From an uncultured Candidatus Saccharibacteria bacterium (lineage in GTDB: Bacteria > Patescibacteriota > Minisyncoccia > Phycocordibacterales > Phycocordibacteraceae): a DNA stretch of 64,000 nucleotides. The stretch covers positions 27,892 to 91,891 of the forward strand of contig CAYUQB010000001.1 of the NCBI GenBank assembly GCA_964446735.1, read 5' to 3'. The notes under the pieces are model-generated. The model had not been told where the DNA came from. It saw only the letters and a program-made list of their open reading frames with translations, and did not search any database. This document shows, piece after piece, positions 1-64,000 of the stretch. The translations under genes were made by a program, and so were the position numbers. How positions within the stretch are numbered: position 1 is the stretch's first letter; each line of letters begins with the position of its first letter.

Positions 1-30
1 CCTTCTTTTCAGGTATAGTTATCTAACTTC

Positions 31-771
31 ATGCATATACTCATTCTTCAATCGCGTCGTCGTCCCGAAATGCTTGCACTCGAGCAGGGCGAATATACGC
101 GCGCGCTTGCGGGTACCGACGCCACTGCGTCGTTCATTTCCACTCTTGATCCCACGCAGGCATGGACCGAGCCCGCGCAACTCCTTACCGATATCGATGG
201 GGTCATCTTGGGGGGATCCGGGGAGTTCGATTTTGATGGAGGACGCGCCGACGATGATGACGCGCGGCGTATATCGCACGAGATCGTCGCTCGACTTAGT
301 GACCTACTTTCCTACATACACGAGCATCACGTACCACTGCTTGGCATCTGCTATGGGCATCAGATTGTGGCAGAGCATCAGGGCGTATCGGTGCGTAATG
401 ACCCGATGCAAAAGAAGGTTGGATCGTATCTTGTAACACTCACCGAAGCAGGGAAGAACGATCCATTCTTTGGCACCATGCCGGAGTCGTTCATGGCACA
501 GTACGGGCATAAGGATAGTCTGACAGCGCTCCCTCAAGGAGCAGAGCTACTGGCGACTGGTGCAGCATGCAAATTCAGTGCACTTCGCTATGGTCCTCTC
601 GCGTATACGGTGCAATTCCATCCAGAGCTCACGGCACAGGATGTAGAAACGAAACTGCGCCTTTCGCCGGGGTATCTCCCAGAGGATGCTGACACCGGAG
701 AGCTCATCAAACCGTCTCCTGAAGCATCGACGCTGATACCACGATTCATTGAGTTGATTCGGAGCCGATAA
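31..771 (+). CDS. class I glutamine amidotransferase-like protein
   Basis: 246-aa ORF with the GATase1 nucleophile context LLGICYGHQ and a later FHPE His/Glu motif. Confidence 0.6.
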   Translation: MHILILQSRRRPEMLALEQGEYTRALAGTDATASFISTLDPTQAWTEPAQLLTDIDGVILGGSGEFDFDGGRADDDDARRISHEIVARLSDLLSYIHEHHVPLLGICYGHQIVAEHQGVSVRNDPMQKKVGSYLVTLTEAGKNDPFFGTMPESFMAQYGHKDSLTALPQGAELLATGAACKFSALRYGPLAYTVQFHPELTAQDVETKLRLSPGYLPEDADTGELIKPSPEASTLIPRFIELIRSR

Positions 772-960
772 TCGTAGGGTGAGGCAACAAAATGACCCGC
801 AGGTGCGGGTCATTTTGCGTTCAGCGGATCTTCATCACCGTGGGGATAACGTGCGGCTAGGTGGGAGAGAGTGGCATATAATTCCATATTAGTGGGATGA
901 AGTGGGAAGGCCGTTTTTCTTCTTCTTTCCGGCCCTCTCTCCCTCCTGCAGACCCCTTAT

Positions 961-1395
961 ATGTTTATCGGTGAATACCGTCACACGTTCGACAGCAAGA
1001 ACCGTATATCGCTACCTGCCAAGTTTCGAAAGGAACTGGGTTCTTCAGTCATCGTGACGCGTGGTCTCGACCGATGTCTCTTTGTGTATCCCAAGGCTGC
1101 CTGGAAAAAACAGGCAGAACGGATTGCCATGCATTCAAGCGGAACCGCAGCAGGACGCGGACTCTCTCGCCTCATGCTCGCCGGTGCGGTTGAAGCCGAC
1201 GTAGATAGCGCCGGCCGCGTTCTTGTTCCCGATTACCTTCGTTCCTTCGCCTCGCTCAAGGAAAAGAGTGTGGTGGCGGGAGTGAATGATCGGGTCGAAG
1301 TATGGGATGAGAAAACATGGGCTTCCTACACTAAGTCCATCGAGCGCGATGCGGATGAGTTCGCCGAGCGTCTTGGCTCTTCAGGAGCTCTCTAG
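961..1395 (+). CDS. mraZ: transcriptional regulator MraZ
   Basis: 144 aa; duplicated MraZ signature (N-terminal FxGExxHTxDxKxRISLP); first gene of the dcw cluster, immediately upstream of rsmH. Confidence 0.9.
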   Translation: MFIGEYRHTFDSKNRISLPAKFRKELGSSVIVTRGLDRCLFVYPKAAWKKQAERIAMHSSGTAAGRGLSRLMLAGAVEADVDSAGRVLVPDYLRSFASLKEKSVVAGVNDRVEVWDEKTWASYTKSIERDADEFAERLGSSGAL

Positions 1396-1398
1396 TCT

Positions 1399-2346
1399 AT
1401 GTCTGAACGCCACGAGACCGTCCTTCTGCATGACGCCATCGAGGCACTTGCGGTACGTCCAGGAGACGTAGCAGTCGATGCAACTCTCGGAGCCGCAGGA
1501 CACTTCCGAGAGCTTCTCGTTGCAGTAGGGGAGCAGGGTACCGTGGTTGGCATCGATGCGGACGAGGCATCAATTGAGCGTGCTGCAGCCATCGCCAAAG
1601 AATTCCCGAATGGGCCAGTCACTCATCTGGTACATGACAACTTCCGTAATCTAGGACACATTCTCGACGAGCGCGGTATCGACTGCATCGATCGTGCACT
1701 CTTCGACCTCGGATGGAATACCTTTCAGCTTTCAGCTGGCAAAGGTTTCTCCTTCCGTACAGACGAACCACTCCTGATGACCTATGGCGACCCAGAGGAA
1801 GGACACAGCGCTGCTGATCTGGTGAACTCGCTTTCAGAGGAAGAGCTCGCCGACCTCATCTACACCTACGGCGAAGAGCGTTTTTCACGCAGTATCGCTC
1901 GATCAATCGTAGAAACCCGAAAGAGTGCCCGCATCCTCACTACCCGAGCACTCGCTGAAGCAGTAGAACGAGGTACTCCCGGCTGGTACCAGCACCGCCG
2001 CCTGCACCCTGCAACCAAAACATTCCAGGCACTGCGTATAGCTGCAAATGATGAGTTGGGTGCGCTCCGCGATGCATTGGTAGTTGCCTTTGAGCGACTG
2101 ACGCTCGGCGGGCGCATCGCCGTCATTTCCTTCCACAGTATTGAGGATCGAATCGTGAAGTCCGCGATGAAGGATGCTGCGTATGCCGGAAAGGGAAGCG
2201 TGGTGACCAAGAAGCCGCTCACACCGGGAGCGGAAGAACTCGCCCGGAATCCTCGTGCGCGCAGCGCAAAGCTCCGAGTCTTTGAGCGCTGCACCGCAGA
2301 TGGGGTCTGCATTACTAAACCAACGAGCATGCATCTCTATGTCTAA
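1399..2346 (+). CDS. rsmH: 16S rRNA (cytosine1402-N4)-methyltransferase RsmH (MraW)
   Basis: 315 aa; SAM-binding VDATLGAAGH motif; mraZ-rsmH synteny. Confidence 0.9.
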   Translation: MSERHETVLLHDAIEALAVRPGDVAVDATLGAAGHFRELLVAVGEQGTVVGIDADEASIERAAAIAKEFPNGPVTHLVHDNFRNLGHILDERGIDCIDRALFDLGWNTFQLSAGKGFSFRTDEPLLMTYGDPEEGHSAADLVNSLSEEELADLIYTYGEERFSRSIARSIVETRKSARILTTRALAEAVERGTPGWYQHRRLHPATKTFQALRIAANDELGALRDALVVAFERLTLGGRIAVISFHSIEDRIVKSAMKDAAYAGKGSVVTKKPLTPGAEELARNPRARSAKLRVFERCTADGVCITKPTSMHLYV

Positions 2347-2674
2347 TCGAAAGAACACACTACGCCACCGAATGGAGGCACTCGCCATTGCGATGCCCGA
2401 TCAGACTGCACAAGCACTCTCGTATGTAGCAGGCATCCTCTTTGTCTTCTATCTTGGCTTCGTCATTACGACGATCACCCTTGCTACGTTGCAAACGACT
2501 CTGTCCGCCGAAGTCCGCGAGACCGAGGGCCTTATTGCTGAACTCGAGCGCACTTACTACGACGCGCTTGCCCGAGAGCACATGACCCACCCGAGCGACG
2601 TTGGGCTCACTACGCCAACCGTTGTTGAGTACGCGGTAGAGCGCTCCTCACCCAGCGTTACGTTCGCACGCTAG
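2339..2674 (+). CDS. FtsL-like cell division protein (single TM helix + coiled coil)
   Basis: ATG overlaps the rsmH stop (ATGTCTAA); one hydrophobic helix then a coiled coil; lies between rsmH and ftsI as ftsL does; start ambiguous (alternative MEALA around 2374). Confidence 0.4.
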   Translation: MSNRKNTLRHRMEALAIAMPDQTAQALSYVAGILFVFYLGFVITTITLATLQTTLSAEVRETEGLIAELERTYYDALAREHMTHPSDVGLTTPTVVEYAVERSSPSVTFAR

Positions 2675-2680
2675 TCGGAT

Positions 2681-4411
2681 ATGCGTCGCGCGGTCAGGGT
2701 CCGGCTCCGTCTTATCTCGGCCGGCGTCGCGCTCATCGCGCTTCTCCTGATCACGCGCCTGTATTTCGTGCAAATCGTCCATGGACGGGACTTCTCACTG
2801 CGTGCTGATCGTCAGTATGTAAGTTCCAGCCAAGAGCTCTATGACCGCGGCAGTATCTACTTCACACGTAAGGACGGGACGCTGTTATCCGCAGCTTCTC
2901 TCGGGACGGGCTTCACCATTTCTATGCATCCATCAAAGCTCGAGAATCCTGAGAGTGTGTATGAGAAGATCAACGCGTTGGTGCCGATCGAGAAAGAAGC
3001 CTTCCTCACGTCTGCCGCAAAGTCCGAGGATCCGTACGAAGTAATCACCAAACGAGTTTCGGAAGATACCGGACGAGCCATCGATGCGCTCGATCTTCCA
3101 GGTATTACGGTGTCTCGTGAGCGTTGGCGTACCTATCCTGGAGAGACCCGCGCCGCACAGTCCATAGGATTTGTCGCCTATGACAATGACAACACCCTTG
3201 CCGGCCGATTCGGGCTTGAAAGCTACTACAACGATGTGCTCGATCGTAGCGCAGTCGGACTCTTCGGGAATTTCTTTGCCGAACTGTTCGCGAATCTCGA
3301 TAACGTCGTTGTGGACGCTCGTGCGTCACGACAGGGTGACATTGTCACTTCCATTGACCCTATCGTGCAGGAGAAGCTGGATCAGATTCTCATTGAAATC
3401 CAAACACAGTACGGAAGTACAGAAACCGGCGGCATCATTATGAATCCGGAAACCGGAGAGATCATTGCGCTTGATACCTATCCTTCCTTCGATGCGAACG
3501 ATTTCAGGAATGGCAATCCGGAGCATTTTGGAAACCCGCTGGTCGAGCACCAGTATGAGTTCGGTTCGATCATGAAGCCCATCACTATGGCAGCAGGACT
3601 TGATGCGGGAGTCATCGGACCCGATTCAACATACAACGACACGGGATGTATGACCGTGAACACCAGGACATTCTGCAACCATGACCTCAAAGCACGTGGG
3701 CCGGCAACTCCTATGCAAGAAGTGCTCTCCCAGTCACTTAACATCGGAGCAGCACATATTGCCACCAAGCTTGGTCACGAACGGTTCCGCACCTATTTCA
3801 AGAAGCTTGGATTCGGTACGGAAACGGGCATTGACCTGCCCAGTGAAGTATCGGGCAACATCCGCAACATCGAGACCAGTCCACGTGACATTGAATACAA
3901 CACCGCTTCCTTTGGACAAGGTATCGCTGAAACTCCGGTACAGATGATCAAAAGTCTCGGTGCACTCGCAAACGATGGGAAGGTCGTGACGCCCCATCTC
4001 GCTCGTGCCATTAAGCTTGAGAATGGGGTAACAAAAACACTGTCGTGGGATAAACCAGTTGAAGTGTTCAAACCGAAAGCGGTGGAGGATACAACCCGTA
4101 TGCTCGTGAAGGTTGTTGATACAAAACTTGCAGACGGGACACTCAAGATCCCGAACATGAGCGTTGCTGCAAAAACAGGAACCGCACAGGTGGCAGGATC
4201 GGGCGGGAAGTATGCTGAGGGGCGTTATTTCCACTCCTTTTTCGGGTATTTCCCGGCGTATGACCCGAAATACATCATTCTGCTCTACACCAAGGAACCG
4301 CAAGGAGTGCAGTATGCGTCCGAGACCCTTACGCGCCCCTTCATGGAGCTTACGCATTTCCTGATAAACTATTACGTCGTACCACCTGATCGGGCGGACA
4401 CGGCATCGTAA
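2681..4411 (+). CDS. ftsI: penicillin-binding protein, FtsI/PBP2-type transpeptidase
   Basis: 576 aa; N-terminal TM; SxxK (GSIMKP), SxN (SQSLN) and KTG (KTGTA) transpeptidase motifs. Confidence 0.85.
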   Translation: MRRAVRVRLRLISAGVALIALLLITRLYFVQIVHGRDFSLRADRQYVSSSQELYDRGSIYFTRKDGTLLSAASLGTGFTISMHPSKLENPESVYEKINALVPIEKEAFLTSAAKSEDPYEVITKRVSEDTGRAIDALDLPGITVSRERWRTYPGETRAAQSIGFVAYDNDNTLAGRFGLESYYNDVLDRSAVGLFGNFFAELFANLDNVVVDARASRQGDIVTSIDPIVQEKLDQILIEIQTQYGSTETGGIIMNPETGEIIALDTYPSFDANDFRNGNPEHFGNPLVEHQYEFGSIMKPITMAAGLDAGVIGPDSTYNDTGCMTVNTRTFCNHDLKARGPATPMQEVLSQSLNIGAAHIATKLGHERFRTYFKKLGFGTETGIDLPSEVSGNIRNIETSPRDIEYNTASFGQGIAETPVQMIKSLGALANDGKVVTPHLARAIKLENGVTKTLSWDKPVEVFKPKAVEDTTRMLVKVVDTKLADGTLKIPNMSVAAKTGTAQVAGSGGKYAEGRYFHSFFGYFPAYDPKYIILLYTKEPQGVQYASETLTRPFMELTHFLINYYVVPPDRADTAS

Positions 4412-4414
4412 TCC

Positions 4415-5704
4415 ATGAAAGCACTCCTCAAGGCTCCCATAGCAGGACTCCTCGCGCTATTGTCGCGCGCCATCATCAGAAAGTACCGACCCCAGGTCAT
4501 CATGATCACGGGAAGCGTGGGGAAGACGAGTGCAAAAGATGCGGTGGCCGCCATGCTTGCCGCTCATACGGAGGTCAGAGCGAGTGAGAAAAGCTACAAC
4601 AGTGAGTTTGGGGTGCCGTTCACTATCATTGGGGTCAAGAACCCGTGGATGAGTATTCCTGCATGGATACATGTCATTGATGAAGCACTTTCACTCATCT
4701 TCCTCTCACATCGCTATCCCAAGGCACTTGTGCTTGAAGTGGGTGCAGATCGACCCGGAGACCTTGCGCGCATTCTCCGCATTGCCATTCCTGACGCGGT
4801 TGTCGTGACACGGCTTCCCGATGTACCGGTGCATGTAGAAGCGTACGCGACTCCTGCAGCAGTACGCCAGGAAGAGTTCGCTCCCGCGTACGCTCTTTCC
4901 CCGGGGGCTCCGCTCATTTTACCGTCGCGCGATTCTCATGCGATTGAAATGGCAAAGAATACTGAAGCCATCGTTACTCGATTCGGATTCTCAAAGGATG
5001 CGGAAGTGCACCTAGCGGAACCAGAAGTTGAATATCTTGATGGGCACCCGGTAGGGATGGTGGCGACGGCGACGGTTTCAGGAAAGAAGCACGTACTTCA
5101 TGCCAAGGGTGCACTGGGACGTCCGCAGATACTGGCTCCTGCGGCAGCACTTGCGACTGCGGTCGCACTGTCTGTTCCGCTTGATGAAGCGCTTGCAGGA
5201 CTCGCGTCATATGCACCACCAGCCGGAAGAGGAAGATTGTTGAATGGCCTTCGCGGTTCTATGTTGGTTGATGAGTCGTATAACGCATCTCCCGCAGCGG
5301 TAGAGGAAGCACTCGTCGCACTTTCTTTGCTTACCCATGCACACCGCCGTATCGCGGTTCTTGGCGATATGCTAGAGCTTGGTCGGTACTCACGTCAGGA
5401 GCATGAGCGCATTGGGCGTCTTGCTGCAGAGCATGCACAACAACTGATCGCAGTGGGGAAGCGCTCACGAGTTATGGGGGATGCTGCCCGTGCTGCGGGC
5501 CTTGCCGAGTCCTCTGTTCACTGCTTCGATACCGCCGACCAGGCTGCTGAATATCTTGCGCTGGCAGTAGAAGCGGGAGACGTCATTTTGATTAAGGGGT
5601 CACAGTCTATGCGTACTGAACGCATTGTTGAGACGTTGCTAGCTGATCCGTCTGATTCTGTATATTTGGTACGCCAGGATCCCGAGTGGAAGCTGAAGAA
5701 ATAA
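4415..5704 (+). CDS. murF: Mur ligase family protein (MurF-like UDP-MurNAc-peptide ligase)
   Basis: 429 aa; P-loop MITGSVGKTS typical of Mur ligases; directly follows ftsI; the MurE/MurF assignment is by position only. Confidence 0.65.
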   Translation: MKALLKAPIAGLLALLSRAIIRKYRPQVIMITGSVGKTSAKDAVAAMLAAHTEVRASEKSYNSEFGVPFTIIGVKNPWMSIPAWIHVIDEALSLIFLSHRYPKALVLEVGADRPGDLARILRIAIPDAVVVTRLPDVPVHVEAYATPAAVRQEEFAPAYALSPGAPLILPSRDSHAIEMAKNTEAIVTRFGFSKDAEVHLAEPEVEYLDGHPVGMVATATVSGKKHVLHAKGALGRPQILAPAAALATAVALSVPLDEALAGLASYAPPAGRGRLLNGLRGSMLVDESYNASPAAVEEALVALSLLTHAHRRIAVLGDMLELGRYSRQEHERIGRLAAEHAQQLIAVGKRSRVMGDAARAAGLAESSVHCFDTADQAAEYLALAVEAGDVILIKGSQSMRTERIVETLLADPSDSVYLVRQDPEWKLKK

Positions 5705-5795
5705 TGTGGTGATCCACATTAGTCGTAACTGGAACCCCGTCGGTCTCAGAGCTGAGTGGGTGGTTAGTATTTGGGAGAGCGGTAGAAACAACATA

Positions 5796-5820
5796 GCTCC
5801 CTTACCGAAGGGTAGGGAGC
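5796..5820. terminator. imperfect GC hairpin between murF and the convergent small ORF
   Basis: GCTCCCTTACC-gaag-GGTAGGGAGC (one bulge); no clear U-tract, so a weak or bidirectional terminator at best. Confidence 0.3.
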
Positions 5821-5850
5821 TCCCGGGACTAATCGGGCTAAGTCAGTAGA

Positions 5851-6120
5851 TCAGCGGCAGCTGGCCAGGTCGTCGCGGAGCCACTTCCGCAGATCGGTTT
5901 TCAACGTCTCCTCGCCTAGACTGACGATGACGTTGGGAACTTGCTCCCAGAAGGAGTCGTCCTCGGCGATACGTTGACCGATGTCGAGGAGCTGGCCGCA
6001 GGTGGTCTGCAGAAGCGCTTCCATGCTCATGCCGATCGGTGGCTGAGTCCCGGTTTGTTCGAGAAATTCAAGGTGCTCGTACACACCGCGGCACTTCATG
6101 GAATTGACGTTTTTCCACAT
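5851..6120 (-). CDS. hypothetical small protein (GC-rich)
   Basis: ORF 5851..6159 starts with TTG; internal ATG (MWKNV) at 6120 preceded by AGGAAAccgaaag; GC-rich relative to murF; no recognisable motif. Confidence 0.3.
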   Translation of the reverse strand: MWKNVNSMKCRGVYEHLEFLEQTGTQPPIGMSMEALLQTTCGQLLDIGQRIAEDDSFWEQVPNVIVSLGEETLKTDLRKWLRDDLASCR

Positions 6121-6201
6121 CTTTCGGTTTCCTAACGTAAAGGCATAATTGCCAGACAAGCTAGATAGTTTATAGCACTATATTATTGAAAAGTCAATTT
6201 G

Positions 6202-6273
6202 TGACCCTACGGGGATTCGAACCCCGATTCCCGCCGTGAGAGGGCGGTGTCCTAACCATTAGACGATAGGGCC
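6202..6273 (-). tRNA. tRNA-Glu (anticodon CUC)
   Basis: Minus-strand cloverleaf read directly: acceptor GGCCCTA/TAGGGTC, D-arm GTCT-AATGGTT-AGGAC, anticodon stem CCGCC/GGCGG with loop CTCTCAC, T-arm CGGGG-TTCGAAT-CCCCG, discriminator A; CCA not encoded. Confidence 0.8.
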
Positions 6274-6359
6274 AAGTGTTGTGTTTTATAACACGGTACT
6301 AGACAAACGAAAACCGCCCGGCAGGGTCGAGCGGTCTTCGCTCGCCCCGCGTGGGCGGG

Positions 6360-6569
6360 TCATTCGCGCACATGCGCGGCTTGCATGCGTGCACTGCCGC
6401 TCTCGAGGTTCACCGTGACGTAGAACTGGTACTCGCCGACCGCACCAGGAACTGCCGAGAACCGCAGCTCCTTGCAAGCGGCCGAAACGGTCGTACCACC
6501 ACCTTCTCCATCGATGAACTCGAGGATGCAGGCACTCGCCTGACGGGCCGCATGTTTGATATCGGTCAT
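6360..6569 (-). CDS. small protein of unknown function, 'MTDIK' family (copy A)
   Basis: 69 aa from ATG preceded by AGGAGAAccgact; GC-rich; begins ATGACCGATATCAAA, like the ORF at 22708..22971; 25 nt downstream of truB and 87 nt upstream of tRNA-Glu. Confidence 0.5.
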   Translation of the reverse strand: MTDIKHAARQASACILEFIDGEGGGTTVSAACKELRFSAVPGAVGEYQFYVTVNLESGSARMQAAHVRE

Positions 6570-6594
6570 AGTCGGTTCTCCTAGCCTGCTATGA

Positions 6595-7389
6595 CTATAG
6601 GGAATTGAGTCCGAAAGGCAATGTTCTAATACCGCATATCTTGTTTCGGTGTATGGAAAGGGCGAGTGCCCTCGTATCGAGCGCTTCGCCGATGCGTGCA
6701 GCCAGTGCACGCATATAGGTTCCTGAACCACATCGCACGGTGAGTTTTAGAACGGTATAGTCTCGAGCACCAAGTAAGATAGGTTGCCAGCTATTACGCA
6801 CATCATGAATACGAAAATCGGCACCGAGTTCTTTAGAAGGTTCGTCACTTCGAGGTGCTAGCGAGAGGAGGGAAGTGATGCGCTCAAACAGTTCAGGAGT
6901 CGAGAGGGTATAGGCACCTCGGTAGCGGATAGAACGGATACGTTCCATATGAGTTGGTATCTCGATAGTGTCGAGTGATCCTTCGAGTGCATGAAGGAAT
7001 AGTGGTTTTCCTGCCACTGGTTTAGAGGAAAAGATTGGATAGGGACGAGGGTGCTCACCGAGTTCCTGCGTTAGTACGCGTTGTATCTCGCGCACATCAG
7101 GATGTGTGTCTGATTCTGCCGCCTCGACGATACCAAGCACATCACCCGTATCACTTCCAATATCAAGCAACACCTCAATTCGATACTCCTTATCAAGTTC
7201 TGTGTACTCTTTTTGACGTTTACATTCATCTCCGAACAGAATCAGCAGCTTTCCAGAAGCCATAGGGTCAAGCCGCCCTGCATAACTTGCGGCGACCGTA
7301 CGGTATGCAGGGTGACCGTCCCTCCAACGCGTGAGTGCTTCCAGAGGTGTCTCGCCAACTCGTTTCTCAAGTAGGATGCGACGGCGCAT
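6595..7389 (-). CDS. truB: tRNA pseudouridine(55) synthase TruB
   Basis: 264 aa; TruB catalytic region GRLDPMASGKLL (Asp nucleophile). Confidence 0.9.
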   Translation of the reverse strand: MRRRILLEKRVGETPLEALTRWRDGHPAYRTVAASYAGRLDPMASGKLLILFGDECKRQKEYTELDKEYRIEVLLDIGSDTGDVLGIVEAAESDTHPDVREIQRVLTQELGEHPRPYPIFSSKPVAGKPLFLHALEGSLDTIEIPTHMERIRSIRYRGAYTLSTPELFERITSLLSLAPRSDEPSKELGADFRIHDVRNSWQPILLGARDYTVLKLTVRCGSGTYMRALAARIGEALDTRALALSIHRNKICGIRTLPFGLNSL

Positions 7390-7451
7390 ACCTCTACTGT
7401 ACCTGAATGAGTTCCGCCCCGCGATGCGTTCTGCATCGGGGGCGGGAATCT

Positions 7452-7766
7452 TCAGGAAAGGAGCGGGTGGGCGACGTTCGTGCGAAAGCCCAAGAAGAGG
7501 AGCAGGAGCGAACGCAGGTCATATGCCTGTTTCCGTGCGCTCTCAGCGCCGTGTGCGACGATCGACTTCTTGATCCGCATGCCATTGTCGTCGAGGCGCT
7601 CTATGTCGAGTGTACCCCTACAACGACGTTGGAGCTTATCGAGCGCAACGATCGGCACGTTCGCACCGATGCCATCGGGGAACGTCCCCTCGAGCGTATA
7701 GCCCCATCCAGGAGGTACGTCCTCGTCCTTTCTGAAGGTTATGGTGCCGTGTAAGAACCGAATCAT
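7452..7766 (-). CDS. hypothetical protein
   Basis: ATG (MIRFLHG) preceded by a strong GGAGG SD at 6-nt spacing; co-directional with truB and the yqeY-like gene; the overlapping plus-strand ORF 7407..7754 has no SD. Confidence 0.35.
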   Translation of the reverse strand: MIRFLHGTITFRKDEDVPPGWGYTLEGTFPDGIGANVPIVALDKLQRRCRGTLDIERLDDNGMRIKKSIVAHGAESARKQAYDLRSLLLLFLGFRTNVAHPLLS

Positions 7767-7852
7767 GTGGAGCCTCCGAATCAATGAGGGCCCCACCATC
7801 ACTGGAGGCCAGTATGCCACACGGCTATGAAAATTGAAGGAAGGTCAGTCTC

Positions 7853-8308
7853 TTAGGAGAGCAGTGAATCGACAACTGCTTTCACCTCGGCACCGTCAGC
7901 ACGACCCTTAAGGTCCTGCATTAGTGCACCAATGAACTTTCCGGCTCCTGCTTTATCCGTAACGTTAAGCTCGGCCATCTTGGCCCGTACTATGTGCTCA
8001 ATCTCCTCGCGTGAGAGTTGGGGAGGAAGGAGTGATTCAATGACCGCAAGTTCTTGTTGTTCTTGGATGACCAATTCCTCTCGTCCCGCTTTCTCGAACT
8101 GTTCGATGGAATCCTTACGTTGGTTAACTCCACGCCGAAGTACGGCGAGTGCCTCTTCGTCCGTAAGGAGTTCGTCGGGCTTACGCTTCTTTGCAACCAC
8201 TTCGTTAGTCATGGCGGCTGAAAGGGAACGGAACGTGCGAAGCTTCACTTCGTCCTTAGCCTTCAACGCCTCAGGAATACCTGCTTTGATCGTCTCGTGA
8301 ATGCTCAT
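7853..8308 (-). CDS. GatB/YqeY domain-containing protein
   Basis: About 150 aa from MSIHETIKAGIPEALKAKD; typical YqeY-like sequence; the upstream part of the listed ORF 7853..8503 is basic, low-complexity read-through. Confidence 0.7.
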   Translation of the reverse strand: MSIHETIKAGIPEALKAKDEVKLRTFRSLSAAMTNEVVAKKRKPDELLTDEEALAVLRRGVNQRKDSIEQFEKAGREELVIQEQQELAVIESLLPPQLSREEIEHIVRAKMAELNVTDKAGAGKFIGALMQDLKGRADGAEVKAVVDSLLS

Positions 8309-8309
8309 A

Positions 8310-8582
8310 CTAGGCACGCTTGGGCTGAATTTCGTAATTCTTGTGCAAATGGATGAGATCCTTACGGAAGTCTTCCACAACCTTCGCTTCAACGGGCGCA
8401 AGCGTGAGCGAGCCGGTCTCGCATTCACGCATGCCTTCCTCAAGAAAGCCGAGCACCGTTGCCAGAAGTGGGAAATAATCCCCAGACTCGATATGGAACT
8501 CAAGCTGCTTCAAACGCTCGGGATTCCCAGATGTGTCTTCAAGACATTCGTACGGTGTGGCAAATGCATCAGATACACTCAT
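8310..8582 (-). CDS. hypothetical protein
   Basis: 90-aa ORF whose stop abuts the yqeY-like start; acidic; no recognisable motif; weak SD. Confidence 0.3.
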   Translation of the reverse strand: MSVSDAFATPYECLEDTSGNPERLKQLEFHIESGDYFPLLATVLGFLEEGMRECETGSLTLAPVEAKVVEDFRKDLIHLHKNYEIQPKRA

Positions 8583-8614
8583 ATCCCGTACGCACGTCGC
8601 GGTATACTGCCCGC

Positions 8615-9661
8615 ATGGATCTGTTCACCATCGCACTCATCTTACTTGCCCTCCTCTTTGTACAGGGCATAGGCCTCTATCTCATCTTGCGTAGGAAAGA
8701 AGAATCGAGCGTCGATGGCGCAGCGCCGCTCCTCATGCAGCGACTTGAGAGCCTTGAGCGCTCGCTTGATTCGCGCATGGCCGAATCCTCACGTCAGGTA
8801 CACGAGACCGTGCGGGTCCAGCTCGGGGAGTCGTCTCGTCTTATAAAGGAGATTACGGAAGAGATCACATCGGTAAAGGAGATTGGCCGACAGACCCAGT
8901 CATTCGCTGAACAACTTCAGAGTCTCCAGGACATTTTGAAGAATCCCAAACAGCGGGGCGTACTCGGTGAATACTTCCTCGAGACGGTGCTACGCAATGT
9001 GCTTCCTCCGGGCATGTACCAAATGCAGTATGGATTTGATAACGGTGAAATCGTTGACGCGGTGGTATTTGTAAATGAAAAGGTGGTACCCATCGATTCC
9101 AAGTTCTCACTCGAAAATTACAACCGTCTCGTGCATGCCGAGCCGGCTGAACGCCCGGCACTCGAAAAAGCATTTGTAAATGACCTCAAGCTTCGCATCA
9201 CTGAGACCGCTAAATACATCCGACCGGAGCAGGGAACCATGGACTTCGCATTCATGTTCATACCCTCTGAAGGCATCTACTACGATCTCCTTACGAATCA
9301 AGTGGGAGCAGGGGAGGATGAGAACCTTATCCAGCGCGCGGCTTCTAAGAATAAAGTCATCATCGTCTCACCCACTTCATTCTTGGCATATCTTCAAACC
9401 GTACTTCAGGGACTCAAGGCACTTCAGATCGAACAAAAGGCAGTCGAGATCCAAAAGCGAGTGGGTGAGCTTGGGAAGCATATTGGTAGCTATGAAGATT
9501 ACTACCGAAAGCTTGGCACTGCGCTTGGTACCGCCGTTTCTCATTACAATAGTGGGTATAAGGAGCTGGGGAAGATCGATAAGGACGTGTATCGGATTGC
9601 AGAGAGCAGGATTGGCATTGAGCAAGAGCTACTTGAGAAGCCTGCGCAGATCATTGACTAA
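8615..9661 (+). CDS. rmuC: DNA recombination protein RmuC
   Basis: Starts at MDLFTIALILLALLF (N-terminal TM), then a long coiled coil and a conserved C-terminal RmuC region (FMFIPSEGIYYDLL, VIIVSPTSFLAYLQTV). Confidence 0.8.
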   Translation: MDLFTIALILLALLFVQGIGLYLILRRKEESSVDGAAPLLMQRLESLERSLDSRMAESSRQVHETVRVQLGESSRLIKEITEEITSVKEIGRQTQSFAEQLQSLQDILKNPKQRGVLGEYFLETVLRNVLPPGMYQMQYGFDNGEIVDAVVFVNEKVVPIDSKFSLENYNRLVHAEPAERPALEKAFVNDLKLRITETAKYIRPEQGTMDFAFMFIPSEGIYYDLLTNQVGAGEDENLIQRAASKNKVIIVSPTSFLAYLQTVLQGLKALQIEQKAVEIQKRVGELGKHIGSYEDYYRKLGTALGTAVSHYNSGYKELGKIDKDVYRIAESRIGIEQELLEKPAQIID

Positions 9662-9711
9662 TTTAAAAGTTCTGCCATAGTCTCATCCAGGATCCTGGCA
9701 CCAACGCCGGG

Positions 9712-10161
9712 ATGAGGAGAGATCACATGACTACGATTCGTCGAATGATGGGCGTTGCCATCCTGTTCATCTGCATCCTGTTCATCCCTCTCACCTTTCT
9801 CCTGCCCGACAGTGGGTCAGGCGACGGGTCTGAGGGAGGACCGGCCACCTACATCGCCGCCGCCGCCGTCATGGTCCTCGTATGGGTCGTCGGCTCGGCC
9901 TTCTACGGCTGGAAGCTGCTCAGGGAGGGCAGGCCGCGACGGCTACTGGCCGTCACCCTGGTAGCCCTCGAGGCCATCATGGTGTACCTGGTGTACATGG
10001 ACACGCAGGTGCGTCCGCACTACGAGCCCGCCCCGTGGCCGGGATATCTCGAGCGCTACGGCCTGATGCTCTTCCGTGGCATGCCCATCTTGATGCTTCT
10101 CGACCTGTTCCTGCCGCCCTGGTCGTTCAGACCGGGGCGTAGGGTGCCTGGCAGTACGTAG
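9712..10161 (+). CDS. hypothetical integral membrane protein (GC-rich island)
   Basis: 149 aa with 3-4 predicted TM helices; about 65% GC, clearly above its neighbours. Confidence 0.5.
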   Translation: MRRDHMTTIRRMMGVAILFICILFIPLTFLLPDSGSGDGSEGGPATYIAAAAVMVLVWVVGSAFYGWKLLREGRPRRLLAVTLVALEAIMVYLVYMDTQVRPHYEPAPWPGYLERYGLMLFRGMPILMLLDLFLPPWSFRPGRRVPGST

Positions 10162-10169
10162 GGCACCGA

Positions 10170-10197
10170 GGGCCGACCACACTTCCGTGGTCGGCCC
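10170..10197 (+). terminator. GC hairpin after the membrane-protein gene
   Basis: GGGCCGACCAC-acttcc-GTGGTCGGCCC, an 11-bp perfect stem; followed by cctcgcgttta (poor U-tract). Confidence 0.4.
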
Positions 10198-10256
10198 CCT
10201 CGCGTTTATAGTAGAAGTAGCGTTCGCGCTGTTTCTTGTATCCCGAGGAAAGTGCC

Positions 10257-10469
10257 ATGTTTGCCAAGTTCCATCTTTCAAGGAAGGATCTCCTGCTCGC
10301 GTTTGTCCTCTTCTGTGCCGGTCTCGCTGCCTCATGGATTTACTATCACCAGCACCGGATTCAGAACATAGAATTCATCAGCTCAAAGCCCAAGGCAGGC
10401 CCGAATCCCATCCGGCTCTGCGACAATACCTGGTATATGACCACCGTTCGGTGCATCCAGAAGACCTAG
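10257..10469 (+). CDS. hypothetical small membrane protein
   Basis: MFAKFHL start preceded by GAGGAAAgtgcc; one TM helix (LLLAFVLFCAGLAASWIYY). Confidence 0.35.
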   Translation: MFAKFHLSRKDLLLAFVLFCAGLAASWIYYHQHRIQNIEFISSKPKAGPNPIRLCDNTWYMTTVRCIQKT

Positions 10470-10501
10470 CGTCCATAGCTTCTCCCGCATCCATTGCGAA
10501 G

Positions 10502-10535
10502 CCGTCCGGGAACCCGGGCGGCCTTGCTTTTTAGG
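10502..10535 (+). terminator. rho-independent terminator upstream of rplU
   Basis: GCCGTCCGGG-aa-CCCGGGCGGC stem followed by CTTGCTTTTT. Confidence 0.6.
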
Positions 10536-10561
10536 GCCTAGACCCTTAGGATAGGGAAACT

Positions 10562-10894
10562 ATGGAATTGGCTGTCATAAAGACAGGTGGTAAGCAGTAC
10601 GTCGTCTCCCCAGGCGACCTTGTTACCATTGAGAAGCTGGGCGCCCGCTCCAAGACCCAGGAGCTCAAACGGGGCGACACGGTCACCTTCGAGGAGGTGC
10701 TCATGACCGACGATGGTTCAACCGCAAATATCGGTACTCCCCTCGTAAAAGGCGCTAAGGTAATTGCCACCGTACACTCAGTCGGTCGCGCACCGAAAGT
10801 AGAGGTTGTGAAGTACAAAGCAAAGAGCCGCTACCTCAAGCGCCGCGGACATCGCCAGCCGTACGTGAAAGTGAAGATCGATACGATCGCCTAA
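10562..10894 (+). CDS. rplU: 50S ribosomal protein L21
   Basis: 110 aa; MELAVIKTGGKQYVVSPGD...; canonical L21. Confidence 0.9.
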   Translation: MELAVIKTGGKQYVVSPGDLVTIEKLGARSKTQELKRGDTVTFEEVLMTDDGSTANIGTPLVKGAKVIATVHSVGRAPKVEVVKYKAKSRYLKRRGHRQPYVKVKIDTIA

Positions 10895-10899
10895 AGAAT

Positions 10900-10922
10900 C
10901 CCGCCGACCGGCGGGTTCTTTC
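10900..10922. terminator. bidirectional terminator between rplU and recR
   Basis: CCCGCC-gacc-GGCGGG followed by TTCTTT; convergent gene ends on both sides. Confidence 0.55.
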
Positions 10923-10923
10923 G

Positions 10924-11529
10924 TTAGGTATCTTTTCGATTCTGAAGCGCACTTGAGAGCGTTTGTGCGTCCGAATATTCCAGCTCACTACCCGTTGCAA
11001 GCCCTCGTCCGAGTTGGGTAAGTCGTAGCGCACCACGCAAAGGAGAGAGAAGTTCACGTACCCGGTCAGCGGTGTGCTCTCCTTCATTGGTTGCCGAAAG
11101 GGCGAGCACAATTTCAGCCAGACCTGTTTTTGCACGCTTCTCAACAATACGGACTAGATCCCGCTCACGTATTGTGCCTTTTCCGGTGAGGGTAAGTATG
11201 CCGCCGAGCACGAAGTACCGGCCTTTGTATGCATTCGCCCGCTCAACAGCGGCAAGGTCTTGGTCCTTCTCGACGATCATAAGAACCGTATCGTCTCGAG
11301 AGGGATCTGCGCAGTAATTACAGAGGCTGTCTCGATTCGTTGGCGCAAACCGCATGCAGAGTGTGCACTGACGGACATCAGAACCGAGCGTCGTAATGAG
11401 AGCAGCAAGTCGAGCCCGCTCGGAGGTGGGTGTTGCAAGGAGGTGGTACACAAAACGCTTGGCCTGCCGCGGCCCGATGCCCGGGAAGCGCGCAAAGGCA
11501 TTAGCAAGTTCCTCAATACGGTCCTGCAT
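10924..11529 (-). CDS. recR: recombination protein RecR
   Basis: 201 aa; HhH N-terminus, C4 zinc finger (CTLCMRFAPTNRDSLCNYC), Toprim region. Confidence 0.9.
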   Translation of the reverse strand: MQDRIEELANAFARFPGIGPRQAKRFVYHLLATPTSERARLAALITTLGSDVRQCTLCMRFAPTNRDSLCNYCADPSRDDTVLMIVEKDQDLAAVERANAYKGRYFVLGGILTLTGKGTIRERDLVRIVEKRAKTGLAEIVLALSATNEGEHTADRVRELLSPLRGALRLTQLGRGLATGSELEYSDAQTLSSALQNRKDT

Positions 11530-11531
11530 GG

Positions 11532-12893
11532 TTAAAATTCACTCGCCAGTTCCCCGTATCCGCTCTTATCAACCGGAAGGAAGGAAGTCCGTTTCTCGTC
11601 GAAATAGAGATCAATCTTTCCGGTGGGACCATTGCGATGCTTTTCAATGAGAATCTCGGCAATGTTCGGACGATCGCTATCTGGGTTCCGTTTATCATCA
11701 CGATGAATGAACATCACGACGTCCGCATCTTGTTCGATCGAGCCCGAATCACGAAGATCTGAAAGACGAGGTTTCCCTCCGCGTTGCTCCACGGCGCGGG
11801 AGAGCTGCGAGAGTGCCAAGACCGGCACTTCAAGTTCACGGGCAAGCCCCTTAAGTGAGCGCGAGATCTCGGTGACTTGCTGCACCATGGAATCAGAGGC
11901 TCGAGTGTTCGTGGGTGCCATGAGCTGGAGGTAGTCGACGATGATGAGACCGATACCGCGTTCGCGTTTGAGACGTCGAGCCACCGCGCGCATGGAGAGA
12001 ATGTTTTGTGCCGGCTTATCATCTATATAGATCGGTGCACGGGAAAGATTCTCAAGCGCGTCGCGAATCTTCGCGAAATCATCTTCATCTCGAATGGCAC
12101 CGGTGCGCATCTTCCACGAGTTCACGTATGACTCAGCCGAGAGCATACGGTCCACCAGCTGCTCGGTGCTCATTTCAAGCGAGAAGATACCAACCGGAAC
12201 ACCACCACGTACTGCAGCATTTCGTGCGATATCGAGCGCAAGCGAGGTCTTACCCATAGACGGGCGCGCTGCAAGAATGATGAGGTCTGATTTATGGAGA
12301 CCCGAGAGCATGCCGTCGAGGTCAGCAAACCCAGTTGAGATGCCACGTATGGCATTTTGATTCTTGGAGAGGTTCTCGAGACGATCCCATGCGTCGTGCA
12401 CCTTGTCTGAAATCGGTGTGAACTTATGCGATGCCGATGCGTTCCCGATTGCCATGATTTTCTTTTCAGCATCATCAAGGAGCACGGCAACTTCACTCCC
12501 TTCCTCGTACGCCGCTTCAGTGATTTCGTATGACGCATCGATGAGCTCACGCATGATGTGCTTGCGCGAGACAAGATCGGCATAGTGGGCGTAATTGCCT
12601 GGGGCAGGAGCACTTCCGGCAAGCTCTGCAAGATACGCGCGACCACCCGCACGCTCCAAGGTGCCATTTGCCGTGAGCCGCTCAGAAAGAGTCAGTATGT
12701 CGATAGGCTCGCCACGCTCGGAAAGGTCCCGCATCGCTTCGAAGATGATGCGATGTTTTTCTGCGTAGAACGAACCAGGTTTGATGGTGTCCGCGATGTC
12801 GTGGATCGCGTCGGGCTTAAGGAGAAGTGCGCCAAGAAGAGCGCGCTCGGAATCGAGACTCTGCGGGGGAACGCGTACTGCCGGGTCGGCCAT
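11532..12893 (-). CDS. dnaB: replicative DNA helicase DnaB
   Basis: 453 aa; N-terminal DnaB domain (ERALLGALLL), Walker A GARPSMGKTSLAL, Walker B IIVDYLQLM. Confidence 0.9.
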   Translation of the reverse strand: MADPAVRVPPQSLDSERALLGALLLKPDAIHDIADTIKPGSFYAEKHRIIFEAMRDLSERGEPIDILTLSERLTANGTLERAGGRAYLAELAGSAPAPGNYAHYADLVSRKHIMRELIDASYEITEAAYEEGSEVAVLLDDAEKKIMAIGNASASHKFTPISDKVHDAWDRLENLSKNQNAIRGISTGFADLDGMLSGLHKSDLIILAARPSMGKTSLALDIARNAAVRGGVPVGIFSLEMSTEQLVDRMLSAESYVNSWKMRTGAIRDEDDFAKIRDALENLSRAPIYIDDKPAQNILSMRAVARRLKRERGIGLIIVDYLQLMAPTNTRASDSMVQQVTEISRSLKGLARELEVPVLALSQLSRAVEQRGGKPRLSDLRDSGSIEQDADVVMFIHRDDKRNPDSDRPNIAEILIEKHRNGPTGKIDLYFDEKRTSFLPVDKSGYGELASEF

Positions 12894-12907
12894 TGTCGTT
12901 CATTGTA

Positions 12908-14353
12908 TCAATGGGGCAGCGGGGTGACTACCGTTCCGGTAGCAGTGTCATCCACACGATATCCCCGGAATTCAAGTTCGTCCCGAAGTTCATCGGAAAC
13001 CTTGAAATCCTTTATTCTACGAGCCTCCTCTCGTCTGGCCATGAGCTCTTGGATATCACTGGGTAGGTCTTCTGGTGCAATGGGACCCTCAACGTCCGGT
13101 GGGGTAAGCAACAACAGTCCAAGAACGGCATCGGCTGCCTTGAGCACCCCAAGCTTCTGAGAGGCGGAGAGTTCGTCACTCCGTACGGTTTCCCAGAGGA
13201 GTGCAAGGGCAGCAGAGGTTGCCAGATCATCACGTAAAAGCGCAACGATGCGTCGCTCCGTATCGGAGGTCACCACCTTACCCTTCGCCTCGTCAGTAAT
13301 TTCACGAGCCAATCGCCAGAGGCGCGAAAGTGCCTCATCAGCTGCAGCAATGGCATCCCAGCTAAAAGAGATTGGCGTGCGGAAGCTTGCCTGGTAGTAG
13401 AAATAGCGAAGTGAAAGTGGATGGAATCCCTCGGCAACGATATCTGAAAGCAAAATCTCATTACCGAGTGACTTTGCTATCTTCTCGCCTTCGATAGTAA
13501 TGAACGCCTCGTGGAGCCAGTAATGTGCCAGCGGTTTACCACTCACTGCTTCAGACTGCGCGATCTCGTTATTGTGATGAACCGGAATATGGTCCATTCC
13601 TCCCGTATGGATATCGATTTCCGGTCCTAGAAGTGTTCGAATCATTGCCGAGCACTCAATATGCCAGCCAGGATTTCCTGGACCCCAGGGAGAATCCCAT
13701 TTCTGAAGATCGTTCGCTTTTGCGGTCCTCCAGAGTGCGAAGTCATGGAGATTCCGTTTGCCACCATCCATCTTTACTCGTGCCCCACCCATAAGCTTTA
13801 CTTCGGCGACACCCCCGAGTTTGCCGTAGTCCGGATACTTGCTGGTATCGAAGTACACGCCGTCCTTGGTGCGGTACGTAAACCCCTTTTCCTCAAGCGC
13901 TTGAATCATTGCGATTTGCTCCTTGATGTATTCGGTGGCACGTGGGAAGAGAATATGGGCGGTGTCGACGTTCAGTAATTTGAGGTCCTCCAAATAGTGG
14001 TTGGTGTAGCGGGTCGCTATTTCTTCGGGAGACAACGATTCACGTGCTGCGCCCACCGCCATCTTGTCTTCGCCCTCGTCACCGTCACCCACCAAATGAC
14101 CAACATCAGTGATGTTTATCACTCGTCGGACATGGAAGTCCGCTGCCATAAGCACCCGGGCGATCGTGTCTGCAAAGAGTGCGGCACGCAAGTTCCCAAT
14201 ATGCTGCGGACCATAGACGGTGGGACCGCAAGAGTAGAGGGTTGCGATACCTGGTTTCAGCGGCACGAAGACCTCCTTCTTGCCGGAGAGGGTATTCGTA
14301 AAGAAAATGGGAGCGGCGCTCTCTAGAGCCTTCGCCTTACGAAACGGCCACAT
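12908..14353 (-). CDS. cysS: cysteinyl-tRNA synthetase
   Basis: Class I HIGH (GPTVYGPQHIGN) and KMSKS (KIAKSLGN) motifs; Zn-binding Cys; the listed ORF 12908..14407 has an N-terminal extension, and the likely start is MWPFRK. Confidence 0.9.
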   Translation of the reverse strand: MWPFRKAKALESAAPIFFTNTLSGKKEVFVPLKPGIATLYSCGPTVYGPQHIGNLRAALFADTIARVLMAADFHVRRVINITDVGHLVGDGDEGEDKMAVGAARESLSPEEIATRYTNHYLEDLKLLNVDTAHILFPRATEYIKEQIAMIQALEEKGFTYRTKDGVYFDTSKYPDYGKLGGVAEVKLMGGARVKMDGGKRNLHDFALWRTAKANDLQKWDSPWGPGNPGWHIECSAMIRTLLGPEIDIHTGGMDHIPVHHNNEIAQSEAVSGKPLAHYWLHEAFITIEGEKIAKSLGNEILLSDIVAEGFHPLSLRYFYYQASFRTPISFSWDAIAAADEALSRLWRLAREITDEAKGKVVTSDTERRIVALLRDDLATSAALALLWETVRSDELSASQKLGVLKAADAVLGLLLLTPPDVEGPIAPEDLPSDIQELMARREEARRIKDFKVSDELRDELEFRGYRVDDTATGTVVTPLPH

Positions 14354-14369
14354 AGAGCTATGGTAGCAC

Positions 14370-15287
14370 TTACAACCACTTTTTAATCTTGAAGAACAAG
14401 TACACACTCAGTGTGGTGAGAAACCCAATGCTCGTGATGATCCAGAACTCGAATGGGTCGCCATCAAATGGCTGCGATTCAACATTCATACCAAAGAGGG
14501 AAGCGACCACCGTTACGGGAAGACCGAGGAAGGCCAATACCGTGATCCGCTTCATGATCTCGTTCTGAGCTGCGTTGAGCAGTGAGTCATTGGTCGCGCG
14601 TAGTTCGCTCGCTGCCGCACGATACGAACGCACCAGATCAGCAACATGATCCCGCTCACCCTCAATGTGTGCAGCGTGTTTTTTAAAACCAACGCCAAAA
14701 AATGCTGGGGTCGCAAGACTCGCTAGGAACGCAGTGAGGGGCTCTTCATGTCGCGCGAGCGTAGTCTGAAACCGCAGGAGTACCCGTCCAATGTTTGAGA
14801 TGGCATGTACGGTGGCACGCTCCTTTCCGGAGAACATATCAGCCTCAATTCGATCGAGGGTACGGGCTGCACGTTCCATTTCTTCTCGTATGGCACCATA
14901 CATGCGACGAAGCAGACGCTCCAAGAGTTCATCCGCACGGGTAGCGGCATGGGGGAGGCCGAGGAGTTCTTCTGCCTCAAACACTCGATGTAGGTTATGC
15001 AGCGTTTCTATAACCTCATATCGTGCGGTGATGATGAAGTTCTTTCCTACAATAAAATCCACTTCTTGAATGCGCGTGCCGCTTTCAGGGTCAGTGGTAG
15101 GGAAGTGGAGAATGAGGTAGTGGTATTTCGGAAAGGAAATGGAAAGTGGATAGGGGGTCGGAGCGATAATTTCCTCCTCAATGCGTTCGTCGATGCCGAA
15201 TTCTCGCATGACAGTTGAGAGCTCTTCATGCGAAGGGCTTTCAAGATCGATCCACGTAATTTTTCCGCGCACATGCCGCGTCACCAT
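14370..15287 (-). CDS. corA: magnesium/cobalt transporter CorA
   Basis: 305 aa; two C-terminal TM helices with the GMN signature (LFGMNVES). Confidence 0.85.
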   Translation of the reverse strand: MVTRHVRGKITWIDLESPSHEELSTVMREFGIDERIEEEIIAPTPYPLSISFPKYHYLILHFPTTDPESGTRIQEVDFIVGKNFIITARYEVIETLHNLHRVFEAEELLGLPHAATRADELLERLLRRMYGAIREEMERAARTLDRIEADMFSGKERATVHAISNIGRVLLRFQTTLARHEEPLTAFLASLATPAFFGVGFKKHAAHIEGERDHVADLVRSYRAAASELRATNDSLLNAAQNEIMKRITVLAFLGLPVTVVASLFGMNVESQPFDGDPFEFWIITSIGFLTTLSVYLFFKIKKWL

Positions 15288-15373
15288 TACTCAGTAGTAT
15301 ACCGAAGCGAATACCGTCCGCGTACGCAAAACCTTCATGGAAGGGGATAGATAGTGCGTGATATAGTCCTTGC

Positions 15374-16639
15374 ATGGAAGATGACTTTTCCGCTCCGTCA
15401 TCACACTCACTCGCACGCACGGTCTGGCTCGGTGCTGCGTTTGCGCTCGTACTTGCACTCGGCTTTGTCGGAGGACTCACTGCGCACGATGCACTAGGTA
15501 AGACGAGTGTTCTCTCTCAGATCCCGCTTCTTGGAGATGGGCTTGATGCTACTCCCGCAGAGGACGCGAGCCTCGACAACTTCTGGAAGGTTTGGAATGA
15601 GCTTGATGAGCGCTTTGTGCAAACGCATGGTTCCTCGACCATCCCGAGCGCACAGGATAAGGTCTGGGGTGCTATTCAAGGTCTCGCCGCCTCGTATGGT
15701 GACCCGTACACGGTCTTCTTCCCCCCAGAGGAGGCAAAGATCTTCAACGAGGAGGTGACGGGCAACTTTGGTGGTATTGGGGCTGAGATAGGTAAGAACA
15801 AAGACAACGTACTTACGATCATTGCACCGCTCAAAGATTCCCCAGCAGAGCGCGCGGGGCTGCGCGCTGGCGATCTGATCATTGCCATCGATGGTAAATC
15901 AACCGAAGGGCTTTCAGTGGATCAAGCTATTAAAAAGATACGAGGTCAGAAAGGAACTACCGTGACGCTCACGCTCGTGCGTGAACAGAAGACCGAAGAA
16001 ATCACTATCACCCGTGCCACCATTCAAGTTCCAACCATCGAACATTCATACGATCCGAAAACGGGTATCTATTACGTTGCGCTCTATCAATTCACCGAAT
16101 CATCGAATTCACAGTTCAACAAAGCGGTCAAAGCGTTCCAAGCATCTGGCTCAAAGAAGCTCATCGTTGATCTTCGTGGCAATCCCGGCGGCTATCTCGA
16201 TCAGTCGACACGGATTGCTGGCTACTTCCTCCCGAAAGGTGCAACCGTGGTAACCGAAGACTATCAAGGGAAGCAGGAGAACATCGTGCACCGCAGTCCT
16301 GGTCAAGGTGGCATACCAGCAGGAACAAAGATCGTAGTACTCATCGATCAGGGCTCTGCATCAGCAAGCGAGATCCTTGCAGGGGCTCTTCAAGATGCGC
16401 AGGCAGCAACCCTTATTGGTACGCGCTCCTTCGGAAAGGGATCAGTCCAGGAACTCGTAGATATAAAAGGAGGATCTCTAAAAATTACCGTTGCAAGGTG
16501 GCTTACTCCTTCGGGTCGTTCAATCTCTGATGGAGGACTCACCCCTGACATCAAGGTCACGCGTACCCCAGAAGACTACACGGCAGAAAAGGACCCCCAG
16601 AAAGACCGCGCTATCGAGTTTCTGACGAGCGGGAAATAA
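15374..16639 (+). CDS. ctpA: carboxy-terminal processing protease (S41 family, PDZ domain)
   Basis: 421 aa; N-terminal TM; PDZ region (GLRAGDLIIAIDG); S41 catalytic region (VVLIDQGSASASEILAGALQD; Ser/Lys dyad context). Confidence 0.85.
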   Translation: MEDDFSAPSSHSLARTVWLGAAFALVLALGFVGGLTAHDALGKTSVLSQIPLLGDGLDATPAEDASLDNFWKVWNELDERFVQTHGSSTIPSAQDKVWGAIQGLAASYGDPYTVFFPPEEAKIFNEEVTGNFGGIGAEIGKNKDNVLTIIAPLKDSPAERAGLRAGDLIIAIDGKSTEGLSVDQAIKKIRGQKGTTVTLTLVREQKTEEITITRATIQVPTIEHSYDPKTGIYYVALYQFTESSNSQFNKAVKAFQASGSKKLIVDLRGNPGGYLDQSTRIAGYFLPKGATVVTEDYQGKQENIVHRSPGQGGIPAGTKIVVLIDQGSASASEILAGALQDAQAATLIGTRSFGKGSVQELVDIKGGSLKITVARWLTPSGRSISDGGLTPDIKVTRTPEDYTAEKDPQKDRAIEFLTSGK

Positions 16640-16641
16640 CC

Positions 16642-16675
16642 AACGCCGCCCTCGTTGCCTTAGGCGGCGTTGTCT
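16642..16675. terminator. bidirectional terminator after ctpA
   Basis: AACGCCGCC-ctcgttgcctta-GGCGGCGTT, a 9-bp stem. Confidence 0.5.
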
Positions 16676-16692
16676 AGAGAACTGGTGACTGG

Positions 16693-17283
16693 CTAGGCCA
16701 GTCGGTCGATGACCCGGGTGAGGTCGTGCTTCTGCCAGCGAGCCTCACCGATCGCGCGCGTGACGACTGGTCCAGAGAAGATGGCGCCGGCGAGGAGCAA
16801 AGTTACGATCTTGAGGCCACTAACGACCGCATCACGAGAAAGTGTTCCATCGCCACCCAGAACCAGCATGACCACGATGACCAGGAAGCCGAGTACGACC
16901 GAGCCGAAGTTCCAGTCGAACGACGCTTTGAAGCGCATCGAATCGTGCCAGGCAGGCCCGGCGACTTCCTTGAGACGTCGCTTGAAGGCGGGATAGTCGG
17001 CGGTTGTATAGACGGCGATCGCCGGTTTGTCGCCGTACCAGTGGTCGGTCCAGCTACCCACGAAGTAGAACTCGTGATCGTACTTGGAGACGAGCACGTT
17101 CATCGTCATCTGTTGTTTGGTGAGAGGTATTCCCCACACCTGCAGCTTGTGCCCGTTACGAAGACGTTCTCCCGCCTCTGTCCAGATCGCAGCATCGGTG
17201 CAGGCCAGGATGTCGGCTTGGCGGCTGACTGCCACCTTGGTGAGCACCTGGTAGGTATCATCGCTAATATAAATGGGGGTCAT
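16693..17283 (-). CDS. hypothetical protein: soluble N-terminal domain plus two C-terminal TM helices (GC-rich orphan)
   Basis: ATG (MTPIYISDD) preceded by GGGAAAcgggcc; about 130-aa soluble domain, then two hydrophobic helices (VVLGFLVIVVMLVLGG / IVTLLLAGAIFSGPVV); about 60% GC, inserted between ctpA and rplI. Confidence 0.5.
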   Translation of the reverse strand: MTPIYISDDTYQVLTKVAVSRQADILACTDAAIWTEAGERLRNGHKLQVWGIPLTKQQMTMNVLVSKYDHEFYFVGSWTDHWYGDKPAIAVYTTADYPAFKRRLKEVAGPAWHDSMRFKASFDWNFGSVVLGFLVIVVMLVLGGDGTLSRDAVVSGLKIVTLLLAGAIFSGPVVTRAIGEARWQKHDLTRVIDRLA

Positions 17284-17405
17284 GGCCCGTTTCCCGGTTT
17301 GAGTGGATTTGTACAACGCACTTCGTAAGCACTGAACACAATAAATGACTGACTGTCAAGCAACTGGTTGCGTGTGTCGCACCAAGCGGTTAGGATGAGT
17401 CCACT

Positions 17406-17831
17406 ATGAAAGTCGTACTACTGAAAGATGTTCGTGATATGGGCCGTGCGCACTCGGTGCATGAAGTATCCGATGGGCACGCCCTCAATTTTCTTATTCC
17501 TCGCAAACTCGCCGTGTTGGCGACGTCGCAGAACCTTAAGCTTGCAGAGACAAAGCAAAAGCAGGTACTAGAGAAGCGCGCTCTTGATCACACGCTCGTT
17601 GCGGAACGTCTCGCCGCACTTGCAGAAGAAAAGATCATGATTACTAAGAAAGCCAACGAGCAGGGTCATCTCTATGACGGTGTAGACGCAGCTGAAATCG
17701 CAGAAGCTGCAGCACTTCCTGAAGATGCCATCAAACTTGAGAAGTCTATTAAGGAGCTGGGTACACACGAGATACCAGTCATGGTAGGGGAGAGCTTCGG
17801 AAAGATTGTTATCGAAATCGTAGCTGAGTAA
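17406..17831 (+). CDS. rplI: 50S ribosomal protein L9
   Basis: 141 aa; MKVVLLKDV...GHALNFLIP N-terminal signature of L9. Confidence 0.9.
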   Translation: MKVVLLKDVRDMGRAHSVHEVSDGHALNFLIPRKLAVLATSQNLKLAETKQKQVLEKRALDHTLVAERLAALAEEKIMITKKANEQGHLYDGVDAAEIAEAAALPEDAIKLEKSIKELGTHEIPVMVGESFGKIVIEIVAE

Positions 17832-17849
17832 TACACGTAAAAGGGGAAA

Positions 17850-17884
17850 GGGGGCGACGCACGATTCGTGCGTCGCCCCCTTTG
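17850..17884 (+). terminator. rho-independent terminator after rplI
   Basis: GGGGGCGACGCACG-att-CGTGCGTCGCCCCC, a 14-bp perfect stem, then TTTG. Confidence 0.7.
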
Positions 17885-17906
17885 CGTGGCAGCCGAGGGT
17901 CGGGTG

Positions 17907-18611
17907 TTATGTCAGGTAGCCGTATTCTGGGTGTTCCAGAATGGTCACCGGTACCGGTCGCACCCGCTCCATTGATCCCGTGCTCCAGCGCGTGGCGAGC
18001 ACAATGAAGCCTGCCAGAAGGGCGAGGAGCGCGACCGGCACGAGCCCGCCACGATCGCCAATGATTGGATAGCTCACACCGACGATGTCGGGAGCTGCGG
18101 GAGCCGTGCTCAACCGCTCTGCAGGCTCGACCGAATCGGGAGCCGTCGTCGGGACATCGCTCGCGCGACCGGTGGTAGCGCTCTGCGCCCCTGGTGTCGC
18201 CGAAAGCCAGGTGCCAGAAGGCGACGCATCAGCGTTCACCTGGAGCGGTGGCTCTTTGAGCTGGGCAGTGTCGACTGGGGGACGGTGCGGGACCAGCGTA
18301 GGCGCTGGTATGTCCGCGGTCTCCGCGAGAACACGCGCAACGGCCGCGTTCCCACTGATGCCTTCTGCCTCGAACTCGGTGAGTCGGGCTTTGCAGTACC
18401 CCCAGAAGGTGCCCGCGGCGCGTACGCCGGGAGGCCACTTCGCAGAGAAGCGCGTGGCCTCTTCGTGGGTCAGGTTCTTCTGGGCGAGGAGCTGGTTGGT
18501 GCAGTCGGCAGTCGTCTGATTCCAGACCCGCGCCTCGGCAGGTGCCGAAACGATGATAGCGAGGAATAGCGTCGCGAGGACGATGCTGAGTGAACGGATG
18601 GAACGTGACAT
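17907..18611 (-). CDS. secreted/membrane-anchored hypothetical protein (paralog 1)
   Basis: Signal peptide (LSIVLATLFLAIIVSAPAEA), a Cys-containing domain (about 70 aa), Pro/Ala/Thr-rich linker, C-terminal TM anchor; about 65% GC; GAGGG SD. Confidence 0.5.
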   Translation of the reverse strand: MSRSIRSLSIVLATLFLAIIVSAPAEARVWNQTTADCTNQLLAQKNLTHEEATRFSAKWPPGVRAAGTFWGYCKARLTEFEAEGISGNAAVARVLAETADIPAPTLVPHRPPVDTAQLKEPPLQVNADASPSGTWLSATPGAQSATTGRASDVPTTAPDSVEPAERLSTAPAAPDIVGVSYPIIGDRGGLVPVALLALLAGFIVLATRWSTGSMERVRPVPVTILEHPEYGYLT

Positions 18612-18699
18612 GTGAAAACCCTCGGCTGGAAACGTTCAGAGCGGTCATCGCTGACCGCTCACTGTCGACACAATGACATTTTTCTTACAAAAATCAAAT

Positions 18700-18734
18700 A
18701 CTGTAAAGAAGGACGGCGCTCCAGGGCGCCGTCA
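18700..18734 (-). terminator. rho-independent terminator after paralog 2
   Basis: On the minus strand, GACGGCGC-cctgga-GCGCCGTC then CTTCTTTAC...TTTTT. Confidence 0.55.
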
Positions 18735-18766
18735 GTTCGAATTCAGCTAGAGGTGCGCGGTCAGAC

Positions 18767-19870
18767 CTACGTCTTGCCGTGTCCTCGAGCTCCGCCCCAT
18801 ATGGCTTGGCGGGGTGCAGCGTAGGCTGGGGCCACGTAGACGGGCACCGTCTGTGCGACGGCCACCGCGTGCTCGGCTTCAGCCGCGTGTCGCTCCCGGT
18901 TCTCGGCCAGGATGCGTCGCAGCCTCTTTTGTTCGTGCGCTGCGGCCTGCTCTGCGGACCACTCCGGAATGACGAGAGTGCTATGCCCGTCGTCGTGGAT
19001 GGTCGGCTGTACTGGCGGCTCTTCTTCGACGCTGTCGTTGGCGGGCTCAGGTTCGACGATCATCTTTGCGCGCGGGATGACCATCATATCGACGATCATG
19101 TACACGACCGCGAGCGCAAACCCGATCACGCCCAGGTAGGGCAGGTAGTAGTGCGTCAGGAACGGCAGGCAGTACTCCGTCAGGACGGTGGTGGCGACGC
19201 CACCAAGGAACCAGACGATGATGCCCAGCATGTCGAACGAGAAGCGCGGATCCACGCGGACGTCCGACTGCGAATTGGTGATGCCGTTGCTTCGACCGAG
19301 GGTATCCTCGGGAGCGGCAGCGGGAGCCGTGCTCGACCGCAGGGTGGGCTCGACCAGAATGGGAGCCGGTTGATGCGGTGGCTTGGCAGCGGGCCGAGCC
19401 GGCACATCGTGCTTCACCGGAGGCGAAGCAGCAGGTTGTGCGGCCGGAAGCCGCGGGAGATCCTTGCGGACCGGGGTCGAAATCAGAACGGCCGAACCGC
19501 GTGCGTGCGTGGCCGGTTCCGAGCGATCTGCCGAGGCCGAAACCACTGCAGGCGTGCCGTTCCGATCAGCCGCGTGCGCGGCCTCCTTCGGGGGCAGGAC
19601 CTGTGCGAGGGCCGCTTCAGGTGAGACGCCCCTGGCTTCTAGGGCCTCGAGCTTTTGTCGACACCCTCCCCAGATACCGCGCCAGTCGCTGACGATGTTG
19701 TGCCAGCCGGCGTTGAGGGCCTGCGGATTGAAGTTCGGATTCTCCTTCTTGCCGACGTCGATCCAGGCATCCTGGCAGATGTCGACGTGGTGGTTGTAGA
19801 TCTTCGCCTCCACCAGGGTGGGGCATGCGAGGAATAGGAACGCCACGAGGGCGAGCAACGAACGTTGCAT
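18767..19870 (-). CDS. secreted/membrane-anchored hypothetical protein (paralog 2)
   Basis: Likely start MQRSLLALVAFLFLA (signal peptide) preceded by GGGAG SD; N-terminal domain homologous to paralog 1 (WGGCRQKLEALEARGVSPEAALAQVL vs WGYCKARLTEFEAEGISGNAAVARVL); Pro-rich linker, TM helix, charged cytoplasmic tail. Confidence 0.5.
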   Translation of the reverse strand: MQRSLLALVAFLFLACPTLVEAKIYNHHVDICQDAWIDVGKKENPNFNPQALNAGWHNIVSDWRGIWGGCRQKLEALEARGVSPEAALAQVLPPKEAAHAADRNGTPAVVSASADRSEPATHARGSAVLISTPVRKDLPRLPAAQPAASPPVKHDVPARPAAKPPHQPAPILVEPTLRSSTAPAAAPEDTLGRSNGITNSQSDVRVDPRFSFDMLGIIVWFLGGVATTVLTEYCLPFLTHYYLPYLGVIGFALAVVYMIVDMMVIPRAKMIVEPEPANDSVEEEPPVQPTIHDDGHSTLVIPEWSAEQAAAHEQKRLRRILAENRERHAAEAEHAVAVAQTVPVYVAPAYAAPRQAIWGGARGHGKT

Positions 19871-20012
19871 GTGAGGTGCTCCCTCTAGCTGAATGTTATA
19901 GAGCAATCGGGCTGTGGGGCCCTTGCCCAGAGTGATATGACCATATTTTTGGGAGTCTTGCAATGTACGCGAGAACGGCGCCTTGTGGGCGCCGTCTGCA
20001 AATCAAGAACAT

Positions 20013-20465
20013 CTATCCGAGCGAACGGGTCGAGCGGTACGCGCTCTTGCGTCGCGGCTTGAGGTGTCTCAGAAACTGAAAGACCACCCAGAGGGAGACG
20101 AGCCCCCACCCGCTCCAGCCGAGGGCATACTGCGCCTTCAGCCAGTTGTCCTTCTGTTCGGCCAGACGCTTGTACTCGTCGCGTGCGGCCGTCACCTCGG
20201 CTACCTGCCCCTCGAGGTCCGCGATCCGTTCGGCGGCTTTCCGAAGCGGCTCGTTTGCCGCATCCACCCGGTCACAGAGCGCCTGGCCGATGTCGCCGGG
20301 TCGAATAGTGACAGGCTGGCCGTCGAGCGTGAAGGTCTTTCCGTCTGGAAGTCTGGTGGGGTTGAGTCCCACTGCTCTCAGGCGATCCGCACACGTTCCG
20401 TCATCGGCTCGCGCAGGTGTCCCGAGGGACAGTACCAGTAGCCCACCAATCAAGACTCTCCGCAT
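20013..20465 (-). CDS. secreted coiled-coil protein with C-terminal TM anchor
   Basis: Signal peptide (GGLLVLSLGTPARA), two Cys, coiled-coil region (LEGQVAEVTAARDEYKRLAEQKDNWLKAQ), C-terminal hydrophobic helix; GC-rich. Confidence 0.45.
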   Translation of the reverse strand: MRRVLIGGLLVLSLGTPARADDGTCADRLRAVGLNPTRLPDGKTFTLDGQPVTIRPGDIGQALCDRVDAANEPLRKAAERIADLEGQVAEVTAARDEYKRLAEQKDNWLKAQYALGWSGWGLVSLWVVFQFLRHLKPRRKSAYRSTRSLG

Positions 20466-20530
20466 TGCTGTCCCTCCCGAAACAATGAATGGCGCGCACG
20501 CGCCGTTCTCCTAGCGGGGACAATACCACG

Positions 20531-20556
20531 AAAAACGCCGGCGTAAAGCCGGCGGA
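20531..20556 (-). terminator. rho-independent terminator after rpmA
   Basis: On the minus strand, CGCCGGC-ttta-GCCGGCG followed by TTTTT. Confidence 0.7.
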
Positions 20557-20560
20557 TTCC

Positions 20561-20839
20561 TTAGGCAGCGACGACGTCGACTACCTTTTTTCGACGAACC
20601 CTGCCGTCAAAATTAGTCTTACGCATCTCGCGGAAGGCAACTTTGCCTACGATCATCGAGTAGAGGGTGTGGTCCTTTCCAACCTTCACATTCTTTCCGG
20701 GCTCGATCTTGGTACCGCGCTGACGCACGATGACCATGCCGGGACGAGCAGGAGCACCGTCAGCGAGCTTCACCCCGAGGTATTTCGGGTTTGAAGTATT
20801 AAGATTTTTTGCTGATCCACCAGCTTTAGTACTTGCCAT
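20561..20839 (-). CDS. rpmA: 50S ribosomal protein L27
   Basis: 92 aa; MASTKAGGSAKN...RQRGTK signature of L27. Confidence 0.9.
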   Translation of the reverse strand: MASTKAGGSAKNLNTSNPKYLGVKLADGAPARPGMVIVRQRGTKIEPGKNVKVGKDHTLYSMIVGKVAFREMRKTNFDGRVRRKKVVDVVAA

Positions 20840-20863
20840 ACGCTATACTTTCTTTACGTTGCC

Positions 20864-21283
20864 ATGACTATAGCAGAACTGCGGGAACGAAGCAATACAG
20901 CCCTTTCTCGTGTTCCCATGGACGTTTTGGTGGTCGGAGTGGTTATCCTCTCCTCGAGCGCTTCCTTTGGACTGGGGTATCTCACGGGAAGGGAGGGGGA
21001 GGAGAAGGACCGAGGATTCTGGATCGAGGACGTATCTACCACCTCGGCTAAAACCCTCCCGGCTGCAGCTATTGTTGCTCCACCTATACCGGTCGTTACC
21101 CCAGGGACTATCCTTACACCCAAGGAAGGGAAGTACGTTGCATCTAAATCAGGGAAGAAGTACTACCTTCCGAGCTGTTCTGGTGCCAAGCGTATAAAGG
21201 AGGAGAACAAGGTGTGGTTTGCGACTCTTGAGGCCGCACAGGCATCTGGCCGCACCCCTGCCGCTAACTGTCCCGGCCTATGA
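20864..21283 (+). CDS. membrane-anchored protein with a C-terminal Ada-type zinc-binding-like domain
   Basis: N-terminal TM (VLVVGVVILSSSASFGLGYL); C-terminal YYLPSCSGAKRIKEENKVWFATLEAAQASGRTPAANC resembles the Ada Zn-binding module (YHxxxC...KRIKxENRxxF...EAxxAGxRPCKxC). Confidence 0.5.
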   Translation: MTIAELRERSNTALSRVPMDVLVVGVVILSSSASFGLGYLTGREGEEKDRGFWIEDVSTTSAKTLPAAAIVAPPIPVVTPGTILTPKEGKYVASKSGKKYYLPSCSGAKRIKEENKVWFATLEAAQASGRTPAANCPGL

Positions 21284-21882
21284 TCGTACTTGATGTCGAA
21301 TCGACGAGTCTGGTGCCTGAGACCGGATCGATCCTGTCTCTTGGTGCACTTGATCTTGATGAACCCACCAACCAATTCTATGACGAGTGTCGTATCTGGG
21401 AGGGTGCACATGTCACCGACGAGGCATTGGTCATAAACGGATTTAGTCAGGAAGAGATACGCGATCCGAGCAAGAAGAGCGAGGCCGAGCTCATCGCGGC
21501 CTTCGTCGCATGGGCCACGGATCGTCCGAAGAACCGAATACTCGCAGCGCAGAATGTTTCGTTTGATCTCGAGTATGTGCAGGAGGCATGCAAGCGGGCG
21601 GGTATCGATTGCCCATTCGGAAAACGCACGATCGACACGCACACCTTGGTTTGGCTCCATATGACTGAACACGGCGTCGTTCCTCCTCTTAACGAACACG
21701 GACACTCCGCCATCAATCTTGATGTTGCACTCCAGTATTGTGGGATTCCGGCAGAACCTAAACCGCATAACGCACTCACTGGTGCGTACTGTCACGCCGA
21801 AGTCGTCGCGCGTATAGCGTATAATCGAACGGTACTACCTGACTTTGGCACTTTTCCGATACCATGGCTGACGAACCGTTGA
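21280..21882 (+). CDS. DnaQ-like 3'-5' exonuclease (DEDDh family)
   Basis: Exo I IVLDVESTSL, Exo II AQNVSFDLEYV, Exo III H...D near the C-terminus; start overlaps the upstream stop (ATGA). Confidence 0.7.
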   Translation: MIVLDVESTSLVPETGSILSLGALDLDEPTNQFYDECRIWEGAHVTDEALVINGFSQEEIRDPSKKSEAELIAAFVAWATDRPKNRILAAQNVSFDLEYVQEACKRAGIDCPFGKRTIDTHTLVWLHMTEHGVVPPLNEHGHSAINLDVALQYCGIPAEPKPHNALTGAYCHAEVVARIAYNRTVLPDFGTFPIPWLTNR

Positions 21883-22652
21883 TACCTACTCCTACCGTAG
21901 AGCTTCCGGTCCCTATCGCAGGTGATAGGGAAGAGAAGCATCGGACAATGGGAGCCGCTCTTGAGCGCACCATTGCGGAAGGGAAGCATGCTGTGCCGCC
22001 ACTACCGGATCCTCTGGTCTGTAAGCCCCAGCAGATTGAAAGCTGGCGGGTCTTCAAGATCATGAGTGAGTTTGTGGAAGGCTTCGAACTTCTACGAAAA
22101 TATGGACTCGCCGCAAGTTTCTTTGGCACCGCTCGACAGACATTCGAACCTCGCTTCTACGAGGAGGCGACTGAACTTGCTGGCCGTCTTGCCAAGGCTG
22201 GCTACGCGGTGATCACCGGAGGAAACGCCGGTATCATGGAGGCTGCGAACAAAGGTGCCTTTGAGGCTGGTGGTGCCTCTATTGGTCTCAACATCCGTAT
22301 TGCAGAGGATCCTGTACTAAACGCGTACATCACTGATTCGGTAACCTTCGATCATTTCTTCGTACGCAAGGTGATGCTCGCGTTCGCGTCGGAAGTCTAT
22401 ATCTATTTCCCTGGTGGGTACGGAACGCTTGATGAATTTACAGAGATTCTCACGCTTGTACAAACTAAGAAGATTCGCAAAGTCCCAATCGTGCTGTATG
22501 GCAAAGAGTACTGGGATCCGCTTATAGATTTTTTCTGCAACAAACTGTTTAAGGAGCATGCCGCTATCAACGAAGAAGATCTAGAGCTCTTCCGCGTAGT
22601 GGATTCGGTAGACGAGGCATTTGAATATATTCAGAAGAGTGTGAAGTGCTAA
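21864..22652 (+). CDS. LOG family protein (cytokinin riboside 5'-monophosphate phosphoribohydrolase-like)
   Basis: VITGGNAGIMEAANKGA and FPGGYGTLDEFTEILTLVQT signatures of TIGR00730/LOG; overlaps the exonuclease gene by 19 nt. Confidence 0.8.
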   Translation: MADEPLIPTPTVELPVPIAGDREEKHRTMGAALERTIAEGKHAVPPLPDPLVCKPQQIESWRVFKIMSEFVEGFELLRKYGLAASFFGTARQTFEPRFYEEATELAGRLAKAGYAVITGGNAGIMEAANKGAFEAGGASIGLNIRIAEDPVLNAYITDSVTFDHFFVRKVMLAFASEVYIYFPGGYGTLDEFTEILTLVQTKKIRKVPIVLYGKEYWDPLIDFFCNKLFKEHAAINEEDLELFRVVDSVDEAFEYIQKSVKC

Positions 22653-22663
22653 ATAAAGAAGTT

Positions 22664-22690
22664 CCCGACGCCGCTGGTGCGGGCGTCGGG
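22664..22690. terminator. hairpin terminator between LOG (+) and the MTDIK copy B gene (-)
   Basis: CCCGACGCC-gctggtgcg-GGCGTCGGG, a 9-bp stem; the U-tract is on the minus-strand side (AAATAAAGAA on the plus strand). Confidence 0.5.
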
Positions 22691-22707
22691 ACTCTTCGTG
22701 GCGATGT

Positions 22708-22971
22708 TCAGCTATAGCGGAACGCCGAACTGATGACGCCGGGCTGCTCGATGGCTCGCTTGGAGAGCTCCTCCTCCATCCCTTCCGGCACGGAGACGTA
22801 GGAGACGATCTCGCTGCCGTTGTAGCCTTCGCCGAACGTCCCGCCGATCGCCTCCACAGCGCCCTGGCACACCTCGAGCGGTGTGCCTTTCTCAAACTGG
22901 ATCACCACCCAGCCGGGAACATGGCGTCCTCCGTGATGCACGGGAGGCGGAACATTTTTGATGTCGGTCAT
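22708..22971 (-). CDS. small protein of unknown function, 'MTDIK' family (copy B)
   Basis: 87 aa; ATGACCGACATCAAA start preceded by GGAGGAaattgtc; GC-rich; shares a beta-alpha-beta-like core with the ORF at 6360..6569. Confidence 0.5.
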   Translation of the reverse strand: MTDIKNVPPPVHHGGRHVPGWVVIQFEKGTPLEVCQGAVEAIGGTFGEGYNGSEIVSYVSVPEGMEEELSKRAIEQPGVISSAFRYS

Positions 22972-23090
22972 GACAATTTCCTCCTACCCCTGAACATACA
23001 AGAAGGAAGAGGGAAGGCAAGGGTAGGGGAGTTGAGTATCGGTGCCAAATATCACCTGTGCTCGATCTCCCCTACACCACTCCTCTACCA
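22972..23090 (-). promoter_or_regulatory. structured 5' leader with mutually exclusive hairpins able to sequester the SD of the MTDIK-B gene
   Basis: mRNA segments S1 GUAGGGGAG (23075..23067), S2 CUCCCCUACCC (23031..23021), S3 GGGGUAGGAGG (22990..22980, includes the SD GGAGG); S2 pairs 9/9 with S1 or 7+2 bp with S3; a pyrimidine tract CCUUCCCUCUUCCUUCUU lies between S2 and S3. Confidence 0.35.
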
Positions 23091-23440
23091 CCTCGCGGGG
23101 AAGACCCTGCCAATTATTTTGTGATCCAAATTTAGCGGAGAATGCCACCGACCTGCCGGACAGGAATTTTAAGACCATTGATAGGGGAGAAGGAGCAAAG
23201 TTTCATATCCGGGCGCTTAGGGTTTAAAGATATATAAAGTGCGCACAATATACCTTTTACGCACTTATAATATAGTGGGCCGCGGTACGGCATCTTCAGA
23301 CTTTCCTTAAATACCTCGCTCCCCTTGCCTGTCTAGGTGATTTTCCTTTGCCTATACGATCCTAAGGTTTTGTCCTACTTCCCTATATATCTACGGAAAC
23401 CCAGAAGATTCGACTCAAGCCACTTCCCCAGTTTTGCCGA

Positions 23441-23471
23441 GATTTGATAGGGGAGTCACTTCCCTGCCGCT
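23441..23471 (+). repeat. 31-nt repeat, copy 1 (GATTTGATAGGGGAGTCACTTCCCTGCCGCT)
   Basis: About 26/31 identical to 25621..25651; an additional partial copy CACTTCCCCAG lies at 23420..23430; it is downstream of the ABC-F stop. Confidence 0.45.
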
Positions 23472-23547
23472 CCCCCACCGACTCTTGTTCATCCGAGATA
23501 TGGCTTGGGTGGGCGGTCCTACACGGAAGGGAGCAGTATTTTTATTG

Positions 23548-25041
23548 TCAGGCTGCCAAGTCCAGGTTTTGGGTAATACGAATCTGCGATACGAAATCAG
23601 GCACGTGAGAGACCAGTATCATCGCGCCTTCGTACTCATCAAGCGCTTTGGCAATGATCGGTAGGTGGCGGAAGTTGATGTGGTTAGTCGGCTCATCGAG
23701 TATGAGGAGTCCAGGGCGTTCAAGCACGAGCCGAGCAAATGCGACGAGACCTTTCTGACCTTCGGAGAGCACGCCGATCTTCTTACCAATCTGTTCGCGA
23801 GTAATCAGGAATCCTGCGGCGACCGCACGCATACGTTCTTCATCTGGTTTATCCATGGCAGAAAGGAGAGACTCAAAGACCGTGTGCTCAAAATTAAGGG
23901 TGGAGAAATCTTGACGGTAGTAACCGACTCGAACACCCTCGGCAATCTTCGCGCCCTCTGCGGTACCACGTGCGAGCGACTCAAGCAGGGTGGTCTTACC
24001 AATCCCGTTTGGACCGGTGAGTTGGAGATGGTCGCGGCGCTTGAGTACGATCTCTCGCTTCTTTACTTTTGGTTTGTGCGTCTTCGGATCGATAGTCGTG
24101 AAGGATTGTATTGAAAGCAATTCGCCGACCAGCTCCGGTTGCGCGGGAATAGTGAAGGGACGGATAGTCTTATCCTCTTTACGGACATCCACTTTATCTT
24201 CCTCCATCTGCTCAACCTCTTCGCGCATCTTTTTTGCAACGAGACGCATCTTACCTCCCTTTTGTGCGAAGAAGTTTGCTTTGTCTTTGTTATCCTGGAT
24301 CTTCTTTGCAAGCTGCGCGTTCTTGCGATTCTCGCGTTCAATACGGGCCGTTATCTCCTTTAGGAGGTCGTAGTAGTTACCGGTGTACTGTTCGACTTTG
24401 CGGGTATGCACATCAAGGTACAGCACGCCGTCGGTGAATGAATTAAGGAACTCTGCATCGTGCGAAATGACCAAGCAGCTCTTTTGGTACGCCTTAAGGA
24501 AATCCGTCAGATGCTCAATACCTGCGGTATCGAGGTTATTCGTTGGCTCATCAAGCAAGAGGAGATCTGGATCCTGGATAAGGGCGCTCGCAAGTAGAAG
24601 GCGAGCCTGCTGACCGCCTGAAAAGGAACTGACGAGCCGTTCCTTGGGTGCGTGAAGATTCACGACATCGAGCACCGCATCTATCTTTGGATCTATATCG
24701 TAGACCTTTTTGCTGAAGGATGCCTCAAAGAACTCTCGGATGGAGCGTTCACGAAGCGCAGGCGGTATGACCTGGGCTGCCATAGCAATCGAGACACCGC
24801 GGGGGATTTGGATCTTGCCATGCTCTGGGGTGAGCTCGCCCGTTATCAATTTGAAGATAGTCGATTTCCCTGCTCCGTTCTGACCCATGAGAGTCACTTT
24901 CATGCCTGAGCGTAGAGAAAAATCCACCTCATCAAGGATGGGATGGTTGTGTCCGTATTCAAAGGACGCCTCCTCAAACCGCACGATTACTTCTTTGGGA
25001 CCCGCAGCAGGGCCACGTTCTTTCGAACCCGATCCGCTCAT
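23548..25041 (-). CDS. ABC-F family ATPase (EttA/Uup-like translation factor type; tandem ABC domains, no TMD)
   Basis: 497 aa; two Walker A motifs (GQNGAGKST; GPNGIGKTT), two signature motifs (LSGGQQARL; LSEGQKGLV), an inter-domain linker with coiled coil. Confidence 0.85.
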   Translation of the reverse strand: MSGSGSKERGPAAGPKEVIVRFEEASFEYGHNHPILDEVDFSLRSGMKVTLMGQNGAGKSTIFKLITGELTPEHGKIQIPRGVSIAMAAQVIPPALRERSIREFFEASFSKKVYDIDPKIDAVLDVVNLHAPKERLVSSFSGGQQARLLLASALIQDPDLLLLDEPTNNLDTAGIEHLTDFLKAYQKSCLVISHDAEFLNSFTDGVLYLDVHTRKVEQYTGNYYDLLKEITARIERENRKNAQLAKKIQDNKDKANFFAQKGGKMRLVAKKMREEVEQMEEDKVDVRKEDKTIRPFTIPAQPELVGELLSIQSFTTIDPKTHKPKVKKREIVLKRRDHLQLTGPNGIGKTTLLESLARGTAEGAKIAEGVRVGYYRQDFSTLNFEHTVFESLLSAMDKPDEERMRAVAAGFLITREQIGKKIGVLSEGQKGLVAFARLVLERPGLLILDEPTNHINFRHLPIIAKALDEYEGAMILVSHVPDFVSQIRITQNLDLAA

Positions 25042-25046
25042 ATCTA

Positions 25047-25292
25047 CTAGGTCGCTTTCTTCCCTTCAACGGGACGTACGCGAAGCCAGTCCATGATTTG
25101 TTTGCGATGAGCGGCAAGTGTCCATGCACCCTCGTCTTTGAATGCCTGTGCATGTCCTTCGCGATATTCCTCAAGCGAAGCGCGTGTAGCACGCGGAAAA
25201 GTCTCCGGAAGCCCCTCATTGTAGAGTACGAGGAACTCAGCAAGGGTACGGGGCCGTTCACTGCGCTCACGATCGAGATCAAGCAACTTCAT
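25047..25292 (-). CDS. hypothetical small protein (probably leaderless)
   Basis: 81 aa directly upstream of and co-directional with ABC-F; GGTATAATCGATTCC immediately precedes the ATG, i.e. a -10 box 5 nt from the start and no SD. Confidence 0.35.
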   Translation of the reverse strand: MKLLDLDRERSERPRTLAEFLVLYNEGLPETFPRATRASLEEYREGHAQAFKDEGAWTLAAHRKQIMDWLRVRPVEGKKAT

Positions 25293-25381
25293 TGGAATCG
25301 ATTATACCATAAGACCCGAGGGGTGTCAGGTAGTCCCACGTCTTCATACAAACTACGCGTGCATCGGTATACTGCTGATAT

Positions 25382-25630
25382 ATGAACATCGACTTCGCAC
25401 AACTTCCCAAATCGCTCGCTGACACCATATCCATTAATTACACTCAACATCATTTCCTTCTTGCGTTCAGCTCCGGCCAGAATGTTATGGCGTTCGCGTT
25501 GCCACCTGAGCTCATGAAAGCATTTGCGGCTGGACTTCCCGCTAAATTGGCAGAATACGAGGAGAAGTTCGGCACCATAGACCCAGCGGGTGCTGAGGGC
25601 GGTATCCAAAGTCCTATTCAGATTGCATAG
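25382..25630 (+). CDS. DUF3467-like small protein
   Basis: 82 aa; INYTQHHFLLAFSSGQNVMAFALPPELMKAF resembles the DUF3467 core; TATACT box 8 nt upstream of the ATG. Confidence 0.5.
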   Translation: MNIDFAQLPKSLADTISINYTQHHFLLAFSSGQNVMAFALPPELMKAFAAGLPAKLAEYEEKFGTIDPAGAEGGIQSPIQIA

Positions 25631-25651
25631 GAGAGACACTTCCCTGTCGGT
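25621..25651 (+). repeat. 31-nt repeat, copy 2 (GATTGCATAGGAGAGACACTTCCCTGTCGGT)
   Basis: Overlaps the DUF3467 stop codon (TAG within ATAGG); direct orientation relative to copy 1, 2.18 kb away. Confidence 0.45.
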
Positions 25652-25727
25652 AAGAGCTCACATTTTGATTCGTCGAAGACAGATAGTAGAGTAAATACCA
25701 GGTAAATTAGTACGAGGGGTTGATCTC

Positions 25728-25949
25728 ATGTCTGCCACGCCCGCCATCAGGACTTCGCAAAAGCCTCCGGCAGTAGGAGGCGACGGTGCGCTACGCGACA
25801 CCTGTCCGCACTGCACGCAGCTCGTGTTTTGCTACGGTCCAAATCGTAGCAACCTACGGCTCGAGGATCATGATCTGCCGGCCAACGGGTCGACGGAAGT
25901 TCGCAGGTGTTCTGGATCGGGGACGGTCCCGAAGAACCCGCACTGTTAA
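25728..25949 (+). CDS. hypothetical small Cys-rich (zinc-ribbon-like) protein
   Basis: 73 aa; GAGGGG SD 8 nt upstream; CPHC...FC / RRCSGSG...PHC cysteine pairs; GC-rich; followed by a GC-rich stem and TTTCTTTTT (about 25975..26010). Confidence 0.35.
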   Translation: MSATPAIRTSQKPPAVGGDGALRDTCPHCTQLVFCYGPNRSNLRLEDHDLPANGSTEVRRCSGSGTVPKNPHC

Positions 25950-26068
25950 CGCCATCGCCTGACCACTGAAGGAGCCCCCGGCCCCTTGCGGTCGGGCGGT
26001 TTCTTTTTAGTACGGGATCAAGTACCCTTCCGGTAGGCGCTTTCGCCGCGCCAGATAGAGGAGAATCC

Positions 26069-26692
26069 GTGGTGAAAGACCTGCCCTTTCAAAAAGTGAT
26101 CGTTGCTCGATTTACGGGTGACGGGATCTGCATCAAGAACCCATGGGTGGATGTCGAGCTATATCCTCGAGTACCACTCTATTTCTTCGCCGGCCCGATC
26201 CTCGGCGCGCCCGACTGGCAGCTGGAGCTCTTCCGACTGCTCCAAGCTAGACTACGCTGCTTCATCGCCGTCATTCCGACGCGCTATCCGACGTCCCATC
26301 CACTCTATCCGCATCGTCTGGATGGTGTTCCGGACTACTTCAAGCGGCAACGTCGCTTCGAAGCCTACTACATCAAGCTGGCCCGCGAAGCGCTGCGAAA
26401 GCACCCGGGCGGCGGGGCCCTCCTGTTCAACCTCTGCTGCCAAGTGGAGCCGAGACAGGATGGAAGACCCTACGGCACCGACTCGTGGCGTGAAGCCGCG
26501 GAGACCTACACACGCCTTGAATACGAAGAGGATCTCTGCGTGCTGGTGCGGGCCCAAGAAGGTTTTCCTGGAAGTGATGTGCTGCACGATTGCTTCAACG
26601 AAGCAACCGGTGGCACGTTCCCGTTCTATGCGACGCTCGCTGAGCTCGCCTTTGAAGCAGCCAGACTCGCCCCGGAAGACGCGTTGGTATAG
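26069..26692 (+). CDS. nucleoside 2-deoxyribosyltransferase-like (DUF4406/NDT-fold) protein
   Basis: GTG start preceded by GAGGAG; PLYFFAGPILGAPDWQ resembles the (I/L)Y(L/F)AGP nucleotide-binding motif of NDT/DUF4406-like proteins; GC-rich; the assignment is by motif only. Confidence 0.4.
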   Translation: MVKDLPFQKVIVARFTGDGICIKNPWVDVELYPRVPLYFFAGPILGAPDWQLELFRLLQARLRCFIAVIPTRYPTSHPLYPHRLDGVPDYFKRQRRFEAYYIKLAREALRKHPGGGALLFNLCCQVEPRQDGRPYGTDSWREAAETYTRLEYEEDLCVLVRAQEGFPGSDVLHDCFNEATGGTFPFYATLAELAFEAARLAPEDALV

Positions 26693-26752
26693 TTCCCAGT
26701 TCCGTCAAATTCAGAGAAGGCGCCAAGGAGAAATCTGCAGCGCCTTTTCACA

Positions 26753-27607
26753 TTAATTCGGCAAAATGTCGCGAAGCTCCTGCGAATTATAGAAATTACC
26801 CGCGAGTTCTCCAAAGCTGTACGTATGACCACCGGTAGTAATAGGTGCTCCAGCAGTCTTTGGATCTGCCTTTGGACTCGATGCGGCGAATCCTATGTTG
26901 AACAGCGTTGCGACAATCTCCGGTCGCGCGGATATCGGGTGCCCAGCACGCTCCCATTGCATCTGTATCTCCTTAAGGTAGATAGCGGTGTAGAGGTACG
27001 AGTAATAGTGGTCCTTTGCATCCGTAAGCCGTTTATACAGTTCCGCGTCCCGATCTACACCCGCTTGGTACGCTAGGCGCTCGGCATGGCCAGGGCCGGG
27101 ATAAAAGGCGGAGTTAGGATCTGCTGCATACTTTTCAATGTCACGCGCAGTCTCCTGTTTGATGCCAGAAACTCCAAGAGAGAATTGGGAAAGCGAACCA
27201 AGTATCTTGAGCGGTTCGAAATAGCGCTTAAACACTTCGCGTTCAGAGGTGAAGAAGCGTATTTGCTCTGGCACGACGACTGCTGCAATGAGTCGGGGTG
27301 AGACACCGGTCTCCCGCCCAACACGAGTAATGAGTGCAGCGTCCTTGGTGAGTCCTCCTGCAACTACTGCCCATTCAGGAGTTTCATTCCATGCGCACTC
27401 ACGTGCGTTGGTCGTGCAGGGCGGTACAGACATCTTTGCCTCCGCTGACTTCCCTGTTGGGAGAAAGAAAGAGTTTCGTTCCTCGATGGAGCCTCGGACA
27501 TTCAAAAGTCCGAACTGCATAGCAATAAATACCGCCGTAAAGGCAAGGCCGATGAGTGCAAATATGCCAACCGCAAATGCGGCGAAAATACGCAGGCTCT
27601 TCTTCAT
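26753..27607 (-). CDS. secreted/membrane-anchored hypothetical protein
   Basis: 284 aa; N-terminal TM/signal (IFAAFAVGIFALIGLAFTAVFIAM); last gene of the minus-strand cell-wall enzyme operon. Confidence 0.45.
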   Translation of the reverse strand: MKKSLRIFAAFAVGIFALIGLAFTAVFIAMQFGLLNVRGSIEERNSFFLPTGKSAEAKMSVPPCTTNARECAWNETPEWAVVAGGLTKDAALITRVGRETGVSPRLIAAVVVPEQIRFFTSEREVFKRYFEPLKILGSLSQFSLGVSGIKQETARDIEKYAADPNSAFYPGPGHAERLAYQAGVDRDAELYKRLTDAKDHYYSYLYTAIYLKEIQMQWERAGHPISARPEIVATLFNIGFAASSPKADPKTAGAPITTGGHTYSFGELAGNFYNSQELRDILPN

Positions 27608-27687
27608 GCAATGTCTTCTTTGTAGCAGAAGAAGTCAGTAATGAAAACCAAAGGGCTCGCCGTTTCCAGCGAGCCCCGGGGTTTTGA

Positions 27688-28044
27688 TCATGACCAGATT
27701 CTCCCACTATTCGCGTTTGTGCCGTTTGCAACGGCGATGAGCAGCGAGCTGTGCGGATCCAGTGGCAGGCGCAGCTTTTCGGGGTCATAGAAGACCCACA
27801 CCGGTGCCTCCAGCGCGTCGGCCACCTGTTGGAGCCGAGCGGCGTAGACACGGTTTGCGGCGCACTCCCACTTTTGCACTTGCTGCGAGCGCACACCGAC
27901 ACGCGCGCCGAGTTCGATTTGCGACATCCCTCTCCAGCGCCTGATGCGCCGGATACGAATGCCGATCGCCACGTCGTCGTGGGTGATGGACCTCTTACTC
28001 TCCGAAACCGCTACGTGCGGCGCGACCAAAGCGGTCATGGACAT
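27688..28044 (-). CDS. XRE-family helix-turn-helix transcriptional regulator
   Basis: HTH_XRE signature IRIRRIRRWRGMSQIELGARVGVRSQQVQKWE; GC-rich relative to flanking genes. Confidence 0.6.
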   Translation of the reverse strand: MSMTALVAPHVAVSESKRSITHDDVAIGIRIRRIRRWRGMSQIELGARVGVRSQQVQKWECAANRVYAARLQQVADALEAPVWVFYDPEKLRLPLDPHSSLLIAVANGTNANSGRIWS

Positions 28045-28114
28045 GGCTAAACCCTTCCCTCAAACAAGCCAGTCCGTACTGTAAAACAAAAGTACGTGAA
28101 GGTCAAATGAAGTC

Positions 28115-29359
28115 CTACTTCACCTGCTTCACCACTGACCACATCCCTGGGTCTGATCCCCCATCCATCTTGAATACGGCAACGCCGCGGACGCCGAGTT
28201 TCTTGGCAAGTGCCACCTTGTCCCCTATTGCTTTCGCATCACTCCACCAGAGCATATAAAACGGTGACTGCTTTGATTCAGCTTTTGCGATTTGAAGTGC
28301 ACCGATCGCCGCCAGCAGACTCGAAGGAGTTCCTGCGGGAGCTCGTGCGGCAAGCTGGCTTTGAGTCGGGAGCCCCACATTTGAAAGTGATTTAGGGACA
28401 TACGTAAAGGAAAGTTCGCCAGCCGCATTTCTTGCAGGTGTTATGCCAAGAGAAGTAGCAAGATCAGTTGCGTACTTGGGATTGAATGCCTCGAGGAGGT
28501 CGTAGCGATATCCAGAGCCATCTGAATACGGCATGACCTGATAGATATAGCCATAGGTCGCAATACCAATCATTATTTTTGATTTGCTGATGTCCTTAGC
28601 AGTAAAGTTCACTACTTTCTCTACCCATTTGGGATCTGCGACAGGAGAATAGAGTCCTTTACTATTTGCTGCGTTTAGCTTGATATCTGCCGACTGCTGA
28701 TCATAGGTCATCAACTTCACCCGATCGCAGTACTTATTGATTGCCTTGTAGTCATTGGCATATTCAAGATCCTTGGGAATGGTCTTGTAGAGCGAGTCCG
28801 GAGGAGTACGCGCCTCAATAGTACACATCACCCACTTGTCGCCCATCTTGGTGTAGAGCTCCTTGAGGAAGGCGGAGTAATTATCACGATCCTCCGCACG
28901 CTTCCCTTCGTAGTCGATATCGACGCCGTCAAAGTTGTTTTCCTTCACCATCTTCACGATGGCGCTCACATGCCGCGCCCGTTTCTTTTTGTCGCCGAGC
29001 ACGTCAGCGATTGCCTGCGTGTCACTCCACATCACGGTGGGAATAACACGAACTTTCTTCGCTTTTGCTTCTTGTATGAATGTGTCCCAATTCCCCTTCT
29101 CGATCCCAGCCGCATCGTACAAGCTTCCGTCCTTTTTTACGGTATAGCCAAATGGATTCACTTCAGTCATTTGTGACAAACGCGGAAGCACATCTGCAGT
29201 ACCGGTAGCAACTCGCCAATATGGTATCCATCCGGACACTTCAAATTTTGCTGTTGCTGCATGTGCCGTACCCGGCATCACGTTAAAAAGCATGGCTGCG
29301 AGCGCAAAGATAAGTGCGAGCTCGACGAGTATGAGAAATTGACGGGGGTACAAGTGCAT
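28115..29359 (-). CDS. glycoside hydrolase family 18 (chitinase-like / peptidoglycan hydrolase)
   Basis: Signal/TM N-terminus; GH18 catalytic DxxDxDxE motif (FDGVDIDYEGK) and SGWIPYW beta-strand; 414 aa. Confidence 0.75.
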   Translation of the reverse strand: MHLYPRQFLILVELALIFALAAMLFNVMPGTAHAATAKFEVSGWIPYWRVATGTADVLPRLSQMTEVNPFGYTVKKDGSLYDAAGIEKGNWDTFIQEAKAKKVRVIPTVMWSDTQAIADVLGDKKKRARHVSAIVKMVKENNFDGVDIDYEGKRAEDRDNYSAFLKELYTKMGDKWVMCTIEARTPPDSLYKTIPKDLEYANDYKAINKYCDRVKLMTYDQQSADIKLNAANSKGLYSPVADPKWVEKVVNFTAKDISKSKIMIGIATYGYIYQVMPYSDGSGYRYDLLEAFNPKYATDLATSLGITPARNAAGELSFTYVPKSLSNVGLPTQSQLAARAPAGTPSSLLAAIGALQIAKAESKQSPFYMLWWSDAKAIGDKVALAKKLGVRGVAVFKMDGGSDPGMWSVVKQVK

Positions 29360-29457
29360 GACGTATCGTTAGTATAACAAAAGGACGGATACAGGCCGGA
29401 AGTAGATCTTACTTCCGGCCTGTATGTAGACGCCGCAGAAAGCGGAATCTTTCTTAC

Positions 29458-30132
29458 TTATTTATTCAGAGCGAGTTCTCGACTCGTATAGAGTCGTTCG
29501 AGCTCTTCTTGGGTATCTGGAATGCGTGAGAGCGGGATATGTCCAATCACTTCCACTGTCACGCCACGGCATACTCCAAGCGCAATACCTGGATTATGGG
29601 TCTTACCCGCAACCTTCACCGTGTCAGTGGCGTCGAGTTCGACGTCGATACGCTTCTCCCAACGGGAGTGCATGGAGTCCGCTATGACTCGATAGCCAAT
29701 TAGGTGTTCAACCTTACCGAAGTTACAACTCGGAGAGTCCTTTGCGGTACGTGTGATCTTCACGACGGTACCGAACGGAAGTTCATCCGCAAGGTCGGCT
29801 GAGCGAGCAGCGATGACCTCGTGGTTCGAGGGCAGGCCACTTGCCGTCGTCGACGGATCACCGTCCGTTTGTTCCGGGACGGCATTGTACGCGGTCAGAG
29901 TGACTTCGTAGGAGGCGGTGGCGGACTCTTGGCGAGTCGCCACCTTCCTAGGGGAAGGTTCTTCCTGCGCGGGACCTGCGCTCGGCGTCGTGGAAGCTAC
30001 CACGTGCGCCGGTGCGCTGTTCCCTGGCAAAAAAAGAATCCCCATTACTAGGGCTGTTGCGATGAGGTTCATAGCGGAAGCCGAAAAACGGCCTCGTTGG
30101 GCCATACTAGCAGATATAGCTTCTTTTGTCAA
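29458..30132 (-). CDS. 3D-domain protein (MltA/YuiC-like cell-wall-binding/lytic)
   Basis: Signal peptide; LTAYNAVPEQTDGDPSTTASG ... VIAARSADLADELPFGTVVKI matches 3D-domain conserved Asp positions. Confidence 0.6.
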   Translation of the reverse strand: MTKEAISASMAQRGRFSASAMNLIATALVMGILFLPGNSAPAHVVASTTPSAGPAQEEPSPRKVATRQESATASYEVTLTAYNAVPEQTDGDPSTTASGLPSNHEVIAARSADLADELPFGTVVKITRTAKDSPSCNFGKVEHLIGYRVIADSMHSRWEKRIDVELDATDTVKVAGKTHNPGIALGVCRGVTVEVIGHIPLSRIPDTQEELERLYTSRELALNK

Positions 30133-30205
30133 CCCCTCCGGAGGACTGGTGGGCTAAGTACAAGTGGCCTTTTTTGAGAATTGCAAGTCTAGAAAAAGCT
30201 CAGAT

Positions 30206-30227
30206 ATATGGCTTTATAAAGCCATAT
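30206..30227. promoter_or_regulatory. perfect 22-bp palindrome ATATGGCTTTATAAAGCCATAT (candidate operator)
   Basis: Read directly; a third half-site ATATGGCC lies 20 nt downstream (about 30248); it sits in the intergenic region between the CAP and 3D genes, upstream of the 3D-GH18-XRE operon. Confidence 0.4.
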
Positions 30228-30261
30228 TCTCGACAAACAGGCCAGAATATGGCCTTGCCTC

Positions 30262-30462
30262 TTAGCCCGGAATCACCCCCTGAACGGTGGCGATAAACGC
30301 TCGTGTCCAATCGACGAGAATATGCCACCCGGTCTTCACCAAGTGCCACACGAAGGTGAAATTGTCTTGTCCCGTCGGAGATTCGACAATGCCTCGGATA
30401 GAGATACCGAAGAAGGACAGGGCGAGTATAAGAATGGCGAGAATGATGATGAAGCGGACCAT
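30262..30462 (-). CDS. hypothetical small membrane protein (probably leaderless)
   Basis: 66 aa, hydrophobic N-terminus; GGTATAATCGTTCAT immediately precedes the ATG (a -10 box 5 nt from the start), the same motif as at 25293. Confidence 0.35.
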   Translation of the reverse strand: MVRFIIILAILILALSFFGISIRGIVESPTGQDNFTFVWHLVKTGWHILVDWTRAFIATVQGVIPG

Positions 30463-30477
30463 ATGAACGATTATACC

Positions 30478-31464
30478 CTAGCTCCCCACACTTGTTACGG
30501 CTGCTTCGGAGAGTGTGGGGGTGGTGAATATGAGGTGATCAGCAGTCGTAAAAAGCGTCCCCATGAGTGCAATCAGGCAGAGTGCAACTGCCACGTGACG
30601 CAGGTGTCGGCGCTTCCATTCAAGGCCAGTCTGAATTAAAAGCGCAGCGAGTATAAGGAAGCCAAATAGATAATATGAATACTGAAGTGTCGATCGCGGA
30701 GAAGCGGCAAGGGCATTCCATAGGCGCATACTGCCAGTCGGTTCTGCTACCGGGACGATGGTCGGTGCAGCCTCTTTACTAACCGTAGGTTCAGCAGGCA
30801 GCTCCTGAACCAGTACTTCTTCGGGTGCAGCCTCTTCGCTTGCACCAAGTACTGCAGGAGTTTCTACCAATGCCTGCTTTGTAGCGGGTGTTGTCGCTTT
30901 TGGCGGCGGTGCGGTCGAAGTTGTTGAGGGATTGGGAGTCCCAAACACTTGCACGACGAAGGTGGTCTTCTCACCTTTATACATACCTACGGCTGTAGCA
31001 ATCCCGACTTCCGTGAATTTACCGTTCAGAAGGTTCGCACGATGCGTTGGCGACTTCATCCATGCAGCCTCAACTGCTGCTGAGTCACTGAAGTTAACCG
31101 CCAGATTCTCCCCGGCATAGGTATAGACGTATCCACCTTGTTTGAGCCAGTACCATGGCGTCTTACCGTCCGGTGAGGTATGCGCGAAGTACCCATTCTG
31201 TGCCATGTCATTTGCTTTGGCTTGAGCAATCGCGGTGAGCTTTGGATTTACGGTCAACTTCCCCACCCCGTTACGGGTGCGATCAGTATTGGTAAGCTCG
31301 GTAAGCACCGAAGTGACCACGGCAGCTTGCTGGCCGTTTTGTATGAGTGAGGCGTCGAGGGTTGAAGCGATAAACACGAGGATGATGACCGCTCCAGCAC
31401 CAAGTGCGGCGAATTCCCCCGCGAGCAGAAGAGAATAATCCCGAGCCGTGAGCTTGCGCTTCAT
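30478..31464 (-). CDS. CAP/SCP/PR-1 domain protein (YkwD-like), membrane-anchored
   Basis: Start MKRKLTARDYS; TM helix; CAP signature AQAKANDMAQNGYFAHTSPDGKTPWYW ... YAGENLA; Thr/Pro-rich linker. Confidence 0.7.
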   Translation of the reverse strand: MKRKLTARDYSLLLAGEFAALGAGAVIILVFIASTLDASLIQNGQQAAVVTSVLTELTNTDRTRNGVGKLTVNPKLTAIAQAKANDMAQNGYFAHTSPDGKTPWYWLKQGGYVYTYAGENLAVNFSDSAAVEAAWMKSPTHRANLLNGKFTEVGIATAVGMYKGEKTTFVVQVFGTPNPSTTSTAPPPKATTPATKQALVETPAVLGASEEAAPEEVLVQELPAEPTVSKEAAPTIVPVAEPTGSMRLWNALAASPRSTLQYSYYLFGFLILAALLIQTGLEWKRRHLRHVAVALCLIALMGTLFTTADHLIFTTPTLSEAAVTSVGS

Positions 31465-31517
31465 TGTACCTTCATCCGTGCGGTGTCGCCACCTTCCCTT
31501 TCGGATATACTCCCAGT

Positions 31518-32165
31518 ATGCCACGACCTGAAATACATCCGGCACTTACGCACTTCAAACGCGTCGATCCCATTCTCCACGGGCATGCAAAGCGTCATGC
31601 TCCTGCCATTCTTAACGCAAAAGGCCATCGACGGGGCTATACAAAGCTCTTTGCAACGCTTGCTGGCTCCATTGTCTCCCAGCAGCTCTCCACCAAAGCT
31701 GCCGATACCATCTGGGGACGCCTCCAGAACGCGTGCGGTGGTGAGGTGACGCCAGAAGCAATCAAAAAGCTCCGCCTCCCTACCATGCGTAAAGCAGGGC
31801 TTTCGGCCGCAAAGGCAAAATCCCTCAAGGAACTTGCTAAAGCCATTGAATCCGGTTCAGTCGACTTCAAGCGTCTTGCTCGCCTCCCAGAAGAAGAAGC
31901 AATCGCTGAACTTACCCGCGTGTGGGGTATCGGTAGATGGACAGCGGAAATGTTTCTGATGTTCGCACTCAATCGCGAGGATATCTTCTCACCCGGCGAC
32001 CTTGGTCTCCTGCGTGCGATGGAAGAACTCTATGGCATTCCGAAGAATAGTGAGCGGCAGGTATATATCCAAATAGCGGAACGGTGGGCACCACATCGCA
32101 CCTTCGCGTGCCGTGTACTTTGGCGCGTCAGAGATGTACCCAGCCCTCAGGTACTTACCGACTAA
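31518..32165 (+). CDS. alkA: DNA-3-methyladenine glycosylase II (HhH-GPD family, AlkA-like)
   Basis: HhH-GPD: LTRVWGIGRWTAEMFLMFAL...PGDLGLLRAM (catalytic Asp); likely ATG at 31518 with TATACT 6 nt upstream (leaderless); the listed ORF starts at a TTG at 31464. Confidence 0.75.
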   Translation: MPRPEIHPALTHFKRVDPILHGHAKRHAPAILNAKGHRRGYTKLFATLAGSIVSQQLSTKAADTIWGRLQNACGGEVTPEAIKKLRLPTMRKAGLSAAKAKSLKELAKAIESGSVDFKRLARLPEEEAIAELTRVWGIGRWTAEMFLMFALNREDIFSPGDLGLLRAMEELYGIPKNSERQVYIQIAERWAPHRTFACRVLWRVRDVPSPQVLTD

Positions 32166-32626
32166 CTCTCCCGTCCGGACGCGATCCGCATGTATTTGTA
32201 GAGCCAATAGAAACTCACGAGATACAGCAGACTCTCAAGCCCAATATCGGCATATCCGTAGGTGTCAGGATCGAGCGCACCAACTAATGTGGCTATAAGG
32301 AATAGTACGAATCCAATAACCAATACGAGAATCGCAATCGGAGTGTTGAGTGAAATAAAGCGATACCAGTATCGTTTTCCGTCCCCTTGCCGGTTCGCAT
32401 AATAGGCGATCACAAATGATGCGATCGTCGTTAGTGCGATCAGAGTCTTGTCCACAATTTCAACTGTTGAATCAGCGTATGTGTACGCATCCCAAAACCC
32501 AGTCAAGAGAGCAACGGCGGAACCGAGACCAAGCAAGAATAGAGCAATATACGCAATGAATTCTGCTTTTCCGATCTTGTCTGCCCGTAGATCCCGAGCC
32601 ATTCTCCCTGGATGAAGTAAGCGCAT
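32162..32626 (-). CDS. hypothetical integral membrane protein
   Basis: 154 aa, 4 predicted TM helices; no SD at the first ATG. Confidence 0.35.
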   Translation of the reverse strand: MRLLHPGRMARDLRADKIGKAEFIAYIALFLLGLGSAVALLTGFWDAYTYADSTVEIVDKTLIALTTIASFVIAYYANRQGDGKRYWYRFISLNTPIAILVLVIGFVLFLIATLVGALDPDTYGYADIGLESLLYLVSFYWLYKYMRIASGRES

Positions 32627-32719
32627 GATAGCGGTCGGTTATGAATACTTCTATACTACAACGTATAAAAAGACTCGCCCCGGGACACAGGGCGAGCAAG
32701 GGGAAAGTCGGTTCTCATC

Positions 32720-33403
32720 TTATAGCTCGATACCGACGAGCGCGGCCAGGCTTTTCGCCCGTACCGCAAGCGGGACTTCGGGAACCACACAGGCGCGGAT
32801 GCCCCAGCGGTAGCCGGTAAGCCAGGCGTCGATCTTGCGGTAGCCCATGCCGAGGCTCCGATACACGCGGGCCCGGTGCCTCGGGTCTGCGACCTGGTGG
32901 GCCTTGTGGGAGCACCGCCGCAGGATGTCGAGAGCGCCCAATCGGTTCCCGTCCTCCAGATAGAACGATGCCGACGTGAGGGCGAGCAGGTATGGCGTGT
33001 GGTGCGTCTCGTCCTGCACCAGTCCCGTTCCCGCTTTGATGAGCTCCTGTGCGAGCGTTCGGGCTTCTAGCCGTGCCGTCTGCCACAGTGTGCGCCGTCT
33101 GCTGAGCCAGGCGAGATGGGATGCGAGTGTCTCAGCCCGATTGGCGATTTCAAGCGAGGACTGCACCTCAGGGTCTCCTCCGGGCACGAGGAACTTCTTC
33201 GCATAGCCCACCAGTTCAGGCCGCAGGTCGTCCAGCTCCCGCGCGAACTTCTTGATGTAGCGGAAGCTATAGAGAGCGACCGCAAGCGTGATCAAGTTCT
33301 CGGTGCTCGGCTGAAGCTGGTACGCGCTACGCGCTGTGGCGACCGCGTGTGGGTCTCCTCCCCAGGTACGCTCACTATCAGTTGGAACCTGTCTCCATTT
33401 CAC
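32720..33403 (-). CDS. hypothetical helical protein (GC-rich)
   Basis: 227 aa, all-alpha/TPR-like composition; about 62% GC; no recognisable motif. Confidence 0.4.
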   Translation of the reverse strand: MKWRQVPTDSERTWGGDPHAVATARSAYQLQPSTENLITLAVALYSFRYIKKFARELDDLRPELVGYAKKFLVPGGDPEVQSSLEIANRAETLASHLAWLSRRRTLWQTARLEARTLAQELIKAGTGLVQDETHHTPYLLALTSASFYLEDGNRLGALDILRRCSHKAHQVADPRHRARVYRSLGMGYRKIDAWLTGYRWGIRACVVPEVPLAVRAKSLAALVGIEL

Positions 33404-33509
33404 GGCTCAATCTCCATCGGTTGATCCGATCCGAAGGCACAATGCCACAAATTGTTAGGAGTGTACATGATTGCAAGATCTTCATTATTTCAAGCGCTAT
33501 ACTTTTTGC

Positions 33510-34040
33510 ATGCAATCAAAACTTCTCATTGGCGTGCTGGGTATCGCTGTACTAGGAATGTTGGCGTTCATTGTATGGAAGCTCCCGGGGTACCTTCAAG
33601 AAAATGCAGAGATGGTAACTCCGGGAATCACTAATACGAATACGCCAGCGGCAGTATCCGGTAAAACATATACGGATCCGCTGAGCCGTATGCGATTCAC
33701 GTATCCAGAAGGCTCTACCGTTACGCACGAAGCTGGATGGCGGGATGAATACTTTGATCTTGTGATCGCTGGACCGGGGACGCGCGCCGAGATTCATGCA
33801 GAGCATACTGGTGGATCACTCCCGCAGTGTTTCCTCGGGCTTTGTGATGCAAACGGAACAAGAGAGAAATATGGGAGCAACGAATGGGTACACCTTGGAA
33901 AGCCATTGGTGTGTGCTGCCGATCGCTGCCCGCAAAACCAGGAAGTGTACCGAGCTTCGGTGCTCAGTTGGACGTACTACGCCATTTTCCCAACCGAGCA
34001 AGAAGCTCGAACTATTCTTTCTACCCTCCAGTTCCTCTAG
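33510..34040 (+). CDS. secreted hypothetical protein
   Basis: Start MQSKLLIGVLGIAVLGMLAFIVW (signal/TM) with TATACT 6 nt upstream of the ATG (leaderless); four Cys in the mature part. Confidence 0.45.
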   Translation: MQSKLLIGVLGIAVLGMLAFIVWKLPGYLQENAEMVTPGITNTNTPAAVSGKTYTDPLSRMRFTYPEGSTVTHEAGWRDEYFDLVIAGPGTRAEIHAEHTGGSLPQCFLGLCDANGTREKYGSNEWVHLGKPLVCAADRCPQNQEVYRASVLSWTYYAIFPTEQEARTILSTLQFL

Positions 34041-35305
34041 AGGTAAATAAGGGGGTTGAGGTACGCCTGCGGTGGTGCAATCGGAATGGTCACCGTGTAC
34101 CCGCTCTTACACGTGTATTGCTTGAACGTCACATTCTGTGAGCTGTATACCGTAAAGTGGAGGTGCGGCCCCGTTGCATACCCGGTCATACCTGCGTACC
34201 CAATGACCTGACCGGTGGCAACCGATGAACCCTTCGATACACTGATCTGCGAGAGGTGCGCATACAGCGTGGTGAGCCCATTGGCATGCTTGATGAGCAC
34301 CCATTTTCCATACTGACAGTTCTGCACCGCTCCCTGGTTCACTTCTATGACGGTACCAGAGAGCGCTGCCTTTATGGGAGTACCTACCGATGCACCAAAG
34401 TCCACACCATCGTGCGTTCCTGAAGCATACAAACGACCGGAATCAGAGGTGCGCCCGAACTGTTGGGTGATGCGCACGGAATCGAGCGGCCAGCGAAGGA
34501 TGCCCTTCCCTGCTGGAGGAACACTCTTGGGATCACCGATGTACTTCAACTTTGAAGAAAGATCGAAGAGTGCCGCCTCAAACGAAGCCTGCTCCGCTCG
34601 CTTCTGATTGATGAGCTTTTGATATTCGCTCTCCTGGTTCTTGGTTTGGGTGAGGAGTCGATTCTTTTCTGCAACGGTCACGTCAACCGCTTTCTTCTGG
34701 GTTCCTAAATCAGTTGTTACCGATACCAACTTCTGCTGAGTCTGAGTAACGGCGTGCTGCTGAGCTGAGAGTTGTTGTTTAACACTTGCGAGTTCTTGAG
34801 TATGATCGCGCAGTGCCTCGTTCAGTGACATGGATGCATCGATGGCACGCCACAATTCACCAACATCCTGCGTTGAGAAGAACTGCTCAACTAGTGTTGC
34901 TTCGTCGGTTGCGGCAAGATCACGAAGCGACTTGGCAATCGTCCGTTTGTTAAGATTGATGGACTGTTCTTTATCAGCGATCTGATACCCCAGCTGCTTC
35001 AGTTCCAATGTGAGTGCTGAAATCTGTCGTTGCAGTGACTGAATCTTCGCCGTGAGTGCCTTGCGCTGTGTGTCGAGCGACTTAATGGAGGTCGTGAGTG
35101 ATGCCTTTTGGGTACCCAGTGCATCAAGCTGTTTCTGATACAGCGCAATCTCCTTCTCCAGATCCGAAATCTTCTTATTATGCTCACTGATCTGCTGTTG
35201 AATCTCACTTGCCGTCTGCGCGCCAGCACGCTCGGCAAACGGAATGGCGACAATCAGCGCGCACGCGAGCAGGAGAACGGGGAGGGCAAATGAACGCGCC
35301 TGCAT
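34037..35305 (-). CDS. M23-family peptidase with N-terminal coiled coil (EnvC/murein hydrolase activator-like)
   Basis: Signal peptide, about 250-aa coiled coil, C-terminal LytM/M23 domain (HxxxD ... GYAGMTGYATGPHLHFTV). Confidence 0.75.
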   Translation of the reverse strand: MQARSFALPVLLLACALIVAIPFAERAGAQTASEIQQQISEHNKKISDLEKEIALYQKQLDALGTQKASLTTSIKSLDTQRKALTAKIQSLQRQISALTLELKQLGYQIADKEQSINLNKRTIAKSLRDLAATDEATLVEQFFSTQDVGELWRAIDASMSLNEALRDHTQELASVKQQLSAQQHAVTQTQQKLVSVTTDLGTQKKAVDVTVAEKNRLLTQTKNQESEYQKLINQKRAEQASFEAALFDLSSKLKYIGDPKSVPPAGKGILRWPLDSVRITQQFGRTSDSGRLYASGTHDGVDFGASVGTPIKAALSGTVIEVNQGAVQNCQYGKWVLIKHANGLTTLYAHLSQISVSKGSSVATGQVIGYAGMTGYATGPHLHFTVYSSQNVTFKQYTCKSGYTVTIPIAPPQAYLNPLIYL

Positions 35306-35346
35306 AGAGCAATTATAGGACAGCAGACGGTTCCCGTGAACCGTAC

Positions 35347-36771
35347 TTACGCAATCAGTTCTAGAGCAATTCGAATGCGAGAAACTGATTCCTCGGTACC
35401 GAGTATATGAATGAGCGTAAAGGGATCCGGGGATCGCTCCTGACCGGAGAGGGCGTAGCGCAACGGCCAGAGCGCTGCTCCCCTCCCCCCCTCATCCTTC
35501 GGGATGGTATCTGCGTACGGCATAAGTGTTTCCTTGATTCCTTCAACGTCTAGACCTGCTGGTAGGCCCTCTACAAGCCTCACAAAGGCCTCCAAATGAG
35601 CCTTGGTGGCTTCTGGCGTACCCTTTTCACTCAGTACCTGCTCGCGAAGCGTTGGCCGCGCAAAAAGACAGGCAAGCTCTCCTTGGAGCATGTCCCTCGC
35701 CTCCTTGAATGTTGCTGCGCGTTCCTTAAGAAGCGGCACGGCAGCCATAAGTCGAGCCATATCCGGAGCCACGAGCCCGCCTGCTTCAATGAACGCTTCA
35801 TCAGAGAGCCGGCGCATCCATTCACGATTGATGTGGAGCAGTTTGCGTTCATCGAACGCTCCCCCACCCTTCTGCACCCGAGACAAATCGAATGAAGAAA
35901 TGAGCTCTTCATCTGAAAGTAGTTCTTGATCGGTTCCCGGATTCCATCCAATGAGTGCAAGGAAGTTGCGTAGTGCTTGTGGGAGATATCCTTCGTCACG
36001 ATATTCGAGTATGTCTTTTGCTCCGTCACGCTTCGATAGTTTCTTGGTGCCATCTGGCCCAAGAATGACTGGCATCGTTGCAAACACGGGGGGAGCGGTA
36101 TCGAGTGCTTCGTAGAGAGAAAGGAACTTGGGGGTTGATGCAATAAACTCCTCTCCACGCATTACGTGGGTGATTCCCATTTCAATATCATCGATGACAT
36201 GCGCAAAGTTGTATGTTGGGAAACCATCGGACTTGATGAGAATGAAGTCATCGAGTGCTTCCTCTCCTGCCGAAAGCTCGCCACGCACCGCATCCGTCCA
36301 GGTGTACCGTTTTATGTCCGGAACTCTGAATCGAAGTGGCTTGGTGCCGTCCCATTCCTCAAGCTGCTCTGGCCTATGCTCTCGATATAGAAACGGACGC
36401 TTCTCAGCTTCTGCGGTGGCTCTGAGTGTCTCTACTTCTTCCTCTGTATAGGGATCAGGATACGCGAGTCCGGCGGCAATCAATTGATCCGCGTATCGTT
36501 TGTAGAGTTCTAGTCTTCCCGACTGGAAATACGGATCATGAGGGCCGCTGATATCTGGACCTTCGTCATATTCGATGCCGAGCCAACGAAGTGACTCAAT
36601 AATGTGTCCCACTGAACCTTCCACCTCGCGCTCCTGATCAGTGTCCTCAATGCGTAGGATGAACTGGCCACCATGCTTTCGCGCAAACAGCCAGGCAAAG
36701 AGCGCGGTGCGTACGCTCCCTACATGCATGAAGCCGGTAGGACTCGGGGCGAAGCGGGTTCTCACAGTCAT
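35347..36771 (-). CDS. gltX: glutamyl-tRNA synthetase
   Basis: RFAPSPTGFMHVGSVRTALF (HIGH-type) and KLSKRDG (KMSKS) motifs. Confidence 0.9.
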   Translation of the reverse strand: MTVRTRFAPSPTGFMHVGSVRTALFAWLFARKHGGQFILRIEDTDQEREVEGSVGHIIESLRWLGIEYDEGPDISGPHDPYFQSGRLELYKRYADQLIAAGLAYPDPYTEEEVETLRATAEAEKRPFLYREHRPEQLEEWDGTKPLRFRVPDIKRYTWTDAVRGELSAGEEALDDFILIKSDGFPTYNFAHVIDDIEMGITHVMRGEEFIASTPKFLSLYEALDTAPPVFATMPVILGPDGTKKLSKRDGAKDILEYRDEGYLPQALRNFLALIGWNPGTDQELLSDEELISSFDLSRVQKGGGAFDERKLLHINREWMRRLSDEAFIEAGGLVAPDMARLMAAVPLLKERAATFKEARDMLQGELACLFARPTLREQVLSEKGTPEATKAHLEAFVRLVEGLPAGLDVEGIKETLMPYADTIPKDEGGRGAALWPLRYALSGQERSPDPFTLIHILGTEESVSRIRIALELIA

Positions 36772-36773
36772 AG

Positions 36774-37958
36774 TTAGGACGTCATCGTAGCCGCATCTGG
36801 TTCATGAGACAAGGCAATCGAAAGTACCTCCTCGGCAATCATTCGGGCAGCCTCAGGGTTGGCAAAATCCGCCCCTTTTGCGCTCATACTGGCGATGAGC
36901 GCAGGATCGGTCGCAATGCGCCTGGCTTCGCTCGCAAAGACGTGCGGGGTCATGTTCGCCTCTTCTAGCACCACCGCGGCTCCGGTACGGGCATAGGCAT
37001 AGGCGTTGGTGCGTTGGTCGTGGCTGATTTCCTCAGGGATCGGGATAAGGATAGCTGGTCGCTTCCACAGAGAAATTTCAGAGATGGCAGTGGAGCCTGC
37101 ACGTGAAATGACCAGCGTTGCGGCACCGGCCGCCCGTCGCAGTGACAGCGCATTGAGGTATGGAAAGACGTGATAGCGACTCTTGTGCTCCGCTCCCTCA
37201 AGTACTACCGAACTGGTGTTTTCAACGCTCACGAAGTTATCCTTTCCGGTCTGATGAATGATATTGGCAAAACTAACGAGCTCTGGAAGTGCTGACAGCA
37301 CGGTCTCATTGATACGTTGTGACCCCGATGAGCCACCGAGAATAAGAATGGTGGGAACAGCGCGATCAAGTCCCAACTCCTGAAATGCTCCTTCGGGGTC
37401 GGTATATGCCACTTCGCGTCTGATAGGAATGCCGATGCGTGCAATACGGTCTTGGACTCGTGCTGGGAAAAAGCTGCGTGCCGACTCAAATGCAAGTGCA
37501 ATGCGTGCAGCATGCTTCCCTGCAAGAAGATTGGCACGTCCTGGCTTGGCATCAGACTCATGAATGACAACCGGAATCCGGAGTATGTCCGCCGCAATCG
37601 TCACGGGTACGCTTGTGTAGCCGCCCTTCGATACCACAACGTCTGGATAGATGCGGAACAGTGTTATGAGCGCTGAAAGTACACCCCAGGCAGTAACAAA
37701 CACATCAGTTACATTCTTAACACTGGCATACCGGCGCATTTTCCCTGCAGGGCAATATAGGTACTGAAGTTGGTTCTCAAAAAGCGCCTCGGGATCAAAT
37801 GGCTTTGGTGCCATGAAGTACATACGAGGCGCAACAAGGTGTCGCTCGTTAACGATTTGGGTCACCGCTTCTGCGATGGCGATGATGGGATAGAAATGGC
37901 CGCCCGTGCCGCCTCCGGTGAAGACGATTTTCATACTGCGATGCTCGGATTGTAGCAT
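36774..37958 (-). CDS. murG: UDP-N-acetylglucosamine--N-acetylmuramyl-(pentapeptide) pyrophosphoryl-undecaprenol N-acetylglucosamine transferase MurG
   Basis: N-terminal GGTGGHFYP G-loop; GT28 architecture; adjacent to ftsW. Confidence 0.85.
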   Translation of the reverse strand: MLQSEHRSMKIVFTGGGTGGHFYPIIAIAEAVTQIVNERHLVAPRMYFMAPKPFDPEALFENQLQYLYCPAGKMRRYASVKNVTDVFVTAWGVLSALITLFRIYPDVVVSKGGYTSVPVTIAADILRIPVVIHESDAKPGRANLLAGKHAARIALAFESARSFFPARVQDRIARIGIPIRREVAYTDPEGAFQELGLDRAVPTILILGGSSGSQRINETVLSALPELVSFANIIHQTGKDNFVSVENTSSVVLEGAEHKSRYHVFPYLNALSLRRAAGAATLVISRAGSTAISEISLWKRPAILIPIPEEISHDQRTNAYAYARTGAAVVLEEANMTPHVFASEARRIATDPALIASMSAKGADFANPEAARMIAEEVLSIALSHEPDAATMTS

Positions 37959-39065
37959 CTAATGACTACGTCGTTTCGTGCGATGTGCGGCGATGTTGAG
38001 GATGATGCCAACCGCTGCGAGAGTAGCAAGGAGCGCAGTACCACCGTGCGATATAAACGGGAGCGGCAAGCCGGTGAGCGGAAAGATGGAGAGCATCGCT
38101 CCAATGTTTAGAAATGCGGAAATAGAGATAATGAGCGTAAGGCCAGCTGCGGCAAATGTTCCAAACGCACTTCCTGCTTCCGCTGCAATCATAAATCCAC
38201 GCGCTGCAAACGCAGTGAACAGCAACACCAAGAAGACAGCACCAAGAAACCCAAACTCTTCGCTGTATACTGCAAATATTGAATCCCCCACTGGTTCTGG
38301 GAGGTAATTAAATTTCTGTACACTTTGGCCGAATCCGCGTCCCAAGAGCCCACCCGACCCAATGGCAATCAAAGACTGCTGAATCTGATACCCGCTTGCA
38401 AGTGAGTCATGTGCGGGATTAAAGAAGGTCTGGATACGTGCCAGGAGATAGGGACGCGCCATCACGAGTACCGTGAGTCCCATGAGTGCGACCACACCAA
38501 TGATGGCGAAGTCGCGCAGTGGTGCACCGGCAATGAAATACATCGCGGCAGCGGTTGCACCGATAACCAGCACGGTTGAGGTATTCGGCTGCATGATAAG
38601 CAGGATGGCTGGAATACCGATAATTACGCCAAATCCAAGGAGACCGTAGCGAAATTCCGAGAGTTTTGACTTTACCTTCGCGAGATAGCCGGCGAACATA
38701 AGTACCACAGCAATTTTCAGAAACTCCGCCGGCTGCACCGTCACGGGTCCCAAATCAATCCAGCGGGTCGCTCCGTTCGCGTGGTGGCCGATACCAGGAA
38801 TGAATACGGCGGCAGTTAGGAGAAGAGCGAAGATATAGAACGGTAAAACGCCTCGCAAGAGAATGGCGGGAGGCATAAAGCGTAGTGCGACAAGTGCGAT
38901 CACGCCAGGGATAAGGCCAAGCACCAGCTGGGTGAGCGCCAAATGACCCACATTCGAATCTTGGCGGGCGAGAAGGCCCAGTGCTGCTGAAAGAAAGATT
39001 GCTGCTCCACCAATAACGAGGATTACGACAATGAGCACAAATGTCCTGTCCCCGAGGAGCTTCAT
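37959..39065 (-). CDS. ftsW: SEDS-family peptidoglycan glycosyltransferase FtsW/RodA
   Basis: 368 aa polytopic; conserved SEDS C-terminal region (PLPFISHGGTALL). Confidence 0.85.
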   Translation of the reverse strand: MKLLGDRTFVLIVVILVIGGAAIFLSAALGLLARQDSNVGHLALTQLVLGLIPGVIALVALRFMPPAILLRGVLPFYIFALLLTAAVFIPGIGHHANGATRWIDLGPVTVQPAEFLKIAVVLMFAGYLAKVKSKLSEFRYGLLGFGVIIGIPAILLIMQPNTSTVLVIGATAAAMYFIAGAPLRDFAIIGVVALMGLTVLVMARPYLLARIQTFFNPAHDSLASGYQIQQSLIAIGSGGLLGRGFGQSVQKFNYLPEPVGDSIFAVYSEEFGFLGAVFLVLLFTAFAARGFMIAAEAGSAFGTFAAAGLTLIISISAFLNIGAMLSIFPLTGLPLPFISHGGTALLATLAAVGIILNIAAHRTKRRSH

Positions 39066-39170
39066 GGACCAATTCTAACTCACGAAAACAGAACGGGTGG
39101 CTCACGTGTTCAGAATGTAAATGAGAAAAGCCTACGCCCGGTCGGGTTTCGGCTTCTTTCTCGCACTGCA

Positions 39171-39527
39171 TCAGTGGATCTTTCGCTCACGGATGAGCTC
39201 GACGAGCGCTCGGTAGAACGCTGGCCTCTCGTTCCATTGGAGCTCGGTTCCTTCGAACAGGAGGTTGCGCAGTTCATCGTCGCTGAGCGCGGCGAGTCCG
39301 CTCTTTCGTTGTGCGATGTTCGCCGGCGAGACGTACCCCTGAAGGGAGTCGAGATGCGTTTGCAGGTGCATGAGGTAGATGGTCACATTGCGCTCGCCCT
39401 TCTCGATCAGGTTTTTCGAGATCTTGCTGATCAGGCTGCGAATCGCAGGATCACCCATAGAACGTACTGGGATGGAGTCCTGCGCTTTGTCTGCTGCTGC
39501 AGGACGCTTGAAAGGTACTACGGCCAT
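39171..39527 (-). CDS. hypothetical protein
   Basis: Start MAVVPFKRP preceded by GGGGAGaacaat; no recognisable motif. Confidence 0.4.
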   Translation of the reverse strand: MAVVPFKRPAAADKAQDSIPVRSMGDPAIRSLISKISKNLIEKGERNVTIYLMHLQTHLDSLQGYVSPANIAQRKSGLAALSDDELRNLLFEGTELQWNERPAFYRALVELIRERKIH

Positions 39528-39608
39528 ATTGTTCTCCCCATGACCCGACGCCTCCATTGGACGCGTCATTAAAATGCCGCACTTTCGGAGAAACGTCAAG
39601 CTACCCGT

Positions 39609-40196
39609 CTACAACGCTTCGAATAGTTCTTTTACGCGATTGAAGTCATCCTTGATCTCCTCACGTACATCGTCAAAGAAGAGCTTTCGATAATAATCCC
39701 GATCGATCTTTTCAACTCCCCAGCGTTTGATATCCTCGCGCGACTCGCCTCTTTGAAGCATGGTAGCGATACCAAAGTCATAGAACCCTGTACAAAGATG
39801 TGCGAGCGCGTCTGCTGACGCCATCACCTTCCCCACTTCGGTTTTGGGGAGTCTGCCAGCCTTACAGCTATGAAATCTGATGGCATCATCAACAATGACC
39901 GCTTTTTCCTCCTCGCTAAATCCTGATTCATCCAGTAGCGTGCGTGCTATTTCAAAGCTTTTCTCCTCGTGTTGAGGATTCTCTCGTTCCATGACCGCAT
40001 CAGCTATGTCGTGCAGCATAGCTGCGGCAGGAGCGAGTTCCGGTTGTACGCCAAAGCGTTCGGTAAGCTGCTCGGCATAGGTCGCCGCCACAAAGACGTG
40101 ATGCTCCGCGAGCCAGTCAGCCCACGCCGCTCGATTCGGATCCTTCTGATCGTACAGTTCTTTAATTTTACTTCGCAACACCGACAATCGGTCCAT
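39609..40196 (-). CDS. HD-domain phosphohydrolase
   Basis: H...HDIADAV...D metal-binding pattern of the HD superfamily; start MDRLSVL 5 nt downstream of the mraY stop. Confidence 0.65.
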   Translation of the reverse strand: MDRLSVLRSKIKELYDQKDPNRAAWADWLAEHHVFVAATYAEQLTERFGVQPELAPAAAMLHDIADAVMERENPQHEEKSFEIARTLLDESGFSEEEKAVIVDDAIRFHSCKAGRLPKTEVGKVMASADALAHLCTGFYDFGIATMLQRGESREDIKRWGVEKIDRDYYRKLFFDDVREEIKDDFNRVKELFEAL

Positions 40197-40201
40197 ATCA
40201 G

Positions 40202-41263
40202 TTATTTCAACAACGCAATCGCAATGCCAAAGATACCCGCAATGATGGTGATCACCCAATACCGCATGGTGACCTTGTATGCCGGCCATCCAACCGCTTC
40301 GAAATGGTGATGAATAGGTGCGATACGGAAGAGCTTCCGCTTGAATACTTTCTTGGAAATGACTTGGAGCACATTTGTAGCGACGGTGCCGGCAAGCGGA
40401 AATGCAATGATCGGAAGTACTGCAACGCCCACCCCCTCCCCGAGGACGTCAGCTGAAAACGCGGTAACCGCAAGCGCGACCGTGAGCGCCATACTGCCGG
40501 TTTCTGATAAGTAGAAACGGGCAGGTGGAATATTGAACCAAAGGAACGCAAAGAGTGCGCCTGCAACCGCGGCAGCAAATGCAGCCAGTGATACCTGGCT
40601 CTGTGCAAACGCAATGGCGGAGTATGCCATAAAAATAATTGCGAAGACGCCACCGGCTAATCCATCAATGCCATCGATGACTCCACCGGAGTACAGTGCA
40701 AGCGTCACGAGTATAAAGAAAGGAATAAAAAAGAGGCCCAGAGACAGTTCGCCAAAGAAAGGAATGCCAACGGAAGAGACTCCGAGCTTCTCATAGAACC
40801 ACCAGCCAGAAAAGGCCGCAAGCGCACCTACCACTAAAAGTCGCCAGCGGAGTCGAAGTCCACCGTTCGATCGTGTCACTTCGAGAATATCATCAGCAAG
40901 ACCAACTACGGCGCCAACGATAAGGGCAAAGAGCGGGAGCCAGGTCTGCTCCCGATTCACGAAATCAAGACTGGTGAACGGGCCACCAAACACCGCGGCA
41001 AGTGCTATGGCAAGGAGTGCGGTAAGCAATACCGCTCCCCACACCACAATTCCGCCCATACGTGGGGTGGATACTTCCCGTTCGCTATGAAGCGCATCGA
41101 ACATAGGGGTGCCGGTATCGTCTCCCAATCCTTTTCCCTTCCCTGGTTTTTTCTTCCAGGCACGGTACGTGTAGAGATAGTGTGCGACGACCGGCGAAAG
41201 CAGGATGCCGATCACGAAGGCGACAACGAACGGTATGAGCACTTGGGCAGCGTCGAGAATCAT
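40202..41263 (-). CDS. mraY: phospho-N-acetylmuramoyl-pentapeptide-transferase MraY
   Basis: 353 aa, about 10 TM helices; conserved DDxxD-type (ADDILE) and NxxNxxDGIDGL motifs. Confidence 0.85.
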   Translation of the reverse strand: MILDAAQVLIPFVVAFVIGILLSPVVAHYLYTYRAWKKKPGKGKGLGDDTGTPMFDALHSEREVSTPRMGGIVVWGAVLLTALLAIALAAVFGGPFTSLDFVNREQTWLPLFALIVGAVVGLADDILEVTRSNGGLRLRWRLLVVGALAAFSGWWFYEKLGVSSVGIPFFGELSLGLFFIPFFILVTLALYSGGVIDGIDGLAGGVFAIIFMAYSAIAFAQSQVSLAAFAAAVAGALFAFLWFNIPPARFYLSETGSMALTVALAVTAFSADVLGEGVGVAVLPIIAFPLAGTVATNVLQVISKKVFKRKLFRIAPIHHHFEAVGWPAYKVTMRYWVITIIAGIFGIAIALLK

Positions 41264-41266
41264 GTC

Positions 41267-42253
41267 CTATGGATTTGATTCAGCAAAATGATCGAGCGTG
41301 CGGTCGACGAGCACGTCCACATCTCTAAATCGACCTTCACGAGTCGAACCGAGCACCACTACCGCAACTGGATGGTTGATACCAACATCAAATACCACCA
41401 CTAAATTGCCTCCCGCCAGGTCAGTGAATCCGGTCTTTGAAAGTAATGGGTTCGGAATATGCACAATGCCTTGGTTGGTATTCGGGAGCGTATGAGTGTT
41501 GCCTCGACTGTCACGGATAGTAACCGACGATTCAATGGTAGAGCGCGCAATAGTGGGAGCTTCTTTCAAAAGCGCACCAGAAAGCTTCGCAACATCGAGT
41601 GCTGATCCGTATCCGCCTGAGACACTCTCACTGACATCAAGGCCCGTGCCGTTAAGTGCGTAGGTACGGGTCAGTCCCATGGCAGCAGCGGCGCTCGCGA
41701 GTAGTCCACGGTCATTTGTCCGACTCTCCCGTGCCGCTACCTCGGCAATTGCAGCTGCTGCGTCATTGGACGATGCGACCAGAGCGTACCGTGCAAGGTC
41801 CTCCACGGAAAACGTCTCTCCTTCGGTAAGTCCGCTATCACCCTCAGCGGCAAGCGCAGATGCGGTGATGGTAATGCGCGATTCAGGATCAAGCGCGGTT
41901 GCTGCAGCATAGGTCGTGAGAAGCTTCGTCAGTGATGCCAGTGGAAGCTGGTCATCGGCATTCTTCTCGAAGAGGGTGCGCCCGTACGCCAGATCGTAGA
42001 CGACCGCTGCGTGTCCGATAAGTGAAAGTTTGTCATATGGGCTTGGGCGCGGCGGGGTCGTTGTTGCTTCCGATTGATGGGGGAGCGTCTTGGAGAGTTG
42101 TGTGCGACCATTCCCGAGTATTGGGATCATCATGATGCCAAAGCCGATGAGGCCCAGCGCTGCCATCACACCTGCCCCTGCTTGTCGACGCTTATTACGC
42201 ACCTCAAGACGCTTTACGAGTTCTGCCAAATCTGGATGTTCAGCGCCTTTCAT
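41267..42253 (-). CDS. D-alanyl-D-alanine carboxypeptidase (serine-type, S11/PBP5-like)
   Basis: N-terminal TM; SxxK (ASLTKLLT), SxN (SSND) and KTG (KTGFT) active-site motifs. Confidence 0.75.
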   Translation of the reverse strand: MKGAEHPDLAELVKRLEVRNKRRQAGAGVMAALGLIGFGIMMIPILGNGRTQLSKTLPHQSEATTTPPRPSPYDKLSLIGHAAVVYDLAYGRTLFEKNADDQLPLASLTKLLTTYAAATALDPESRITITASALAAEGDSGLTEGETFSVEDLARYALVASSNDAAAAIAEVAARESRTNDRGLLASAAAAMGLTRTYALNGTGLDVSESVSGGYGSALDVAKLSGALLKEAPTIARSTIESSVTIRDSRGNTHTLPNTNQGIVHIPNPLLSKTGFTDLAGGNLVVVFDVGINHPVAVVVLGSTREGRFRDVDVLVDRTLDHFAESNP

Positions 42254-42798
42254 ACTTCTTCAGCCTCACTTTTGGCTTCTTCAGCCGAAATTGCACTCGT
42301 GAACTCTGCATAGCGTGGCAAGTCTTCCTTCTTTGAAACCCCAAGATGTGCCAATGCATCAACGGTTGCTTTGTATCGCGCTCGTCGTTTGTCGTTAGCG
42401 TCCTCGGTGCGCTCAATGAGTCCTCGGAGCGTGAGAGATCGTATCGCAGCTGCCGAGTTTACTCCGCGCACCCAGTCGATCTCACCACGTGTCGCACTAC
42501 CCCGGTATAGGATCATGGCAAGCGTCTCAAGGCTTGCTTTCCCCAAATCTCGTGACAACTCGCTTTCCCGGAGCTTCTTCACTACCGTACTCGCTTCCGC
42601 TGCGGTACGTACCTCAAGCTCGTCTTCAGTGGCTATAAGCGCAAGACCACTTTCAGACAGCGTTCGATCGAGCTCGGTGATAGCTTCATGCAAATCCTCC
42701 TTGGAGAGGTCGAGTATCTTGGTAAGTCGCGTCGTAGGAAGCGCCTCGCCGGCGGCAAAGAGTATAGCGAGAAGCCGGGCGGAATTGGTAAGCGCCAT
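42250..42798 (-). CDS. scpB: segregation and condensation protein B
   Basis: Tandem winged-helix ScpB architecture; overlaps the upstream gene by 4 nt; follows scpA. Confidence 0.8.
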   Translation of the reverse strand: MALTNSARLLAILFAAGEALPTTRLTKILDLSKEDLHEAITELDRTLSESGLALIATEDELEVRTAAEASTVVKKLRESELSRDLGKASLETLAMILYRGSATRGEIDWVRGVNSAAAIRSLTLRGLIERTEDANDKRRARYKATVDALAHLGVSKKEDLPRYAEFTSAISAEEAKSEAEEV

Positions 42799-42854
42799 AG
42801 TCTCTACAGGATACCGCTTTACCGGGGCATCGAGAACCCCTTTCTGTCCCCGTA

Positions 42855-43595
42855 TTAGCCGTACCGCGGTGTTGCCGGCGCAGTATTCGTGATGCGGATA
42901 TCTGCAAAGGTGTCGTGTTGCTGTGCATCGACACTCCCCTGCTTCACGAGCTCAAGGAGTGCTAGGAATGACACGATGACTTCTACTCGCTCACTCGATC
43001 CCGCTGAGAACTCCTTAAAGGACATAGAAAGCTTTTGCTGAACACGTCCCAAAAGCCGCTCCATCATTTCTTCGATTGTGATCATGGTGCGCACCCGAGC
43101 TTCGGGAAGCTTTTCTTCTTTCTCAAGGGCAGCGAGCGCATCCGCGAGCGCCGATTCCAAATTCTTAAGAGAAAGATCGCCACTCGGTGCAAAGATTGGT
43201 TCAGGAGAACGCTCCCCTGCCGATACCATGACGGACCGCCCGAATATTCTTCCCAGCTCTCGCATCATTTCGCGCACCCGCTCATATTCAGCAAGTCTGC
43301 GCTTCAGTTCCTCAACGTCACTTTCTTCTTCCTCGGAAAGCTCAAGCTCTGGGATGAGAGACTTGGACTTAATGAGAAGCAGGGTCGCAGCAACGCCAAT
43401 GAACTGCGCCGCATCCTCCATAGGAAACTTCGCCTGGGTACGCACGTGTTCGATATAGTCATCGGTTACCTGCGAAAGCGATATCTCGTTTACGGAGAGT
43501 TTGCGCTTTTCGATCAGTTCAAGCACCAATTCGAACGGACCTTCGTAGGATTCCGTTCGGAGATGCAATCCCGAGTCTTTTATTTCGAGTGCCAT
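42855..43595 (-). CDS. scpA: segregation and condensation protein A
   Basis: 246 aa ScpA/kleisin-like (FEGPFELVLELIEKRKLSVNEISL). Confidence 0.8.
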   Translation of the reverse strand: MALEIKDSGLHLRTESYEGPFELVLELIEKRKLSVNEISLSQVTDDYIEHVRTQAKFPMEDAAQFIGVAATLLLIKSKSLIPELELSEEEESDVEELKRRLAEYERVREMMRELGRIFGRSVMVSAGERSPEPIFAPSGDLSLKNLESALADALAALEKEEKLPEARVRTMITIEEMMERLLGRVQQKLSMSFKEFSAGSSERVEVIVSFLALLELVKQGSVDAQQHDTFADIRITNTAPATPRYG

Positions 43596-44989
43596 TGCTC
43601 GATAAATCGTATCAAGAGACGGACTGGTGCGCCTGCCGCTCCTTTGGACAACTCCTCTCCTGGTGCAGACGTCATGCGTGGAGCGATATCAAGATGTGCC
43701 CATGGACACTCAAGTTCTTTAGCGAATTGCCAGAGAAAGATGCCTCCCTCAATAGCACCTCCGTATCTCCCAGACTGACCCGTTCCGATGTTGGTAATAT
43801 CGGCGAACGTGCCCTGGATGGCAGGTTCATACTCGTCCCAGAGTGGGAGCGGCCAGACATAGTCGCCACTCTCTTCTCCGAGCTCTTGAAGCTGCTTTGC
43901 GAGCTTCTCATCACGGCTCATCACGCCGCTTGCATAGAGGCCAAGTGCAGAGAGCGCTGCACCGGTAAGTGTTGCGGCATCAATGACTACCGCAGGCTTG
44001 AGTTTCTTTGCATAGGTAATAGCGTCGGCGAGAACGAGTCGTCCTTCCGCATCCGTGTTAAGTACCTCGATAGTTTTTCCGGACATTGAACGAAGGATGT
44101 CGCCAGGACGGTAGGCTTCGTTGCCGGGCATATTTTCGGCAGATGGAATGAGGGCAATAACGTTCTTCTTCAATTTCAAACGCGCTGCAAGCGCGATCGT
44201 ATGTATGACCGCTGCCGCTCCCGACATATCCATGTGCATCTCATAGATGGAGGTTGAAGGTTTCAGATTGAGTCCCCCCGAATCGAACGTGATTCCCTTG
44301 CCGGCAAGTACGATCGGAGCCCCAGAGGCACCACGGTATTCCATGATGGTGAACGTGGGCGGATAGGTGGAACCTTTGCCCACTCCTAAAAGCGCACCCA
44401 TACCGAGTTTCTGCATCTGTGCGACGGTAAGAGTCGTGACTGTGATGGGGAGTCCTTTGGCTGCAAGCTTTGCCGCCTGTGCGAGCCCTTTCGGGGTCAT
44501 GTCGCCTCCGGGGGTATTAGCAAGTTCACGAGTCCTGTTCACTTCTTGTCCGACGGTTTGCCCTACCTTTGCTGCCTTCTCAATGCTCGCGGTCCACTGA
44601 CCATACACGAGTATCTCTTCAACCTCAGTCCACCCCTCTTTTGGTTTCGATTTAAATCTCTTGTACTCAAAATTCGCCATCTCATATGCTTCAGCGGCAA
44701 GGCGCGCAAGTTCTTCCGGAGCAACGCGTTCCATACCCTTCATCAGCCAGGGCGAGTCAGCAAACGAAACAGCGATCTTCCGTTTCTTGAATGACTTTGC
44801 CGTAGTGATTACGGAACGACACAGGGTGATGAATGTACGACGGGTGAGCGGTGTCGCTACACCGATCTCAATCATCTCAACACCGTTTTCACGCACCAAT
44901 CGCCTCACTCCCTTCTCCTTCACGAACACGATTCGCGCATGGGTTTTTGGTGCCTTCTCGATACTTCCTTTACTGAGAGTAATTTTCAT
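43580..44989 (-). CDS. pepA: leucyl aminopeptidase (M17 family)
   Basis: NTDAEGRLVLAD and GAALSALG...VIDAATLTGA M17 metal-binding signatures. Confidence 0.8.
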   Translation of the reverse strand: MKITLSKGSIEKAPKTHARIVFVKEKGVRRLVRENGVEMIEIGVATPLTRRTFITLCRSVITTAKSFKKRKIAVSFADSPWLMKGMERVAPEELARLAAEAYEMANFEYKRFKSKPKEGWTEVEEILVYGQWTASIEKAAKVGQTVGQEVNRTRELANTPGGDMTPKGLAQAAKLAAKGLPITVTTLTVAQMQKLGMGALLGVGKGSTYPPTFTIMEYRGASGAPIVLAGKGITFDSGGLNLKPSTSIYEMHMDMSGAAAVIHTIALAARLKLKKNVIALIPSAENMPGNEAYRPGDILRSMSGKTIEVLNTDAEGRLVLADAITYAKKLKPAVVIDAATLTGAALSALGLYASGVMSRDEKLAKQLQELGEESGDYVWPLPLWDEYEPAIQGTFADITNIGTGQSGRYGGAIEGGIFLWQFAKELECPWAHLDIAPRMTSAPGEELSKGAAGAPVRLLIRFIEQWHSK

Positions 44990-44994
44990 AGTTA

Positions 44995-46338
44995 TTAACT
45001 CGGCGTATCGGTTGAAAGGAGCTGGTCAATGCGATTGATGTCACGCGGGAAGAGTGTCGCTTCCTTTACGTTTGCGAGACCGAGGAACTTTGCTGTGAGT
45101 CGTTCAAGTCCCATACCCCATCCGCCATGTGGCGGCATCCCGTATTTGAAGGCCTGCAGATAGAACGAGAATTGGTCGGGATCGAGTCCCTTCATGCGTA
45201 TGCCGTCGATGAGGTTCTGGTACTCATGACGTCGCTGGCCACCCGTGGTTATTTCAACTCCTCGGAACAAGAGGTCGAAGCTTTTAGTGAACCCTGGATC
45301 CTCCGGATCCTCCATGGTGTACATGGGACGCTTAGCAACGGGATAGTGGGTGATGAATATAAAATCTGAGTCGTGCTCTTTCTTTGCCCACTCACAGAGC
45401 CAGCGTTCATCCTCGGGCTCAAGGTCCGGCTCCTGTCGATTGTCCTTCCCAGTTTCTGTAAAGATGATCTCCTGCGCTTCACGAAGCTTGAGACGCGGTA
45501 TTTCATTTGGCACTTCAGGTATCTCTGCGCCAAGGAGTGCGAATTCAGCAGCAACTGTCTTCTTCAAGTGTTCTGAAACATGCTGCATGAGTCGATTCTC
45601 AACCTGCATCACATCGAGGTGGCTTTCAATGAACCCCATCTCCGCATCGAGAGAGGTGTATTCATTGAGGTGCCGCGAAGTGCTGTGCTTCTCGGCGCGA
45701 AATACGATACCGCTCGAATAGACACGCTCGAACACCCCTACCATGATTTGCTTATACAGTTGAGGTGAGGTAGCAAGATGTGCGGTCTTGCCATAGAAAT
45801 ATGGAACCTCAAACACTTCCCCGCTTCCTTCTGCGTCGTCTCCAATCAGTTTCGGTGCTTGAAATTCAGTAAATCCATCGCTGTTAAGAAATTCACGGTA
45901 TGCCTTTAGGATCTCACTCTGTACCTTGAACACCGCACGTGCACGCTTGCTGCGAAGCGTGAGCGGTAAATGATCCAGGTACGTATCAAGATTAAGTTCT
46001 CCTTCAAATTCAAATGGCACTGGCTCGGCTTCTGCGAGCACCCGCATGCCAGTTATTTCGAGTTCGATATCACCGTTCTGCTTATCCGCTTGTATGTTCT
46101 TCTCCGGGCGTTGATTCACGATCCCTTCGACTGCAACTACGAATTGATTGCGTACCTCTTTTGCAGTATCGATAGCGGCTGAACCGGGAAGCACGACTCC
46201 CTGGACATATCCTGTGGCGTCTCGGAAATCAAAAAAGACGAGCTTGCCCTGATCTCGACGCACGTCTACGGAGCCGGCAACAGATACGGTCTCTCCTACA
46301 TGGCGAGCTAGCTCGCCTATCGCTATACGGCCTTGCAT
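44995..46338 (-). CDS. aspS: class IIb aminoacyl-tRNA synthetase, short aspartyl/asparaginyl type
   Basis: 447 aa; OB-fold N-terminus; class II motifs 2 (FRAEKHSTSRHLNEYTSLDAE) and 3 (GGWGMGLERL); Asp versus Asn specificity cannot be decided by eye. Confidence 0.8.
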   Translation of the reverse strand: MQGRIAIGELARHVGETVSVAGSVDVRRDQGKLVFFDFRDATGYVQGVVLPGSAAIDTAKEVRNQFVVAVEGIVNQRPEKNIQADKQNGDIELEITGMRVLAEAEPVPFEFEGELNLDTYLDHLPLTLRSKRARAVFKVQSEILKAYREFLNSDGFTEFQAPKLIGDDAEGSGEVFEVPYFYGKTAHLATSPQLYKQIMVGVFERVYSSGIVFRAEKHSTSRHLNEYTSLDAEMGFIESHLDVMQVENRLMQHVSEHLKKTVAAEFALLGAEIPEVPNEIPRLKLREAQEIIFTETGKDNRQEPDLEPEDERWLCEWAKKEHDSDFIFITHYPVAKRPMYTMEDPEDPGFTKSFDLLFRGVEITTGGQRRHEYQNLIDGIRMKGLDPDQFSFYLQAFKYGMPPHGGWGMGLERLTAKFLGLANVKEATLFPRDINRIDQLLSTDTPS

Positions 46339-46368
46339 AGCTACTAAAATACCACGAAAGCGCGAGTA

Positions 46369-47322
46369 TCAGGCCACGCCAATAGCACGGCGCACGTCCC
46401 GCATTTTTTGATCAGCTCGACTACGCGCTTCGTCTCGCCCTCGAGCCAGGACCGCTTCAACCGCACCGGAATCCGCATCAAGTGCTTGGTATCGCTCGCG
46501 CATAGGGGCAATGAAGGCATTGAGGTCTTCAACTAACGCTTCTTTAAGAATCTTGTACTGACCCTTGTTCTCTTCATACAGCTTCTTCAATTCGCTCTCA
46601 CTCTTCAACAGCTTATGAATGGCGTAGACGTGTTCTGGGTACTTACCAGAAGAGTCGGTGACTATACTCATCACTGCCTTTGTGATCTCTTCGCTCGAAG
46701 CAAACAGAGGAATGGTGTTGCCGTAGCTCTTACTCATTTTTTGACCGTCGGTTCCTGGGACGACTGCAACCGCAGGCAGGATTCGTTCTTCCGGTAGTTT
46801 GAAGGTCTCGCCGAAGATACGATTGAATTTCTGTGCCGTATCGCGTGCATACTCTACGTGCTGTTTCTGGTCTTGTCCGACCGGTACGACAGCACTGTCG
46901 TACAGGAGAATGTCGGCTGCCATGAGCATGGGGTAGTTAAAAGTACCTACGTTTATTTCTTTATCCCGTGCCTCCGCATCCTTGAATGCATGTGCGCGCA
47001 TGAGGTACGGCATGGTGGTGATCGTGTCGAAAATCCAGGCGAGCTCGGTATGTGCTGGCACGTCTGATTGCTTGAAGATGGTCACTCGTTCGGGATCCAA
47101 TCCGATCGCTAGAAGCGTGCGGGCGAGCTCCATCGTAAGTGCGTGCATCTGGGAGGCATCCTGGATGAAGTTAAGTGCGTGATAGTCCGCGATCATGAGG
47201 TAGCAGTCGTGCTTCCCTTCCTCCTGAAGGTCGACCCACTGCTTGAGTGCCCCGAAATAATTACCAATATGTGCAGTCCCCGTTGGCTTCATGCCGGACA
47301 GGAGAATAGGCTTCTCTTTCAT
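46369..47322 (-). CDS. trpS: tryptophanyl-tRNA synthetase
   Basis: HIGH (TGTAHIGNYFG) and KMSKS (KMSKSYGN) motifs; 317 aa. Confidence 0.9.
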   Translation of the reverse strand: MKEKPILLSGMKPTGTAHIGNYFGALKQWVDLQEEGKHDCYLMIADYHALNFIQDASQMHALTMELARTLLAIGLDPERVTIFKQSDVPAHTELAWIFDTITTMPYLMRAHAFKDAEARDKEINVGTFNYPMLMAADILLYDSAVVPVGQDQKQHVEYARDTAQKFNRIFGETFKLPEERILPAVAVVPGTDGQKMSKSYGNTIPLFASSEEITKAVMSIVTDSSGKYPEHVYAIHKLLKSESELKKLYEENKGQYKILKEALVEDLNAFIAPMRERYQALDADSGAVEAVLARGRDEARSRADQKMRDVRRAIGVA

Positions 47323-47400
47323 GGGAAAACGATAGCATAAAAAGGAGCCGCGCCTTGGGGGGCGCGGCAGATCTCTTCCAGTTTGTTGGTGGTTCTTCCG

Positions 47401-47736
47401 CTAGTCCTCTGCGAGGAGGACAGCGAAAGTATTTGGCCCTTCACGCACCGTCATGAAGACGCCATGAAAGTCCACGTCGTGCGCCACTTGCGCTGAGATG
47501 ATGTCATAGGTGTGGTGGCCAGTTGACCTGGCCAGACTGGCCTCCAGCTCAGCGATTTCTTCGTTGTACTGGCGTCGGCGATAGCAAGCCGATTCGTATT
47601 CGCTTATCGCCGACTTGTCGTCTGCCAGTACGTTCGGTTCGAGCAGCCTGATCTGGGCTTCCAGAACTTGGAGCTCGGACCGACAAAGGGCAAGGCGTTC
47701 TGAGTCGCCTTTTAGCACCAATTTGCGTTCGTCCAT
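47401..47736 (-). CDS. hypothetical coiled-coil protein
   Basis: Start MDERKLV preceded by GGGAGcggacc; the N-terminal 114 codons of the listed ORF 47401..48078 look like read-through. Confidence 0.4.
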   Translation of the reverse strand: MDERKLVLKGDSERLALCRSELQVLEAQIRLLEPNVLADDKSAISEYESACYRRRQYNEEIAELEASLARSTGHHTYDIISAQVAHDVDFHGVFMTVREGPNTFAVLLAED

Positions 47737-47829
47737 GGTCCGCTCCCACTTGAAGATCGGTACCGGTACCGTGCCGGCATGATTCGTAGAACCTATCACT
47801 AAGGTCCTAGGTTGCCAACTAAAGGAACC

Positions 47830-47850
47830 AAGATCCCTATTCGGGATCTT
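47830..47850. promoter_or_regulatory. perfect 8-5-8 inverted repeat AAGATCCC-tattc-GGGATCTT (candidate operator or recombination site)
   Basis: Read directly; lies between the coiled-coil gene and the recombinase locus; a palindrome GGTACCGGTACC (about 47773) and a tandem AGTCCCCCA x2 (about 47918..47937) are nearby. Confidence 0.3.
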
Positions 47851-48080
47851 TCGTGTGCACCGTGGCTTGAGTCTTATCGAACTTCTGTAGGTGTATGTGT
47901 TGTAGAGAAGTCCCCCAAGTCCCCCAAGTCCACCACTCGAAGATTGCAGCGGTGTCGACTGAACACGGGCGGCTTCCCTCAGCCCGTGTTCAGCCACAAG
48001 ACATCCGCTGCAAATACTTGTTCCGGCTTGGCACATTCGTCCGCCTACCGTAGGGCCAGGAATGGCGCGAGCATGCACGC

Positions 48081-48254
48081 ATGCCCGAGCTACCCGGCGA
48101 TCTTCTCCTCGACCGCTACCTACCCGATGCGACGAATGAGGAACGTAGTGAGGCGCGTCAAAACCTCTGTGCCTTCGCCAAAGCTATGAAGAACCTCGGC
48201 GCAGAGCATCGGAACTACCGCTGGCAGATCGAGGCGCTGTCCGATGACGTATGA
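48081..48254 (+). CDS. small ORF (57 aa) translationally coupled to the serine recombinase
   Basis: MPELPGDLLLDRYLPDATNEERSEARQNLCAFAKAMKNLGAEHRNYRWQIEALSDDV; its stop overlaps the recombinase start as ATGA; below the 60-aa cutoff of the ORF track; weak SD. Confidence 0.35.
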   Translation: MPELPGDLLLDRYLPDATNEERSEARQNLCAFAKAMKNLGAEHRNYRWQIEALSDDV

Positions 48255-49660
48255 AGCCACACCTCGCCTACATCCGGGTGTCGACCGTCAGACAGGGTGA
48301 GCAGAACTCGTCACTGGCTGAGCAGCGGGCGTCCATCACGGCATACGCGCAGCGCCACAACCTCCAAATCGGCGAGTGGTTTGAGGAAATGGAGACCGCC
48401 GCGAAGAACGGCCGGCTCCAGTTCAATCGGATGATGACCCTGCTGCGTACCAAGCGGCACGGTGGCCTGCTTGTTCACAAGATCGACCGCAGCGCGCGCA
48501 ACCTCAAGGACTGGGCTAGGCTCGGTGAGCTCATCGATGAGGGCATCCCGGTACACTTCACGCATGAGAGCCTCGACCTCTCTTCCCGCGGCGGTCGACT
48601 GGCAGCCGACATCCAGGCGGTCGTGGCTGCCGACTTCATCCGGAACCTGCGCGATGAGGTGAAGAAGGGCATGTACGGGCGCTTGAAGCAGGGTTTCTAT
48701 CCCCTGCCCGCGCCGCCCGGCTACCGGGACCATGGCTCCGCAAAGCATAAGACCATCGACCCATTGAAGGGTCCCATCGTCCGCTTCGCCTTCGAGGGAT
48801 ATGCGACCGCCAACTACACGCTCGACACCATGCGAGAGGAACTCTGGCACCGGGGGCTCCGTGGGCCGAACGACAAGCCGCTCTCAAAGAACTCGATCGC
48901 AAGCACGCTCCACAACCCCTTCTACTACGGCGTGATCAAGATCCGCCGGAGTGGTGAGACCTTCATCGGTGGCCACGAGCCTCTCATTACGAAGAAGCTC
49001 TACGACCAGGTCCAGGAAGTCCTCAGTGGTCGGGCGGCGCTCAGAACGACCCACCACGACTTTGCGTACCGCACGCTCATCAGGTGCGAGCACTGCAAGA
49101 ATTTCGTCGTGGGTGAACGACAAAAGGGTCACGTCTATTACCGCTGCCACACCAAGGGCTGTCATCAGCGATCCCTCCGGGAGGATAGGATCGAGCAAAC
49201 CATCTTCGACACCCTCGCCAACCTACAGATGCCGGATGGCGAACTGATGGACCTCCGCGCCTGCGCGAAGCACTACGAGACCGAAGCACGGAAGGCCCGC
49301 AGGGAGACGGTCACCAAAGCTGAGCAGGAGCTGTTCCTCGTTGGCACCCGGCTCGCGAAGCTGACTGACGGGTACCTCGATGGCGAGATCGAGAGCGGTC
49401 TCTTCCGCGAGCGACAGACTGCCCTCGTCGAGCGTCAGGCGGAGCTGCGGCAGATCGCTGAGGAGAAGCCGGGCGATGCGGAGCTCGATCAGACCGCTGA
49501 AATGCTGAGCCTTGTGCTCGAGGCGCGCGCGAAATTCGCCGTCGCGACACCAGAGGAAAAGCGGCACCTGCTTCAGGCACTGGCGAGCGAGCTGACCGCG
49601 CGAGAGGGCGAGTTGGTACTCACGTTGCGGAGCCCGTTTGATCGAATCGCAACGACTTAG
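48251..49660 (+). CDS. large serine recombinase (resolvase/invertase catalytic domain + recombinase domain + zinc ribbon + coiled coil)
   Basis: Catalytic YIRVSTVRQ (Ser nucleophile), resolvase domain, Cys cluster CEHC...YYRCHTKGC, C-terminal coiled coil; 469 aa; about 62% GC. Confidence 0.85.
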   Translation: MKPHLAYIRVSTVRQGEQNSSLAEQRASITAYAQRHNLQIGEWFEEMETAAKNGRLQFNRMMTLLRTKRHGGLLVHKIDRSARNLKDWARLGELIDEGIPVHFTHESLDLSSRGGRLAADIQAVVAADFIRNLRDEVKKGMYGRLKQGFYPLPAPPGYRDHGSAKHKTIDPLKGPIVRFAFEGYATANYTLDTMREELWHRGLRGPNDKPLSKNSIASTLHNPFYYGVIKIRRSGETFIGGHEPLITKKLYDQVQEVLSGRAALRTTHHDFAYRTLIRCEHCKNFVVGERQKGHVYYRCHTKGCHQRSLREDRIEQTIFDTLANLQMPDGELMDLRACAKHYETEARKARRETVTKAEQELFLVGTRLAKLTDGYLDGEIESGLFRERQTALVERQAELRQIAEEKPGDAELDQTAEMLSLVLEARAKFAVATPEEKRHLLQALASELTAREGELVLTLRSPFDRIATT

Positions 49661-50640
49661 GGAATGAGCTCCCACGGACTGATGGGTGACCAACCATCAC
49701 GCGGAAGATTGTAGTGGTTATACACTGAGCCGTGACGGCATGTGCTGTAGACCATCGCGCCAGCTTTCTGCAAAGCGCGCACAACTGCGCGTCGAGGATG
49801 CTTTGTCGTGCCAGGCGAGGAGATGTAGGCAACTTCTGGAGCAAGGTGGGTTATTAACGCGCGATCAAGATTGCGGCGGCTCCCGTGATGCGGCACATCC
49901 AGCCAGTTCAACTTACTGATGTCCTTCACTGTCATCGCACCCCGCAATGCGCGTTTTCCGGCGTCTCCGGTGAACAAGTATTTTCGGCCATGCCCTTCAA
50001 TCAAGATAATGATACTGCTGTTGTTCACTGGCTTGGTATCTATAGATGGGTCGTCGATTATCGAAGTTCCAGGGATCGCTGCGACCGCTGCATCGGTTGT
50101 ATCGGAGTGGAACCACGCGCTAACGACTTCGTCGTTTAGCCAGATATCCCGAAACAGTCCTTCGCTTGGCCCAAGTACGTATACCGACCATCCGCCCCAG
50201 TCATAAATCGAATCAGGGCTTGCAAATAAGGTGTGCACGCTTGTCCCCTGCGCCTGCGCTGCGCTCTGTAGTGCGTCCATCCTTTCGAAGGCGGAGGTGA
50301 ACACACTGTATTCATCGCTTGTGAGCGCCGTTCGGGCCTTTTTTAACAAAAGAGGTTCGGAAATGACTCCTCTCGGGTCGTTCAGTATCAGGTGAGCAAC
50401 GTTATGGTTCTCAAGCAACGACACAAGACCGCCGATATGATCAGTGTCGGGGTGGGTGCTTACTACAATATCAACGCCGTTGTCGTGATATTGGCTGACA
50501 TGATTCAACAGAGGCTCGCTGTTCGCCGCGGCACCTCCGTCGATTACGATTACCCTGCTGTCTCCGCTTTCGTCTCGAAGTTCGACTACGTGCGAGTCAC
50601 CCTTGCCGACGTCTATCATTGTTATTCCGAGCTGCGACAT
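49657..50640 (-). CDS. metallo-beta-lactamase fold protein (ComEC C-terminal domain-like)
   Basis: HPDTDHIGG (HxHxDH), later WLDVPHHGS, typical of the ComEC/Rec2 MBL module; standalone 327 aa. Confidence 0.7.
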   Translation of the reverse strand: MSQLGITMIDVGKGDSHVVELRDESGDSRVIVIDGGAAANSEPLLNHVSQYHDNGVDIVVSTHPDTDHIGGLVSLLENHNVAHLILNDPRGVISEPLLLKKARTALTSDEYSVFTSAFERMDALQSAAQAQGTSVHTLFASPDSIYDWGGWSVYVLGPSEGLFRDIWLNDEVVSAWFHSDTTDAAVAAIPGTSIIDDPSIDTKPVNNSSIIILIEGHGRKYLFTGDAGKRALRGAMTVKDISKLNWLDVPHHGSRRNLDRALITHLAPEVAYISSPGTTKHPRRAVVRALQKAGAMVYSTCRHGSVYNHYNLPRDGWSPISPWELIP

Positions 50641-50642
50641 AA

Positions 50643-51239
50643 TTAGAGATTTGCGCTTTTAATCAAGGTGTAGGATTGGAGAACCTTCGATCGGTTGTAT
50701 CCAAAGAACCTGGCCCTCCGGTGCAGGAACAAATACGTAAAGAGCACACAAATAGCCGTGGATATGAATATCCACGGCTCATATGCTTGCGTGAAGATTA
50801 GATACGCAGCAAGAAAATCGACTTCGAGACCGAAGGCAACAGCCCATGCTCGGTAGAGACTGTACTGCGCGTTCAGGGCGGCAATCTGGCCCGATGCGTC
50901 CTTGGACAGCACGAGCAAGTAGCAGTGGTTATACACGTCTCGATGCGAAATTTGCCCTAAGGATAGATGCTCCCGTACCACCTCTAAAGTGGCGATTTCC
51001 TCATCTGTATAGGTATCCTTATTCTCCGCTGTGAGAATATTTGAAAGCGACTGGCAGACATGTCCTACGAAATAGGCAGCCAAGATCCACAATATGGCGG
51101 TATCGAGAGTGAACGCCGGCAGCCGCTCAGGAAACAACAACGCAGCGTCCACGTAGACGAGTGCAAGCGCAATTGCGCCGCTCGTCAGGAACGCAACTTG
51201 GTCGTAGAGGCTGAATTTAGAGAGAAATGTGTTTTCCAT
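50643..51239 (-). CDS. hypothetical integral membrane protein
   Basis: 198 aa with N- and C-terminal TM segments; 2 nt upstream of the MBL gene. Confidence 0.4.
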   Translation of the reverse strand: MENTFLSKFSLYDQVAFLTSGAIALALVYVDAALLFPERLPAFTLDTAILWILAAYFVGHVCQSLSNILTAENKDTYTDEEIATLEVVREHLSLGQISHRDVYNHCYLLVLSKDASGQIAALNAQYSLYRAWAVAFGLEVDFLAAYLIFTQAYEPWIFISTAICVLFTYLFLHRRARFFGYNRSKVLQSYTLIKSANL

Positions 51240-51320
51240 GCCGTCACGTGGGCATGACTACAGCATACTCCTCTTCTTCATGAAGGCTAGATCTGGTCGA
51301 AGACCTCCGCCTCCGGCATA

Positions 51321-51360
51321 GTTCGAACTCTCTACAGTAGACCGCAGGTGCGGTTCGAAC
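51321..51360. promoter_or_regulatory. twin GTTCGAAC palindromes 24 nt apart (candidate operator)
   Basis: GTTCGAAC at 51321..51328 and 51353..51360, about 80-120 nt upstream of the membrane/MBL operon start; I could not fold the region into a tRNA cloverleaf. Confidence 0.3.
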
Positions 51361-51366
51361 CCACGC

Positions 51367-51405
51367 AAAAGGCCTCGGAATCATTGAGTCCGAGGCCTTT
51401 TGCTC
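51367..51405. terminator. bidirectional rho-independent terminator
   Basis: AAAA-GGCCTCGGA-atcattgag-TCCGAGGCC-TTTT, a 9-bp perfect stem flanked by an A-run and a T-run; it lies downstream of the tRNA-Tyr 3' end. Confidence 0.65.
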
Positions 51406-51413
51406 CTGTCTTT

Positions 51414-51499
51414 TGGTGCGCCGGGAGGGATTCGAACCCCCGTAGGATAAATCCGCTTGGTTTACAGCCAAGTGCAATTGACCACTCTGCCACCGACGC
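51414..51499 (-). tRNA. tRNA-Tyr (anticodon GUA), encoded CCA
   Basis: Minus-strand cloverleaf: acceptor GCGTCGG/CCGGCGC (one G-U pair), anticodon stem CTTGG/CCAAG with loop CTGTAAA, long variable arm, T-arm GGGGG-TTCGAAT-CCCTC, ...ACCA 3' end; 86 nt. Confidence 0.8.
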
Positions 51500-51504
51500 A
51501 TGAA

Positions 51505-52113
51505 CTACGGCACTATACCAGCTTCGGCTGGCTTTTGGAACGGATTAGGTCCCTCAAACGTAAGCCGAGGAATATTACGATTCACATACTGGTATTCAAC
51601 CCCGTACTTCTCGGCGTAGATCTTATCAGCCGTATCAAATCGTGCCGTGCTCCAGTCAAATCCAAGTGCGGTAGAGACATCTCGGACGTGTTCTTCTGAA
51701 ATACCTTCAATTTCGACAAATGGCTCGAGCCACGGCCACTCGTCAATGGTTATCTCCGCGCCCTGTAGTTTCCAGAGTTCCCGTTTGGTTTCTTGGTAGT
51801 TTTTATCCCGACACCCCAGAAGCCGGAGCAGCTCCTGTCCGCGCTCGAAGTTATCAATGGTAAGGGCGAGTTCTCCTTGATGGTCCATTTGCGAATTATC
51901 ACCTCGCCGTTCCTTGATGCTGAGGGTGATCTTATCACCCTCGTCTCGGATACGAACCCACGCACGAAGCGCGTACTCTTCGTCCGGAGGATATAGGTTC
52001 ACCCGGCGCATAAAGCGTTCTGGATAGATGAGGGTTGCACCCGCATCAGTAAGTCGACGTCTGACCTCGTCTTTATCAACCGGCCAAAACGTTGCTTCCC
52101 ATTCGGTCTCCAT
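51505..52113 (-). CDS. CYTH-domain protein (triphosphate tunnel metalloenzyme family)
   Basis: 202 aa; N-terminal ExExK-like motif (TEWEATFWPV...), repeated acidic beta-strands typical of CYTH (LRAWVRIRDEGDKITLSIKER ... ITIDEW...EIEG). Confidence 0.6.
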   Translation of the reverse strand: METEWEATFWPVDKDEVRRRLTDAGATLIYPERFMRRVNLYPPDEEYALRAWVRIRDEGDKITLSIKERRGDNSQMDHQGELALTIDNFERGQELLRLLGCRDKNYQETKRELWKLQGAEITIDEWPWLEPFVEIEGISEEHVRDVSTALGFDWSTARFDTADKIYAEKYGVEYQYVNRNIPRLTFEGPNPFQKPAEAGIVP

Positions 52114-52115
52114 AG

Positions 52116-53348
52116 CTATTTCTGCCGTACCAAAAGCTTTTCAGTCTTTCCTTTCTGCAGTACCGCTAGTCCATGGTTGAAATCAGTTGATTCAAGAACA
52201 CGGTCAGTGAGTACGGTATCTCCATTGAGCTTGATTCCCTTTGCGTCCATGAGTCGTCGTGCTTCAGATTTTGACGGTAGGAATTCTGTCAGAGTAAGTG
52301 CGTCGATGATGCTTGCGCCTGGCACCACCGATACCGATGGGACAGAAGCAAAGAGTGCATCCCGATCAGCGAGGGTAAGTGAATCAAAGGGTGCATTTGC
52401 GAAGAGGACTTCAGAGAAACGTTCCGCACGGTCTGCCTCTCCTTTTCCATGCACCAATGTCGTTACTTCCTGGGCGAGTGTCCGCTGTGCGGTACGACGC
52501 TCTGGGTTCCGCCCATGCATTTCAAGCAATGCATCGATCTCACTGGTCGAACGGAATGTATAGAACTTCATGAGCTTGCTCACCTCGCTATCGGGCTGAT
52601 TGAGCCAAAACTGGTAGAACTGAAACGGAGATGTCTTTCGAGCATCGAGCCACACCGCGTTCCCTTCCGATTTTCCGAATTTCCGTCCGGTAGCGTCAGT
52701 TACAAGCGGAATGGTGACCGCGTATGCTTCGCGCCCCTGTTTGCGACGGATAAGCTCCACTCCCGAGAGAAGATTCGTCCACTGGTCGCTCCCACCTACT
52801 TGTAGATCGCATCCATATTTTTGATTCAGTACGAGGTAGTCATAGCCTTGAAGGAGTGAGTACGCGAACTCAGTGTACGAAATACTCTCGTCTGGAGTCT
52901 CGAGCCTTCGGCGGATGATGTCACGCTTCACGAGCTCATTTACAGTGAAGTGCTTTCCAATATCACGTAGGAAATCTATAAGCTTAATTTTGAGAAGCCA
53001 ATCTGCATTATTCACGAGCGTTACCTTGGTACCGATGATGCGCTGCATCTGATCACGGAGCGCTTTGGCGTTCCGGGTGATCAGCTTAGCGTCAGGAAGC
53101 TGACGTTCGCCACTCTCTCGTGGATCCCCGATCATTCCTGTACCACCTCCGACAAGAAGAATGATTCGATTCCCCGCCTGTGCGAGACGGCGCATGAGAA
53201 GAATTACCGCAAGATTACCGGCCTGCATAGAGTCGGCAGAGGGGTCCACACCAAGATAGACGGTTCGAGGTTTGCTGAAGACTTTCTCCAGCTCAGCCGA
53301 GTGGTGCTCGATAAGTCCACGTGCTTTGAGGTCCTCAATGAAGTTCAT
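52116..53348 (-). CDS. tyrS: tyrosyl-tRNA synthetase
   Basis: Start ATGAACTTC (MNFIEDLK); HIGH-type (GVDPSADSMQAGN) and KMSKS (KFGKSEGN) motifs; C-terminal S4-like domain; the listed ORF 52116..53840 has a 164-codon artefactual 5' extension. Confidence 0.9.
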   Translation of the reverse strand: MNFIEDLKARGLIEHHSAELEKVFSKPRTVYLGVDPSADSMQAGNLAVILLMRRLAQAGNRIILLVGGGTGMIGDPRESGERQLPDAKLITRNAKALRDQMQRIIGTKVTLVNNADWLLKIKLIDFLRDIGKHFTVNELVKRDIIRRRLETPDESISYTEFAYSLLQGYDYLVLNQKYGCDLQVGGSDQWTNLLSGVELIRRKQGREAYAVTIPLVTDATGRKFGKSEGNAVWLDARKTSPFQFYQFWLNQPDSEVSKLMKFYTFRSTSEIDALLEMHGRNPERRTAQRTLAQEVTTLVHGKGEADRAERFSEVLFANAPFDSLTLADRDALFASVPSVSVVPGASIIDALTLTEFLPSKSEARRLMDAKGIKLNGDTVLTDRVLESTDFNHGLAVLQKGKTEKLLVRQK

Positions 53349-53430
53349 GCGAAGACTATACCAAGAAATTATGATGCGGCCGATCTCCATACAGAAAGGA
53401 GGGGGTCGAGACCCCCTCCAATCACCCATA

Positions 53431-54090
53431 TCATACGCACAGACAGGTGCCGCCCTCCATGACGTCGAGCAGACGACCGAACGTCGCTTCCTGGTCCAGT
53501 GTGCTGGTGTCCAGGAAGTGCATGTCGGGCGTACGCCGCAGCGGATCGAACGGGCGGGCGCTGTCCGTGGCGTCGCGCTCGGCGAGGCTCTGACGGACCT
53601 CCTCGAGCGTGAGGGTCGGAACCCGAATGGACAGTTGCGCATGGCGGCGTGCTGCACGAACGTCGAGGCTGGCGTCGATGTAGAACTTGCAGCCAGCATC
53701 TGGAAGCAACACTGTGCCAGCGCTCCGCCCGTCCACCACCGCAGACGGGAAGCCGCCAATGACCTGCTCGACCACGGCGAGCATGGCGCGGAGCTGCTCA
53801 GGATTGGCAGCACGTTCCGCTGTGAGGCGACCCAGCTCATCCGAGGCGAGGTCGTCGATTACCTGTTCGTGATAGGTGATGCGGCTGTGTTCGCCATCCC
53901 ATTCATACCGCCAGGAACCTCCGGTGAAGTCCATCTCAGAGATGGCCGACACCAGTTCGTTTTGAACCCCGTAGGTGCAGGCGCGGAAGACGAGCCCCGC
54001 GTCCACATGTGCGAAGCCGTATGACTTCGCAACCATGCGAGCCAGCGTCCCCTTACCGGAGGCGGCTGGACCACAGATCGTCACGTTCAT
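53431..54090 (-). CDS. cmk: cytidylate kinase
   Basis: Start MNVTICGPAASGKGT (P-loop); about 220 aa; about 62% GC, above the backbone. Confidence 0.8.
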   Translation of the reverse strand: MNVTICGPAASGKGTLARMVAKSYGFAHVDAGLVFRACTYGVQNELVSAISEMDFTGGSWRYEWDGEHSRITYHEQVIDDLASDELGRLTAERAANPEQLRAMLAVVEQVIGGFPSAVVDGRSAGTVLLPDAGCKFYIDASLDVRAARRHAQLSIRVPTLTLEEVRQSLAERDATDSARPFDPLRRTPDMHFLDTSTLDQEATFGRLLDVMEGGTCLCV

Positions 54091-54094
54091 TGAA

Positions 54095-54439
54095 TTACCC
54101 TCTTGTCTTGGCGGTGTGCCGCCGTTTGGTGAAGAATCCTTGGCGAAGTCGAAACGCAAGCCGTCCGTCATGATGCCGGATTGGGCTTCCGATCACGGTT
54201 TTGCACTCGGTGCAGGTGAGCCTTTCAAGATCCTCAGGCGCACGTAGCCGACTCTGATGCTGCAGAGCCGCAAGAGACTCGGGAGCGAGGATGCGGTTCA
54301 GATAGCAACGCTTGAGTTGACCGTCGCCATCTTTCTGGTAGTCGAGAACCAGACCTCCACAGGTGGCGCAGTCAACCGAGATGACAAACGCCTTCCCGCC
54401 CCGTGCCTTTCGGTACTTGTCATTGGTGAGTTCATACAT
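54095..54439 (-). CDS. hypothetical zinc-ribbon protein
   Basis: 114 aa with CATCGG...C and CTEC cysteine pairs; basic C-terminus. Confidence 0.4.
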   Translation of the reverse strand: MYELTNDKYRKARGGKAFVISVDCATCGGLVLDYQKDGDGQLKRCYLNRILAPESLAALQHQSRLRAPEDLERLTCTECKTVIGSPIRHHDGRLAFRLRQGFFTKRRHTAKTRG

Positions 54440-54516
54440 GGCACGTCCTTATGAAAGAACACTGGATACTACGAAGGCCCCGTATCCAACAGTGAGAAGG
54501 TGGTGATGATCATACG

Positions 54517-55359
54517 TTAGGTATTGAAGCCAAGCGTGTGGCCCCATTCGCGTTGTTTCGCCTTGAGGTTTCGCATGACGTGCGCATTAGAAGACTTCGA
54601 GACAACCGGTTGTACTGAGGTGACCTTCATACCAAGTGCTTGGAAAGCACCTACTTTGCGGGGATTGTTAGTCGCTAGTTTAAAGGACTGGCTGTGACCA
54701 AATCCAAAGGTGCGAAGCATGAGTACTGCTTCGGTGTAGGTACGCTGGTCAATGGCTTGCTCATCGCCATAAAAGAGGCGCGCGGCGGCAACCGTATCAA
54801 GGCCATATTCGGACATAAGTAACTGATTGGCCATCTTGAACTCACCCCACCCGCGTCCGTCATGTGCGGGTATGCTCACGATAATCCCTGTTTTATTTGC
54901 TGTGCATTCTTGCATTGCCAGATGAAGTTGCTCGCGACAGTCACACGTCACATCGCTGAACACCTGTCCGGAAGTGCATCCTGAATCAAGCCGGATAAAA
55001 TTCTCGTCCGCCGTAAGACACGCCACAAGCGATGGATAGAACAAGAAATAGTGCGTCGCCCATTGTCCACCGATCACTTCAGCAGGAATAAGCTCGAAGG
55101 TACCGTGCGGTGTTTCGATCGGACCAGCAACACCGAACGAAACGTATTCCTGCTTACCGTTGAGTATGGTTGAGGCAAATTGCGGTTGTGCAGCGAATGC
55201 TACTAGGCGCTCTGCAAACTCTTCCGGTAGCTCACCTTCCGAATAGCGTAGAAGTGGCTGATATTCCGAATGCACAGAACCTGCGGCCATAGCCTCATCA
55301 AGGAGTTCCCGAAGCGTTTTACGCTTCTTCGCCAAAAGACGTTCGTATCTCCTGGTCAT
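54517..55359 (-). CDS. GTP cyclohydrolase II family protein (standalone)
   Basis: GCTSGQVFSDVTCDCREQL resembles the RibA zinc site (CLTGxxxxSxRCDCGxQ); TNNPRKV resembles TNNPKK; the N-terminal half is unrelated to DHBP synthase. Confidence 0.5.
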   Translation of the reverse strand: MTRRYERLLAKKRKTLRELLDEAMAAGSVHSEYQPLLRYSEGELPEEFAERLVAFAAQPQFASTILNGKQEYVSFGVAGPIETPHGTFELIPAEVIGGQWATHYFLFYPSLVACLTADENFIRLDSGCTSGQVFSDVTCDCREQLHLAMQECTANKTGIIVSIPAHDGRGWGEFKMANQLLMSEYGLDTVAAARLFYGDEQAIDQRTYTEAVLMLRTFGFGHSQSFKLATNNPRKVGAFQALGMKVTSVQPVVSKSSNAHVMRNLKAKQREWGHTLGFNT

Positions 55360-55386
55360 GCCACAAGTATGGTCCGCGCCGAATTG

Positions 55387-55430
55387 TTGTCAATACCTGG
55401 CAACAGCATGCTGTTAACAACTATTGACAT
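55387..55430. promoter_or_regulatory. extended dyad: TTGTCAATA-cctggc-AACAGCATGCTGTT-aacaact-ATTGACAT (candidate operator overlapping a TTGACA -35)
   Basis: Perfect 14-bp core palindrome AACAGCATGCTGTT flanked by inverted TTGTCAAT/ATTGACA arms; lies in the divergent intergenic region between the GCH-II-like gene and the TrmB-like gene. Confidence 0.35.
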
Positions 55431-55460
55431 GTAGGGCGTTTAGCCCAGAATCAACAGTAT

Positions 55461-56231
55461 ATGAGCCAAGAACTCGAGGAGAAGCTCCTTGAATTCGGCC
55501 TTTCCGAAAAGGAGGCAAAGGTCTATATCTCATTGCTTGAGATAGGCACCTCGCTCGTGACTGATGTTGCCAAGAAGGCCGGCATCAATCGTAGTACTGC
55601 CTACGTCATCCTCGAGTCGCTCGCCAAACAGGGACTCGTCTCAATCACCGAACGCAAGAATATTCGGCTCTACACCCCTGCCCCGCCGGAGCGTCTCATC
55701 CAGAACCTGGAAGAAAAATCACGCAAGGCAATTGAGTTAGTCGGTATTGCAAAGACCATCCTTCCCGAACTCAAGTCGTTCTTCAGTGGTTCTGGTCCCA
55801 AACCCAAGATTCAATTCTTCGAAGGTACCGAAGGAATTAAATCAGCGTATGAGGACACGCTCACCTCAAAGGAGCAGATCAAAGCATTTGCCTCAATCGA
55901 ATCTATGCACTCAACGCTACCCGGCTTCTTCCCTGACTACTATCAACGCCGTGCTACCAAAGGCGTTTCGATCAAGGCAATCTTCCCGGACACCCCAGAG
56001 GCTCGTGAGCGTGTCTCACTTAATAAGCAGGAAAAGCGCGAGGCGGTTTTGGTACCGGTTGATAAGTTCTCACTGACTCCAGAAATTAATATGTACGACA
56101 ACAAGGTGGTATTCATGTCGCTCAAGGAGCGTTTTGCACTGGTGATCGAAAGCCAGGAGCTCGCGGATGCCTTTAAGAAAGTCTTTGACCTTGCATGGCA
56201 GGGAGCAAAACAACATGGCACAGAAAAATAG
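55461..56231 (+). CDS. TrmB-family transcriptional regulator
   Basis: N-terminal winged HTH (GLSEKEAKVYISLLEIGTSLVTDVAKKAGINRSTAYVILESLAKQGLV) plus C-terminal TrmB-type domain. Confidence 0.7.
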   Translation: MSQELEEKLLEFGLSEKEAKVYISLLEIGTSLVTDVAKKAGINRSTAYVILESLAKQGLVSITERKNIRLYTPAPPERLIQNLEEKSRKAIELVGIAKTILPELKSFFSGSGPKPKIQFFEGTEGIKSAYEDTLTSKEQIKAFASIESMHSTLPGFFPDYYQRRATKGVSIKAIFPDTPEARERVSLNKQEKREAVLVPVDKFSLTPEINMYDNKVVFMSLKERFALVIESQELADAFKKVFDLAWQGAKQHGTEK

Positions 56232-57018
56232 GCTCTCAAAGCTTCCGCTTCCGGGCTTCCCGAATGCCTATCTCTATGACGAGAGCATTAATGACTACGG
56301 GACTATAAAGGACCGACGTAACCGAGTGATTATCGAAGAAGCGCGTCGTCTTCATGTCGATAAGTTGGTGCTTATTACCTCGGGTAATAGTGGGTACAGT
56401 CTCGCGAAAATGGCTCAAGGCACTGGTATCAAAGTGGTGTGCGTGGTGAGCCGTAGACTCGAAGAGAGTATTAAGGAGGCTCTGCGTGCTGTTGCGTACC
56501 AGGTGATTGAACTCAACCTGGACCAAAAGATTCTCCGTCCTGAGGAACTTATTACCATTGCGCGTGAGACTGATGAAGAAGTTATCTGGGACGTGACGAA
56601 TGGATACGAGGATGCATACATAAGCATCATTAAGGAGATCGCACATGAGCTGCAGCCCGACTACATCGTCTGCCCGATCGGCAGTGGCGGAATCTTTATT
56701 GGTCTTGTAGAAGGTGTGACGCACTACCTCCCAAAGACCCGCGTCATCGGTATCGGAACCAAGGAAGCGTACCAAAGCTATGCCGATAAGCTTTCAACGC
56801 CTTGGACGCCCTACACTCGTGCTATGGAAAATGCAGTTAAGGATGGTCATCTCCTCCATCGATTCCCTGAAGAACAGATCAAGCGCATCTACAAGCAATA
56901 CAAGAACTACTCTGAATTCGAGCCTTCCTCAGCGATCGTATTTGGCGTGCTCGATCTTGAGGTGCTTAAGCCAACTGATACCGTTGTGCTCGTGAACTCG
57001 GGTAAATTGCGCCACTAG
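56215..57018 (+). CDS. PLP-dependent enzyme, fold type II (Trp-synthase beta-like: cysteine synthase/threonine synthase/dehydratase family)
   Basis: PLP-lysine context YGTIKDRRN, ITSGNSG and PIGSGGIFIGL glycine loops; short (about 268 aa); start uncertain (overlaps the TrmB-like gene by 17 nt). Confidence 0.5.
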   Translation: MAQKNRLSKLPLPGFPNAYLYDESINDYGTIKDRRNRVIIEEARRLHVDKLVLITSGNSGYSLAKMAQGTGIKVVCVVSRRLEESIKEALRAVAYQVIELNLDQKILRPEELITIARETDEEVIWDVTNGYEDAYISIIKEIAHELQPDYIVCPIGSGGIFIGLVEGVTHYLPKTRVIGIGTKEAYQSYADKLSTPWTPYTRAMENAVKDGHLLHRFPEEQIKRIYKQYKNYSEFEPSSAIVFGVLDLEVLKPTDTVVLVNSGKLRH

Positions 57019-58475
57019 GCAGGAAGTTCAACAACAAAGCGGCTTCCCTTTCCGGTTCCCTCAGATTCGATCCAAACCTTGCCTCCGTTTCCTTCGGTAA
57101 GCTGACGAACCACGTACAGACCAAGTCCCGTACCTGTGGTGTTGACCTTGTTGGCGTTACGAGCACGCGTGAACTTACTGAAGAGTTTCGGTGCCTCATC
57201 TGCAGAAATTCCAACACCGGTATCTTGAACCACGAGTCGTGCAATAGGACCCTCCTTCGATACCGTAACCGTAACCGATCCTTGTTTCGTGTACTTAATA
57301 GCGTTATCTACGAGATTGGTGATCACTTGTTTGATCTTGCCAACATCTGCGTAAATAGAGACTGGTTCACCCGGTGCTGCGCTTATGGCAATACCTTTAT
57401 GAGTCGCCACTGGTTTGAATTCTTCTACCACCTCTGTTGCAAGTTTTGTGAGATCAAAACTGCTCTTCTCATACTTCATTCTTCCTTGCTCAATTCGTGA
57501 GATGTTCAGGTAGTCTTCGATCGAATTGACCATAAGGCGAGCGGATTCTTCGATGATTGAGAGTGGCTCGGTGAGATACGGAGGTACCGGGCCATAGCTA
57601 CCATCAGCCATGTTGGCGGTATAGCCACGAATAGCGGTGATTGGTGCCCGAAGTTGGTGAGTCGCCACCGACAAGAACTCCGTTTTAAGACGATCGAGCT
57701 CCGCCAAGGACTCAGCTCGTCGCTCCCACACCGAAATCAGTATGGCCGCAAGAATGGAGATGGTGAAAATGAGGAACCCAATGAAGATGAGGAATGGGTA
57801 GAGGGTTTGGCGCGTAACCTCAAAGAAGTCGTCGGCCTTGATATCTGTGGCAAGCACGGCAACCACATTGCCGTTCTCGTCAGTGATAGGCGCATATCCG
57901 GTAAGAACGGTACCGTAGTCATCGGTGTAGAGGTCCTGAGCCGTGAGCGGGCCATTGTAGGCTGCGAATGTCTCGGGAATATCAACGGCTTCGGGATATG
58001 GCTGCCCTGGCCACTGGAGTTTGTCTGGGCCATCCGCCTCAACTTTTCCATCTCGGTTCACGTCGACATCATTCGCCGGGTCTTCATCGGTATTCGCGTA
58101 TGGATTCACGGAGTCAGCATCGGCAATGAATTCCATCTGCGTCGGGTCTGCTGCACTCTTACGGAAAATGTACATAAAGACGATGCTGTCGTTTCCATAC
58201 TTCGTCTTGTTCAATTTCCCCACCACTCTCGCCCACTCTGGCTTTTGCCAGTCTTGCTCAGTTTGTAGCGCCTGGATGTCCTTTGCATCCAAGTTAGCTG
58301 CTTGAGTAATAGAGATGGTAATGAGGCGTTCTCGGAGGTTTTGCGTGAGAAGCGTGGTTGTCTGCTGATACAGCAACCACGATGCTGCGACCGCGGCAGC
58401 GATTGCGATAAGCGCAATAATGCCTCCCACCCATGCAAGACGTTTCAGTTTCCCCACCTCAGCCGTATTCTCCAT
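57015..58475 (-). CDS. sensor histidine kinase (two TM helices, extracytoplasmic sensor domain, HisKA + HATPase_c)
   Basis: HisKA H-box LSVATHQLRAPITAIRG; N box NLVDNAIKYT; G boxes DTGVGIS / GTGLGL; about 200-aa periplasmic region between the TM helices; no response regulator in the window. Confidence 0.8.
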   Translation of the reverse strand: MENTAEVGKLKRLAWVGGIIALIAIAAAVAASWLLYQQTTTLLTQNLRERLITISITQAANLDAKDIQALQTEQDWQKPEWARVVGKLNKTKYGNDSIVFMYIFRKSAADPTQMEFIADADSVNPYANTDEDPANDVDVNRDGKVEADGPDKLQWPGQPYPEAVDIPETFAAYNGPLTAQDLYTDDYGTVLTGYAPITDENGNVVAVLATDIKADDFFEVTRQTLYPFLIFIGFLIFTISILAAILISVWERRAESLAELDRLKTEFLSVATHQLRAPITAIRGYTANMADGSYGPVPPYLTEPLSIIEESARLMVNSIEDYLNISRIEQGRMKYEKSSFDLTKLATEVVEEFKPVATHKGIAISAAPGEPVSIYADVGKIKQVITNLVDNAIKYTKQGSVTVTVSKEGPIARLVVQDTGVGISADEAPKLFSKFTRARNANKVNTTGTGLGLYVVRQLTEGNGGKVWIESEGTGKGSRFVVELPA

Positions 58476-58515
58476 ATCGTGTCAGTTTACGTATCTTTAG
58501 CCTAGCATGGCCTGT

Positions 58516-60378
58516 CTAGACATCGAGCAATTCCCCCAGTTTTACCCGGTCAATTTCCAGGAGGAATTGTGGAAGTCGTGGACCGGTCGTTTGGCCGAGT
58601 ACCAGCTGGTATACGGTCTGAAAAAAACATAGTTGCGACTCCGCATTACTCTCCTTACTTGCACCCGGTCGTTTAGGAATCGCATAGAGTGCGGTCTTAA
58701 AGTCCGCCTGCGATGGGGCTGGTTCTTGTAGCACCAGAGCCCGCAACGCACGAACATGCTCCAGATCCATCGGAGACATGCGCGCAATCAGTTCTGTATT
58801 CGGTCGTTCACGCACGCGGTAGAGATGCTCGTCGTCGATTCGAGCATACCGGTGTCCATTGGATGGAATGCCTTCAAGGTCGAGATAGGGCGTACCCTCA
58901 CGAATACGCTGATCTTCTTGTTTGTTTTCTGCTTTAAGGCGAAGTAGTTTCTCGACATTCTTCTCACGCAGTTCAGTGAATTGCTTCAACTGAGCAAGGT
59001 ACTGCTCCAGATCGGTTCGCTGCTGAAGTGGCTGCACGATCCATTCGTATATGTCGCGTTGTGGGAGCGTCGCCTTCGGGACGATGTGGTCGTTAATACT
59101 GATGCTTGAAGCCCCATATCCATTACCACCATATGGCTGCGTTCCTCGCTCCTGACCGCTGGCATGTAAATGGGTGTTGTGTAGGAAGGAACGTGCGTCA
59201 TGGAGAATCTTTCCATTTACCTCGCGGTCTATCAGGCTCGATACATACTCACTTGAGCCATACAGCGTGACGTACATGGCATTTTGGGCGTATCGAGGGT
59301 CTTCAAAATACGTCGCAAGGTCATTGTCGGAACCGTATTTCTGGACGAACACCACGGGTGCAAATATCTCGTTGTAATTCCCGCCTGAAGCAAGCGGTTT
59401 ATTGATTATGGTCGGTTCAAGAATGGCGTCATACGAACGAATAATGCCGGGGGTCGTGGGGTCGAGCCACTCTCGATGATCTATAAGGAAATCCTGAATA
59501 CGCACCAGATCCTTGGGATCGCTGATAGGGCCAACTCGGCATTTTCTATCACGGTAGTCCCCGACACGAACCGTCCGGAACGCATCTCGGAGCATGCGCA
59601 AGAATTCTGCAAATCGCTCCTGATGCACCAGAATGGCATTCGGTGCGGCGCAATCCTGTCCCTGGTTATACAACTGAAGCGCAAGCACCGCCTCAACCGC
59701 ATCCGCAAGGTTGGCGTCAGCACCCACGACGACAGGGTTGTGACCGGAGCCATTCGTAATGAATAGAGTGCGTCGGTCAAAAATAATTCGCAGCTGATCG
59801 GCGTGTAGTGAATTACCCGTAAAGATCACTACCTCGGTCACAGGCAGCGTCTCACGGGTGAGAGGATTCATGCGCAGCGCTGAGCGCTCACGAAGGAATT
59901 CGAGGCGTTGCTTATTAGAAACACACACATTAGGAAACCGATTCTGAATCTCCAATAGAGACAGCAACTTTGGAAAGAAATGCCGCATGCTGTGGGGTAT
60001 GCGGAAATGGACCTCACTTGCCATAAGTGCGGGTACCAGGACAAAGCAGGAAAGCGCATACAGCGGCTGGTTCCTGGGAAGGAACGCAGCAACCGGGCCG
60101 ACACGGAGCGTAAAGTATTCCCTGTTCTCCTCAAGATTACGTAGCAAATCTAACGTTCGACTGATCTCATCTACGACTACCTCGTAACTTTCATATTCCA
60201 GGAGCACGTGTGCGAGCTCTTCAAAATGCGTTTCTATATGGTCAGCTAACTCGTGTGCCCGACGCTGCATCTCATCAAATACAATTGGTGTGTACGCGAC
60301 ATGGGAATCACGAGATGATTTTCGAGATCGAGTCACCGCACGGGAAATAGCCGATAAGGCTTGTTTAGCAGCGCGCAT
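58516..60378 (-). CDS. aldehyde dehydrogenase-superfamily protein (LuxC/acyl-CoA reductase-like?) with a 200-aa C-terminal extension
   Basis: Catalytic Cys motif NQGQDCAAPNAILV; the position of the ELGGKSP general-base Glu reads ITNGSGHNP (Glu replaced by Asn); 620 aa. Confidence 0.5.
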   Translation of the reverse strand: MRAAKQALSAISRAVTRSRKSSRDSHVAYTPIVFDEMQRRAHELADHIETHFEELAHVLLEYESYEVVVDEISRTLDLLRNLEENREYFTLRVGPVAAFLPRNQPLYALSCFVLVPALMASEVHFRIPHSMRHFFPKLLSLLEIQNRFPNVCVSNKQRLEFLRERSALRMNPLTRETLPVTEVVIFTGNSLHADQLRIIFDRRTLFITNGSGHNPVVVGADANLADAVEAVLALQLYNQGQDCAAPNAILVHQERFAEFLRMLRDAFRTVRVGDYRDRKCRVGPISDPKDLVRIQDFLIDHREWLDPTTPGIIRSYDAILEPTIINKPLASGGNYNEIFAPVVFVQKYGSDNDLATYFEDPRYAQNAMYVTLYGSSEYVSSLIDREVNGKILHDARSFLHNTHLHASGQERGTQPYGGNGYGASSISINDHIVPKATLPQRDIYEWIVQPLQQRTDLEQYLAQLKQFTELREKNVEKLLRLKAENKQEDQRIREGTPYLDLEGIPSNGHRYARIDDEHLYRVRERPNTELIARMSPMDLEHVRALRALVLQEPAPSQADFKTALYAIPKRPGASKESNAESQLCFFQTVYQLVLGQTTGPRLPQFLLEIDRVKLGELLDV

Positions 60379-60496
60379 ATGAAGCGTTTAGATTCACGTT
60401 AGAACCTCGGTACCAGCGTGTCAATCAGCTATCCCCTAAATGGAAACCGCGCCTGCCTGAGCAGACGCGGTCCAATGAGCAGATACAGCCTGGAGT

Positions 60497-60880
60497 CTAG
60501 TGGGTCACCGACGGCGCCTTCTCGAATTGAAGGAGCGCGATACCCACCAGGACGAACAGGAGGCCGCCGTACTGGGCGAGCGAGAGCATCTTCCACTCTC
60601 GCAGAACGATGAGTCCGAAGATGACCGTGACGACGGTCAGCATCGAATCGACGTTCGCCGCGCCGAGCGCAAGGCCCGTCCGCGAGGCAGTCAGGCCGAA
60701 GGTGATGAACACCAGCGGCGAGATAACCAGCATCGGCCAGAGCCAGGGGTTCAGCCAGTTCGACTGTGCCTCTGTCCCCCACTTCGCCGCGAGCGCGTTC
60801 GCTGCGAGAGCGACGCCGACCGTGACGATGATGTAGATCCAGGACACGACCAGCGCCTGGGGGATGTCGAGCTTCAACAT
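60497..60880 (-). CDS. small 4-TM transporter (SMR/DMT superfamily-like)
   Basis: 127 aa, four hydrophobic helices; GC-rich island. Confidence 0.45.
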   Translation of the reverse strand: MLKLDIPQALVVSWIYIIVTVGVALAANALAAKWGTEAQSNWLNPWLWPMLVISPLVFITFGLTASRTGLALGAANVDSMLTVVTVIFGLIVLREWKMLSLAQYGGLLFVLVGIALLQFEKAPSVTH

Positions 60881-60969
60881 GAAGAGCCTCCTTCCAGGCT
60901 GTGCAAATGAGCCGTAGCGCCAACCGCTACTCCTTTATTTATAACATAGATTATCTAAAAAAGCAAGCT

Positions 60970-61149
60970 CTAGGAAAGCGGTGCATCTCCTGAGGAATCG
61001 AGCATCCAAAGAGTTACTCCCACGATGAGGAGGGCGAAACCAATCCCCGACAGGACAATCAAGGGCACCCAAAGGCCAGCTACGGTGCGAATGACAATTC
61101 CTGTAGCAAACAGGAAACCTCCTACCAGAAGTATGAGATTGATCGGCAT
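60970..61149 (-). CDS. hypothetical 59-aa two-TM membrane protein
   Basis: MPINLILLVGGFLFATGIVIRTVAGLWVPLIVLSGIGFALLIVGVTLWMLDSSGDAPLS; GAGAGGG 6 nt upstream; not in the ORF track (<60 aa). Confidence 0.3.
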   Translation of the reverse strand: MPINLILLVGGFLFATGIVIRTVAGLWVPLIVLSGIGFALLIVGVTLWMLDSSGDAPLS

Positions 61150-61209
61150 ACCCTACCCTCTCAAAAGCATCCTGAAGCCCTAGTGAGTCCTGCATGCTAG
61201 GATATCGCT

Positions 61210-62775
61210 ATGTTTTGGGCCGATCGCATAGCAAAAGAAATCGAAGAAACACGAACACCGAAGGACGGTTCTACCTTCGTTATTCGTGATGAGAAAACGC
61301 TTTCGGGACGTGTTCACATCGGTTCAGCACGCGGACTAGCCATTCACGGACTTATCGGCGAAGTGCTCACCGAGCATGGTCTAGCCACCACATTCAAGTG
61401 GGAGCACAACGATTTCGATCCTTTCGACGCTATTCCGGGCTACCTGCCGCAGGAAAAGTTTATAGAGCACCTTGGAAAACCGCTCTACGCGGTCCCCTCT
61501 CCAGAGCCTGGCTATGAGAACTACGCAGAATACTTCGGCGAAGAGTTTCAGCGAGTGCATGAAAAGGCCGGCTTCTTCCCTACCTACTACCGCGCCACTG
61601 AGCTATACCGTTCCGGAAAGATGGATCCGTACATTAAAACCGCACTCGAACGAGCTGCAGATGTGCGCAGAATTCTCAAAGAAGTCTCGGGTTCTGTAAA
61701 AGATGAATCGTGGCTGCCTGTCTCCATAATTTGCGAGCAGTGCCGAAAGATGATGACCACTCGTTCACTCGACTATGACGGGACAACGGTTGGATATATA
61801 TGCGATAGGAGTCCGGATGGAACGGTACCGTGCGGCTACACAGGACGTATATCCCCATACGGCGGGACAACCAAGCTCTTCTGGAAAGCTGACTGGGCTG
61901 CTAAGTGGGGAGCGAACGGCGTCGACATCGAAGGAGGTGGAAAGGACCACTCTACTAAAGGTGGCTCACGAGATGTGGCGAACCATATTGCAAAGGAGAT
62001 ATTCACCATCACATCACCGTTCGATATTCCGTACGAGTTTTTCCTCGTGGGGGGTAAGAAAATGTCCTCCTCTAAAGGTAAGGGCTCTTCTGCACAGGAC
62101 ATGGCTGCTCTCTTTCCACCCGAAGTACTCCGCCTCGTGCTCATCGGAAAGGATATCAACCAGCAGATCGACATCGACCCTGAAGGCGACTCGGTGCCTC
62201 GTACCTATGACTGGTACGACGATCTCGCCGAGGGAGTGCGCAATGGGGTTGTTGATGATTTCAGTCGCCTGTATCAGCTCACCTGTTTGCCCAAGGACCG
62301 TGCGGAAGAGGCTGCTCCATGGCAGATGCGCTTCTCTCTCGTCTCCTTCATTAGTCAGATGCCGCACATTGATCTTCTCGATGAGGCGACAAAGACGAAA
62401 GGAAGTGAACTTACCGAGCTTGAAACTGAAAAACTGCGCGAACGCGAACGCTACGCAGCGTTCTGGCTCTCCACCTATGCTCCAGAGCAGTACAAGTATG
62501 AGCTCCAGCAGACGTTGCCTGCAGTCTCACTCACCCCCGAACAAAAAAGCGCCCTTGCCCTTCTTGTCACGTATCTCGAAGAGCCCCGCACGGGTGAGGA
62601 GCTTCATGCCCGCCTCCATGAACTTAAAACCGAAGTGCCCATTGCACCGAAGGATCTTTTCACTGCCCTCTATCGCGTCTTCCTTAATCGTGACTCAGGG
62701 CCAAAGGCAGGTTGGTTTTTGTCTGTCTTGCCACGGGAATATGTTGTTGCTCGCCTCACCGAAGCGTCTGTCTAG
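61210..62775 (+). CDS. lysS: lysyl-tRNA synthetase, class I (archaeal-type)
   Basis: 521 aa; class I KMSKS as KMSSSKGKG; HIGH-region VHIGSARG; Zn-binding Cys cluster (CEQC...C...C); no class II motifs. Confidence 0.8.
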   Translation: MFWADRIAKEIEETRTPKDGSTFVIRDEKTLSGRVHIGSARGLAIHGLIGEVLTEHGLATTFKWEHNDFDPFDAIPGYLPQEKFIEHLGKPLYAVPSPEPGYENYAEYFGEEFQRVHEKAGFFPTYYRATELYRSGKMDPYIKTALERAADVRRILKEVSGSVKDESWLPVSIICEQCRKMMTTRSLDYDGTTVGYICDRSPDGTVPCGYTGRISPYGGTTKLFWKADWAAKWGANGVDIEGGGKDHSTKGGSRDVANHIAKEIFTITSPFDIPYEFFLVGGKKMSSSKGKGSSAQDMAALFPPEVLRLVLIGKDINQQIDIDPEGDSVPRTYDWYDDLAEGVRNGVVDDFSRLYQLTCLPKDRAEEAAPWQMRFSLVSFISQMPHIDLLDEATKTKGSELTELETEKLRERERYAAFWLSTYAPEQYKYELQQTLPAVSLTPEQKSALALLVTYLEEPRTGEELHARLHELKTEVPIAPKDLFTALYRVFLNRDSGPKAGWFLSVLPREYVVARLTEASV

Positions 62776-63290
62776 TGCACCAAGAATAGAAGCCCTAGTA
62801 GTGGTGCTATAAACCACCAGAAGAAGAACTGATCAGGTGCAAAGATCGTGTTCATCGGCTCTGGAAATGTATAGATATTGTTTACATGAAAGACGTGGTA
62901 TGCGAGTGCCATAAGAAAGGCTGCTGCAAGGAATGAGAGTCCGAAGCGTGGAAATACAGACAGGATGCCAAAGCCACCAGACGCAAGCCGTTCAATAAAC
63001 ATAAAGGGAACGATACAACAGGCAGCGTAAATGATGACGCTGATCACTGCCTTCATGAGCGGATCACCACCGGTGGCGATAATGTCCTTGGTATAGGGAA
63101 AAACGAGGAATACCGCATATCCCACATAGAAGGCGACGATGAGAGAAATGATGCCGCCGCGCGAGCGATAGGAGAAGAGAATGAAGGCAACGGTAAGTCC
63201 AATGATGATCAGGAAGTTACTCACGACTCCCCATGAGTTTGTCGCTGCTGCGCTCGTAAAGTTACCGACCTGGATCGCAATATCCTCCAC
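62772..63290 (-). CDS. hypothetical integral membrane protein
   Basis: 172 aa, 5 predicted TM helices. Confidence 0.4.
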   Translation of the reverse strand: MEDIAIQVGNFTSAAATNSWGVVSNFLIIIGLTVAFILFSYRSRGGIISLIVAFYVGYAVFLVFPYTKDIIATGGDPLMKAVISVIIYAACCIVPFMFIERLASGGFGILSVFPRFGLSFLAAAFLMALAYHVFHVNNIYTFPEPMNTIFAPDQFFFWWFIAPLLGLLFLVH

Positions 63291-63331
63291 AGTCCTCTCA
63301 GTATAGCGCCTGAGCTAGAGCGCTATACACC

Positions 63332-64000
63332 CTACTCCCCGTCGGGAGCTTCTTCCTTTTCCCCGCCCAGGAAGCCTCCTGCCTGGATGCTCCAGAGCTT
63401 TTTATATAGCCCATCTGCCCGGAGAAGCTCGTCATGGGTTCCCTGCGCGACGATTTGGCCACGCTCCATGACCACAATCCGATCCATCTTCATAATGGTT
63501 GAGAGGCGGTGGGCGATAACGATGACCGTCTTTCCCTCCATGAGCGTATCGAGTGCTTCTTGAATCAGGTGTTCGCTTTCCGAATCAAGTGACGACGTTG
63601 CCTCATCTAGCACGAGAATAGGTGCGTTCTTAAGAATGGCTCGAGCAATAGCCACCCGTTGACGCTCACCTCCTGAGAGGCGAACTCCGCGCTCACCTAC
63701 ATACGTCTCATAGCCAAGGGGGAACGTGGTTATAAATTCATGAGCGTGCGCGCGTCGTGCAGCTTCGATCACCTCAGCATCTGTCGCATCACGTCTGCCG
63801 TAGCGGATATTTTCCATGAGAGTGCGATGGAAGAGAATCGGCTCTTGCGGGACAAACGCAACAGCTTCACGCAAACTTTCTTGCGTAACCGTGCTGATGT
63901 CCTTCCCATCAATTTCTATGCTCCCGCTGTTGGGATCATAGAGGCGAAGCAAGAGCTTCGTTACCGTTGATTTACCGGCTCCAGAAGGTCCAACGAGCGC
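63332..64000 (-). CDS. ABC transporter ATP-binding domain (3' part of an exporter gene, truncated by the window edge)
   Basis: Signature [16 protein letters not shown], Walker [14 protein letters not shown]-loop; the reading frame stays open to position 64000. Confidence 0.8.

Follow-up and report, generated by a model that had tools for sequence, protein, structure and literature searches.

Results

Three open reading frames between rplI and rpmA

In the window (the whole 64,000-nt stretch of DNA that was analyzed), the gap between the ribosomal protein genes rplI and rpmA is occupied by three minus-strand open reading frames, which we call A, B and C and whose coordinates, together with those of the other features, are collected in Table 1. 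A separate gene call, made on a Logan contig of identical sequence, gave the same three products, and the public gene calls contain an identical 367-aa product for B. Both flanking genes are conserved, rplI homologs being present at 80 of 80 syntenic loci and rpmA homologs at 77 loci. Shine-Dalgarno sequences (GAGGG, GAGGGAG and GGGAGGGA) precede the three ATGs by 5–8 nt. The perfect inverted repeat between the convergent rplI and A is likely to be a bidirectional terminator. B is followed by a terminator hairpin, and C by a hairpin whose stem resembles that of B's terminator and which the terminator scan did not call. Thus, the sequence-only reading, in which each gene had its own terminator and Shine-Dalgarno sequence, holds as far as a Shine-Dalgarno sequence and a hairpin accompany all three genes, but not for the T-run, which the hairpin of C lacks.

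Over 18–20 kb, the GC content of the two 1-kb windows rises to 0.636 and 0.633, as compared with about 0.53 elsewhere. It is 0.64–0.65 for A, B and C individually, and their GC3 values are 0.72, 0.77 and 0.73, respectively, as against 0.54 for the flanking conserved genes. The composition of about 65% GC had already been described as foreign; we find that the silent sites are atypical too, and not just the Pro/Ala codons. Near the locus, GC3 values of 0.71 or more were seen only in genes without homologs in the syntenic loci.

We considered whether these frames could have arisen by chance in a GC-rich non-coding or decaying insert, given that long antisense ORFs also arise in GC-rich DNA and that A, B and C had no close homologs besides themselves among 5.8 billion clustered proteins. 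Against this, the called frames follow the order GC3 > GC1 > GC2, each is framed by the Shine-Dalgarno sequence and hairpin described above, and the domain, signal peptide and anchor architecture is kept in 26 proteins encoded at the same locus of related genomes. We regard the chance origin as having a negligible probability.

Hydropathy analysis located an N-terminal hydrophobic segment in A, B and C, and a cleavage motif of the AxA type could be read in each sequence (AEA↓R, VEA↓K and ARA↓D). The proteins would probably be secreted by the Sec pathway and then cleaved after the AxA motif, with the C-terminal hydrophobic anchor tethering them and a basic or acidic tail facing the cytoplasm. 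In A and B, a stalk of 86–116 residues, of which Pro, Ala, Thr and Ser make up 51–52%, would hold a small N-terminal head off the membrane; in C, a helix some 60 residues long, which probably forms an oligomerizing coiled coil, would serve as the spacer. The anchor of C is weaker than those of A and B (mean Kyte-Doolittle value of 1.38 over residues 114–132). These features agree with the earlier description of a signal peptide and a C-terminal membrane anchor in all three products, of Pro/Ala/Thr-rich linkers and of a coiled coil in the third product, the last of which is supported by the predicted 60-residue helix. The order of signal peptide (or lipobox), head, stalk or coiled coil, and anchor was recovered by hydropathy for 23 family members (see below), and some relatives encode family proteins in which an L-x-x-C lipobox can be read and no anchor is present.

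Table 1 Features of the rplI–rpmA interval (positions in the window)
Feature	Position	Strand	Basis or remark
rplI (ribosomal protein L9), conserved left flank	17406-17831	+	Pfam Ribosomal_L9_N/C on Logan gene call
Perfect 18-nt inverted repeat between convergent rplI and A	17847-17883	.	100% complementary arms, 1 nt between
Gene A, 234 aa	17907-18611	-	ORF, hydropathy, family profile
A membrane anchor, residues 187-211; short basic tail after	17979-18053	-	hydropathy
A Pro/Ala/Thr/Ser linker, residues 101-186	18054-18311	-	composition
52-nt repeat, pre-anchor linker of A	18094-18145	.	79% identity to B 19317-19368
A two-Cys head, residues 28-100	18312-18530	-	
A signal peptide, residues 1-27	18531-18611	-	
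B-A intergenic control region	18678-18733	-	promoter/terminator scan, consensus matches only
AT-rich promoter-like site downstream of B's hairpin	18678-18707	-	consensus match only
B terminator hairpin	18712-18733	-	consensus match only
Gene B, 367 aa	18767-19870	-	ORF from ATG 19870, GAGGGAG 8 nt upstream
B tail, about 98 residues			acidic, then helical
B two adjacent hydrophobic segments, residues 210-232 and 241-269	19064-19243	-	hydropathy
B Pro/Ala-rich linker, residues 94-209	19244-19591	-	
B two-Cys head, residues 23-93	19592-19804	-	
B signal peptide, residues 1-22	19805-19870	-	
Hairpin after C, ACGGCGCC-CACAA-GGCGCCGT, without T-run	19975-19995	-	read from sequence
Gene C, 150 aa	20013-20465	-	ORF, family profile, hydropathy
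C Trp-rich anchor, residues 114-132, then RHLKPRRK basic tail	20070-20126	-	hydropathy
C long helix or coiled coil, about residues 58-113		-	
C putative permuted-LysM head, about residues 21-70	20256-20405	-	
C signal peptide, residues 1-20	20406-20465	-	
rpmA terminator	20536-20554	-	promoter/terminator scan
rpmA (ribosomal protein L27), conserved right flank	20561-20839	-	Pfam Ribosomal_L27 on Logan gene call

A, B and C share a two-Cys head

BLASTP aligned A with B over 72 aa at 29% identity (E = 2e-7) and placed both Cys residues in register, so that the tandem paralog pair with a Cys-containing N-terminal domain, as originally proposed, stands on a significant alignment. At the DNA level, the linkers of A and B share a 52-nt repeat encoding VEP..R.STAPAA.P, and a second repeat of 22 nt (77% identity) lies in the signal-peptide region. 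Since this DNA similarity is collinear with the head and signal-peptide similarities, it is as expected after a tandem duplication.

A profile was built from the mature domains of other genomes only and searched against 7032 ORFs. The best matches were A (E = 7.3e-6, 24.7 bits, residues 31–79, both Cys residues in register) and C (E = 2.4e-4, over the hairpin core), the next ORF following at E = 0.32. The domain is thus not confined to the two genes to which the sequence-only reading had assigned it; C carries it too, and C also matches P0007, encoded at the related locus L082 (tblastn, 37% over 59 aa, E = 9e-8). B scored just 3.2 bits against this profile, and its 40.5 bits against the full-family profile were obtained with B itself among the sequences building that profile; we place B in the family because of its BLASTP match to A. 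Judged by these comparisons, A, B and C are paralogs with one common two-Cys N-terminal domain. They reached no Pfam or NCBIfam family, and the two-Cys head family defined here is in neither collection.

The regions examined in relatives extended about 10 kb to either side of rplI. All 22 strong matches of the full profile (22 of 22) lay in the rplI–rpmA gap. Among the matches from outside the profile training, P0007 and a 159-aa neighbor (both at L082) also lie in the gap, and P0006 adjoins an rplI fragment. The family genes share the strand of rpmA and sit between it and rplI in the window, at 17 genome-scan loci and at L082/L083. The number of Cys residues per head was two or zero in all 23 heads and never odd: the canonical pair occurs in 17 heads, those of A, B and C included, the pair is shifted in four others, and the remaining two have lost it. 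From this co-occurrence we infer that the two residues form a disulfide.

The family profile matches LysM in a permuted order

Of the 23 heads, that of one relative (L024) was the only one to pass the Pfam LysM threshold (23.7 bits, gathering score 20.9). The head of a second relative matched weakly (12.7 bits), and A, B and C gave no match to this profile at E ≤ 1. In the passing head it is the N-terminal part that corresponds to LysM profile positions 18–42, and in the second relative it is the C-terminal part that corresponds to positions 2–15. The best NCBIfam match among the family heads, a weak one (E = 0.0033), was to YneA, a LysM membrane protein.

Profile–profile comparison by hhalign gave a stronger signal. 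The re-permuted family aligned with eight Pfam-verified LysM domains at 95% probability with a score of 34.8 over 46 of 49 columns, whereas the family in its native order aligned over 20 columns only (score of 28.0). When the native family was compared with a synthetic LysM-LysM tandem, the alignment spanned the junction, with scores of 41.7–42.5. The maxima of column-shuffled nulls were 16.2 for the score of 34.8 and 12.7 for that of 42.5. The signal was still 27.0 after removal of the most LysM-like members, and it was present in separate subsets of the family (C-like, 27.6; A/B-like, 28.2). For the window's own proteins, permuted C alone scored 14.8 over 44 columns, with a null maximum of 13.5 in 150 shuffles, and A and B alone scored 9.9, a value inside the null. 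Profile comparison thus provides strong support for a circular permutation of LysM in the family, marginal support for C by itself and none for A and B by themselves.

AlphaFold2 modeled residues 20–125 of C (pLDDT of 81.1) in the order helix-strand-strand-long helix and residues 26–100 of A (pLDDT of 81.9) as five helices with no strands, both models coming from input alignments of one or two sequences; the β-α-α-β order was seen in neither. A leucine-rich-repeat artefact aside, the best solved-structure matches were LysM proteins, at marginal E values of 0.016–0.28, and they included the junction of YaaH's two LysMs. In the alignments, many members retain the motifs GD and N-(L/I)-(S/T), with partial retention in C (GD) and A (NLT, G-TFW).

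Given these results, we propose that the head is built in the order α2-β2-β1-α1, as opposed to the canonical β1-α1-α2-β2. The new chain ends would lie in the former α1-α2 loop, and the disulfide would tie the Cys with which the first helix begins to that of the W-x-x-C helix. C would retain the complete permuted domain, while A and B, arisen by tandem duplication, would have lost 7–13 residues of the β-hairpin and gained an extra C-terminal helix, such that their heads may no longer be canonical. Because the order of elements differs by circular permutation, the three proteins would not be filed as ordinary LysM members.

We weighed two other accounts of the head. If the genes were a horizontally acquired adhesin-like island, the Cys head could be a truly new domain that resembles LysM through chance agreement in short motifs (GD..W, L..G) of a small α/β unit. 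Such a view fits the failure of A, B and C to reach a Pfam or NCBIfam family, the absence of a LysM signal from A and B alone, the uninformative structure searches, the foreign composition and the lack of the cassette in the nearest relatives. However, coincidence would have to produce scores far outside the null maxima, in two disjoint subsets of the family, with the full LysM length covered in no arrangement other than the permuted order or a tandem junction, as well as a relative above the Pfam threshold with its halves swapped; the homology of the cassette to same-locus genes in related genomes also argues against arbitrary foreign DNA. We therefore consider a new domain unlikely. The other account, that of a degenerate Rpf/lytic-transglycosylase-like domain in wall-cleaving or resuscitation-type factors, goes back to a resemblance to a WG.C..KLG motif noted in the sequence-only reading, which is the one point in its favor. 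Searches with A, B and C (to E ≤ 1) and with the 23 heads (to E ≤ 10) brought up no such family, all significant signals were to LysM, and the catalytic motif is missing, as that reading itself had stated. What the two domains share is a Trp-Gly-x-Cys motif in a secreted protein, and this is accounted for by the alignment of the W-x-x-C helix with LysM helix α1 (GDTLW.IA). The Rpf/transglycosylase identity is effectively refuted at the sequence level, and we assign it a very low probability.

The gap is empty in many relatives

Besides this Parcubacteria (Paceibacterota) genome, the family was found in the rplI–rpmA gap of 19 other related Parcubacteria assemblies or contigs. In 46 of the 76 relatives holding both flanking genes, the gap is empty (8–270 bp). 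It measures 166, 213 and 56 bp in the nearest relatives L003, L004 and L010, and in L002, also among the four nearest, the contig stops just after rplI. A region of this composition is therefore not a lineage-wide feature, and the interval is empty in close relatives, in line with the proposal of a foreign insert. That proposal survives with respect to the atypical composition but not in the sense of arbitrary foreign DNA: with the same family in the same gap of 19 others and with so many gaps empty, the genes are better described as a patchy hotspot cassette.

We suggest that the gap acts as a hotspot, mostly empty and holding one to three family genes in a scattered minority of relatives, and that the cassette was acquired by recombination between the conserved flanks, as the silent-site composition and the absence from the nearest relatives would indicate. 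The elevated GC3 supports a recent acquisition or intense recombination. There were no mobility genes, tRNA genes or flanking direct repeats at the cassette and no recombinase within 25 kb, the nearest tRNAs lying at 6.2 and 51.4 kb; any transfer would have to have involved homologous recombination of the conserved flanks.

The same lack of mobility genes, tRNA and flanking repeats would also suit an ancestral cassette that was inherited vertically and lost many times independently, with GC3 raised not by import but by GC-biased gene conversion or family-specific codon use at a locus prone to recombination. The family has a GC3 of about 0.56–0.86 regardless of the backbone (0.40–0.77), has a lower GC3 than the backbone in L016, where backbone GC3 is the highest of all the loci, and never changes locus or strand. 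Parsimony on a neighbor-joining tree, by contrast, reconstructed absence at the root and at least seven gains or losses, and the four nearest relatives have no family gene (three empty gaps, and the truncated contig of L002). Moreover, the order here is rpmA-C-B-A-rplI, as against A/B-like followed by C-like in four other genomes, and unrelated orphan genes nearby and a serine recombinase at 48 kb share the high GC3. Purely vertical descent is thus rather doubtful, though it deserves more weight than either alternative for the head, and we retain recombination at the hotspot as the preferred history.

Discussion

We consider it probable that the rplI–rpmA gap is an accessory slot occupied here by three paralogous anchored proteins, whose heads derive from a circularly permuted, disulfide-tied LysM. 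More tentatively, and with slightly less than even confidence, we propose the fuller picture of a natural α2-β2-β1-α1 LysM permutant with a disulfide across the chain break, carried by a fast-evolving family of stalked surface proteins that are swapped at the single rplI–rpmA slot in Parcubacteria and could be variable glycan-binding adhesins directed at the wall of a host or partner organism.

Few carbohydrate-binding modules are as widespread as LysM, which also serves as a model system in folding studies. The sequence relationship would make a GlcNAc-containing polymer the probable ligand of the heads, whether from the bacterium's own wall or from that of a host cell. Adhesion or host interaction is a reasonable functional guess, which the LysM link makes more specific. 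Parcubacteria are uncultured bacteria with reduced genomes that are thought to be attached to other cells, and to our knowledge the molecules mediating this attachment are largely unknown. A hypervariable, exported and stalked head of glycan-binding type at a recombination hotspot would be a concrete and expressible attachment candidate. In addition, about 26 'hypothetical proteins' would gain a domain assignment, and attention is drawn to the rplI–rpmA gap as a slot that varies within this Parcubacteria clade.

Both halves of LysM (PF01476), as found in E. coli MltD, B. subtilis YkuD and LytE, and L. lactis AcmA, are recognizable in the family: 'v.l.kGDt.W..C' corresponds to the β1-α1 half, 'y.V.kGDTLw.IA', and 'l.enGls...ar.L..G..i.v' to the α2-β2 half, 'l...N.Ls...L..Gq.L.i'. 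LysM and the family heads are also alike in length (about 45–55 residues) and in being extracytoplasmic. Unlike in LysM, the halves are swapped and a conserved Cys pair would bridge the helices; A, B and C stay below the Pfam threshold, and A and B have no hairpin.

Small bacterial YneA-type proteins and plant LysM receptor-like proteins combine an extracytoplasmic LysM-type head with one membrane anchor and a tail in the cytoplasm, and this overall logic is common to them and the present family. The family differs from them in that its head sits at the N-terminus, after a cleaved signal peptide, and is followed by a long Pro/Ala stalk or a coiled coil; Pfam and NCBIfam searches recognized no kinase or other cytoplasmic domain in A, B and C.

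In tandem LysM arrays such as that of the spore protein YaaH (PDB 4S3K), the family profile runs from the last part of LysM 1 into the first part of LysM 2. A junction-spanning alignment of this kind would be expected of a permutant that originated from a duplicated domain whose outer halves were later lost. Unlike the YaaH tandem, the family has no flanking half-domains: the mature N-terminus lies a few residues before the first helix, and the stalk or coiled coil begins directly after the last.

The closest counterpart of the proposed topology is an engineered α2-β2-β1-α1 permutant of the E. coli MltD LysM, in which the chain was cut between the helices and the old termini were joined as a β-hairpin; it was insoluble and judged to be unfolded (J Mol Biol 2008, PMC2441773). 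Since this permutant failed to fold, the permuted topology is not trivially viable. The natural family differs from it in having a Cys pair at the position of the chain break, which may be what makes the topology viable, and natural insertions between LysM helices are disulfide cross-linked or Pro-rich (PMC2441773). If the family is truly a disulfide-stapled LysM permutant, it would allow a direct comparison with the engineered, non-folding one and thereby test whether the contact between the two helices is the folding nucleus of LysM.

Three separately punctuated genes occupy the rplI-rpmA gap

Three minus-strand genes, here called A, B and C, lie in the gap between rplI and rpmA, and their coordinates match both the open reading frames (ORFs) and an independent gene call made on the Logan contig of the same sequence, from run SRR12113420. 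The window has a GC content of 53%, and its nearest public assemblies carry the labels 'Parcubacteria group bacterium' or 'Candidatus Paceibacterota'; over 18-20 kb, GC climbs to 0.63-0.64, in agreement with the sequence-only reading, which had described the three-gene region as GC-rich. That reading had also assigned to each gene its own Shine-Dalgarno sequence and terminator. A purine-rich ribosome-binding site is indeed present 5-8 nt ahead of each ATG and a hairpin follows each gene, but that of C is not followed by a T-run. The hairpins after B and C have a stem in common (GACGGCGCC...GGCGCCGT) and may represent punctuation copied together with the genes. Rfam identified no RNA families in 16.5-21.5 kb.

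Features of the rplI-rpmA gap and its surroundings. Each small orphan gene has a GC3 of 0.71-0.82 and 0 or 1 homolog in the 80 syntenic loci.
Feature	Position	Strand	Remarks
Small orphan gene	7452-7820	-	
Small orphan gene	9712-10161	+	
Small orphan gene	16693-17283	-	196 aa
rplI	17406-17831	+	left flank
Hairpin 3' of A			perfect 18-nt inverted repeat, in common with convergent rplI
A	17907-18611	-	234 aa; ORF and independent gene call
Hairpin 3' of B	18712-18733		terminator-like
B	18767-19870	-	367 aa; ORF and independent gene call
Hairpin 3' of C	19975-19995		stem like that of B, without T-run
C	20013-20465	-	150 aa; ORF and independent gene call
rpmA	20561-20839	-	right flank
139-aa gene	20864-21283	+	
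Small orphan gene	22708-22971	-	
Small orphan gene	27688-28044	-	
Possible integrated element	47401-51499		
Large serine recombinase	48251-49660		Resolvase + Recombinase + Zn_ribbon_recom; GC3 0.80
Metallo-beta-lactamase-fold gene	49657-50640		adjoins serine recombinase
tRNA-Tyr	51414-51499		beside recombinase region

The N-termini of A, B and C are signal-peptide-like, running from a basic through a hydrophobic stretch to AxA. Towards the C-terminus, A has a single hydrophobic segment (residues 187-211), B two adjoining ones (210-232 and 241-269), and C one that is weaker and rich in Trp (114-132), after which come six basic residues. These segments support the earlier view that the products are secreted, anchored proteins, export itself being predicted. 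Between the N-terminal domain, or head, and the anchor lie linkers of 86 residues in A and 116 residues in B, 51-52% of which are Pro, Ala, Thr or Ser; in C, the same region is one predicted helix of ~60 residues. Neither Pfam nor NCBIfam contained a family for A, B or C. In the A/B-like relatives at loci L024, L027 (11317-11907), L029 and L030, the signal sequence is followed by a lipobox-like L-x-x-C, and the C-terminal anchor is also missing in L024, L027 (11317-11907) and L030. Judged from sequence, the same head seems to have two modes of tethering, one as a lipoprotein and one via a transmembrane segment.

The three products belong to a locus-bound family

A and B align over 72 residues at 29% identity (E = 2e-7), both Cys being in register. 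Their genes also share collinear repeats at the DNA level where the signal peptide and the pre-anchor stretch are encoded, the expected residue of a diverged tandem duplication. The proposed paralogy of A and B is therefore well founded. We gathered relatives by an L9 scan, taking one genome per species, which gave 80 loci across which the block cysS-corA-S41 protease-rplI-rpmA-orf139-RNase T-LOG is conserved. In 17 of these loci, the rplI-rpmA gap contains one or two genes of the same architecture on the rpmA strand, and the encoded proteins carry a small two-Cys head in which the pattern C...(L/I)(S/T)..(E/D)A(R).L..G recurs, followed by a hairpin and G(D)..W..C. A profile of 20 mature heads from other genomes, searched against 7032 ORFs, retrieved A (E = 7.3e-6) and C (E = 2.4e-4), the next ORF being at 0.32; C also aligned directly with a later-found relative (37% over 59 aa, E = 9e-8). 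The profile sees B weakly (3.2 bits); B is placed in the family via A. To go by these comparisons, the module is a set of three paralogs, two of a 'stalk' form and one of a 'coiled-coil' form, which are paired also in L009, L016, L027 and L082. MAFFT alignment of A, B, C and the database protein P0003 matched the second Cys of A/B to the first Cys of C. The possibility that the additional C-terminal helix of A/B is a second partial repeat was rejected, with scores of ≤0.4 bits.

A, B and C have no close relatives in large protein collections. In a word-indexed search of 5.8 billion proteins, the queries B and A matched themselves solely, and an alignment of 23 family heads, including those of the window, found one partial relative, P0003. 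An exhaustive search with a four-sequence profile (A, B, C and P0003), which was weak in a local test, returned A, B, C, P0006 and P0007 together with P0004, which we rejected as a repeat-protein artefact. P0003 is a partial C-like member on a 1235-bp NCBI contig deposited under a Nitrospirota MAG; this short contig is probably mis-binned, as all other members come from Parcubacteria-type contigs.

The head resembles a circularly permuted LysM domain

The head pattern resembles two LysM halves in swapped order, alpha2-beta2-beta1-alpha1 instead of the canonical beta1-alpha1-alpha2-beta2. When the 23 heads were scanned against Pfam, LysM was the sole family below E = 0.01, with two heads matching. 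The L024 head, which at 23.7 bits passed the gathering threshold (20.9), matched profile positions 18-42 with its N-terminal part, and the L027 head matched positions 2-15 with its C-terminal part. A faint likeness to Rpf domains, suggested earlier, found no support in the Pfam scans and was dropped.

We compared the family by hhalign with eight LysM reference sequences, all confirmed as LysM by Pfam. When the second half of each head was placed first in silico, the re-permuted family aligned with the whole of LysM (46 columns, 95% probability, score 34.8). In native order, the beta1-alpha1 half alone was aligned (20 columns, score 28.0), and an artificial LysM-LysM tandem gave a junction-spanning alignment with a score of 41.7-42.5. 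Column-shuffled controls had a mean of 7 and maxima of 16.2 and 12.7. The signal was 27.0 without the three most LysM-like heads, and the C-like and A/B-like subsets separately scored 27.6 (null maximum 13.6) and 28.2, respectively. Rotation of the untrimmed alignment, a less clean test than the trimmed re-permutation or the tandem, extended the aligned length up to 44 columns at the hairpin cut with no higher score. Against Pfam, re-permutation shifted the best LysM E-value from 4.5e-5 to 2.2e-6, still with just two members matching.

Among solved structures, LysM proteins were the best matches, at a marginal E = 0.016-0.28, and included an alignment over the junction of the two LysMs of YaaH, once the top-scoring designed leucine-rich repeats had been set aside; the latter are an artefact in which many ~3-bit stretches on L..Ls...l..LP.G are summed. 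A single-sequence AlphaFold2 model of C (pLDDT 81) consists of helix, strand, strand and long helix, an order that matches alpha2-beta2-beta1-alpha1. The first helix opens with one conserved Cys and the W-x-x-C helix contains the other, the two flanking the position of the canonical alpha1-alpha2 loop. Cys occur in pairs throughout: of the 23 heads, 17 carry the canonical pair, 4 carry a shifted pair and 2 have lost both, as a disulfide predicts. The best description of the head is that of a LysM variant, new and unannotated, that is circularly permuted and carried on stalked membrane proteins in a variable slot beside rplI; our confidence in the LysM assignment is fairly high at the level of the family. 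What the sequence-only reading had overlooked was the paralogy of C, the family bound to this locus and the descent of the head from LysM.

For the window's own genes, the assignment is graded. C alone scored a marginal 14.8 against LysM (null maximum 13.5); it is probably a full permuted LysM, an assignment that we make with moderate confidence. A and B alone gave no signal (9.9), and their heads lack 7-13 hairpin residues and have an extra C-terminal helix. The model of the A head, from a two-sequence alignment, has five helices and no strand (pLDDT 82); A retains the N-L-T and V-R-A-A-G-T-F-W-G-Y-C motifs. We hold the LysM assignment of A and B with low confidence and regard them as derived members of uncertain fold and ligand.

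The cassette is accessory and differs in silent-site composition

GC3 is 0.72 in A, 0.77 in B and 0.73 in C, as compared with 0.54 in neighbouring conserved genes; the shift sits at silent sites, which bears out the foreign-looking composition noted earlier. Within ~10 kb around rplI, genes with syntenic homologs have a GC3 of 0.47-0.57 (rplU, 0.67) and those without one 0.71-0.82, bar one doubtful 115-aa ORF at 0.47. One of the five small orphan genes (27688-28044) encodes an HTH_3 domain, and the other four have no Pfam family. High GC3 seems to mark accessory genes dispersed among the core genes of this genome. The region around the recombinase and tRNA-Tyr may be an integrated element, GC-rich like the cassette.

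The gap between the S41 protease gene and rplI is variable too. In the window it is occupied by the 196-aa orphan, whose product has hydrophobic segments near its C-terminus and for which none of the loci examined has a homolog. At this position L082 carries an unrelated ORF of 229 aa, and an additional 2-5 kb of DNA is present in L004, L026 and L039. The 139-aa gene lies next to rpmA in 69 loci; its product has an N-terminal hydrophobic segment and a C-terminal Cys-rich motif weakly similar to Ada_Zn_binding (E = 0.004) and the NCBIfam 'sunset' domain (E = 0.005).

Of the 76 relatives with both genes, 46 have an rplI-rpmA gap of 8-270 bp and 30 have one of 0.4-2.3 kb. On a neighbour-joining tree built from S41, CysS and L9, the window clusters with L002, L003, L004 and L010; the gap is empty in L003 (166 bp), L004 (213 bp) and L010 (56 bp), and the L002 contig stops just past rplI. 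The module is accessory, in keeping with the earlier reading of an insert. Genomes that carry family genes fall into seven or more separate patches on the tree. Other occupants of the gap are a 171-183-aa Peptidase_M15_4 (D-Ala-D-Ala carboxypeptidase; E = 7.8e-22) encoded on the rplI strand in the clade whose L9 has 147 residues (L049, L054, L055, L065 and L071), a cyclophilin in L081 and a 712-aa coiled-coil protein in L045; a link to the cell wall may be a recurring feature of this slot. The cassette carries no sign of mobility in the form of an integrase, a tRNA or a flanking repeat. We read the gap as a hotspot at which homologous cassettes are swapped or lost through recombination via the conserved flanks. 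In 20 of the 23 family genes surveyed across relatives, GC3 lies above that of their own backbone (mean, +0.12); both family genes of L016, the locus with the highest backbone GC3, fall below it. Most likely, the cassette was imported here and then duplicated, giving A and B; ancestral retention accompanied by GC-biased conversion is a less likely history.

Proposed function and comparison with an engineered permutant

The analysis establishes three separately punctuated genes with hydrophobic N- and C-terminal segments in their products, a shared head with family-level homology to permuted LysM and paired Cys, a patchy, locus-bound distribution and a foreign silent-site composition. In the mode of action that we propose, the proteins would be exported by Sec and their signal sequences cleaved, a disulfide would form between the two Cys of the head, and the head would be held above the membrane by an extended stalk (A and B) or an oligomeric coiled coil (C). 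It might then bind a GlcNAc-containing polymer of the cell's own wall or of a partner cell's wall. We have low to moderate confidence in this glycan-binding function. Long stalks, fast divergence and copy-number variation would fit an interaction surface under diversifying pressure.

In the full-text literature that our search covered, we found no description of a naturally occurring permuted LysM. An alpha2-beta2-beta1-alpha1 permutant of the E. coli MltD LysM was built in a 2008 folding study (PMC2441773). It has the same topology as that proposed for the family, with new termini lying between the helices and a hairpin linking the original ones; the engineered protein was insoluble and judged unfolded, and natural inter-helix insertions in LysM are, according to its authors, disulfide cross-linked or Pro-rich (PMC2441773).

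What the first reader, a model, noticed from the sequence alone, without database searches (positions are those of the whole stretch)
47401..49660. Large serine recombinase locus with a coupled 57-aa upstream ORF and perfect palindromes; candidate integrative or invertible element
A 469-aa large serine recombinase has its ATG overlapping the stop of an unannotated 57-aa ORF (…GATGACGTATGAAGCC, ATGA coupling). The 57-aa ORF could be an accessory or directionality factor. The locus is about 62% GC, against a lower-GC backbone. Upstream lie an 8-5-8 perfect inverted repeat (AAGATCCCtattcGGGATCTT), a GGTACCGGTACC palindrome, a tandem AGTCCCCCA repeat and a divergent coiled-coil gene. tRNA-Tyr lies 1.75 kb away. 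I saw no phage structural genes, so this is either a remnant or a minimal element. Its boundaries and att-like sites are unknown; the dyad sites are candidate crossover sites.
Basis: partly seen in the sequence, partly recalled or inferred. Interest (0 to 1): 0.6.

Follow-up and report, generated by a model that had tools for sequence, protein, structure and literature searches.

The report
Serine-recombinase island in a CPR genome
A small piece of foreign DNA carrying a site-specific recombinase, a conserved but uncharacterised 57-residue partner protein and a candidate anti-phage gene pair sits between the tRNA-Tyr and trpS genes of a tiny-genome (Patescibacteria) bacterium. The kind of element is ordinary; the partner protein is a plausible new recombinase cofactor.

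Summary
ORF 48251-49660 is an intact large serine recombinase (LSR). A 57-aa ORF overlaps its ATG by ATGA, GC is 0.62 against 0.54, and the repeats and dyads exist.

Comparison with 80 related Patescibacteria loci shows an ancestral order TyrRS, tRNA-Tyr, TrpRS, with tRNA-Tyr only 30-70 bp from trpS. The window carries about 4.0 kb extra there (about 47335-51360), so this is an insertion at a variable hotspot.

The insertion is a mosaic of two parts:
- The LSR module, whose relatives (50-58% identity) lie in high-GC bacteria and almost never in phages.
- A membrane-protein plus MBL-nuclease pair (PADLOC PDC-M48B, 1e-39), whose relatives ride on other mobile elements.

The 57-aa ORF is conserved. 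It belongs to an unannotated family of about 70 aa, found by HMM upstream of the LSR in 10 further modules, with an ATGA overlap in 9 of those. Its predicted fold is a short helix followed by a long helix. I read it as an xis-int-like operon with a cofactor or regulator; this is inferred.

Exact att sites were not found. Inversion is not supported.

This is a new member of a known kind, of moderate interest.

The parts
47335..51360 (.). Approximate extent of the lineage-specific insertion between the trpS promoter-like box and the tRNA-Tyr terminator. The ends are inferred and good to a few tens of bp.
   Evidence: In relatives L008, L015 and L029, tRNA-Tyr lies 30-70 bp from the TrpRS ATG. 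The window has 4,091 bp there. The terminator hairpin plus GCGTGG on the tRNA side, and TATCGT..ATG on the trpS side, match the uninterrupted spacer of L008.
47347..47368 (-). GC-rich terminator-like hairpin followed by a T-run, downstream of the 111-aa ORF
47401..47736 (-).
   Evidence: (no Pfam). It has one remote hit in 1.84e9 representatives, and no tblastn match in any related locus searched (80 CPR loci, L003-L005, L086-L091, L094-L138).
47758..47771 (.). 14-nt palindrome CGGTACCGGTACCG, not above chance on its own
47830..47850 (.). Perfect 8-5-8 inverted repeat AAGATCCC/GGGATCTT; no second copy in the window and no match in the related LSR loci I scanned
47908..47935 (+). Three 9-bp direct repeats (AAGTCCCCC x2, then AAGTCCACC). 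The only non-coding motif shared with related LSR loci.
   Evidence: TRF. About 27 of 31 nt are shared with L004, and a core is shared with L003, in otherwise unalignable DNA. The pattern GTCC-N5-GTCC-N5-[GA]TCC occurs once, on the LSR strand, in 8 of 10 distinct sizeable LSR loci, against 3 hits in 1.24 Mb of control CPR loci.
47959..47993 (.). Perfect 12-11-12 inverted repeat, extending as an imperfect palindrome to about 47944-48012, 88 bp upstream of the small ORF. Best candidate for the recombinase site or an operator.
   Evidence: 0 in shuffles; RNA fold z = -3.06. L004 has an analogous 8-11-8 dyad with a similar 11-nt centre. Other modules have module-specific dyads with 9-13 nt spacers.
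48081..48254 (+). 57-aa conserved partner protein (motif PGDLLLDRYLPDA..EER..AR..L), whose stop overlaps the LSR start (ATGA)
   Evidence: 237 relatives, none with a Pfam domain; those named by a source are 'hypothetical protein'; paralogues differ mainly at third codon positions; AF2 pLDDT 87, helix 7-13 plus helix 19-56.
48251..49660 (+). Large serine recombinase, 469 aa. It has all the invariant residues of its clade but lacks the variable C-terminal tail of longer relatives.
49657..50640 (-). MBL-fold (ComEC-C/LmuA/Avs1a-like) putative nuclease, 327 aa, convergent with the LSR; the two stop codons overlap by 4 nt
   Evidence: PADLOC PDC-M48B 1.1e-39, LmuA 1e-28. Pfam Lactamase_B. Most of the closest homologues (50-64% identity) are 327-328 aa, so the C-terminus is native.
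50643..51239 (-). 198-aa multi-pass membrane protein, upstream partner of the MBL gene
   Evidence: Csx27-like, 6.4e-07. MBL homologues elsewhere follow a 165-aa TM protein with overlapping stop and start.
51321..51360 (.). Two GTTCGAAC palindromes 32 bp apart at the tRNA-side edge of the insertion; they are the only two copies in the 64 kb
51365..51403 (-). Hairpin (15-bp perfect arms) directly after tRNA-Tyr: its terminator, also present in relative L008
   Evidence: (I2)
51414..51499 (-). tRNA-Tyr (GTA), the conserved landmark next to the insertion

Best explanation
The locus is a small mosaic genomic island of about 4.0 kb. It sits in the tRNA-Tyr/trpS spacer, a variable hotspot, of a Patescibacteria (CPR, Paceibacteria/Kaiserbacteria-like) genome.

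One part is a horizontally acquired recombinase module, roughly 47.3/47.9-49.66 kb. It holds an intergenic control region with three 9-bp direct repeats and a 12-11-12 dyad, then a two-gene operon: the 57-aa protein followed by the large serine recombinase. The module belongs to a large non-phage LSR clade typical of high-GC soil and water bacteria. In that clade the same operon normally sits beside a divergent P-loop ATPase, an XRE regulator and a roughly 170-aa protein, next to variable, mostly defence-type genes. The window copy is a stripped-down version.

The other part (49.66-51.24 kb) is a membrane-protein plus MBL-nuclease pair. It is a candidate anti-phage cassette that travels on unrelated mobile elements.

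Proposed mechanism (inferred). The LSR cuts and rejoins two short sites through its Ser nucleophile to integrate or excise the element. The small protein is made in fixed ratio by translational coupling, as in lambda xis-int. It is either a directionality or assembly cofactor, whose long helix could dock on the recombinase zinc-ribbon/coiled-coil region, or an autoregulator binding the upstream repeats or dyad.

Shown: the domain identity and intactness of the LSR; conservation and coupling of the small ORF; the insertion relative to relatives; the mosaic composition; the defence-type homology of the MBL gene.

Inferred: current mobility, the att sites and the role of the small protein.
For: LSR identity and integrity:
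- Pfam triple-domain hit and PHROG integrase 3.4e-75.
- All invariant columns of a 20-sequence clade alignment are present, including R9, S11, D79/R80/R83 and the four zinc-ribbon Cys.

Insertion:
- Among 80 relatives' loci, those that retain TyrRS carry tRNA-Tyr between TyrRS and TrpRS. The tRNA-to-trpS gap is 30-70 bp in L008, L015 and L029.
- None of the five island genes has a tblastn hit in any of these loci.
- The same gap is variable in others (0.5-3.5 kb, unrelated genes).

Foreign origin of the LSR module:
- GC 0.62 against 0.54.
- The best relatives (57-58% identity) lie on contigs of GC 0.58-0.60. Named relatives are Alphaproteobacteria and Acidobacteria.
- It is not phage-borne: less than 30% identity to any phage record and one relative in 2.9 million viral contigs.

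Small ORF:
- An HMM finds it in front of the LSR in 10 other modules, with a 4-nt overlap in 9.
- 237 family members, none with a Pfam or NCBIfam match.
- Third-position divergence between paralogues.
- A confident helical model.

Mosaic and cargo:
- MBL327 matches PDC-M48B, LmuA and Avs1a models.
- Its 61-64% homologues sit with a TM partner in low-GC MGEs that carry unrelated serine recombinases.
- Relatives of the LSR are followed by SAVED, SMODS, nSTAND+patatin and AAA_13/15/21 genes.

Control region:
- Two perfect dyads against 0.05 expected.
- The 9-bp repeat motif recurs in related LSR loci.
- Dyads with spacers of about 11 nt lie upstream of the small ORF in other modules.
Against: - No att sites could be defined. 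There are no flanking direct or inverted repeats above chance and no second copy of the repeat motif or of either dyad in the window.
- No island-free genome of the same species was available; the nearest relative shares 75% TrpRS identity.
- The window lacks the ATPase, XRE and roughly 170-aa partners of the canonical module, which may mean it is no longer functional.
- The window's small ORF has lost or changed the C-terminal tail of the family.
- GC heterogeneity is not unique to this locus.
- Constitutive co-expression of a directionality factor with its integrase would hinder integration unless a second promoter exists; none was found.
- The small-protein model has no structural match to any solved protein.
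- The 9-bp motif also occurs inside coding sequence in some relatives (ATPase 'GDFGDKGD', LSR tails), so it could partly reflect coding.
Confidence: 0.55

Rival explanations
1. Immobile remnant. The LSR module is the decayed end of a once larger element that had the ATPase, XRE regulator and other genes. It has lost one or both att sites and no longer moves. The genes persist by chance or have been co-opted.
For: The canonical partners are absent. There is no recognisable second site. The LSR has the shortest C-terminus of its clade and abuts the next gene. The small ORF has a divergent, shortened C-terminus. L003 shows that such modules do decay: it has a frameshifted second LSR.
Against: Both ORFs are intact. 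Every clade-invariant residue is kept and the ATGA coupling is preserved. The GC has not ameliorated towards the host, which suggests recent arrival. The two closest relatives (P0002, P0003) are equally short, so the short C-terminus is a subclade trait.
Confidence: 0.25
2. Self-contained minimal unit carrying an intact site. The small ORF, the LSR and the palindrome at 47944-48012 form a unit of about 1.8-2.3 kb whose own recombination site is still whole, attP-like or a landing pad. It reached this hotspot by another route, or it serves to capture or exchange adjacent cassettes at the LSR 3' end.
For: High GC is confined to about 48.0-49.7 kb. A strong, statistically unexpected dyad lies next to the operon, with an asymmetric 11-nt centre, and L004 has a counterpart. 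Neighbouring genes start within -4 to +40 bp of the LSR stop in the window, L003, L004, L005 and L087. LSR C-terminal tails are hypervariable, as expected if a junction lies at the gene's 3' end.
Against: The dyad arms are not conserved in sequence and the order of dyad and repeats differs between the window and L004. An odd 11-nt spacer is atypical for a site centred on a crossover dinucleotide (established LSR knowledge). Such dyads equally fit an operator or an RNA hairpin. No cassette-flanking repeats were seen in the window.
Confidence: 0.15
3. Invertase or phase-variation switch. The LSR inverts a DNA segment bounded by inverted copies of one of the dyads, toggling expression of neighbouring genes.
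For: Serine recombinases include invertases. The divergent intergenic region is rich in dyads. The JGI annotation of some relatives says 'DNA invertase Pin-like'.
Against: The domain architecture is that of a large serine recombinase, not a roughly 190-aa invertase; the Mpi invertase model scores 32 bits against a cut-off of 272. No inverted-repeat pair flanks any segment beyond chance level. There is no second copy of either dyad in the 64 kb.
Confidence: 0.05

Closest known systems
Large serine recombinases (serine integrases) of integrative elements, such as phiC31, Bxb1, TP901-1, A118 and SPbeta SprA, and their recombination directionality factors
   Same: The same three-domain architecture and catalytic residues. 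The recombinase sits in a small foreign segment. A small accessory gene lies next to it, as with TP901-1 Orf7 or SPbeta SprB (small RDFs; my own knowledge, and PMC12286644 for the diversity of RDFs).
   Different: Less than 30% identity to any phage integrase and no phage genes. The clade is almost absent from viral collections. The partner is translationally coupled upstream, which is not the usual arrangement for LSR RDFs, and it matches no known RDF or Xis family or fold.
Lambda-type xis-int operon (tyrosine integrase systems)
   Same: A small ORF immediately upstream of, and overlapping, the integrase gene. This suggests coupled synthesis of a directionality factor and the enzyme.
   Different: An unrelated enzyme family (serine, not tyrosine). 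The small protein is predicted as helix-loop-long helix, not a winged helix. This is an analogy only.
SCC/SCCmec cassettes mobilised by Ccr large serine recombinases, including defence-carrying SCC-like cassettes (PMC11470126)
   Same: A non-phage, LSR-mobilised island that inserts at a fixed chromosomal hotspot next to a housekeeping gene. It accumulates modules in tandem and carries anti-phage cargo.
   Different: CcrA, CcrB and CcrC models score far below their cut-offs (51-73 bits against 700-900). There are no flanking direct repeats like the SCC integration-site sequences, there is a single recombinase, and the host phylum is different.
PADLOC candidate defence system PDC-M48, and MBL-fold effectors of Lamassu (LmuA), AVAST (Avs1a) and DRT
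   Same: The 327-aa MBL protein matches PDC-M48B over its full length (1.1e-39) and the other MBL effector models. It forms an operon with a small membrane protein.
   Different: The partner does not match a PDC-M48A model; it gives only a weak Csx27-like hit. No ATPase, SMC or NTPase sensor is present, and defence activity is untested.

Membership tests
Large serine recombinase (serine integrase) superfamily | N-terminal resolvase catalytic domain with the Ser nucleophile and conserved Arg/Asp residues | tested here: met
   PF00239 at 1.5e-23 over residues 6-148. R9, S11, D79, R80 and R83 are invariant columns of the clade alignment.
Large serine recombinase (serine integrase) superfamily | Recombinase domain plus Cys4 zinc-ribbon domain C-terminal to the catalytic domain | tested here: met
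   PF07508 at 2.8e-13 and PF13408 at 1.7e-08. C279, C282, C299 and C304 are invariant.
Large serine recombinase (serine integrase) superfamily | Pair of short cognate att sites with partial dyad symmetry around a crossover dinucleotide | tested here: inconclusive
   There is a candidate dyad at 47959-47993, but no partner site and no flanking repeats.
Large serine recombinase (serine integrase) superfamily | Catalysis of site-specific integration and excision | not testable with these tools
   This needs an in vivo or in vitro recombination assay.
Prophage serine integrase | Embedded in a prophage (structural, lysis or replication genes), with close relatives in phage genomes | tested here: not met
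   No phage genes in the island. The best phage match has 29% identity, and only one relative was found in the viral contig collection.
Named LSR equivalogs (XisF, CcrA/B/C) | Score above the NCBIfam curated cut-off | tested here: not met
   XisF 85 bits against 375. CcrB 73 against 900. CcrC 53 against 900. CcrA 51 against 700.
Serine DNA invertases (Hin/Gin/Pin/Mpi) | Enzyme of about 190 aa with a C-terminal HTH, acting on a segment flanked by inverted sites | tested here: not met
   A 469-aa LSR architecture. Mpi model 32 bits against 272. No inverted pair or second dyad copy.
Known excisionase / RDF families (for the 57-aa protein) | Sequence or fold membership in a described Xis/RDF family | tested here: not met
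   No Pfam, NCBIfam, PHROG or PADLOC hit. The AF2 model has no Foldseek match in the PDB.
Known excisionase / RDF families (for the 57-aa protein) | Binds the cognate recombinase and switches its directionality | not testable with these tools
   This needs a complex prediction (AF-multimer 'virtual pulldown', PMC12286644) or biochemistry. Only the genetic linkage is shown.
tRNA-adjacent genomic island | Segment absent from the same site in related genomes | tested here: met
   The relatives are different species (75% TrpRS identity or less), so the time of insertion is unresolved.
tRNA-adjacent genomic island | Flanking direct repeats derived from the tRNA 3' end | tested here: not met
   Only a degenerate T-arm-like stretch, which is not a copy of tRNA-Tyr (D12). 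LSR elements are not expected to make long repeats.
PADLOC PDC-M48 candidate defence system | Component B (MBL-fold protein) | tested here: met
   PDLC04676 at 1.1e-39, residues 14-322 against profile positions 16-348 of 357.
PADLOC PDC-M48 candidate defence system | Component A next to B | tested here: inconclusive
   The adjacent 198-aa membrane protein hits only Csx27 (6.4e-07) and no PDC-M48A model. Homologous cassettes have a 165-aa TM partner.

The most novel reading that the evidence does not exclude
The roughly 70-aa protein family (PGDLLLDRYLPDA..EER motif) is a previously undescribed, obligate cofactor of a large, non-phage clade of large serine recombinases. It would be either a directionality factor or an assembly/regulatory subunit, encoded in an xis-int-like, ATGA-coupled operon. 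It would act through the 9-bp direct repeats or the dyad upstream of the operon. The clade would mobilise or exchange defence cassettes at the recombinase gene's 3' end. The window would document its transfer from high-GC bacteria into a Patescibacteria genome.
Probability: 0.25. Interest if true: 0.65.

Novelty: new member of a known kind. Interest (0 to 1): 0.42.

Why it matters
Three points would make this matter.

1. Cofactors (RDFs) of large serine recombinases are hard to find, because they share no common sequence or fold (PMC12286644). A conserved partner encoded in cis for a clade with thousands of members would give ready-made enzyme-cofactor pairs for genome engineering. It would also give a testable rule for finding more.

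2. In my literature search, no paper combined the terms serine recombinase, Patescibacteria and integrative. This locus is a concrete case of a compositionally foreign recombinase module next to a candidate defence cassette at a tRNA-linked hotspot. It bears on how these reduced genomes acquire immunity genes.

3. Across relatives, defence-type genes start within a few bases of the recombinase stop codon and the C-terminal tails are hypervariable. This suggests where the recombination junction lies.

None of this is surprising in kind. Serine-recombinase islands with defence cargo are already known.

Tried and rejected
1. Flanking att repeats. A repeat search over 46.0-52.5 kb gave only chance-level direct and inverted repeats. 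The best positional candidates were D2 (47939/49704, 13 of 15) and I8 (48007/49972, 15 of 17). I estimate about 19 and 1.5 such matches by chance, and both right-hand copies lie inside the intact MBL gene.

2. Second copy of the small ORF, of the 9-bp repeat motif or of either dyad in the window: none.

3. The 9-bp motif as a probe of viral contigs: 45 hits, none with an LSR or small ORF, so chance level.

4. Reading the intergenic region or cc111 as a relic of an inverted LSR or of the P-loop ATPase gene. Only short, mutually inconsistent tblastn matches appeared (E 0.007-0.4 in an 800-nt target). hhalign gave probability 0.3%. There was no flank similarity to ATPases. Rejected.

5. The two small-ORF copies in L005 and L091 as att-type DNA repeats. 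They differ mainly at third codon positions, so they are paralogous genes and not sites.

6. Fold search of the small-protein model against the PDB: no match.

7. Rfam: nothing in the locus except tRNA-Tyr. Sigma-70 promoter scan: none.

8. Context of the only cc111 relative (P0362): not on record.

9. Metagenome scan with the single LSR sequence: only 3 loci, because the chosen peptide patterns were poorly conserved.

10. Literature: no paper on PDC-M48, and none combining serine recombinase, Patescibacteria and integrative.
Full report
**1. Checking the observation**

ORF 48251..49660 (+) encodes a 469-aa protein with the three domains that define large serine recombinases (LSRs): Resolvase 1.5e-23, Recombinase 2.8e-13 and Zn_ribbon_recom 1.7e-08. 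It also matches the PHROG 'integrase' family at 3.4e-75.

The 57-aa ORF at 48081..48254 ends ...GAC GTA TGA, with the recombinase ATG inside ATGA.

GC of the two genes is 0.617 against 0.538 for the window (z = 2.9, top 3.6% of 1.5-kb windows). A second GC-rich block lies at 17.5-20.5 kb, so the signal is real but not unique.

The other reported features:
- The 8-5-8 inverted repeat at 47830-47850 is present.
- The palindrome is 14 nt, CGGTACCGGTACCG, at 47758-47771. Palindromes of this size are no commoner than in shuffles (22 against 18).
- The 9-bp tandem repeat has 3.1 copies at 47908-47935.
- tRNA-Tyr lies at 51414-51499, 1754 bp from the LSR stop.

The 344-bp intergenic region contains two perfect inverted repeats against 0.05 expected. 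It extends as an imperfect palindrome to about 47944-48012, and the surrounding 201 nt folds with z = -3.06.

**2. Host and insertion**

The exact proteins occur only on one NCBI contig of 516,752 bp and one Logan contig.

TrpRS relatives (75% identity or less) are all Patescibacteria/CPR genomes: Paceibacteria, Kaiserbacteria, Parcubacteria and 'Saccharibacteria' MAGs.

Among the 80 fetched loci, those that retain TyrRS carry tRNA-Tyr(gta) between TyrRS and TrpRS, followed by AspRS, (PepM17) and ScpA. In L008, L015 and L029 the tRNA 3' end is only 30-70 bp from the TrpRS ATG. In the window the distance is 4,091 bp.

None of the five genes in that interval has a tblastn match in any of the 80 loci. 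The five genes are the 198-aa membrane protein, the 327-aa MBL protein, the LSR, the 57-aa ORF and the 111-aa ORF.

The landmarks of the uninterrupted spacer survive on both sides:
- On the tRNA side, a terminator hairpin followed by GCGTGG.
- On the trpS side, a conserved TG.TATCGT..ATG box.

This places the insertion at about 47335-51360.

The same gap is variable in other relatives (0.5-3.5 kb). It holds unrelated genes such as an S8 protease in L006, and a lipase, a deacetylase and MscL in L070, with no integrase. It is therefore a hotspot.

**3. The island is a mosaic**

High GC is confined to about 48.0-49.7 kb. The MBL gene (0.536) and the membrane gene (0.497) are host-like, and the left part is intermediate (0.555-0.56).

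*The LSR clade*
- The LSR search returned 4,768 hits at E<=1e-10. The listed best hits are about 50% identical; the few with names are Brevundimonas, Sphingosinicella, Allosphingosinicella, Phenylobacterium and an acidobacterium.
- The three closest relatives (57-64% identity) lie on contigs with GC 0.56-0.60.
- The clade is essentially non-viral. The best phage-genome match has 29% identity. One plasmid match reaches 45%. One relative was found in 2.9 million viral contigs.
- It scores far below the curated cut-offs for XisF and CcrA/B/C.

*The MBL cassette*
- The MBL protein matches PADLOC's candidate defence component PDC-M48B over its full length (1.1e-39). It also matches the MBL effectors LmuA, RTasMBL and Avs1a.
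- Most of its closest homologues (50-64% identity) are 327-328 aa, so its C-terminus is native even though its stop overlaps the LSR stop by 4 nt.
- In the two homologue contexts I fetched (61% and 64% identity), the gene follows a 165-aa multi-pass membrane protein with overlapping stop and start. Both lie in low-GC (0.38-0.41) mobile contexts. One has three ArdC-like genes, a TraG-like protein and two other serine recombinases. The other is a prophage-like region with a terminase, a methylase and an LSR only 27% identical to ours.
- The membrane-plus-MBL pair is thus itself a travelling cassette of different ancestry from the LSR module.

*The 111-aa ORF*
- It is an ORFan.

**4. The 57-aa ORF is a conserved partner**

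Translating upstream of the LSR in relatives revealed homologues with the motif PGD(L/I)(L/I)LD(R/K)Y(L/M)P.A..EER..AR..L.

A profile search found 237 proteins, mostly 57-105 aa (typically about 70). None has a Pfam domain, and the few that a source names are 'hypothetical protein'. The eight aligned family members gave no convincing Pfam match and no NCBIfam match; the window copy also has no PHROG or PADLOC match.

An HMM of the family finds it immediately upstream of the LSR in 10 further modules. In 9 of these the overlap is the same 4-nt ATGA (gene tables).

Two loci also have a stand-alone paralogue. Paralogue pairs differ mainly at third codon positions, which shows selection on the protein rather than on a DNA repeat.

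AlphaFold2 with a 79-sequence alignment gives a confident model (pLDDT 87) of a short helix (residues 7-13) and one long helix (19-56). It has no structural match in the PDB.

The window copy keeps the conserved N-terminal 40 residues but has a shorter, divergent C-terminus.

**5. The canonical module elsewhere**

In most relatives the operon is preceded, divergently, by three genes:
- a 410-470-aa P-loop protein (GTGKTR, LVLDEAD; no Pfam or NCBIfam family);
- an XRE-type HTH protein;
- a roughly 170-aa protein.

It is followed by variable, mostly defence-type genes: SAVED, SMODS, nSTAND plus patatin, a DEAD helicase and AAA_13/15/21 ATPases. These often start within -4 to +40 bp of the LSR stop.

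One such module lies inside an element that also has a tyrosine integrase, AlpA, a relaxase and a coupling protein.

LSR C-terminal tails are hypervariable. The window, P0002 and P0003 lack a tail.

The window has none of the three upstream partner genes, so it is a reduced version.

**6. Candidate cis elements**

The only non-coding sequence shared with relatives is the 9-bp repeat block. About 27 of 31 nt are shared with L004, and a 16-nt core with L003, in otherwise unalignable DNA.

The pattern GTCC-N5-GTCC-N5-[GA]TCC occurs once, on the LSR strand, in 8 of 10 distinct sizeable LSR loci. Control CPR loci gave 3 hits in 1.24 Mb.

Its position varies. It lies upstream of the small ORF in the window and L004, at LSR 3' ends in L005 and L087, and inside the ATPase gene in L091, L140 and L150, where it encodes GDFGDKGD. 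Its meaning is therefore unresolved: it could be a binding-site array, or partly a by-product of Gly-Asp coding.

The 12-11-12 dyad has a counterpart in L004, an 8-11-8 dyad with a similar 11-nt centre. Other modules carry their own dyads with 9-13-nt spacers 40-250 bp upstream of the small ORF. That pattern fits a protein-binding dyad that co-evolves with its binding protein, either an operator or the recombinase site. An RNA hairpin is not excluded.

**7. Mechanism**

*Shown:*
- an intact LSR with all clade-invariant catalytic and zinc-binding residues;
- a conserved, coupled partner gene;
- an insertion at a tRNA-linked hotspot;
- mosaic origin;
- a defence-type neighbour.

*Inferred:*
- The LSR integrates and excises its module by the standard serine-recombinase mechanism (established knowledge of the family).
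- The small protein, made in fixed ratio with the enzyme, is either a directionality or assembly cofactor, or an autoregulator that binds the upstream repeats or dyad. The lambda xis-int operon is the closest organisational analogy.
- The long helix is a plausible ligand for the recombinase coiled-coil/zinc-ribbon region, where known RDFs act (PMC12286644, PMC11722253).

I could not define att sites. The tools do not allow a complex prediction, and no island-free genome of the same species exists in the collections.

**8. Rivals**

- *Immobile remnant (0.25).* The partners and a second site are missing. However, the genes are intact and the composition has not ameliorated.
- *Self-contained minimal unit with an intact site, or cassette exchange at the LSR 3' end (0.15).* This fits the GC boundary, the abutting neighbours and the variable tails. 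It rests on few loci.
- *Invertase switch (0.05).* Not supported by architecture or repeats.

**9. Verdict**

This is a real LSR-bearing mosaic island in a CPR genome, and a new member of a known kind. The most interesting by-product is the unannotated small-protein family coupled to a very large non-phage LSR clade. That is worth a targeted test. I score interest as moderate (0.42).

Noticed in passing
window 17500-20500: A second GC-rich block (0.62-0.64). It encodes Ala/Pro-rich proteins with hydrophobic N- and C-terminal segments (234, 398 and 150 aa on the minus strand); two of them share a related N-terminal region. It has no link to the recombinase locus.
   Followed up: partly
window 51321-51360: The only two GTTCGAAC octamers in the 64 kb lie 32 bp apart, exactly at the tRNA-side edge of the insertion. 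The first forms a degenerate tRNA T-arm-like stretch (GCGTGGGTTCGAACCGCACC) that is not a copy of tRNA-Tyr.
   Followed up: partly
window 50754-50779: A perfect 12-bp-stem hairpin (AGCCGTGGATAT-TC-ATATCCACGGCT) inside the 3' part of the 198-aa membrane-protein gene. It is one of only six such hairpins in the window.
   Followed up: no
window 51505-52113: A CYTH-domain gene lies between TyrRS and tRNA-Tyr. Among the 80 related loci only L008 has a homologue, and it sits elsewhere. This side of the tRNA is therefore also variable.
   Followed up: partly
L001 (Logan SRR12113420 contig), corresponding to window 41813-51443: The independent short-read assembly of the same organism breaks inside the tRNA-Tyr gene, at the island edge. 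This could reflect population heterogeneity at this site or only an assembly effect.
   Followed up: no
L026 1770-1854: In one related genome the tRNA-Tyr next to TyrRS is on the opposite strand, followed by a 2.1-kb gap before TrpRS. This suggests a local inversion or rearrangement at the same hotspot.
   Followed up: no
L091 4341-7590; L141 7414-11485; L150 6915-11278; L087 8443-11575; L003 1117-3951: A conserved, apparently undescribed five-gene module: a ~170-aa protein, an XRE HTH protein and a P-loop ATPase of ~450 aa (no Pfam or NCBIfam) lie divergent from the small ORF plus LSR. It is usually followed by defence-type genes, and several loci carry two LSR modules.
   Followed up: partly
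L005 14499-14738; L091 7615-7998: Stand-alone paralogues of the small protein that are not followed by a recombinase. One is the N-terminus of a 127-aa ORF. They lie just beyond the LSR or its neighbouring cassette.
   Followed up: partly
L152 2422-13662; L154 145-9959: Homologues of the membrane-plus-MBL pair lie in low-GC mobile elements. One has three tandem ArdC-like genes, a TraG-like protein and a 591-aa serine recombinase preceded by an overlapping 50-aa ORF. The other is prophage-like, with a terminase.
   Followed up: partly
window 52116-53840: The TyrRS ORF is listed as 574 aa because of a long in-frame N-terminal extension of odd composition. The tblastn matches of relatives cover only about 390 aa, so the true start is probably near 53300.
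   Followed up: no
L097, L099, L101, L107, L111, L114, L116, L121, L136 (viral contigs): The 16-nt probe GTCCCCCAAGTCCMCC hit a set of viral contigs as inverted pairs about 90-110 bp apart. This is a repeat family of its own and has no link to the recombinase.
   Followed up: no
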